Below are positions 1 to 28,405 of a stretch of DNA of 28,405 nt, one piece after another; within the stretch, counting starts at the first letter, position 1, and every line of letters starts with the position of its first letter. Both the position numbers and the translations under genes were made by a program. Where the stretch lies: the IMG/VR virus record IMGVR_UViG_3300030390_001258. The stretch is one strand, 5' to 3'. This stretch comes from an uncultured virus (IMG/VR IMGVR_UViG_3300030390_001258). Lineage: Duplodnaviria; Heunggongvirae; Uroviricota; Caudoviricetes. The notes beneath the pieces are model-generated. The model did not search any database, was not told the DNA's origin, and was given only the letters and a program-made list of their open reading frames with translations.

Positions 1-1376
1 ATTTTAGCTAAAGCTAATCCTTGGTCGTTTAAATTTCTATACTCAGGATCTGAAAAATTAGGAAGTCCGTCACCATCATGATCATCGTACATCGTTGGGT
101 CTTCTTGTGGTCCTTGGTATCTTTCACCTTGATTTTCAAGTAATTTAAAATACTCTTGTTGTAAAGGATTTAATTGAGGTACATCTTTAAAACCTGCTTC
201 ATCATATCTACGCATTCCTCCATACGCTGCTTTAATGTCGCCGGGGTTACGCCCTGCTACAGCCTCTTGCATTTTAGCTAAATAATTAACTTGCTCTTGC
301 CCGGCACCACTACTTACCATTTCTTTATGCTTGTCAGCAAAAGTCATCCCACCAGATTTCAGCTTATTAGAAAAGAAATAATCTTTCATTCCGCCTTGAG
401 CTGCAACCTGAGTCATTGTTTCTCCATCTTCCACTTCTGTTTGAGGATCTAACAATATACCGCTTTCTGAGCCCATACCTGCCTCATCATGCTCATTACC
501 TACAAACTCTACAGCTCCTTCGCCAATTGGTTGCATTACACCTCCTGGAAGTTGCTGCGGACTATCTTGCATTCCGCCTTGCATATACTGCTGAGCTTTA
601 GAATACATTCCACCGTCTTCTTCAACCATAACTTTTTGGCCGTTTATTATTTTATACTTACCCCCAAATTCATCGTTGTAATAAGTACTTTTCTCTTTCA
701 TGTCAGAGCGATCTTCATTTCCTGAACTTCCACTAAGAAGAGCATTAGCTCCCCCTCCTATTAAAGCAGCGCCTTTCATTCTGTTCATGTTAGTAGCTAT
801 CTGCTCAGGAGAAAACCCCATACTAGATAATCTTTTAGTAACTCCGGCAGGTACATACTCATAAGCTCCTTTAACAGCTTTTCCTACCTTACTATTTGTT
901 ATTTTATCTAGCATGCTAAATGTTTTTGTAGTAGCCTCTTGCCCTTTAACAACTGCAGGAAGCATTTTACTTTTAATTTTGCTTACGCCTTTAGGTAAAG
1001 ACATTTCAGGAAAGTGTTGTAAAGGTTCTTTTAAAATAGTTTTATTAGGAGAGATTTTCTTTTTTATAGCTTTACCTGCGTCCATTGTTCTATCCGCAAC
1101 TTTCATTATTTTTTTACCGTACTTAGTAGCATTTAATGCTGTTCTAGCACCTGTTCCTATTGAACCAATAAACGGTATCATAGCAGCCATACTTATACCT
1201 GCATTTTTCCAATCTCCTTGAGCAGCATATAACCCTGCATTAGTAAGATCTGCAAATTCGCCAATACCAGGAACCATACCAGCACCATCCAGACTCATTT
1301 GAATCTTCTGCATTGTAGACATTACCTCTTCTTTATCTGAAGCCTCTTTTTTATTATTTTTATTAGGTTGTTTCAT
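1..1376 (-). CDS. Putative virion cargo/ejection protein (crAss-like), 3'-truncated by the window edge, >=458 aa, with an N-terminal pre-toxin-TG-like hairpin
   Basis: Not in the ORF track; translated by hand. ATG at 1374-1376 and open to position 3. Sequence begins MKQPNKNNKKEASDKEEVMSTMQKIQMSLDGAGMVPGIGEFADLTNAGLYAAQGDWKNAGISMAAMIPFIG and later has GNEHDEAG..EVEDGETM..DYFFSNKL..TFADKHK..LAKMQE, which resembles the G.H...G/EVE.GE/DY.FS..L motif I recall from crAss-like cargo proteins. Lies downstream of the muzzle gene, where cargo genes are expected. Confidence 0.75.
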   Translation of the reverse strand, partial: MKQPNKNNKKEASDKEEVMSTMQKIQMSLDGAGMVPGIGEFADLTNAGLYAAQGDWKNAGISMAAMIPFIGSIGTGARTALNATKYGKKIMKVADRTMDAGKAIKKKISPNKTILKEPLQHFPEMSLPKGVSKIKSKMLPAVVKGQEATTKTFSMLDKITNSKVGKAVKGAYEYVPAGVTKRLSSMGFSPEQIATNMNRMKGAALIGGGANALLSGSSGNEDRSDMKEKSTYYNDEFGGKYKIINGQKVMVEEDGGMYSKAQQYMQGGMQDSPQQLPGGVMQPIGEGAVEFVGNEHDEAGMGSESGILLDPQTEVEDGETMTQVAAQGGMKDYFFSNKLKSGGMTFADKHKEMVSSGAGQEQVNYLAKMQEAVAGRNPGDIKAAYGGMRRYDEAGFKDVPQLNPLQQEYFKLLENQGERYQGPQEDPTMYDDHDGDGLPNFSDPEYRNLNDQGLALAK

Positions 1377-1386
1377 TGTATGTTTT

Positions 1387-2322
1387 TTATCCTATTCCAG
1401 GTAATTTTCTGCCTATATCTGAGCCAGAGTACGTTTTAGATTTATGTCTTCCTGCTGCTGCTGCAGCCCATGAAGATTTGAATTTATCTGATGCTTTAGC
1501 ATTATAATTAAATAGTCTGCTTTTTTTCTCACTTTCTTGATTGGCTTTTTCTGTTCTAGCTTTTTTACGACTAAACAATCCTTTTCCTAGTCCGTATAAA
1601 CCACCTGCAATACCTCCAATTGCAGTCCCAATACCAGGTAACAACATAGAACCAATTTGAGCACCAGTACCTGCTGAAGAAGCTACGTCTCCTACAACTT
1701 CACCTGCGTTCCATTTAGTAGCATCTTTATCATCAGAAAGCATTGAGAGCCCTTTTCCCGCTATAGAGGCTACCGCGTAAGGATTTATTTTAGCAGCTGT
1801 AGAAGCTACTTTAGCGGCAGTTGCTCCGACTTGTCCAGCTCCTTCTGTTACAATCCCTTTTGCAGCTTGTTTTGTAGCTTGTTTTGCTAATTGCTTTTTA
1901 GCAAACTCAGTTCCAAGAAATTTAGTACCAATTTTACTTCCTGCAAATTTAGTTCCTTCAGAAAGCATGTTTTTACCAGCAGTAAACCCTAGCTCTTTTG
2001 CTCCAAGTTGTAAACCTTTAGATAAAACTTGTTCTCCTAAACCAAATCGATTTTTTAAATTGTTTGCGTTAGCTTGACGATCAGTTTTATTTATTTGATC
2101 TTGCTCCTTAAACTCTGCTGCAGTTGTTTCAGATTGTTGTATTAGACGTTGCTTCTCAGCTTCTAATGCAGTTTCTCTTTGCGCTTGAAGCTCAGGATTG
2201 TTTTCTTCCATAACAATATTTCCTGTAGACCCTGCTCCTATACCAGATGGCACTTCGTTAGGCTCATACATACCTGCTAAAGCATATTTTTTTCTTTTTA
2301 TTTTTCTTTTATATTTCGACAT
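1387..2322 (-). CDS. Putative cargo/ejection protein with glycine-zipper membrane segments (311 aa)
   Basis: Basic N-terminus, coiled coil (ELQAQRETALEAEKQRLIQQ), Gly/Ala-rich amphipathic helices and a glycine zipper GAQIGSMLLPGIGTAIGGIAGGLYGLGKG. Immediately after the muzzle gene with a TAATG overlap, the position of the first cargo protein in crAss-like genomes. Confidence 0.65.
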   Translation of the reverse strand: MSKYKRKIKRKKYALAGMYEPNEVPSGIGAGSTGNIVMEENNPELQAQRETALEAEKQRLIQQSETTAAEFKEQDQINKTDRQANANNLKNRFGLGEQVLSKGLQLGAKELGFTAGKNMLSEGTKFAGSKIGTKFLGTEFAKKQLAKQATKQAAKGIVTEGAGQVGATAAKVASTAAKINPYAVASIAGKGLSMLSDDKDATKWNAGEVVGDVASSAGTGAQIGSMLLPGIGTAIGGIAGGLYGLGKGLFSRKKARTEKANQESEKKSRLFNYNAKASDKFKSSWAAAAAGRHKSKTYSGSDIGRKLPGIG

Positions 2323-5300
2323 TATCTAAAATCTTTTCTTTTTTCTGTAGCAGAAGCATACAAATTTACTGAATAATTTTCAGAATTACTACAAATTAAT
2401 CTAATACCTAGCCATTTGTCTACGAATTTTTTTTGTAAATTCCAAAGTTTTTCTAAGTTTAAATATTTTACATTCTGTATTTCATACATTCCATTAACTA
2501 AAAACATATTATCATGATCCGGCAAAATAGTACCATCACTCACTAAACCTACAACATTGAGTGCCTCAGGAGTATAGTACTCTGTGCTAACTGTTTGAAG
2601 CGTAGACATATCTCGAAACTTATTAAATCTCCAACTATTTCTAGTTTTTCTTATATTTACTAAGTACTCGAATTTTAATTCCTCAGACATTTGAACACTA
2701 TTATATAAAAATGCTGAAGTAAAGCCACTATGCTCTAAGTTTTTAGTATCGTTTATTCTAACATCAGCTGCATAATTAACACTACTAAAAGTTAAATTTA
2801 TATCTTTCGTTTCGTTATCTATAAATTCTATTTCAAAAGGGTCTATGTTAGTAAAATCAAATTCAAATGTCTCATGCCCAACAGGTATAGTAACTAAACC
2901 TCCGTCATAAAACGATCCATAACGACCAACGCTGTGCTGCCAAATGTATTTGTCTACAAACTCAGAGCCTAAAGACTCATAATTTCCTCCAATAAATAAT
3001 GAATTAGTAGCATCATCTTCTGTAGATGTTACTCTATCTGAAAGTGAATAAAACTCTGCCGACGTATTAAAATACAAATACGGCACGTATGAATGAAAAC
3101 TTCCCCAAGAGTTATTTTCTGGGTAATACGAAACAGTCCATCCGCCTTTAGAAAAATATTCTTTATCGTCGCAATTAACTACTTTCGTCTTTAACGCAGC
3201 AGGTTCAATCGGAGAGTTATCATAAGCCCTTTTACGTATAGGAAGAACAGATAAAGGCGCTAACCTTGGGCTATGAAATGTAGCCCCCCACGTAGGGGTA
3301 TTATTTGCTAAGTTAACACTATGCCCAAATGTTAAAGCTCTACTATTAAAATTAGTCCCAGATATAGGGTCTGGGCTAGAAGACCAAAATCTACCGTAAC
3401 TCAAACCGTTAGGATCATACTGAGCTCCGGCTAACCCAAATGGAGGCGCAGGAAACGGAGATGTATTTGCATTTTCGTGATATGTTTGTAATACATTTAC
3501 TGCTTCTTTTAATTCTTTTCTATTAGGTAAGTACCAATCATTAAAAGTTTCATTCCCAATAGTTACAGTGTACTCACTTGCAATATTTGAGGCTGTTTTT
3601 GCTGGGTAAGACGAAGCGTTTGGATTAACATAATCTTCTATTAACGAGATTGTATTAAAAAATATTGATGCGTGTGAGACACCGGAATTATATAACCCTA
3701 CCTGACAGTTATTTTGTAATAGTGTAGTATTACCTTGACCTCCACCCCAATCCCACTCATTAAAACCTTGGTCTGGATTATCAGCTAAATCAACTCCGTG
3801 ACATCCAAATTCTACAGAAGGCTTAGGTGATGTATGATCCCCATAAACAACTGCTGTTGTGGGAACTACATACGCGTATCCATCTGCTTCATCTATGTGT
3901 ACCACAATACCTTCGGCTACTAAATCTCCAATGTTACCATTAAAAGTAGTAGGAGCAGCGTCGCTAGACAAAGCTGCAATACCAATATTAGTTTCTAAAG
4001 ACATATTGCCTGCAAGAAGCTGCGCTTCTATCCAGATAGGTATATACTCAAAAAGAGATGTTACTCCTGCAGCAGTTAACATAGCGGGGGTTACATAATT
4101 ATCCGATATAGTTCCTGTAAAACGAAAAATAGTATTTGCAGAAGTATACCCTAAATATTGATCCGTTATAAAAAATGGTGTACTTATATATGCTCCACTT
4201 GGCGCTGCTGACCAGTTTAGCATATCAGACCCACTAGGATTGTTTTGAGTTAGTTCGTCTAGATTCCATAAAGGTATACCTATTGTTGAATTAACCATGC
4301 CTCCATACATTAACATTGCACTATACATATCACTTGCAGGTGCTTCAGTACCAGTTATATTTTCTACAAACTCATTTAAAAGTTTATTGTAATAGATGGC
4401 TCCTGTATAATTTTGATTTACTAATCCTATTCCCCACCCTTCTTTAAAACGTCTTGTAGGTATTGAATCTCTTAAAGTAAGAACAATTTTTCTATGCTTA
4501 GGATCCCACACAGAATGCAGTCCATTACAGTAGATAGGGTTGTCTGCAGGTAAAAGGCCGTACTCTTGTAGACTAAATTTTAAATTTGTTCTAAACCACT
4601 CTTCCATACCTAATAAACTAATTTCTGTAAGTTTATCAGACATTAAGAATATTTTTTTGGATCTTAAATCTACAAAAAAGTATCCATATCTAGTTGTTAA
4701 AGATGCCCACTGTGATTGTGTACCCCCATACCCTGTTGCAGTTTGTACAATTTCATCAGGATCTTGCTGAAAAATATCACCGCTTCCTACAAACGCTTCT
4801 GAGCCATCATTCATTTGCATAGATTGTTTACCTTTAGCAGCAAACAAACTGTTTTCCATGTGAAAATAAAGCAAATTATTAAAACTTGCTAACTTCCAAA
4901 GCTCTCCTCTATTCTTAGGAAGATCTTTAAATTGAGAAGCTAAAAATATTCTATAGTTATCAATAAAACTTCCTGCATCTGCTTTTGTACTTCTGTGCGC
5001 ACGCGTAGAAAAATCTGTTTGATTTATATTACGTATAGGCAAAGGGAAAGCAGGTCGTATATCGTTACTTGCAGAATAATTATCATTATACCGTAAGTTG
5101 TCTACATGAGAAAAATCTTTGCCGGCATACTTAATTAATTGCTTAGCGGGTGCTCCTGGAAAATATAAAGAGTCATCATCTTCTGCATGTCTAAGGCTTA
5201 TATTATCTGGAGTTTCAACTATGTGATAATGAACAGCACGTTTTGGGTTAGACAGATCTTCTGGATTGCTTGGAGTTAAACTAGAAACAAACCCATATCT

Positions 5301-8300
5301 TGATATAAATGTATCTCCACCAAAAATACCGGCAGGGTATATTGCTTTTGTATTAAAACTATTTGCTCCCGCACCACCCCATCCTAATATAGGTTCTAAA
5401 TACGAAGGACTCTTAGGGCGATCATCAAAAACAAATTTGTCTAAGTCAGATCCAACAACTTCATACCCTGTATACACTAACGTTTGTGCGTCTATAGATT
5501 TATAAACATCAGTTTTAAATGCATCTAAATTAGCAATAAAAATATTACTTCTATCAGTTGTATTAGTAGTAGATAAGTCAGGATTAACTAGCAATGAAGC
5601 CATGCCTTCGTGTGCGCTTCCATAATCTAACGAAGAAAGACCAGCTGGGTCTGCATCAGGTTTATTGTCTAAAGCTTTTAATAAGTTTCCATCCCGTAAA
5701 CCAAAAATAGCAGTAGATTCTCCAAACTCATTAAACACTTTACCTCCAAACCCTAAAGAATGCCCACTAAAAATACTATCACCTAATAAATAAGTCTTAG
5801 CTTTTTGTCCTAACATTTTAGAGTAAGCGCCGTTAGCAAAAGACAATGTTTGATCTATACCGTCAGTTACTCGAGCGTAAATACCGCCAATAAATATAGC
5901 AGAATTAATTAAAGATGGGTAGCAATTAAAGTTCGCATCATACCCCCAATCTTCTCTAATATTAATAGGCTCAGTATCAGAGTCAAAATTCTCCAACCTT
6001 GTAACCATCTTTTTATCTTGATGAACTGTGGGCCCATTCCACACTAAATTACCTACTCTATATTGAGGAGTAATATGTGTTGCTGGGGACAAACTATTTT
6101 TACTTCTTAGTAAATTAAAATCTGGAAAAGAGAAATTTCTATAAAATCCAGCTTCATATCCTGTATCAGTACTAATTAACGGCCAAGGATCTTTGTTATA
6201 AAATATTTCTGGACTGTTTTGTAAAGTACCTAGTATCTGCATTGCTTCAGGAGCTCCATTAGATTCTGAACACATGCCGATTACATTAGCCTTTTTAGAC
6301 ATTGGTAATATAGGAGCTTGCCCTAATATAGTTTTATTTTCATGAGTTCTTTTAGCTCTATAAATTCTAAAACCTTGTACTTGATCTTTTAAACTTTTAG
6401 GAATTTTAACATCACTAAGATCAAATCCTAAAATATTAACTTCGTGTTTAATTTTAGCGTCATATTCATCAGCTGAAATACTCTGAGATGCAATTGTTAA
6501 TTCAATAAAGTGGGTATTAGTCTTACCGGCATTAACAGTTCCACTATTTATGTTTACACTATTAGCAAAAGTTACTTTTCTGCTACCATTTTGGTCAGCA
6601 GCCCACCCACCTCTACCCTGCAAATAAATTTGGTCCCCCGCATTTAAACTTATAGGTATTCCTTCTCCTTCAGGTGATGTTCCACCTGGTGCATTTATTT
6701 CAGGATACATTAAAGTAGTAGTTTCAGTACCATGTTGTTTTGGCCCATCATTTCCGTAATTAAAAGAGTTTCCTTCATAATTAGCTGCTGCATAGTATTG
6801 CACATTATCTTTTATAATAATAAGTCTAGATCTTGTACTATCACACATATTACCACCCCCATCAGATCTGTAAGCATATGTTCTATAACTTAAACTGCTT
6901 ATAGTCATTGGACCAGGAATAACAATTCTATCTCCATTTGGGCAAAACGCTCCAAAAGCTTCATCATCAGATATTTCGCTTGATGAATGCACAGCTGCAT
7001 CAAATGTACAAGGCACGCTCCAAGTAGAGCCATTTTCTGTAATACCCCCATTTGCTGAGTTACCAGGCCACTTAGGACCTCCTGGGTTAGAATTACCTAA
7101 TCTATATACTTTAAAAGTTCCTGTATAATCTGCGCCTATCTGAGATGTACCAGCGCTTAGCGCTGTCTCAATAATACTAGAATCTTGAGTAGGATTATCT
7201 GCAACGTATTCAACCTGAGATACAGATGAAAATTTAGCAACGCTGTTAGATGGAAAATGATGATGTCGAACTTTTTCTCCTTTTAAAGAATCTATAGCTT
7301 CATTAGTATCCAGACTTGTTTCATCCCAAACATCAAAATTAGAATTAGAAGGATACACTTCATTTGTGTTTTCCCAATAATTCATATACTTATTATTAAT
7401 AGAAGTACTGTCTACAACATGAAATTTCTTTGCGTAAGGGCTTAAATGTTTTAAATTAGAATGTGGATTTGAATCTGATAAATCTGATAATAATGTAAGC
7501 TCACTAGAATTGTCTGCACTTTTTCTTCCAGGTATGTGGTAAGCATAAGACATGCTACCGTCATGTAATATAAATGCTATATAAAAAGCATACACTTCGT
7601 CTCTCATGTATCCTTTATATTGATAACTTAACTTATCAGATCTGTAAGATTTATCTGCATCTATGTTTTCTACAGTAGATGATGCTCCATAACTATCTAC
7701 CGGCGTAGTACCAAAGCCTGTTTCAAAATTATCTACAGAAGCAATAAATGTATCAAATTCAGATATTGTTTTTATTTTAGCTGTAAGCTTTATATTGTTT
7801 GCGTATTTTTGAAATCCTATATCTTTATTGCTTGTAGTATTTCCTAAATATAAAACGTCATCTAACTGTACTATATTTTTAGCAGTATCATAACCAATAG
7901 TATCTACAATAACACTTTCTATAGGAGCGGCAGATACATTTTCTGTACCATTGAATGTCACACCATTAGCTATTACTGTATTTACTTCTATATCGTTTAA
8001 TCTGTAAGCATCAGTAGCTTCTCCCATTTTTCGAATTACAACGGGGCGTATGTATTTATAATCTATTTTACCAGTATTAGATACTAACCATTTAATTGCT
8101 TTTGATGTCTGAGTACCAGCTTTTGCTCCATCTACTTTAGTAGTAGGCCTTGTAGAATTAAACTCTTCTACAATAGCTACAGGATTAGAAACAGATAAAA
8201 AATTTGTAGCAACAAGATCTTCATCAACATAAGCTAAAGCTAGATAATAAATACCAGTGGATAAGCCTCCTCCTTCAGATATTGCAGGGTTAGCGGCAGT

Positions 8301-8879
8301 CTCAGATAATGTAATTGTTGGTATTGGTCCTGAGCTTGGAAAAAGATTAAGTAAATCTATGTGGTGCTCATGAGATTCTGTAGCGTCAATACCATATAAA
8401 TTTGCTTTACTTGAATCAACACTTAAATTTCTTTGCTGCCTAGATACGTTAAACGCTCTTGGAGGGTTTAAGTCATCAGTAAAATAAATTATTAAATCGT
8501 TATTTGAATTTATTTTATACGTACCTTCAAGTAAATACTTTACGTTAAAATTTAAACCCGGCTTATCTGCTGTCACTACAGGGTTATATAAAGAAGTATA
8601 AATACCTTTATCCCAAATACCTATTTCACTGCGCTTAAATGAAGACGTAGAGTCGCTTTCTTTTGAAAAAATTACAACTCTATTATCTGAAACTTCTATA
8701 GCACCTAACGCAACGTGGCCTGGCTCTAACGATCCGGCCTTTATTGTTCCTTTTTCGTTAGATATAGATCCTTTTATTCTGTTAATAACAGCATTTAAAG
8801 CATACCTCCATGTATTTTCAGGCTGATCAACATGACCAGTATCTTTAAATAGCCCTTTTAAAAATCTTTTTTCCGCCAT
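2322..8879 (-). CDS. Tail muzzle / tail stabilization protein (crAss Tstab-like), 2,185 aa, with large insertions
   Basis: Motifs typical of this family: FLKGLFKD..., IYFTDDLNPPRAFN, KGYMRDEVYAFYI, YAYHIPGR, VRHHHFP, IFGGDTFISRY, GYGGTQSQW, WTVSY....W.SFHSY.P, and a C-terminal KFVDKWLGIRL. Directly downstream of the tail tubular gene. Confidence 0.85.
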   Translation of the reverse strand: MAEKRFLKGLFKDTGHVDQPENTWRYALNAVINRIKGSISNEKGTIKAGSLEPGHVALGAIEVSDNRVVIFSKESDSTSSFKRSEIGIWDKGIYTSLYNPVVTADKPGLNFNVKYLLEGTYKINSNNDLIIYFTDDLNPPRAFNVSRQQRNLSVDSSKANLYGIDATESHEHHIDLLNLFPSSGPIPTITLSETAANPAISEGGGLSTGIYYLALAYVDEDLVATNFLSVSNPVAIVEEFNSTRPTTKVDGAKAGTQTSKAIKWLVSNTGKIDYKYIRPVVIRKMGEATDAYRLNDIEVNTVIANGVTFNGTENVSAAPIESVIVDTIGYDTAKNIVQLDDVLYLGNTTSNKDIGFQKYANNIKLTAKIKTISEFDTFIASVDNFETGFGTTPVDSYGASSTVENIDADKSYRSDKLSYQYKGYMRDEVYAFYIAFILHDGSMSYAYHIPGRKSADNSSELTLLSDLSDSNPHSNLKHLSPYAKKFHVVDSTSINNKYMNYWENTNEVYPSNSNFDVWDETSLDTNEAIDSLKGEKVRHHHFPSNSVAKFSSVSQVEYVADNPTQDSSIIETALSAGTSQIGADYTGTFKVYRLGNSNPGGPKWPGNSANGGITENGSTWSVPCTFDAAVHSSSEISDDEAFGAFCPNGDRIVIPGPMTISSLSYRTYAYRSDGGGNMCDSTRSRLIIIKDNVQYYAAANYEGNSFNYGNDGPKQHGTETTTLMYPEINAPGGTSPEGEGIPISLNAGDQIYLQGRGGWAADQNGSRKVTFANSVNINSGTVNAGKTNTHFIELTIASQSISADEYDAKIKHEVNILGFDLSDVKIPKSLKDQVQGFRIYRAKRTHENKTILGQAPILPMSKKANVIGMCSESNGAPEAMQILGTLQNSPEIFYNKDPWPLISTDTGYEAGFYRNFSFPDFNLLRSKNSLSPATHITPQYRVGNLVWNGPTVHQDKKMVTRLENFDSDTEPINIREDWGYDANFNCYPSLINSAIFIGGIYARVTDGIDQTLSFANGAYSKMLGQKAKTYLLGDSIFSGHSLGFGGKVFNEFGESTAIFGLRDGNLLKALDNKPDADPAGLSSLDYGSAHEGMASLLVNPDLSTTNTTDRSNIFIANLDAFKTDVYKSIDAQTLVYTGYEVVGSDLDKFVFDDRPKSPSYLEPILGWGGAGANSFNTKAIYPAGIFGGDTFISRYGFVSSLTPSNPEDLSNPKRAVHYHIVETPDNISLRHAEDDDSLYFPGAPAKQLIKYAGKDFSHVDNLRYNDNYSASNDIRPAFPLPIRNINQTDFSTRAHRSTKADAGSFIDNYRIFLASQFKDLPKNRGELWKLASFNNLLYFHMENSLFAAKGKQSMQMNDGSEAFVGSGDIFQQDPDEIVQTATGYGGTQSQWASLTTRYGYFFVDLRSKKIFLMSDKLTEISLLGMEEWFRTNLKFSLQEYGLLPADNPIYCNGLHSVWDPKHRKIVLTLRDSIPTRRFKEGWGIGLVNQNYTGAIYYNKLLNEFVENITGTEAPASDMYSAMLMYGGMVNSTIGIPLWNLDELTQNNPSGSDMLNWSAAPSGAYISTPFFITDQYLGYTSANTIFRFTGTISDNYVTPAMLTAAGVTSLFEYIPIWIEAQLLAGNMSLETNIGIAALSSDAAPTTFNGNIGDLVAEGIVVHIDEADGYAYVVPTTAVVYGDHTSPKPSVEFGCHGVDLADNPDQGFNEWDWGGGQGNTTLLQNNCQVGLYNSGVSHASIFFNTISLIEDYVNPNASSYPAKTASNIASEYTVTIGNETFNDWYLPNRKELKEAVNVLQTYHENANTSPFPAPPFGLAGAQYDPNGLSYGRFWSSSPDPISGTNFNSRALTFGHSVNLANNTPTWGATFHSPRLAPLSVLPIRKRAYDNSPIEPAALKTKVVNCDDKEYFSKGGWTVSYYPENNSWGSFHSYVPYLYFNTSAEFYSLSDRVTSTEDDATNSLFIGGNYESLGSEFVDKYIWQHSVGRYGSFYDGGLVTIPVGHETFEFDFTNIDPFEIEFIDNETKDINLTFSSVNYAADVRINDTKNLEHSGFTSAFLYNSVQMSEELKFEYLVNIRKTRNSWRFNKFRDMSTLQTVSTEYYTPEALNVVGLVSDGTILPDHDNMFLVNGMYEIQNVKYLNLEKLWNLQKKFVDKWLGIRLICSNSENYSVNLYASATEKRKDFR
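3228..3935 (-). other. DUF1566/Lcl-like (C-type-lectin-fold) domain inserted in the muzzle protein
   Basis: IGD...GIVVHID; GGGQGNT; FNDWYLPNRKEL; FWSSS; VLPIRK match the DUF1566 pattern. Boundaries approximate. Confidence 0.75.
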
Positions 8880-9760
8880 TATCTTTCAAAGTTTTCTTTT
8901 GAATTTAATTGTTCAAATACTAAATCATGTTTATCTAAAGATGGTACCATGTGCACCCACTGATTCATAAAGGATTCATATTTATCTATGTCAGGGTAAT
9001 TTGCAGCATTACGCGCTTGTGTGCAGTAGTATTTCCACTGCTGCTCTGCAAACATATAGTCTACCCCATTGTTAACTAGAGTAGGGTACGACAATAATAA
9101 TTTTTTATATATATACCAAAACATAGCTTCTTTAAAACTTATGTCTGCAGGTACTAATGGAAAGTTATCTCCGTCAACAGGGAAAGCCATGTAACTTATA
9201 CAAACGTTTCCAGTTTCAAAAGAAGTTTTTATATACCCATTATCTATAATGTACGTTTCTTCATGCTTTGCATTTATGTTTACGCATTTTTCACAATGAA
9301 TACTTTCATGAAATGTACTAGATCCATATTGTAAAGGAGTTAGAGACGCTTCGTTTTGAAAGAATACATTTTGTAAAATAACAATACGACTATTAATTTC
9401 TTGAAGTGATACCACAGTGTTGCTGTAAGGTAACCCCTCTTCTTGAGCTGCCGCAATTGTATCTGTTAAAGTTCCTACTTTAGCAATCAATGTATCTAAC
9501 TCAGATGTAACAGAGGGAGATATAGCAGAGTTTACAGCTACTTGATTTATGTAGTACAAATCTTTAGGAAGTACATGTCTGTGGTCCTTCATAGGTAGGA
9601 CCCCTGTTTTAGTAACAAGCTGAGAAGAAGATCCAATATGCTCTAAAGCTTCTCCTATCCATTCAACTGCATCATCAATCCAATTATCGTTTTGAAGTCG
9701 CAAATCTCTGAACAACTTTCTTATTACAACTTTGCTGGACTCTGTTCTGTATATAGCCAT
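8879..9760 (-). CDS. Tail tubular / ring protein (crAss Ttub-like), 293 aa
   Basis: VIRKLFRD..D.VEWIGEALEHIG; Y.IDNGYIKTSFETG.V.ISY.AFPVD...FPLVP; EA.FWYI..K; QQW..Y..QA. Immediately upstream of the muzzle gene. Confidence 0.85.
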   Translation of the reverse strand: MAIYRTESSKVVIRKLFRDLRLQNDNWIDDAVEWIGEALEHIGSSSQLVTKTGVLPMKDHRHVLPKDLYYINQVAVNSAISPSVTSELDTLIAKVGTLTDTIAAAQEEGLPYSNTVVSLQEINSRIVILQNVFFQNEASLTPLQYGSSTFHESIHCEKCVNINAKHEETYIIDNGYIKTSFETGNVCISYMAFPVDGDNFPLVPADISFKEAMFWYIYKKLLLSYPTLVNNGVDYMFAEQQWKYYCTQARNAANYPDIDKYESFMNQWVHMVPSLDKHDLVFEQLNSKENFER

Positions 9761-9761
9761 T

Positions 9762-9941
9762 TTATTTTATATCATCTAAATTAATAACACGAGGAGGCTC
9801 AAGAAATCCCCCCATTTCGTGCTTTGTTATTTCAACACACTTATCTTTACCATTTTTAGTTCCAGCATATCTATAACCTTTCCAGCATCCTTTTCCGTCA
9901 GACCCTTTTATTTTACCGCTATCGTTTTTTGCTTTGCTCAC
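9762..9941 (-). CDS. Small 59-aa CWKGY-motif protein
   Basis: Below the apparent size cutoff of the ORF track. GTG at 9939-9941 overlaps the upstream TGA (GTGA); TAA at 9762-9764. Translation: MSKAKNDSGKIKGSDGKGCWKGYRYAGTKNGKDKCVEITKHEMGGFLEPPRVINLDDIK. It fills the gap between two genes exactly. Confidence 0.8.
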   Translation of the reverse strand: MSKAKNDSGKIKGSDGKGCWKGYRYAGTKNGKDKCVEITKHEMGGFLEPPRVINLDDIK

Positions 9942-10414
9942 TTCTTTTTAAATTTTAAATATGCAAGCTCATCGGTTTTTAAAAGATTAATAAGTTTATC
10001 TTTATTTCCTTTAACTCCCCGTGTAGCATCAAACCTGTAAACAGATTTGTTTTTAATTTTGCATTTACCTTTATTCCAATAGAACTTACAATAAAAAGAA
10101 TCTGTATGATAAATAAACCATTGTTCTCCTTTGCCTGTATCAGGATTAAATATTTCTTTTCCTTCGTCTAAAAGTTCTTTTCTATATTTATTGCTTTCAC
10201 CCCAGTCTATTCTTGGATTTCGTGGATCTCTATCGTGCCTAGTGATAGATATAGTTGAAAGATTAAATCCCATATTAAATAGGTTACCATCCAAAATATA
10301 GTCCATAATTTCAATATTAAAATCTGAACATATATCTCGAAATGTTAAACTATCTACAGGATTTTTACATGTTTTTGTATAGTCCTTATATATATCCCTT
10401 AGAGTGTAAGACAT
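9938..10414 (-). CDS. crAss-like IHF/HU-related conserved protein (158 aa)
   Basis: YTLRDIYK.Y; F.DI..DFN..I...IL.G..F.M...L..ISI; IDW.ES.K; FYWNK..C...NKSVYRF...R. This pattern and the position just upstream of the tail tubular gene match the conserved crAss IHF-like gene. Confidence 0.7.
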   Translation of the reverse strand: MSYTLRDIYKDYTKTCKNPVDSLTFRDICSDFNIEIMDYILDGNLFNMGFNLSTISITRHDRDPRNPRIDWGESNKYRKELLDEGKEIFNPDTGKGEQWFIYHTDSFYCKFYWNKGKCKIKNKSVYRFDATRGVKGNKDKLINLLKTDELAYLKFKKK

Positions 10415-10417
10415 TGA

Positions 10418-11089
10418 CTAGCTTTTAGAACCAAATCCCATAGGGAACTGTTTAGTCACTTCTTTCTTAGTTACTTTACCTCTTTTAGCATCTAAAGCTA
10501 ATTTTGGGTCTTTCTTCTTCACTTTAGGTTTAGCGTTAGCTTTAGCTGCATCCTTCTTTTTGTTGTAAGATTTAGCTGCTGACTCAAAGTCTTTGTAAGT
10601 TTTGTACTTGCTCTTTACGTTGCCCTTATTATCTCTCCACGCACCTTCGTATGTAACTCCAGTACCTCTTTTAGTTTTAGTTTTACCTGGGGCATTAGTA
10701 GCTCCTTGAGGTGCTTCTTGCGCTTTAGTAGTAGGAGTTTGTTTAAGTTTAGGCTTATCAGCAGGTTTATTAGCAGGTTTATTAGCAGGCTTATTAGCAA
10801 CTTTAACTGCCTTCTTTTGATCTTTAGAAAGTTCCGAAGTATCTTTAATTGCTTTAGTTAAAGGTCCTTTTTCAATTTTTTTACTTGCTTTCTTTCCCAT
10901 ACGTTTTGTTTGTCGTGCAGAAATTCTATCAGCTTTTTTAAGATTACCTTTTGCTACGTTTCTTTTGATACGTCTGTCTGCGCGAGTTCCACCATTTTTA
11001 TACAGTTGACGTTCTGCGTCTTGGTGTAATGAATCTAGATCGTCGTGAGAAGGATCTAGTAAAAAATCGTCAAAGTTGTTGTTTTTCAT
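10418..11089 (-). CDS. Lys-rich basic low-complexity protein with an acidic N-terminal leader; possible internal DNA-condensing virion protein (223 aa)
   Basis: About 30 aa acidic leader ending in YKNGG, then a K/A/R-rich body with ANKP repeats. Only TAG-terminated gene in the window. Confidence 0.55.
   Translation of the reverse strand: MKNNNFDDFLLDPSHDDLDSLHQDAERQLYKNGGTRADRRIKRNVAKGNLKKADRISARQTKRMGKKASKKIEKGPLTKAIKDTSELSKDQKKAVKVANKPANKPANKPADKPKLKQTPTTKAQEAPQGATNAPGKTKTKRGTGVTYEGAWRDNKGNVKSKYKTYKDFESAAKSYNKKKDAAKANAKPKVKKKDPKLALDAKRGKVTKKEVTKQFPMGFGSKS
10751..10798. repeat. Four tandem 12-bp repeats (aggYttatYagc) encoding ANKP-ANKP-ANKP-ADKP
   Basis: aggcttatcagc / aggtttattagc / aggtttattagc / aggcttattagc read directly from the sequence. 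Confidence 0.9.
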
Positions 11090-11100
11090 TTTAAAAGTAT

Positions 11101-11847
11101 TTATTGTTCGTTTTGTTGTTGTCTAGGTTGAGCACTTCCCCCTGACTTAGATCTAGGGTCTTGTGATCGATCATTTAAAGTATCAGGAAAAGTTCCAGAC
11201 AACAAAGTTAACTCTCCGCTTGTGATACCTTGATTAATTAAATTTATCATATCTACTGGAATAGGATAAGCATCTTTGGATGCGTCATAACATTCACTGT
11301 AGTACTCTCCTGTTTCAGGATCTTGTTTACTGCATTGAGAATACCTAGAAACTTCTTCAGGATTTTCAAACACTCCTCGAATATTTATTGTATCTAATCC
11401 ATCAGAATTGTAAATATATAAATAATCTCCGATCATATACGCTTTATACTTACCTTTTGTGTATGTGTCATACGCTAAAAATTGTATTGTATTTGAATTA
11501 ATTAAAGGAATAGTCTTTGTTCCGGTAACATCTCCAATATAAGTTAAAGCGCTTTGGAAATTAAAACGTAGTGCTCTAGGTATAGGACTAACAGTTCTTA
11601 GTACATTAGTTCCTACAGGTAAATTACAGCATTTTGATCCATCTACAATTTGTAAATCTACACAACCTAAGTCTTGTTCTATATGATTAGATATATAATT
11701 ATTACGTGCAAAATCTCTACGAATAAACATAGCTCTATAATGCCGGACATTAAATTTAATCTGCTCTAAAGAAATTTCTTCGTCTTGGTTAGATATACCT
11801 CCTCTAATTAAATTTCGTAAATTGTATGCTATCTCATCTAACGTCAT
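11101..11847 (-). CDS. Tail ring protein (second crAss-type ring/adaptor paralog), 248 aa
   Basis: MTLDEIAYNL..L..GG...D..IS..QIKF....YRA.FIR..; Q.L.C..L..VD; YLYIYN...L..INIRGVFENPEEV; YPIP. Matches the ring-protein pattern and synteny. Confidence 0.75.
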   Translation of the reverse strand: MTLDEIAYNLRNLIRGGISNQDEEISLEQIKFNVRHYRAMFIRRDFARNNYISNHIEQDLGCVDLQIVDGSKCCNLPVGTNVLRTVSPIPRALRFNFQSALTYIGDVTGTKTIPLINSNTIQFLAYDTYTKGKYKAYMIGDYLYIYNSDGLDTINIRGVFENPEEVSRYSQCSKQDPETGEYYSECYDASKDAYPIPVDMINLINQGITSGELTLLSGTFPDTLNDRSQDPRSKSGGSAQPRQQQNEQ

Positions 11848-11853
11848 TATTTT

Positions 11854-12243
11854 TTATTTTTTAGAAGATCCCCCAAAGAAAAAGTCAATTATTGTGTTTA
11901 CTTTACTAGACATCGCCCCAAAGACTGTTGAGATAAATCCTATCTCGTAGTCAGAAAGATCTAGTGAGTTAGTTATAAAATATTTAAACATAAAATAAGA
12001 TATAAAGAAATAAGCGCAAGTAAAAATGATAGCTAAAACTTTTTGTATAAAGCTGTCATCAGTGAACATTGTTCTAGCACTTTTTCTATCCTCAACCTCT
12101 AGCTTAAACACTTCCTGTTCATGCTCCTTCCCTAGCTGCTCTAATTTATTTTTAAGAACTAATCGTTCTTCATCTGTAGTAACAACTTCATCTATTATAC
12201 TAGAGGCTTGCCCTACTAAACTTTTAAGTATATTTTTAAACAT
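11854..12243 (-). CDS. Holin (GTA/3TM-holin-like); likely start at ATG 12243 (MFKNILK...)
   Basis: Amphipathic N-terminus, IIDEVVTTDEER, coiled coil with DRKSAR, two TM helices and an FFFGGS tail. Adjacent to the endolysin. The track's start at 12270 overlaps the endolysin more deeply and is less likely. Confidence 0.75.
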   Translation of the reverse strand: MFKNILKSLVGQASSIIDEVVTTDEERLVLKNKLEQLGKEHEQEVFKLEVEDRKSARTMFTDDSFIQKVLAIIFTCAYFFISYFMFKYFITNSLDLSDYEIGFISTVFGAMSSKVNTIIDFFFGGSSKK

Positions 12244-12691
12244 TTGCGTATTTGTATTTAGTATCTCCATCCTTATTTTTGTAGGCTTCGAGTACTTGTT
12301 TTCTATTATCTTTAGCTTTTAAAGATATATGTATCCAAGCAAAGTCAAACTCATTTATCATCTGATCAAAATCTAAGCCTGATTTTAAAATCCAATCATA
12401 TATAACTTTGTTGTTCATCTCCCCCATCTCCCAAAACTGGATGTCCAATGCCTCACCTTTGCAATGCTGTGAAGAAACGCTGCCCCCAATAGCACGATTG
12501 AGTGACGGGTTACGATAACCACTACTGATCCTGATAGGACCAATACTGCTACGAAGAGGCTGTAACAAATCATCAATAAGATGCTGCATATTTTGTAGGT
12601 GTATTTCAGTCGGCTCATTATCTATCCCTAATCTTTTAGCTGTGTTGCTGTGAGTTATCTCAGACAACGCAAAGTTTTTACTTAATTTCAT
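12236..12691 (-). CDS. Endolysin, peptidase M15 family zinc peptidase (151 aa)
   Basis: LSKNF.LSE...S.TA.R.GIDN.P; ISSGYR...LN.AIGG...SQH..GEA.D; W.HIS. The Zn ligands H, D and H are present. Confidence 0.92.
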   Translation of the reverse strand: MKLSKNFALSEITHSNTAKRLGIDNEPTEIHLQNMQHLIDDLLQPLRSSIGPIRISSGYRNPSLNRAIGGSVSSQHCKGEALDIQFWEMGEMNNKVIYDWILKSGLDFDQMINEFDFAWIHISLKAKDNRKQVLEAYKNKDGDTKYKYANV

Positions 12692-13017
12692 TACTCAGTT
12701 TTTGCTTGTTTAATTTCTAAATCTTTAACTACTTTACGTAGATAGTCTACGTCTTTTTGTAGGTAATCTATTTTTAAATCCTGTTTAGCGTCATCAGGTA
12801 AAGCACCCATTTCACCTCTAGGCCACTTAACTCTAAACTCGTGGTTAAGTTCTACGTTGTCTTGCATACGTACAACATCTAATTGTAATTGAGATATTTC
12901 TGCTCTTAATGTAAACCATATACCTGCAAGAGAAATAATACCAGCTACAATACCTATTAGACTTTTTACGTCTAACTGTACTTTAGAGTTTTCGTTTATA
13001 TCAATATTCTCTTCCAT
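12691..13017 (-). CDS. Single-TM membrane protein with C-terminal coiled coil (108 aa); paralog of 13970..14248
   Basis: TM LIGIVAGIISLAGIWFTL followed by heptads. Shares E...VQ...K.L.GI......L.G.WFTL.A.I with the 92-aa protein. Confidence 0.7.
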   Translation of the reverse strand: MEENIDINENSKVQLDVKSLIGIVAGIISLAGIWFTLRAEISQLQLDVVRMQDNVELNHEFRVKWPRGEMGALPDDAKQDLKIDYLQKDVDYLRKVVKDLEIKQAKTE

Positions 13018-13609
13018 TGAAGTATATTTTTTTACGTGTTACACCGTCACTAGCTATGTATATACCTTTAGTTGGCGTTACTACTCTACCTAATATATCG
13101 TAGTATGTAGTAGGCGTAAAAGGTTCAGGATTAAGTTCTACTACAGACAACCCAAACGATTCAAGATTTTGTTCAAAGTATGTAGAGTCTGTACAACCAC
13201 AGTCGTGTACTACAACACTAGCTGAAGGATATGTATAAATTAAAGTAAGAGCACTATCTAAATCAGGGTAATCTATTATGTGCATAACTGCACCACCCCA
13301 AGCATCACCATTAAAGTCGCGCATTAGTACTCTGTATTGTTTAGGTAAATAAACAATTTGGTCTACCGTAGTAGTACCATTAAATATAACTGTATCTAAA
13401 GCACAGTTACCTATAGACCAAAACATACCATCCATCATGTCTGACTCTGTTACTATAATTTTTTTATAGTCGTCAAAGTTTTGAGCTGTAGAACTAAAAG
13501 ATAAAAATATAAAACCTACTATGTACATAGCTACCATAAGAAACCAAAACATTATTAATGCAATGCTTGACTTATGAAATCTTTTTAAATTTAATTTTAA
13601 TTTGTTCAT
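13001..13609 (-). CDS. Secreted protein with signal peptide and T9SS C-terminal-domain-like tail (202 aa)
   Basis: Hydrophobic N-terminus ending SSTA|Q; YRVLMRDFNGDAWGG; GCTDST; C-terminus LSVVEL...YYDILGR.V.PTKGIYI..DG..RKKIY. Confidence 0.65.
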   Translation of the reverse strand: MNKLKLNLKRFHKSSIALIMFWFLMVAMYIVGFIFLSFSSTAQNFDDYKKIIVTESDMMDGMFWSIGNCALDTVIFNGTTTVDQIVYLPKQYRVLMRDFNGDAWGGAVMHIIDYPDLDSALTLIYTYPSASVVVHDCGCTDSTYFEQNLESFGLSVVELNPEPFTPTTYYDILGRVVTPTKGIYIASDGVTRKKIYFNGREY

Positions 13610-13977
13610 TATTGAAATTTGCTTAGAGTTATATTATCAATTGCTTTTTGTACTTTCTTTTTAGTTGCAACAAGTTGCATCATTATGTTAGGATTAAACC
13701 TTTCTTGTTCTACACCGTTGTCAAATATTATAACTGTGGGTATAGCTGTTACTTTATATTCTTTTTGAACATCAGCTCCTTTAACTATACATAGTCTATA
13801 TGACTCGCAATCTTTTAACGAGGGTAAAAAATCAACTTGATTACCTGCGTTCCACTCAGCCCAGAACTCAATTACCACTGTTCCCTTTGCAGTCTTAGAC
13901 TCAAATGAGCTAGAGCTTACAAACTCTTGAGCTGCAATTGTTAAAGGCAGCAAAGATAAAATTAATAATTTATTCAT
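13609..13977 (-). CDS. Exported thioredoxin-fold protein lacking CxxC (122 aa)
   Basis: Signal peptide MNKLLILSLLPLTIAA|Q; VVIEFWAEWN in place of WCxxC; Y.VTAIPTVIIFDNG.E..R is the canonical cis-Pro segment. Confidence 0.85.
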   Translation of the reverse strand: MNKLLILSLLPLTIAAQEFVSSSSFESKTAKGTVVIEFWAEWNAGNQVDFLPSLKDCESYRLCIVKGADVQKEYKVTAIPTVIIFDNGVEQERFNPNIMMQLVATKKKVQKAIDNITLSKFQ

Positions 13978-14248
13978 ATAACTTTTCTTTAATTGCTTTT
14001 AGATCATCTTTAATCTCTTTTACATCCTCCTGTGTAGACATAATAGTTTGACGAATTAACTGATCTTTCATGTCAAACTCCATACGAGTTATCTCTGGAT
14101 CTAATGGTTCAGGCAATAACTTAGCCTCTGCTATATCTGCTTGCAGTGTAAACCACATTCCAACTAGTGTTGCTATTAAAAAACCAATACCTCCTAAAGT
14201 TTTTAAACTAATCTGTACTGCTGTATCTTCACTAAGTTCTTTTGCCAT
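13970..14248 (-). CDS. Single-TM membrane protein with C-terminal coiled coil (92 aa)
   Basis: TM LGGIGFLIATLVGMWFTL; PEP linker; coiled coil TQEDVKEIKDDLKAIKEKL. Confidence 0.7.
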   Translation of the reverse strand: MAKELSEDTAVQISLKTLGGIGFLIATLVGMWFTLQADIAEAKLLPEPLDPEITRMEFDMKDQLIRQTIMSTQEDVKEIKDDLKAIKEKLYE

Positions 14249-14251
14249 AGC

Positions 14252-15310
14252 TTAAAATATTAAATAATTTATTCCTGTTTTTAATTCGTAAGACGGCATA
14301 CCCCAAAACTTTAAGTGCTTACCTTCAACAAACAAACTAAGATGTCTGTTTAGATTTACACCAAATATTAAACCAGTATCCCACTCTTCTTGTGCACTTC
14401 TTTGATAAGAAAAATTTGTTAAACCTTTATGTAAAGGATATAAAGATCCCCAAGCATGTAGCCAGTAAGTATCTCTATACAAATAGTAATCTAATCCTAG
14501 TACTGCAGATACTTCTTGCTGAAGTCCTATATCTTTTAACACACTTTCATTGTAATTAGTAACTAGCCCTCCAAAATGATACTTGTAAAACTCGTTATCA
14601 CTTGCAGCCAACCATTCTACTTCTCCATTATCTTCATCAAACTGCAACCAAACACCATCGTTAAATCTAAAATAGTTTTGGCTTATAGCAAAATCTTCCC
14701 ACTCCATGTCTACATCCTCTATAGGATTGTAACCATACACAGGATGAGAACGATGGGCTACGCCAAAAGTAAAGTCCAAACCACCAAAACTTTTGCGTAA
14801 CCTAACCTCGCCCAAAGAATACTTTAAATCTATTAATTCATTATTAACATAGTTAGCCTTAGCTGTATACATGTTAGATATGTATCGTACATTATATTCT
14901 TGTTGGGCCAATTCTAATCCATTGTTTCTTACAAAAGAATACTGGAATAAATACTCAAGACCAGGTGCGTTAGATATAGTAGCATAGTCAGTTGCCTGAT
15001 GCTCGTTACCTGTATAAAAGTTGTTTTGTTTAATTTGATAGTCGAATCTTGCTATCTTTCGTATACCTAATGTAAGAATAACGTTAGGTGCGTATTGTGG
15101 AGTAAGCTCTACTAACTCTCCGTCTACAAAGTTAGGTACAAAGTCATAAGGATTGTCAGGCTCTGTACCCTGAACCATAAAACTAGGAGCTCCTATCTGT
15201 GGTGTGTTAGTAGTATAGCTAGCGTAAAATGTAGCAAACCTTAAAAGGTTTAACTGCGCTGTAGCAGTTAACGATGTTAAAGTTAATAGTATGAATAATA
15301 ATTTTTTCAT
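14252..15310 (-). CDS. Predicted outer-membrane beta-barrel protein (352 aa)
   Basis: Signal peptide MKKLLFILLTLTSLTATA|Q. About 12 amphipathic beta-strands by eye (e.g. LDFTFGVAHR, VSAVLGLDYY, YWLHAWGSLY, GLIFGVNL, LSLFVEG). C-terminal beta-signal-like YELKTGINYLIF ending in Phe. Confidence 0.75.
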   Translation of the reverse strand: MKKLLFILLTLTSLTATAQLNLLRFATFYASYTTNTPQIGAPSFMVQGTEPDNPYDFVPNFVDGELVELTPQYAPNVILTLGIRKIARFDYQIKQNNFYTGNEHQATDYATISNAPGLEYLFQYSFVRNNGLELAQQEYNVRYISNMYTAKANYVNNELIDLKYSLGEVRLRKSFGGLDFTFGVAHRSHPVYGYNPIEDVDMEWEDFAISQNYFRFNDGVWLQFDEDNGEVEWLAASDNEFYKYHFGGLVTNYNESVLKDIGLQQEVSAVLGLDYYLYRDTYWLHAWGSLYPLHKGLTNFSYQRSAQEEWDTGLIFGVNLNRHLSLFVEGKHLKFWGMPSYELKTGINYLIF

Positions 15311-16039
15311 TTATGCTAAAGTTAAAACTACTGAAGTTACTCTATTTGAAGTGCTTCCTAAGTTTATCATTATTACTAATTGTTCTGCTATAGCGCAAGT
15401 CCAAGGTGTTATATTATTTGGGCGGTTATTATCTCCATTCCCTAAAGAAGTAGCGTTACCTCCAGCTAATCTATAAGCTGTTATACTTCCTCTAGTAGTA
15501 CTAGTAGATGTTACATGCACTGCATCAACTCTACGTCCTGAAAGCCCAGCCCAAGTAACAAACATTCTTCCAGAATTAGTAGTACTAGTAACCCCTGCAG
15601 GGCTAAATGCTACAGGAACATTGTCACCATTAATCGAAGACAAAGGTAAGGATACAAAATCTACTCCTCTATTTGAGTATATACCTGCGTCTACACCTGC
15701 TGCACCTGCGCTACCCGCAGCGCCTGCCGGCCCTCTAGCCCCTGTATTACCATTACTCCCATTGGAACCATTATTACCTGCGGGGCCTTGCGGTCCTGTA
15801 GCTCCAACAACATCATCTACAACATGGCGGCGTATCTCGTCAAACTCTTCTTGCATCTGTTGCATTTGATATAAGATAGGCCCTAAATGTGGATCGTCTA
15901 GCATTACTACATTTCTACCAGAGGCTACATCTTTATCCCACAAATCTTTTAGTTGTGAGATTTTAGCAGCATTAATTGTATCTGCTCTGCCTCCTGTTTT
16001 AGTATATATACCTTGATATTTTTTATTATTTAATGCCAT
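15311..16039 (-). CDS. Collagen-like fibre protein (242 aa)
   Basis: Short coiled coil (YQMQQMQEEFDEIRR), 13 consecutive G-X-Y triplets (GATGPQGPAGNNGSNGSNGNTGARGPAGAAGSAGAAGVD), then a beta-rich C-terminal head. Confidence 0.8.
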   Translation of the reverse strand: MALNNKKYQGIYTKTGGRADTINAAKISQLKDLWDKDVASGRNVVMLDDPHLGPILYQMQQMQEEFDEIRRHVVDDVVGATGPQGPAGNNGSNGSNGNTGARGPAGAAGSAGAAGVDAGIYSNRGVDFVSLPLSSINGDNVPVAFSPAGVTSTTNSGRMFVTWAGLSGRRVDAVHVTSTSTTRGSITAYRLAGGNATSLGNGDNNRPNNITPWTCAIAEQLVIMINLGSTSNRVTSVVLTLA

Positions 16040-17670
16040 TATGAATTGTCTATTATGTAATATTGTATATATAAAGTTACACTATCTAAACTACCAGAAG
16101 TTATCGCACCAGTAAACGCCACAGTAACATCTTTATCAACGGCCGCAGTTAAACTTCCTCCAACTTCTCCACTATAATCAGCTTTTAATGACCATGTTCT
16201 ATCTCCAGGCACATTATACATAAACCTTCTTTCATATAATATTGACTCAGAGTATACTGTAGTTCCATCATATCCAATACAAAGATCTACAGCAGCACCT
16301 TGCGCAGTACTACCATCTCTATCTACTAAAGCTAGCGCCTCTCCTACCATTATAATAGTATCAGTTCCTGCGTGAGCTACTAATTGTATAGGCGTACTAT
16401 GCATACTATTTAACTGAGCTTCTGTAAGCACTACTTTAGCTTGCAGCCATTTTATTACTCCTGTCGAAACTGCTGATGGTGGCAAATCTGAAGTAAGCGC
16501 CATTACACCACTTGCATCAGGTACGGTTATAGTGCGGTTAGAAGAAGTAGCATTATTTTGTAGTTTAGATTTTGTAGTATTAGTTCCATCATCTCTTACT
16601 AAAAATAAAGCATCTTCCAATGTGAGAGCTCCTGCCATCGTATCACTAACATCATTTTTTAAATAGTCATCTGCTGTTGATACTGCACTTACTGCGTCTG
16701 CATCTACATAAGCTGCAGGTATGGTAGGTTTGTTAAGTATTTGATTATCTCCACTTGAAGAGTTCCAATCACTTTGCACATTAACTTCTGCGCCTGCCGC
16801 TATACCATCTAATTTAGTTTTGTCACCATTAGCAAATGCACCTTCACTTGGTTTAACTTGAAGTGTAGATATTGTTACACCTTTAACTCCTGCTAAATCT
16901 GTAAGTTCTGAATCCATTAAAGCGCCAGATGATTCTACATTTGCTGTATCTGTAACGTCTGCATTGTTCTCTACACCTGTAGCTGTGCTATATCCAGCAC
17001 TACCGTGATTACCCCAACCATGAGCTGTATCAGCTTTAGTACCTTGTGCTGAAGTAGCATAATCTGATGAATCAAAAGCTTTAACTTGTGCTAAATTTGT
17101 TACTTCAGAATCCATCAACGCGCCAGCTGCTTCAACGTTAGTTGCATTTGGAGTAGTATTTGTGTCAGGCGGAGTAGTCCATGTCCCATCAGAATCTAAA
17201 TATTTACCTGCTGCAGCGTCTCCTGCACTCGGAGGAGGCACTAAGCCTTGTTCTCCACCTGACCCCGAATCTCCCACAAAATTTGTTTCGATTCCTGTTA
17301 AAGATCTTGGGTTAGATAAATCATAAACTGAATAAAAAACAAACATACCAGGAAATTCTTCATCTGTGTAAATTTCTAATTTATCTGTTGATCCGCTGCC
17401 CCCAAAGTGCGTAGACCCTGTAGCTCCTACTGGAAAATGATCCGCAGTAAAAATTCTAGTTTCTTGGGGAAGTAATCTTAAATTATATAAGTACTTATAC
17501 CCATCTGCAAAAGTTGAAGTATCTGTAGTGCTTACTCTAATTAGTACAACAGCTGCCTCATCACTTTCATTCAAAATACTTAAAAAGGTGACCTCTTGCA
17601 AAGCAGAAGTATTACTACTAATTTGCACAATTTTATTAGATGACGTTATGTATCCTTGGCCTACCCGCAT
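16039..17670 (-). CDS. Tail or head fibre protein (543 aa)
   Basis: Fibre shaft motifs GLVPPP.AG....YL..DGTW..P, two NVE..GALMDSE.T.LA.VK repeats, DKTKLDGI..GAEVNVQSDWN..SGD..ILNKP and RTITVPDASG..ALTSD. Beta-rich N- and C-terminal domains. Confidence 0.8.
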   Translation of the reverse strand: MRVGQGYITSSNKIVQISSNTSALQEVTFLSILNESDEAAVVLIRVSTTDTSTFADGYKYLYNLRLLPQETRIFTADHFPVGATGSTHFGGSGSTDKLEIYTDEEFPGMFVFYSVYDLSNPRSLTGIETNFVGDSGSGGEQGLVPPPSAGDAAAGKYLDSDGTWTTPPDTNTTPNATNVEAAGALMDSEVTNLAQVKAFDSSDYATSAQGTKADTAHGWGNHGSAGYSTATGVENNADVTDTANVESSGALMDSELTDLAGVKGVTISTLQVKPSEGAFANGDKTKLDGIAAGAEVNVQSDWNSSSGDNQILNKPTIPAAYVDADAVSAVSTADDYLKNDVSDTMAGALTLEDALFLVRDDGTNTTKSKLQNNATSSNRTITVPDASGVMALTSDLPPSAVSTGVIKWLQAKVVLTEAQLNSMHSTPIQLVAHAGTDTIIMVGEALALVDRDGSTAQGAAVDLCIGYDGTTVYSESILYERRFMYNVPGDRTWSLKADYSGEVGGSLTAAVDKDVTVAFTGAITSGSLDSVTLYIQYYIIDNS

Positions 17671-17671
17671 T

Positions 17672-18097
17672 TTACTTTTTTATAATAGAATCTAAAGAAA
17701 ATAATATATGAGCTGTTACTTCATCAGGAAATAAATCTTGAGGAATAGTTTTTAATTCTATCTCTAAGTCTACTTCTAATGCAGCTTTCATCTCTGCTAT
17801 TTCGTTTTTTCTTGCATCAATTAACTCTTGATTATCATTTTCTAACTGGATTACTTGCGCCTCCCACCCTTCTTCTTTAGCTTTTTGAAGTCTAGAGATC
17901 GCTCTAGCAACAGCTTCAAATTCATCTGTTGGGTTTACAAACAATAAATCATTTAATGCTGTTTTTAATAATAACGCATTATCAGTAATTAGTATACTTA
18001 AATCTTTACCTTTTAAATGTGATGCACTCCACAACCCTTTGAGTAGTTCTAAGTGTTCACCTTTAGCTTGATTTAATGTAATCATTTCTTGTGCCAT
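17672..18097 (-). CDS. Helical hypothetical protein, possible fibre assembly chaperone (141 aa)
   Basis: Acidic helical/coiled-coil protein between two fibre-like genes. Function inferred from position only. Confidence 0.45.
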   Translation of the reverse strand: MAQEMITLNQAKGEHLELLKGLWSASHLKGKDLSILITDNALLLKTALNDLLFVNPTDEFEAVARAISRLQKAKEEGWEAQVIQLENDNQELIDARKNEIAEMKAALEVDLEIELKTIPQDLFPDEVTAHILFSLDSIIKK

Positions 18098-18098
18098 C

Positions 18099-21000
18099 TT
18101 AATTTCGTTTTTTGTTTCTATTATTTTTAAACTTTGATACTTTTAACTTAGCAATCCTAGCGTTTTGTACTTGCACAAAATGCTGATCACCATGTTTAAA
18201 TGCAAAGGTAAGAAATCTATCTAAATAATTTAGAGAATCTACAACACCTTCTGAGTATGTTACTTTTCCTAGGTGGCTGTAATCTTGACAATTAAATAAA
18301 GAAGCATTACCAGTTCTATTTAAAGTATAGTCAATTAATTGAAGTTTCCAAAGTATTTCCATATCAACACCATCTAGCATACCAGTTCGCATTTGAGTAT
18401 AAACGGTTTTACTAAGATCTGAAATAGTTTTTTTAAGAGCATCTTGAATACTGTAAATATCTTTTGGTACACATTCATTTAAGTATACACATGTACCATC
18501 ATCTTTAACTGCAATTGGTATTGCTGCAATTTGACTTGGAGATTCAGGATTAATATTTAATCTAGATGTAACAGTTCTACCAGTAAAGTTAAGAGCATTT
18601 ACGTCTACACATCCTTCCGATACATCTTCTTCGCAATAGCCTGCAAGATGTGGGTATAAATCTGCATCTACAGGGTTATTACATAGCCCGTCACAGTTGT
18701 AATGTCCAACTGGATAAATACAAGTACCATCGTCTGAGACTGCATCTGTATTATAATTACATGCTGTTAAATCTGTACATCCTAAAGCATACACACAAGA
18801 ACCATCATTTGTATTGGCTGCAGCATTGTAATTAGTTGCAGTACTATCAGTACAACCATTAATAATACAGCTTCCATCATCAATAGATGCATCTGCATCA
18901 AAATTAGGCGCAGTTGAATCAGTACATCCAAAATCATCTGGCGATAATACAATAGTATCTGTAGTAGTATTAGCAGCTAACTGGCAGAAAGTAGCACTTA
19001 CTCCTGAACTAGTATTTACAGTATCGTAAATAGTATAACTATAATCAATGTCAGCACTTAAACCTGTTAAAACGGTAAGGCCATCATAATCTGAATCTGG
19101 AAGACCTCCAACTGTCCAAGTTATATTGTACCCTATGTTTGGATCAATAGATAGCTCTATAATACCATCTGTAGAATCTGCTTTTGTTGGTTTTGTGATA
19201 ATATGAGTAACATCAAATTGTTGGCAAAATTCACAAGTACCATCATTAAGCGTAGCTGTAGAGCTGTAATTCCAAGCAGCTTCTGACATACACCCGCTTA
19301 CATAAGTACAAGTACCATCATCAACTGTTGCTAATGAGTTATAATTATTAGCAGTAGAGTCTGTACACCCATTAATGCTTGCCTCACAACAATTAGTACA
19401 GGCAGAGTTTACATTTATAAATAATGCGTTTATACTTGTATCTAAAGGTATAGCAGGTAATATAGTAGCACTAGCATTAATTGCCGTTTCAGTTTGATTA
19501 AAATTAAGTGCTGTCGCATCTGTACACCCAACAATAAGAGGGTAGCAATTTAAATCTCCTTTATAAGTAGGGTCTGAAAAATCTGTATTTGGAGCTGTTA
19601 TTGGTACTCCATTTCCAGGTGCGTATCCTTGTTGGTAGCATCCAGGTGTATTAGATCCTGGCTCTACACAAGGATATGAAGCGGTAGAAACATTATCTAA
19701 GCCTATTACAGTAGATTCAATACATCCATATATATTTTCAATACAAGCACTAGTTGCTGTAGGGTTACCCGCAGTAGCTTGAGCATTGTATGAAGGTGAT
19801 TCTGGGTTTGTACAACCTGCTATGTGAGGACTACAAGAACCGTCATCATCAGTTGCAGTTGGGTCAAAATTAGAAGCAGCTGCATCAGTACATCCTGGTA
19901 TGGATTCGTAACAACACTCGTTATTTGAAAGTGCAGGTGTACACGGTATATTTGCATTTGCTACATAATTTGTAGAATTTGTTAATGCGCATCCTGATAT
20001 AAGAAGATCTCCCTGACATCCAGAATTTATATTTCCATAAGTTCCATTTGAAGCTGAAAATAAAGAGTAAGTAAACGCAGGGGTAGCATTATTTATACCT
20101 GTATATAAAGTTTGGCCGAGTGTATACCCATTACCTCCATTCTCTATAGCCACGCCATCCCCAGTTATAGTACCATAGCTATTACTGTTATATGCATCTA
20201 TGTAATCTGTGTTTGTACATCCTATTAAATTAATACAACTACCGTTGTTAAGGCTTGTGTCTCCTGTAGTGTTTGTTCCTGGAAGAGGATCAAAATTATT
20301 AATTTGCCCCGTTTCATTAAAAGATAAGTAGTGCTCTGCGTAAGCTGTATCAGTACATCCTGAAACTTTTGGTGTTAGACACATAGACGGCGTAGAAACT
20401 GCAAAAGGATTTACAATTCCTTCTAAATAATTCATGTCTGTACATGCTAGAATTAATTCATTTTTACACACAACACCTGCATTATCAGAGCTTGCTGTTG
20501 CATTACACCCAGCATCGTAGTAAGTATACTCACTATAATTTTCATCTGTACAACCATATACACTAGTACAAAGACTGTTGTTAACAATATTTGTTGTGCT
20601 AGTGTAAGCACAGTGAGATGGAGTTATAGTTACATCAACATCAGTTTCAATATCTGTATATGTTATAGAATCACTAAACTTAGTTGTACACCCAAATACC
20701 GCAGGATTCCCACACGCTCCATTACTTGCATTGTAGTAGTCAAAAGACTCTGTAACAGAAACTCCATATTTATTCGTGTAAGTAAGGGAAATTCCTGCTG
20801 GAACACCGGCATTACCAAATAGTGCTTGACCATCTGCTCCAGTACCTACTGTAGGCCCATAAGCGTTTGTCTTAGTAAAATCTGTACAGCCTGGAACAAG
20901 TACATTAGTACATGCTGTAGGATCATTAACATTAACACTAGTTCCGCTATAGGAAGTGTACAATACTACCGGGTAATTAAATGGGTTAGAGCTTACACCT

Positions 21001-24000
21001 TGATTTAAAATCTCAGTTGTAGTATCATCGTAGTGTTCTGCGTAATTACTATTAGCACACCCTATTATTGCTGGAGTAGTACATGTTCCGTTATCTATTA
21101 AAGCGCCAGCACTATCTGCATTAAGTGTAGGTGTTGCATAATATTCAAGAAAATTTGGATCTGTACATCCATAAAGAGATTTACATGCTGGATTTGAACC
21201 TATGTGTGTTCCGTTAACTCTTCTTACAGCTAATACTTTAGCTTCAGTAGTTTTAGAAACATCTCTGTTTGTCTTGTCAGTAAGAGATATAGTTTTTGCA
21301 GTGTTTGCATCAACTTGAGTTGAGCTCCAATATTGCCCTTCAAGACTAGTTACTAATCCGGTTGCTTTTAAATTTGTATATATTTCTTCTAACTCTCCTG
21401 TAGACGGTAAATACCAATCTGTAAAAGTATCTTGCACCAAGTTAGTAACTCTGTCTGCTGCTGTATTAGCTGTAGTGCACGCGGCTTCTATTGCGGTGGT
21501 ATTTGCAAGACCTCCACCTATAGCTGTTGAAGTTGCTCCTGAAACGTTTGTACCTACACACCCCCATTTTGAGTTAGCTACAGAATCTAAAGATGCTATA
21601 TAAACATGATCATTTGTTGCATCAGTTTTGTACACTATTCCGCCATCAATTACAGTACCTATTGAAGGTAATAAACTAACATCTTGACTTGCTAAAGTAC
21701 AAGGATTAAACCCTGCATTAGCAGTGCTTCCTGATGGACTTGCTTCGTATGGCGACTCGTAAGAAACTGATACTGTTATTTTACTAGCTCTATTATCATC
21801 ATTTCCTGTATGACTAGTTGGGAACGCACTATTAGCAGTGTTATTGTTTAAGTAAGCAGATTCTAAAGTTGCTTGACTATCTAACGCATATTTATAAGTT
21901 TTAATGTTTATACCCGGTTGCCCTGGTTTTAAAGCAGCGTAGCTAGTAGTTACAGTATCTATTACAGTATCTGCTCTATTTTTAGACGTAATTGTATAAA
22001 CTGCAGATGCGGCTTGAATGTCTTCATGAATAGGCGCAGTACCTAATTTTACATTAACTAAGATATTTCCAGAGTAAGCTCCAGAATCAGCGTATACATA
22101 AGGTTTTGCTTCACAAACTTCTTCAGTAACTATAGGTAAAGGTCCTAAGTATGTATCAGCAACATCTAAGTCGTAGCAACAATTAGATGGAGAAAATTCT
22201 TGATTAGCAGCTGAATTATAATTTGTAGCTGTTGAATCCATACATCCTCGAACTATGCTTACACATGAACCAGGCCCACTACTAATAGAAGTGTTAACAT
22301 CAATACCTCTAACTCCTGTTAAAGGCTGAGGGTAATCCCCAAAACCAGCAGGGGCAGTTGTTGTAGTGTAAACAAACCCACTTGGACCAGTTATACTATT
22401 TTCTAGTTGATGTACCATCGTACTAGGATTCGGATCTTCTCCACGTAATGGTTCTTGCATAGAAAATTTATCAGCAGCTGTATATTCAGTACCAAGACTA
22501 CTTCCGCTTACCCAAGGAGCACCATCTATAACGTTATGGAAGTTTTGATTAAACGTATCACCAGTTCCTACATTATTATTCCAATAATTATTATAATTAT
22601 GAGACGCAGAATCAGTACATCCAAATACTTTAGGGTAGCAAGGAGAAGTTGTATTAGTTTCGCTATGTTGATTTACATTAGCAGATGAATCATAATTAAA
22701 GGCAGTAGAATCCGTACAACCAAAAACTTTAGCTACACAAGGATCTGTTGCGTCAGACGCAGATGTTGCATTTATATTAGCCAAATTATTATAATTAAAA
22801 GCTGCTAAACCATCAGATCCAATATCATTTATAAGTTGAGCTCCGTTTGGTTCTAAACCATTGTCTGTGCACCCATAAGTTTGCTGACAAGTACCAGACA
22901 CTACAATAGTTTGTGTATATGTGCAGCCGGCTAAAGTTCCTGATTCATTAGGATATGTAAATGTTATTTTAACAAATGACGCTACACCTTTACTTGAATT
23001 TGCAGTATCATATATTCCAAGAGGGAAACTTCTTTTTAAACTTATTGCGCTTATTTCTGCATATTTATTTTCAGATAATGAATCAAATTGAATTCTAATG
23101 TCATCTTCTTTTCCTGTAGGGACACTAAATAGCATCCTACGAACTGAAGAGCTTACCCCAGCAGTACTAGTAGCTAAAACATTAGTTCCGTCCGTAACAT
23201 CGACCTCTACATTACTATCATCAGTAGTTAAAATAAACTCTAAAGTGTAACAAGTAGTCTGCCCAGAATTATCGTTATCTAAATACCCAGTATTCATGTG
23301 GTTTAATCCTCCACCAGCTATTAAATCTTCAGCTATTCCAGCTGTATTTAGCATAGCGTACATACCCGTATCTCCTGCTCCTGATCCTGCAGTAACTTTA
23401 ACTGAAGTTGCAGTAGGAGTTGTTATAACAGAATTACTAGATTCTGCTGTCCAACTACCTGCAGCATAAGCAGTAGAATTTATTAACTCAGATCTATTAG
23501 CTTGATCTAATTGCCCCCAAGATACATTGCTATACGTAAATATAGTTGTATTGTAATCCGCCGTTGGACTTCCTGCTGATGTAGGCGGATGAGTTGTTAT
23601 TGTCATTGAAGTTGCCCCACTTCCTCCTAAAGAAGTTATAGGATCTATATCATATAATGGGTCAAACGCAACATCTACTGTAGCAACTCCTGTACAATTA
23701 AGTTGCGAAATTAATGGATAAACAGCTGTGTGTTTTTTAATTTCAAAGTTACTAAATGTTATTATCGCGTTATTACTTATATTTGCCCACTCAAAATAGT
23801 ATTGATGTGTAGCGTTATATTCAAAATCAATATTAATATTTTGAGTAGCAGCATACGCTATTGTTTCAATTATAGTAGTAGTACTACCATCAGATTTTTT
23901 AAGTAGGAATGTTGCATTATCTTCTCCTCCTGTGTACACATTAGTTGCAGATAAATTGTATATATTATTTGTTTCAAGTCCTACAGCATTTATTCCGTAT

Positions 24001-27000
24001 AAATTATTAGGATTACCGTCATTAATTTCAGCTAACGGATAGATAAGTCCCCCTGCATTAACTCCAGCTGAAGGAGCAGTAATTACAAATTGAGTAGCTG
24101 TATCTGTAACAGTGTTAGCTCCAAGACTTGAATAATGCACTTTTGTATATCTAGTAGTGCTTAATAAATCACTGCCTTGAGACCCTGTCCCTAAAACATT
24201 GTATTTACCAACACCATTAATTTCGTAGTATAAATTAGCACAACAAGTACCATCATCTGTATTTACAGCAGGGTCATTTGCGATACCGTCATCATTAGTA
24301 TCATTATAATTGTAAGCTTGTACATCTGTACAACCTTCAACTATAGCGTCACAAGAAGTTGTGTGTACTGGATTTAATGTAGTATCTGTTGTTGCCTGCT
24401 CATCATAATTAAATGACGCTTCATTTGTACAACCTAACCATACGCATCCAGAATCATTAAAAAGAATTCCAGTATAATCTAGATGATTAGGATCTACTAC
24501 AGTGCCAACACTTAAATTAGTGTTATCAGAATCTGAGATTAAATAATTTTCTGCGTTTTCATTGTTAATAGTTAAAGCTGGATCTGTACAAATATCTATT
24601 GTACAACTTCCATCATCAAACGTTGCAAAAAGATCGTAATTATCTGCATACTGATTCATGCATCCACCTCTTTTACATCCTTGCTCTCCATTAGGTCCAG
24701 TTTCTCCAGCTTCAAGGCTGTAAGTAACTAGGTCACTATAGTTTGTTGCCCACGGTAAGCCGGCGTCTGCGTGACCAGGAGGGTATAAACCATCGATCCC
24801 ACAACCATGTAAATAACATTTAATTGAATCATCAGCAGAATCGCTAGTTACATCAGGACATAAATTTTGAACAATCGAAGTTATCTCGTGTATAATTACT
24901 GAATGAGTTGCAAGCAAACCTCGAACTGTGAAATTTACTAATCTATCTGTATGAGAAACTCCTGTTTTAAAGTTTATAGTATATGTACTTAATGTATTCT
25001 GATTTGCTGCAACACTTGTTACAGAGCTCTCAGCTTGAACAGGGGTAACTACAAGTCCTGAACTTATGTTAAATGGTATAGATATTCCTGGTAAAGGTAT
25101 TGTATTAATATTAGCTCCTCCAGGATTAGTTAACGATAATGCGGTATAATCTATTGAGTACGTAGACTCTGCATCAACAAAATTAGGTGCTGATGATCCC
25201 ATAATAGCGGGAGAAGCAGGAGAAGTTATTTCAAAAAACACATCTGCAGCTTGCGTTACTGTAGCGCTAAACGTTATTATATAAGATGTATTTGGGTGTA
25301 ATTTAGTACCCCCAATAGCTGAAATCTGCGGACCAGTTGTAATTGTAGTATCTTCTGTAATAGGGATACTTACATTTATTTCATTAGTAGTTATGGTAGC
25401 TCCAGTTAGTGCAGTTATTTTAACACCAGTTGCATACCCTTCTGTAGTGTCTGGAGATATAGTGTATTTTCCACTTACTCCTGGAATCCATCCTCCTGGT
25501 TGAGCAGAGCCTAACCAAGTTATTGGTTGGGATCCATATGGTAAATCCGCTATAGTCATTTGCCCAGATAACGATTGATTTGGTCCTTTGCAGTTATTGC
25601 TATTAGCATTTGCATTGTAATTTGTATACTGACCAGTTAAATCTAAATCACTTCCTACTATTACAGGGTTACTGCTATTCATACATCCAGGATATATACA
25701 CGTAGAATTATCTGCTGCAGTGTACCCAGTATCGTAATTAATAGCAGTAGGATCCGTACAGCCAGTATATAGACATGTCTTAGTATGTTGCGTTGCCGAA
25801 GAATTATAGTTGTCAGCAGCAGTTCCTGGGAATGGACTAGAAATGTTTTGAGAGTTATGTGAATTTAACACAGTGTTTGCAACCCCTGATAAACTTCCTG
25901 TAGAAACTTCTGGCCACAATCCGTGGTCCATACAGCCGTTTAAAAAACACGAACCGTCGTCTACGTTTGCAGAAGCATCGTAGTTAGTTGCAGTTGAGTC
26001 TGTACATCCAGAGAATTGACATGACCCATCATCAACATTATAATAAGATTGATAATTATCAGCAGAGCTATCTGTACATCCACTAAACTTGCAATAATTA
26101 GGCGACGTATCGCTAGTTGAATCTCCTGCATTTAAATCTCCTGTAGTAGCATTAGGATTGTAATTATCAGCTGAAGAATCAGTACATCCTACAAACTGAC
26201 ATTGAAAGTCAGTATAATTAGATGGATCATTAGTAGGAGTTATTTGAGTATTTACATCTGTTCCTGTACCTGCCGAAGTTTCTGAAATGTTCCCCTCATT
26301 ATAATTATTATAATTTGCAGCAGTCTCATTATTACATCCGTAAACTATATCGATACAAGTATTACCATCGTCATTTGTTGCATTAGGATTGTAATTAAAT
26401 GCAGTTGCGTCTGTACATCCTGAAACATACTCTGGAGCTCCACTAAGGCTGATAACATGAGTAATAGTTTGATTGTTATCTCCTATACATCTATTTGCTA
26501 TATCTTCAGCTTCGTTATTTAACTCTCCCCAATTATAACTAAAAGTTACAGACCAGCTATACAAAGATTGAGCTCCTGCATTTAAAAAGTATGGAGCTGT
26601 GTTACTGCTATTATCTAAGTAAAAATGAGTATAAAACTCAGAAACTTCAGAGCTGCGTACAGTTAATATAGTAGGGTTAGCAGTCCCTATTGCTGTAGTA
26701 GCAATATAATTAAATGTAATTACGTACGGGGTAGTCGAGTCTACTGCTGCATTGTCAGCATCAAAATCTCCGTTAGTACTAAACGAATACATTACATCAT
26801 TCTCAGTACCTGCTGCGTCTGGAGTAGTATTAAAACTTTCAGTTATACTAGTAATATTAGGAATACCATTACAAAAATAACAGTATGTAGAATCTGATAT
26901 ATTTACATTTATTGGTAAATTGTGAGACGCTGTAGTGTAACCATCGTTATAATTTACATCTACTCCTGCAACTAAAGCATGATTATAATTAACTGCAGAC

Positions 27001-28403
27001 TGAGTCATACATCCTGTAATGCTTGGTATACAAGTTCCATTATCTGTATTTACGTCAGTCAAATAGTTATTAGTAAAAGTCGATCCAACAACAGCAAGAG
27101 GATTTCCTACACCTCCAGCAGTTGCCAATGCTCCGTTATTTGAATTAAATGCGTTTTCATTTAAACATCCTGGTATAACTGGATAACATTCTCCATCAAG
27201 TCCTGGAGTTATTATACAAGTACTATCACTATCATAATTAAACTGTCCTTCAGTCGTACATCCGTACACAACTTGCGGTATAAAAAAGCATTTCTCTGTT
27301 GTTAAACTTAATCCGGTTTGCTCAACTCCATTTGAATCAGTATAAACTAACGTAGGATAAGATTGAGTTATTGTTACACAAAATTCTGCCTCGTTGTTTT
27401 CATTTAGCCAATTAGCCCCGGCGATTGCAAAGTCTCCAGAAGGTACTAATTCTGTAATAACTCCAAGACTTGTTGTGTCTACAGGATTATAACTTATAGG
27501 AAGAGTAAAGTATGTACCTTCGTCATCAGACTCAAATCCTTCTTCACAAGCCTCCCAACTTTCTATTACTCCAAGTTCTTGCGTTCCTTGCGTTCCGTCT
27601 ACTGAACTATACGTTTGAGATAAAGTTATATCTATTTGAGCTTGTACAGAATTTGAATAAGGACCGTCATTACTACCAGTAAAAGACACAACGTAATCAT
27701 GTGAACACCCACTAGGTAGCGGTTCTTCAATCTCAATTGTAGGTCCAACTCCAGGCCCTCCAACAACAAAATACACACATTCACTATTATTTAAATATCC
27801 AGCAGTGTTTGCTTGAGCATTAGCATCATAGTTAGCTGCTGCCGGATCCATACAACCAAAGTTGACTATAGATGGAGCGGTCTCAATGTATGCGGCTATA
27901 TTTAGTGTGTCCGCAGAACACTTGTTTAACAATCTTTTGTTAGGATAAAACGATAAAACAGTGTAGCTAGGAATTTTATAAGAAGAATTGCATCCAGTCA
28001 TATCTGAATACATATAGCCATCTGGGTATTGAACAGCTTCTGCTGATCCAGGTTCTGGTATAAACGAATAGCGATTAGGGGAAGTTAAAAAATTACTTGT
28101 AAACCCTGGCGAAGGAGCTATACCGTTGAATTGGAATTCTGGCATAAATACATCCCCATTAGGATCTTTTATTGTAAATCTCCCTTCTAACCCAGCAATA
28201 GTATCTTCTAATATGTACCAAATTTCATCAAAAGTATAAGCTTTTTCGTTAGTCCACACCTCATCATTTGCACAAGATCCTGGAATATCGCATCGTAATG
28301 GGTTTACTTTTAATCTTATACTTTTATCAAACCGTACATTAAATATTTCATTGCGGGTAATTTCTGCTGTATACCCATTTTGCTCTAAATAATCTAATAG
28401 AGA
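18099..28403 (-). CDS. Giant Cys-rich repeat adhesin-like virion protein, 5'-truncated (>3,430 aa)
   Basis: The frame stays open upstream of the track's GTG at 28259 to the window edge (SLLDYLEQNGYTAEITRNEIFNVRFDKSIRLKVNPLRCDIPGSCANDEVWTNE), so the true start lies outside the window. About 40 GC(T/M)D-type repeats by manual count, plus CBM-like, DUF1566 and SprB-like domains and a helical C-terminal domain. Confidence 0.85.
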   Translation of the reverse strand, partial: SLLDYLEQNGYTAEITRNEIFNVRFDKSIRLKVNPLRCDIPGSCANDEVWTNEKAYTFDEIWYILEDTIAGLEGRFTIKDPNGDVFMPEFQFNGIAPSPGFTSNFLTSPNRYSFIPEPGSAEAVQYPDGYMYSDMTGCNSSYKIPSYTVLSFYPNKRLLNKCSADTLNIAAYIETAPSIVNFGCMDPAAANYDANAQANTAGYLNNSECVYFVVGGPGVGPTIEIEEPLPSGCSHDYVVSFTGSNDGPYSNSVQAQIDITLSQTYSSVDGTQGTQELGVIESWEACEEGFESDDEGTYFTLPISYNPVDTTSLGVITELVPSGDFAIAGANWLNENNEAEFCVTITQSYPTLVYTDSNGVEQTGLSLTTEKCFFIPQVVYGCTTEGQFNYDSDSTCIITPGLDGECYPVIPGCLNENAFNSNNGALATAGGVGNPLAVVGSTFTNNYLTDVNTDNGTCIPSITGCMTQSAVNYNHALVAGVDVNYNDGYTTASHNLPINVNISDSTYCYFCNGIPNITSITESFNTTPDAAGTENDVMYSFSTNGDFDADNAAVDSTTPYVITFNYIATTAIGTANPTILTVRSSEVSEFYTHFYLDNSSNTAPYFLNAGAQSLYSWSVTFSYNWGELNNEAEDIANRCIGDNNQTITHVISLSGAPEYVSGCTDATAFNYNPNATNDDGNTCIDIVYGCNNETAANYNNYNEGNISETSAGTGTDVNTQITPTNDPSNYTDFQCQFVGCTDSSADNYNPNATTGDLNAGDSTSDTSPNYCKFSGCTDSSADNYQSYYNVDDGSCQFSGCTDSTATNYDASANVDDGSCFLNGCMDHGLWPEVSTGSLSGVANTVLNSHNSQNISSPFPGTAADNYNSSATQHTKTCLYTGCTDPTAINYDTGYTAADNSTCIYPGCMNSSNPVIVGSDLDLTGQYTNYNANANSNNCKGPNQSLSGQMTIADLPYGSQPITWLGSAQPGGWIPGVSGKYTISPDTTEGYATGVKITALTGATITTNEINVSIPITEDTTITTGPQISAIGGTKLHPNTSYIITFSATVTQAADVFFEITSPASPAIMGSSAPNFVDAESTYSIDYTALSLTNPGGANINTIPLPGISIPFNISSGLVVTPVQAESSVTSVAANQNTLSTYTINFKTGVSHTDRLVNFTVRGLLATHSVIIHEITSIVQNLCPDVTSDSADDSIKCYLHGCGIDGLYPPGHADAGLPWATNYSDLVTYSLEAGETGPNGEQGCKRGGCMNQYADNYDLFATFDDGSCTIDICTDPALTINNENAENYLISDSDNTNLSVGTVVDPNHLDYTGILFNDSGCVWLGCTNEASFNYDEQATTDTTLNPVHTTSCDAIVEGCTDVQAYNYNDTNDDGIANDPAVNTDDGTCCANLYYEINGVGKYNVLGTGSQGSDLLSTTRYTKVHYSSLGANTVTDTATQFVITAPSAGVNAGGLIYPLAEINDGNPNNLYGINAVGLETNNIYNLSATNVYTGGEDNATFLLKKSDGSTTTIIETIAYAATQNINIDFEYNATHQYYFEWANISNNAIITFSNFEIKKHTAVYPLISQLNCTGVATVDVAFDPLYDIDPITSLGGSGATSMTITTHPPTSAGSPTADYNTTIFTYSNVSWGQLDQANRSELINSTAYAAGSWTAESSNSVITTPTATSVKVTAGSGAGDTGMYAMLNTAGIAEDLIAGGGLNHMNTGYLDNDNSGQTTCYTLEFILTTDDSNVEVDVTDGTNVLATSTAGVSSSVRRMLFSVPTGKEDDIRIQFDSLSENKYAEISAISLKRSFPLGIYDTANSSKGVASFVKITFTYPNESGTLAGCTYTQTIVVSGTCQQTYGCTDNGLEPNGAQLINDIGSDGLAAFNYNNLANINATSASDATDPCVAKVFGCTDSTAFNYDSSANVNQHSETNTTSPCYPKVFGCTDSASHNYNNYWNNNVGTGDTFNQNFHNVIDGAPWVSGSSLGTEYTAADKFSMQEPLRGEDPNPSTMVHQLENSITGPSGFVYTTTTAPAGFGDYPQPLTGVRGIDVNTSISSGPGSCVSIVRGCMDSTATNYNSAANQEFSPSNCCYDLDVADTYLGPLPIVTEEVCEAKPYVYADSGAYSGNILVNVKLGTAPIHEDIQAASAVYTITSKNRADTVIDTVTTSYAALKPGQPGINIKTYKYALDSQATLESAYLNNNTANSAFPTSHTGNDDNRASKITVSVSYESPYEASPSGSTANAGFNPCTLASQDVSLLPSIGTVIDGGIVYKTDATNDHVYIASLDSVANSKWGCVGTNVSGATSTAIGGGLANTTAIEAACTTANTAADRVTNLVQDTFTDWYLPSTGELEEIYTNLKATGLVTSLEGQYWSSTQVDANTAKTISLTDKTNRDVSKTTEAKVLAVRRVNGTHIGSNPACKSLYGCTDPNFLEYYATPTLNADSAGALIDNGTCTTPAIIGCANSNYAEHYDDTTTEILNQGVSSNPFNYPVVLYTSYSGTSVNVNDPTACTNVLVPGCTDFTKTNAYGPTVGTGADGQALFGNAGVPAGISLTYTNKYGVSVTESFDYYNASNGACGNPAVFGCTTKFSDSITYTDIETDVDVTITPSHCAYTSTTNIVNNSLCTSVYGCTDENYSEYTYYDAGCNATASSDNAGVVCKNELILACTDMNYLEGIVNPFAVSTPSMCLTPKVSGCTDTAYAEHYLSFNETGQINNFDPLPGTNTTGDTSLNNGSCINLIGCTNTDYIDAYNSNSYGTITGDGVAIENGGNGYTLGQTLYTGINNATPAFTYSLFSASNGTYGNINSGCQGDLLISGCALTNSTNYVANANIPCTPALSNNECCYESIPGCTDAAASNFDPTATDDDGSCSPHIAGCTNPESPSYNAQATAGNPTATSACIENIYGCIESTVIGLDNVSTASYPCVEPGSNTPGCYQQGYAPGNGVPITAPNTDFSDPTYKGDLNCYPLIVGCTDATALNFNQTETAINASATILPAIPLDTSINALFINVNSACTNCCEASINGCTDSTANNYNSLATVDDGTCTYVSGCMSEAAWNYSSTATLNDGTCEFCQQFDVTHIITKPTKADSTDGIIELSIDPNIGYNITWTVGGLPDSDYDGLTVLTGLSADIDYSYTIYDTVNTSSGVSATFCQLAANTTTDTIVLSPDDFGCTDSTAPNFDADASIDDGSCIINGCTDSTATNYNAAANTNDGSCVYALGCTDLTACNYNTDAVSDDGTCIYPVGHYNCDGLCNNPVDADLYPHLAGYCEEDVSEGCVDVNALNFTGRTVTSRLNINPESPSQIAAIPIAVKDDGTCVYLNECVPKDIYSIQDALKKTISDLSKTVYTQMRTGMLDGVDMEILWKLQLIDYTLNRTGNASLFNCQDYSHLGKVTYSEGVVDSLNYLDRFLTFAFKHGDQHFVQVQNARIAKLKVSKFKNNRNKKRN
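19020..19210 (-). other. SprB-repeat-like domain within the giant protein
   Basis: ITKPT....DG.IEL......YNITW........LTGLSA...YSYTIYD resembles the Bacteroidota SprB repeat. Confidence 0.6.
21215..21670 (-). other. DUF1566/Lcl-like domain within the giant protein
   Basis: IGTVIDGGIVY; WGC.GT...GA.STAIGGG.ANT.AI...C; FTDWYLPS..EL; YWSSTQ; VLAVRR. Confidence 0.85.
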
Positions 28404-28405
28404 TT

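Follow-up and report, generated by a model that had tools for sequence, protein, structure and literature searches.

An uncultured marine crAss-like phage encodes, close to its lysis genes, a conserved core of three proteins: an outer-membrane (OM) beta-barrel, a 92-residue membrane anchor with a coiled coil, and an exported protein with a thioredoxin fold. We tentatively propose, at somewhat less than even probability, that this trio carries out a spanin-like OM step of lysis in which an integral barrel replaces the lipoprotein anchor. The window (the complete stretch of DNA analysed, 28,405 nucleotides, IMG/VR record IMGVR_UViG_3300030390_001258) stems from a phage that was classified as crAss-like because ring 1, ring 2 and muzzle proteins are encoded. 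A first-pass annotation had pointed out five packed, envelope-targeted genes between the fibre genes and the endolysin and holin genes. The five ORFs were found exactly at the positions that it gave, all on the minus strand, and are listed here together with the two lysis genes.

14252..15310, minus strand: 352-residue OM beta-barrel, first member of the core trio (fold model and matches to OM barrels)
13970..14248, minus strand: 92-residue anchor with transmembrane (TM) segment and coiled coil, second member of the core trio (hydrophobic segment and heptads)
13609..13977, minus strand: 122-residue exported thioredoxin-fold protein, third member of the core trio (Pfam Thioredoxin, PDB matches)
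13001..13609, minus strand: 202-residue exported or signal-anchored beta-sandwich protein, variable accessory (hydrophobic segment and model)
12691..13017, minus strand: 108-residue single-pass membrane protein, paralogue of the 92-residue anchor (phrog_20984)
12236..12691, minus strand: 151-residue M15 peptidase endolysin (Pfam Peptidase_M15_3, 2e-16; PHROG endolysin, 1.3e-37)
11854..12270, minus strand: 138-residue holin-like protein (phrog_3427 'holin', 1.3e-06)

Neighbouring envelope genes lie at most 3 nt apart or overlap by up to 17 nt; the start of the thioredoxin gene overlaps the stop of the 92-residue anchor gene by 8 nt in the window. Here the five genes are also contiguous with the M15 endolysin gene and the holin-like gene, and upstream of them are two fibre genes, one for a collagen-repeat fibre and one for a tail fibre. 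The set is part of a late operon for structural and lysis proteins in which the stop of one gene overlaps the start of the next, and a search of the coding strand of the window revealed no terminator-like site within it. Homologues of the envelope genes occur in hundreds of contigs, indicating that these ORFs are genes and not chance ORFs. The endolysin does not contain a hydrophobic segment and thus has neither a signal peptide nor a TM segment. The holin-like protein has a soluble N-terminal part followed by one or more C-terminal membrane segments (hydrophobic segment at residues 73–99). Its match to phrog_3427 covers the N-terminal part only, while relatives match this family at 3e-21. Our preferred explanation, which we nevertheless hold with less than even confidence, sees the region as an envelope island of composite make-up, linked to lysis and placed within the late operon of a marine crAss-like phage with a Flavobacteriia-type host.

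The linkage of the three core genes was examined in related viral loci with at least 4 kb of sequence downstream of the barrel gene. Both the anchor and the thioredoxin-fold protein were present in 61 of these 63 loci, which come from related phages, so that the counts do not represent independent events. When the survey was based on the thioredoxin gene, all 46 loci (mostly the same contigs as on the barrel side) had the barrel upstream and an adjacent anchor. The anchor and thioredoxin genes overlap by 1–59 nt in 68 of 73 pairs. The 202-residue protein is encoded in 34 of the 63 loci, and the 108-residue paralogue in only eight. The first-pass annotation had treated the five genes as one system and suggested a survey of cassette conservation. 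The trio of barrel, anchor and thioredoxin stands as a conserved unit, whereas the five-gene set is a composite: the 202-residue protein is optional and the 108-residue protein occurs independently. The trio recurs in hundreds of ocean phages. Among 185,579 species genomes only three loci were found, all in MAG contigs, and in 50,697 GenBank records neither the barrel nor the 92-residue anchor was seen in a cultured phage.

The barrel has an N-terminal hydrophobic segment (residues 4–23) with a signal peptide ending in A|Q, and its C-terminus, NYLIF, ends with a nearly invariant phenylalanine (F352). The AlphaFold model (pLDDT 77.9) has about 12 long strands. In a Foldseek search every match at E ≤ 1e-3 was an OM barrel, with low TM-scores of at most 0.30. 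By VIA, too, the matches were exclusively OM barrels (Z 9–12); the top ones were OmpG (Z 12.1, rmsd 5.7, 193 residues aligned) and CymA (Z 11.7), which are 14-stranded monomeric channels, and Omp85 or autotransporter barrels were also among the closest. The generic features of an OM beta-barrel (signal peptide, a closed antiparallel barrel as modelled, C-terminal aromatic residue) thus support the original label of this protein. No family was found in Pfam (E ≤ 0.1), PHROGs or NCBIfam, and 20 divergent members of the barrel family did not match any OM-protein family at E ≤ 0.01. PorP/SprF, a barrel family of the type IX secretion system (T9SS), was considered owing to the putative T9SS cargo in the adjoining gene, and was rejected on the same searches (no Pfam family for the barrel at E ≤ 0.1, 0 of 20 divergent members at E ≤ 0.01). 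Conservation peaks at residues 76–120 (0.77–0.83), in a non-strand segment modelled with low confidence. This segment contains a conserved turn of 30 residues (about 86–116), which according to the strand order of the model is probably on the periplasmic side. Two long loops, putatively surface-exposed, are the most variable parts (0.22–0.40). The barrel has 177 homologues and is present in 543 viral stretches; all of the 30 nearest Atlas clusters are viral, indicating a phage-restricted family. BFVD contains a single relative, A0A516LKJ4 (E 1.6e-24, TM-score 0.67).

The 122-residue protein matches Pfam Thioredoxin (PF00085; 6.5e-06, 26.5 bits against a cut-off of 23.5) and 198 PDB sequences at E ≤ 0.01, the best of which is a thioredoxin (2.5e-12). 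Its signal peptide ends in A|Q. The active-site sequence WCGPC is replaced by W-N43-x-x-N46, both Cys positions being aligned to Asn, and N43 and N46 are invariant in 71 sequences. Replacement of both catalytic Cys residues by invariant Asn indicates that the protein is not a redox enzyme. This bears out its earlier description as an exported thioredoxin fold devoid of a CxxC motif. The cis-Pro loop (P80-T81) is retained and invariant. As for the barrel, the family was found to be phage-only, with viral clusters making up all 30 of the nearest ones in the Atlas. Compared with TrxA-type thioredoxins, the trio protein shows clear sequence homology and keeps the cis-Pro loop, but differs in the Asn residues at the catalytic positions, the signal peptide and its restriction to phages.

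The 92-residue anchor contains one hydrophobic segment (residues 11–35), flanked by charges that are ambiguous for topology, then a Pro-rich linker and a C-terminal helix of four heptads. The heptads (residues 65–92) were matched by none of 300 shuffles. An invariant motif, E57-F-x-x-K61-D62-x3-R66-x2-I69, is found in this protein. About 57 residues follow the TM segment, about 28 of which are in heptads. The 108-residue protein is built similarly, with one hydrophobic segment (residues 13–41), the motif EFRVKWPRGEMGALPDD and a C-terminal heptad helix (residues 75–102; matched by 2% of shuffles). The two proteins are paralogous over the N-terminal 41 residues (41% identity, E 1e-10), so the annotation of two paralogous TM and coiled-coil proteins was supported. 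Both have the layout of an i-spanin (N-terminal TM segment followed by a coiled coil), with only about four heptads.

The 202-residue protein is an optional, variable accessory. It has a hydrophobic export segment (residues 13–42) and carries the motif GD(A/G)W(G/N)G. Its tail at the C-terminus is conserved and consists of three strands, which are also seen in the model (pLDDT 70.9). None of the fold matches was clear; the best (Z 5.7) is an unrelated beta-sandwich, and no T9SS C-terminal domain (CTD) structure is among the fold matches of this model. The protein had been annotated as a secreted T9SS-CTD protein. The export signal is real, but the CTD part was not supported: Pfam Por_Secre_tail and NCBIfam por_Cterm, the models for type A CTDs, did not match the protein (no match in Pfam at E ≤ 0.1 or NCBIfam at E ≤ 1), and none of the 34 family members matched Por_Secre_tail at E ≤ 1. 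These searches do not support its identity as T9SS cargo with a type A CTD. No PDB sequence matched the protein at E ≤ 10. Its last 35 or so residues may resemble the final strands of a CTD.

An endolysin or holin homologue is present within 3 kb of the trio in 35 of the 43 loci with full 3-kb flanks. In six of the remaining eight we found DUF5675, which a 2026 preprint places structurally with C82 peptidase lysins. The genes are not always in the same order: in some loci the barrel gene is immediately preceded by a holin gene or an endolysin-like gene. The backbones differ as well and include phages with crAss ring proteins, phages with a P22-type portal and tape-measure phages. Divergent cassettes are interspersed with further genes for exported proteins, among them a staphylococcal-type nuclease and PAP2 phosphatases.

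Lipoprotein spanins were searched for with a simple lipobox heuristic (all starts, all frames; not SignalP). In the window it gave three hits, all of them short antisense ORFs on the plus strand and none on the coding strand; no ORF in the window combined a lipobox with a C-terminal TM segment. Within the reach of this heuristic, the earlier statement that the window has no lipobox-bearing o-spanin or u-spanin was thus confirmed. The same scan revealed no credible lipoprotein spanin in a close relative of 100% completeness (G007), and no separate small lipoprotein was found near the trio in 73 loci. The Pfam, PHROGs and NCBIfam matches of the five proteins do not include a spanin family. Both the link to the lysis genes and the missing canonical spanin therefore hold in the window and are seen in many other phages. 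One observation counts against the spanin-like role: G011, a complete genome with the trio, contains a 38-residue lipobox ORF followed by a 135-residue TM protein, 6.5 kb away and on the other strand. In a spanin survey (Kongari et al. 2018, PMC6139136), 91 of 677 phages of Gram-negative hosts (about one in eight) do not have a recognisable spanin, phages of Bacteroides and Croceibacter are listed among these, and an OM protein acting as o-spanin is raised as a possibility.

From these data we infer a topology, a three-way binding and an OM-disrupting role for the trio, as follows. The three core proteins would be exported late, along with the endolysin and the holin. The barrel, exported by Sec, would insert into the outer membrane, while the 92-residue anchor would reside in the inner membrane and expose its Pro-rich linker and short coiled coil to the periplasm. 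The redox-dead thioredoxin may retain a peptide-binding groove, made up of N-x-x-N and the cis-Pro loop, and could tie the conserved helix of the anchor to the conserved periplasmic turn of the barrel, thereby coupling both membranes. The groove residues N43, N46, P80 and T81 and the barrel turn fit such a role as putative partner sites. The complex would act on the outer membrane, destabilising it or causing its fusion, after the holin has fired and the M15 endolysin has cleared the cell wall. The 108-residue paralogue may be a separate partner of endolysin and holin, and the 202-residue protein an optional add-on.

Several observations speak against the spanin-like role. The stretch behind the TM segment of the anchor is short to span a periplasm, even with the thioredoxin added. 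The cassette of 108-residue protein, endolysin and holin occurs without the trio nearby in 11 of the 34 loci for which the upstream 3 kb are available; five such records were searched completely and had no barrel, but are only 24–45% complete. The interleaved nuclease and PAP2 phosphatases fit a general envelope island equally well. Finally, variable barrel loops would be expected of an exclusion device or a receptor and are not needed for lysis. In this alternative, the barrel and its helpers might alter or mask the host surface or block DNA entry, which would protect the infected cell or keep progeny from being lost to debris, and the lysis genes would be neighbours simply because accessory genes are usually deposited after the tail fibres. 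Accessory genes for OM barrels are known next to the tail-fibre genes of phages (lambda Lom), BFVD contains many unnamed or porin-like phage barrels, and a secreted-type nuclease, lipid phosphatases and a beta-sandwich protein that could bind at the surface or in the periplasm would suit such a function. We consider this unlikely, however. Overlapping genes in a late operon free of internal terminator-like sites would be expressed late for exclusion, the trio stays by the lysis genes across several backbones that are unrelated and in differing orders, which hitch-hiking does not predict, and the strongest conservation of the barrel is on the putative periplasmic side, not at the surface.

The adjacency to holin and endolysin would serve control of lysis timing as well as the spanin-like role. 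The anchor, with a sensor domain in the periplasm, would then pair with the holin or be an antiholin, the thioredoxin would be a periplasmic regulator (as T4 RI acts on the T holin), and the barrel would be an OM input reporting superinfection or the state of the envelope; the trio would tune holin firing instead of breaking the outer membrane. In being small and single-pass, the anchor and its paralogue resemble class III holins or antiholins, and stacked single-pass coiled-coil paralogues of 75, 88 and 108 residues precede the endolysin in loci L105–L109 and L119. A sensor would also account for variable surface loops, and a study of a Shewanella prophage shows that the holin step can require small TM proteins of unknown type. 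Yet Pfam, PHROGs and NCBIfam revealed no homology to a known antiholin or LIN protein, a barrel dedicated to sensing has no known precedent, and the OM step would be left unexplained in spanin-less genomes, which makes this explanation quite improbable. Still less probable, in our judgement, is that the barrel itself is the effector and forms an OM pore or lesion, with the thioredoxin as a plug or chaperone that keeps it closed until the anchor is freed at holin triggering, and with no bridging or fusion. In favour of this, channels and Omp85 or autotransporter barrels are the closest folds by Z, the conserved groove of the dead thioredoxin would suit a holdase or plug, and the length problem of the anchor is avoided. 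On the other hand, these fold matches are generic, as the low Foldseek TM-scores indicate, and a pore of 12–14 strands would not by itself rupture the outer membrane.

Some parts of the trio have counterparts in known systems. Lambda Lom and the phage barrels in BFVD are likewise Sec-exported and encoded beside tail-fibre genes, but the trio barrels are a family of their own with no Pfam match, have obligate anchor and thioredoxin partners and are consistently adjacent to lysis genes. In T4, the T holin and the RI antiholin also combine a single-pass protein having a periplasmic domain with a secreted periplasmic protein, encoded with lysis functions; homology to the trio is absent, there is no OM barrel, and RI does not have a thioredoxin fold. 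A further parallel is with the two-component spanins (lambda Rz/Rz1, T4 PseT.3/PseT.2, T7 gp18.5/18.7; PMC6139136). Common to both are the location in the lysis cassette, an inner-membrane protein with N-terminal TM segment and coiled-coil tail, a partner gene overlapping the anchor gene, and the presumed task in the OM step after removal of the cell wall. In contrast, the trio does not include a lipoprotein, its OM component being a 352-residue integral barrel, and the gene that overlaps the anchor gene encodes the 122-residue thioredoxin with its A|Q signal peptide, a constant third component. Moreover, the anchor is much shorter than lambda Rz, and the trio, whose role is putative, is unrelated in sequence to spanin families. 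The unimolecular spanin T1 gp11 and the disruptin phiKT gp28 (bioRxiv 10.1101/515445) are alternatives for OM disruption that do without Rz/Rz1-type pairs, as the trio may be; each is one small protein, of which the former is a lipoprotein with a C-terminal TM segment and the latter an amphipathic cationic peptide, whereas the trio consists of three exported proteins including a barrel.

For the OM step in phages of marine Bacteroidota, hosts whose viral lysis drives the turnover of carbon in the wake of algal blooms, the trio offers a candidate that is concrete, abundant and tightly defined. If the spanin-like role is correct, a barrel anchor with a dead-thioredoxin adaptor would be a new architecture of phage lysis and would provide three new lysis-cassette markers for the annotation of crAss-like and other ocean phages. 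Should it prove to be a timing or exclusion device, the trio would still be a widespread envelope machine that is restricted to phages and for which no counterpart has been described. In its broadest form, our proposal, which we rate at little more than one chance in three, is that barrel, anchor and dead thioredoxin represent a third class of phage OM disruptor. They would form a trans-envelope complex of three parts, with the barrel as OM foot and the thioredoxin as periplasmic clasp, in hundreds of spanin-less uncultured marine Bacteroidota phages of several morphotypes. The 108-residue relative would mark a lysis component that is more widespread still, is undescribed and also occurs in SAR11 phages.

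The 108-residue protein belongs to a separate and much wider module with endolysin and holin. It matches phrog_20984 (6.6e-13), a family without known function, and its own family comprises at least 1403 protein clusters. Its gene directly precedes an M15 endolysin gene in 29 of 49 loci, a position that we count among the spanin-like traits of the anchor family. Homologues are also located near the lysis genes of Pelagibacter phages; in Pelagibacter phage HTVC121P, the homologue adjoins a holin-like gene, just before the terminase genes.

The 28.4-kb window has all its long open reading frames (ORFs) on the minus strand. The five genes proposed by the first-pass annotation as an envelope cassette were recovered at their original positions; neighbouring genes are at most 3 nt apart or overlap by up to 17 nt. 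Fibre genes precede the cassette, and the surrounding features are as follows.

Features around the cassette, in window coordinates
2322–8879, minus strand: muzzle protein (Pfam, crAss-type tail, 5.1e-43)
8879–9760, minus strand: ring protein 1 (Pfam, crAss-type tail, 8.6e-52)
11101–11847, minus strand: ring protein 2 (Pfam, crAss-type tail, 1.1e-35)
11854–12270, minus strand: holin-like gene, unbroken continuation of the cassette
12236–12691, minus strand: M15 endolysin, unbroken continuation of the cassette
12691–13017, minus strand: 108-aa protein
13001–13609, minus strand: 202-aa protein
13609–13977, minus strand: 122-aa thioredoxin
13970–14248, minus strand: 92-aa anchor
14252–15310, minus strand: 352-aa barrel
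15311–16039, minus strand: collagen-repeat fibre gene, upstream of the cassette
16039–17670, minus strand: tail-fibre gene (PHROG tail fibre, 5e-20), upstream of the cassette

No terminator was found on the coding strand inside the cassette, and a promoter scan gave fewer promoter-like sites than shuffled sequence, using a consensus that may not fit Bacteroidota. Among cultured phages, the ring protein has its closest relatives, only 24–27% identical, in phages of Flavobacterium psychrophilum and in crAss-like phages of the gut; for FpV4, a cultured but distant crAss-like phage of Flavobacterium, the annotation around the ring protein was uninformative. Among 50,697 GenBank phage records, neither the cassette DNA nor the barrel and 92-aa proteins had a match, and the thioredoxin had one weak match. 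Upstream of the fibre genes lies a giant ORF (18099–28403, minus strand, at least 3434 aa, open at the window edge), whose sole match is a weak, sub-threshold one to Pfam Lcl_C (3e-4); it may encode a fibre, cargo or something else.

We compared 80 viral loci carrying relatives of the barrel gene. In 63 of these, the barrel is followed by 4 kb or more of sequence, and the counts for this subset are listed below.

Occurrence of cassette and lysis gene homologues downstream of the barrel
92-aa anchor: 61/63 loci
Thioredoxin: 61/63 loci
202-aa protein: 34/63 loci
Second anchor paralogue (108 aa): 8/63 loci
M15 endolysin: 40/63 loci
Holin-like gene: 34/63 loci

The genes for anchor and thioredoxin overlap in 68 of 73 pairs. 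Barrel and anchor genes abut in 50 of 73 loci, and 0.6–2.6 kb of inserted genes separate them in the other 23. Seen from the thioredoxin side, all 46 loci with 4.5 kb of upstream sequence, largely on the same contigs, have an adjacent anchor and an upstream barrel. The near-constant co-occurrence and the gene overlaps thus identify barrel, anchor and thioredoxin as the stable unit. The proposed five-gene cassette holds for this trio, which is conserved together, and not for the 202-aa and 108-aa proteins. Distance matrices of the three trio proteins correlate with r of 0.74–0.79, which we do not take as evidence of co-evolution because linked genes share ancestry.

Barrel and thioredoxin both belong to phage-restricted families: for each, all 30 nearest Atlas clusters are viral. 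Species-representative genomes yielded only three loci, all on contigs of metagenome-assembled genomes, one of them Flavobacteriales, and BFVD contained one barrel relative. A profile search with the barrel retrieved 351 representative clusters, and in IMG/VR a barrel relative is encoded on at least 543 stretches, out of 600 selected by pattern matching. The cassette is a phage-only, lysis-linked envelope trio with two neighbours that do not belong to it.

The 352-aa protein has the N-terminal hydrophobic signal, the C-terminus (...NYLIF) and the exclusively barrel-type fold matches of an outer-membrane beta-barrel, as had been suggested. Its AlphaFold model, based on a 42-sequence alignment, has about 12 long strands (pLDDT 77.9, pTM 0.64). 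Foldseek searches of the PDB with this model returned outer-membrane barrels only, at low TM-scores (≤0.30); an all-against-all structural search ranked OmpG (Z 12.1, rmsd 5.7, 193 aligned residues) and CymA (Z 11.7) ahead of TamA, BamA and autotransporter barrels (Z 9–11). These matches to the predicted structure support a barrel fold and point to no particular family; they are generic, and neither PorV, PorP nor another specific family stands out. The window barrel belongs to no family in Pfam, PHROGs or NCBIfam, and none of its 177 homologues among 1391 candidates from the protein collection carries a Pfam domain or functional name. Of 20 divergent members submitted to family searches, only three had matches, all unrelated or sub-threshold: MG2, PQ-loop and an FGE-sulfatase domain, the last in another part of P0273.

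Conservation of the barrel is highest at residues 76–120 (0.77–0.83), which include 30 residues between strands 2 and 3 that are modelled at low confidence, and the long loops (about 41–60 and 211–225) are most variable (0.22–0.40). The N-terminus of outer-membrane barrels is generally periplasmic; if this applies here, the stretch between strands 2 and 3 of the model would face the periplasm. A conserved long periplasmic turn would be unusual and could form a natural docking site. A role of the barrel as a virion or ejection protein was rejected, because the signal peptides indicate Sec-dependent export within the infected cell. In five loci (L068, L073, L076, L078, L080) the divergent barrels begin with L-x-S-C, which resembles a lipobox; a short Lys-/Cys-rich stretch and (G/A)Q come next, and some lineages may thus lipidate the barrel. 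The thioredoxins of L057 and L070 have a Cys near the end of the signal peptide.

The description of the 92-aa and 108-aa proteins as paralogous transmembrane coiled-coil proteins proved correct. Each has one hydrophobic segment and C-terminal heptads, a pattern that none of 300 shuffles reached for the 92-aa protein and 2% of shuffles reached for the 108-aa protein, and their first 41 residues share 41% identity (E 1e-10). Invariant residues of the 92-aa anchor (E57, K61, D62, R66, I69) fall in the segment immediately preceding the heptad helix. The 122-aa protein is likewise an exported thioredoxin fold without CxxC: it has a signal peptide, a Pfam score above cut-off and a match to a solved thioredoxin (2.5e-12), and both catalytic cysteines align to Asn. 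Across 71 thioredoxins, N43 and N46 (the former Cys positions) and P80 and T81 (the cis-Pro loop) are invariant. In thioredoxins these two elements together line the substrate groove. The invariance of the four residues therefore suggests, at the level of sequence, that the binding site has been kept and the redox chemistry lost. The signal peptides of barrel, thioredoxin and 202-aa protein end in A|Q, with a nearly invariant Gln in each family; this presumably fits the signal-peptidase-I pattern reported for Bacteroidetes.

The 202-aa protein has a strong, long N-terminal hydrophobic segment. Its earlier label as a T9SS-CTD protein could not be confirmed: Por_Secre_tail was detected in none of 34 family members at E ≤ 1. 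The window protein had no match in Pfam or NCBIfam, nor among PDB sequences at E ≤ 10, and homologue searches returned close relatives only. It is modelled as a beta-sandwich with a three-strand tail, for which the best fold match (Z 5.7) is not clear. In seven loci (L007, L009, L010, L012, L013, L015, L016), all that is left is a 39-codon ORF (e.g. L007:9697–9816) between the thioredoxin and the next gene. It matches the N-terminal membrane segment and is either left over from a deletion or functional as a micro-membrane protein.

The 108-aa protein has a wider distribution: at least 1403 homologous clusters, many 75–93% identical, on contigs of up to 194 kb. In 29 of the 49 viral loci whose downstream sequence is long enough, an M15 endolysin starts within 40 nt of the stop codon of its homologue. 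Neither barrel nor thioredoxin was found in 12 of the 34 loci with 3 kb upstream, and 11 of these 12 still have the adjacent endolysin. Five whole records of trio-less phages with the same endolysin cassette (24–45% complete) contained no barrel. GenBank matches are limited to three Pelagibacter phages and one uncultured Fussvirus. In HTVC027P the homologue lies two genes ahead of an M15 peptidase; in T7-like HTVC121P it stands between a holin-like gene and the terminase genes that come just after, a position occupied in T7 by gp18.5. From this distribution, the 108-aa protein marks a widespread endolysin-linked module, often joined by the trio.

The trio is itself linked to lysis genes. Two-round profile searches for the endolysin and holin types occurring in trio loci placed one of them within 3 kb of the trio in 35 of the 43 loci that have 3 kb of sequence on both sides. 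DUF5675 was found instead in six of the remaining eight, and L017 and L082 had neither within these flanks. DUF5675 is limited to loci without a detected M15 endolysin or holin homologue; a 2026 preprint groups it structurally with C82 peptidases among candidate lysins. Gene order varies: lysis genes lie downstream in the group of the window; L046 has a holin (phrog_3427, 3e-21) directly upstream of the barrel, and L074 has an endolysin-like gene there. Backbones vary as well, with crAss ring proteins in 3 of 80 loci and, elsewhere, P22-type portals with a distinct terminase, or a tape-measure protein. The loci come from related phages, and their counts are not independent events.

Canonical spanins were sought with a heuristic lipobox scan (not SignalP) from every start in all six frames. 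In the window it returned only three short antisense ORFs, in agreement with the reported lack of a lipobox spanin; clear lipoproteins are detected by it elsewhere (L116, L124). Three trio-bearing records rated 100% complete by CheckV were rebuilt and scanned. G007 (67.9 kb) has a barrel that shares 91% identity with that of the window; it gave four matches, none credible, the best being antisense within a 329-aa ORF. The four matches in G009 are on the strand opposite the barrel. In G011 (25202–25752, plus strand; L222:6202–6752), a 38-aa lipobox ORF precedes a 135-aa protein with an N-terminal transmembrane segment, 6.5 kb from the barrel and on the opposite strand; the two could act as a pair, either spanin-like or in exclusion. 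Among 73 trio loci, the heuristic found no separate small lipoprotein within 4 kb; it matched in 14, and in 8 of these the match is the N-terminus of the barrel or thioredoxin itself.

The trio is best read as putative outer-membrane disruption machinery of a new variety. Tentatively, and at somewhat below even probability, we assign it a spanin-like role in which it would tie the inner to the outer membrane via a thioredoxin clasp and disrupt the outer membrane after the endolysin has removed the wall. The link to lysis genes and the lack of a canonical spanin in the window, both part of the first-pass interpretation, are upheld, whereas the T9SS label and the single five-gene system are not. 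Against a spanin-like role stand the short anchor, with about 57 residues past the membrane, the occurrence of the same endolysin cassette in loci that have no trio nearby, and accessory genes for a nuclease and phosphatases. We consider it unlikely that the trio serves exclusion or surface remodelling instead, still less likely that it is a lysis-timing device, and improbable that the barrel acts as a gated lesion.

Kongari et al. (2018; PMC6139136) give 91 of 677 phages as lacking a spanin, in a list that includes Bacteroides phage B124-14 and Croceibacter phages, and state that "an OMP could act as an o-spanin"; a North Sea flavophage study has spanins annotated in few phages only. Searches of open-access papers and bioRxiv for spanins in Flavobacterium, crAss-like or Bacteroidota phages, and for phage-encoded barrels, lysis cassettes and thioredoxin-like proteins, returned no description of the trio.

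Some trio loci contain further genes. A staphylococcal-type nuclease (SNase) lies between barrel and anchor in L041, L054, L070 and L082, PAP2 lipid phosphatases lie downstream in L074, L076 and L081, and DUF5675 proteins occur in the divergent islands of L041, L070, L076 and L081. A 67-aa hydrophobic ORF (12415–12618, minus strand) is nested in another frame of the window's endolysin gene, and may be due to chance or encode a nested membrane protein. L095 has a similar 67-aa ORF (4394–4597) in the slot after the 108-aa homologue, held by the endolysin in other loci; no endolysin homologue was detected there.

In the Pelagibacter phages HTVC027P (gp13–gp17, L001) and HTVC121P (gp51–gp54, L002), the gene after the 108-aa homologue encodes a conserved protein of about 72 aa, which contains two or three Cys, starts with a hydrophobic N-terminus and lacks a clear lipobox. 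Upstream, HTVC027P additionally encodes a second transmembrane coiled-coil protein and a signal-peptide protein, and the gene set of the two phages may be an unrecognised SAR11-phage lysis set. In L124, a 56-aa ORF (4321–4491) that combines a lipobox with a hydrophobic segment at the C-terminus, a layout resembling a unimolecular spanin, overlaps the stop codon of the 108-aa homologue. In L116, a 119-aa Asn/Pro/Tyr-rich lipoprotein (3627–3986) is encoded just upstream of it. Both hint that, in some large phages, lipoproteins can be partners of the 108-aa family.
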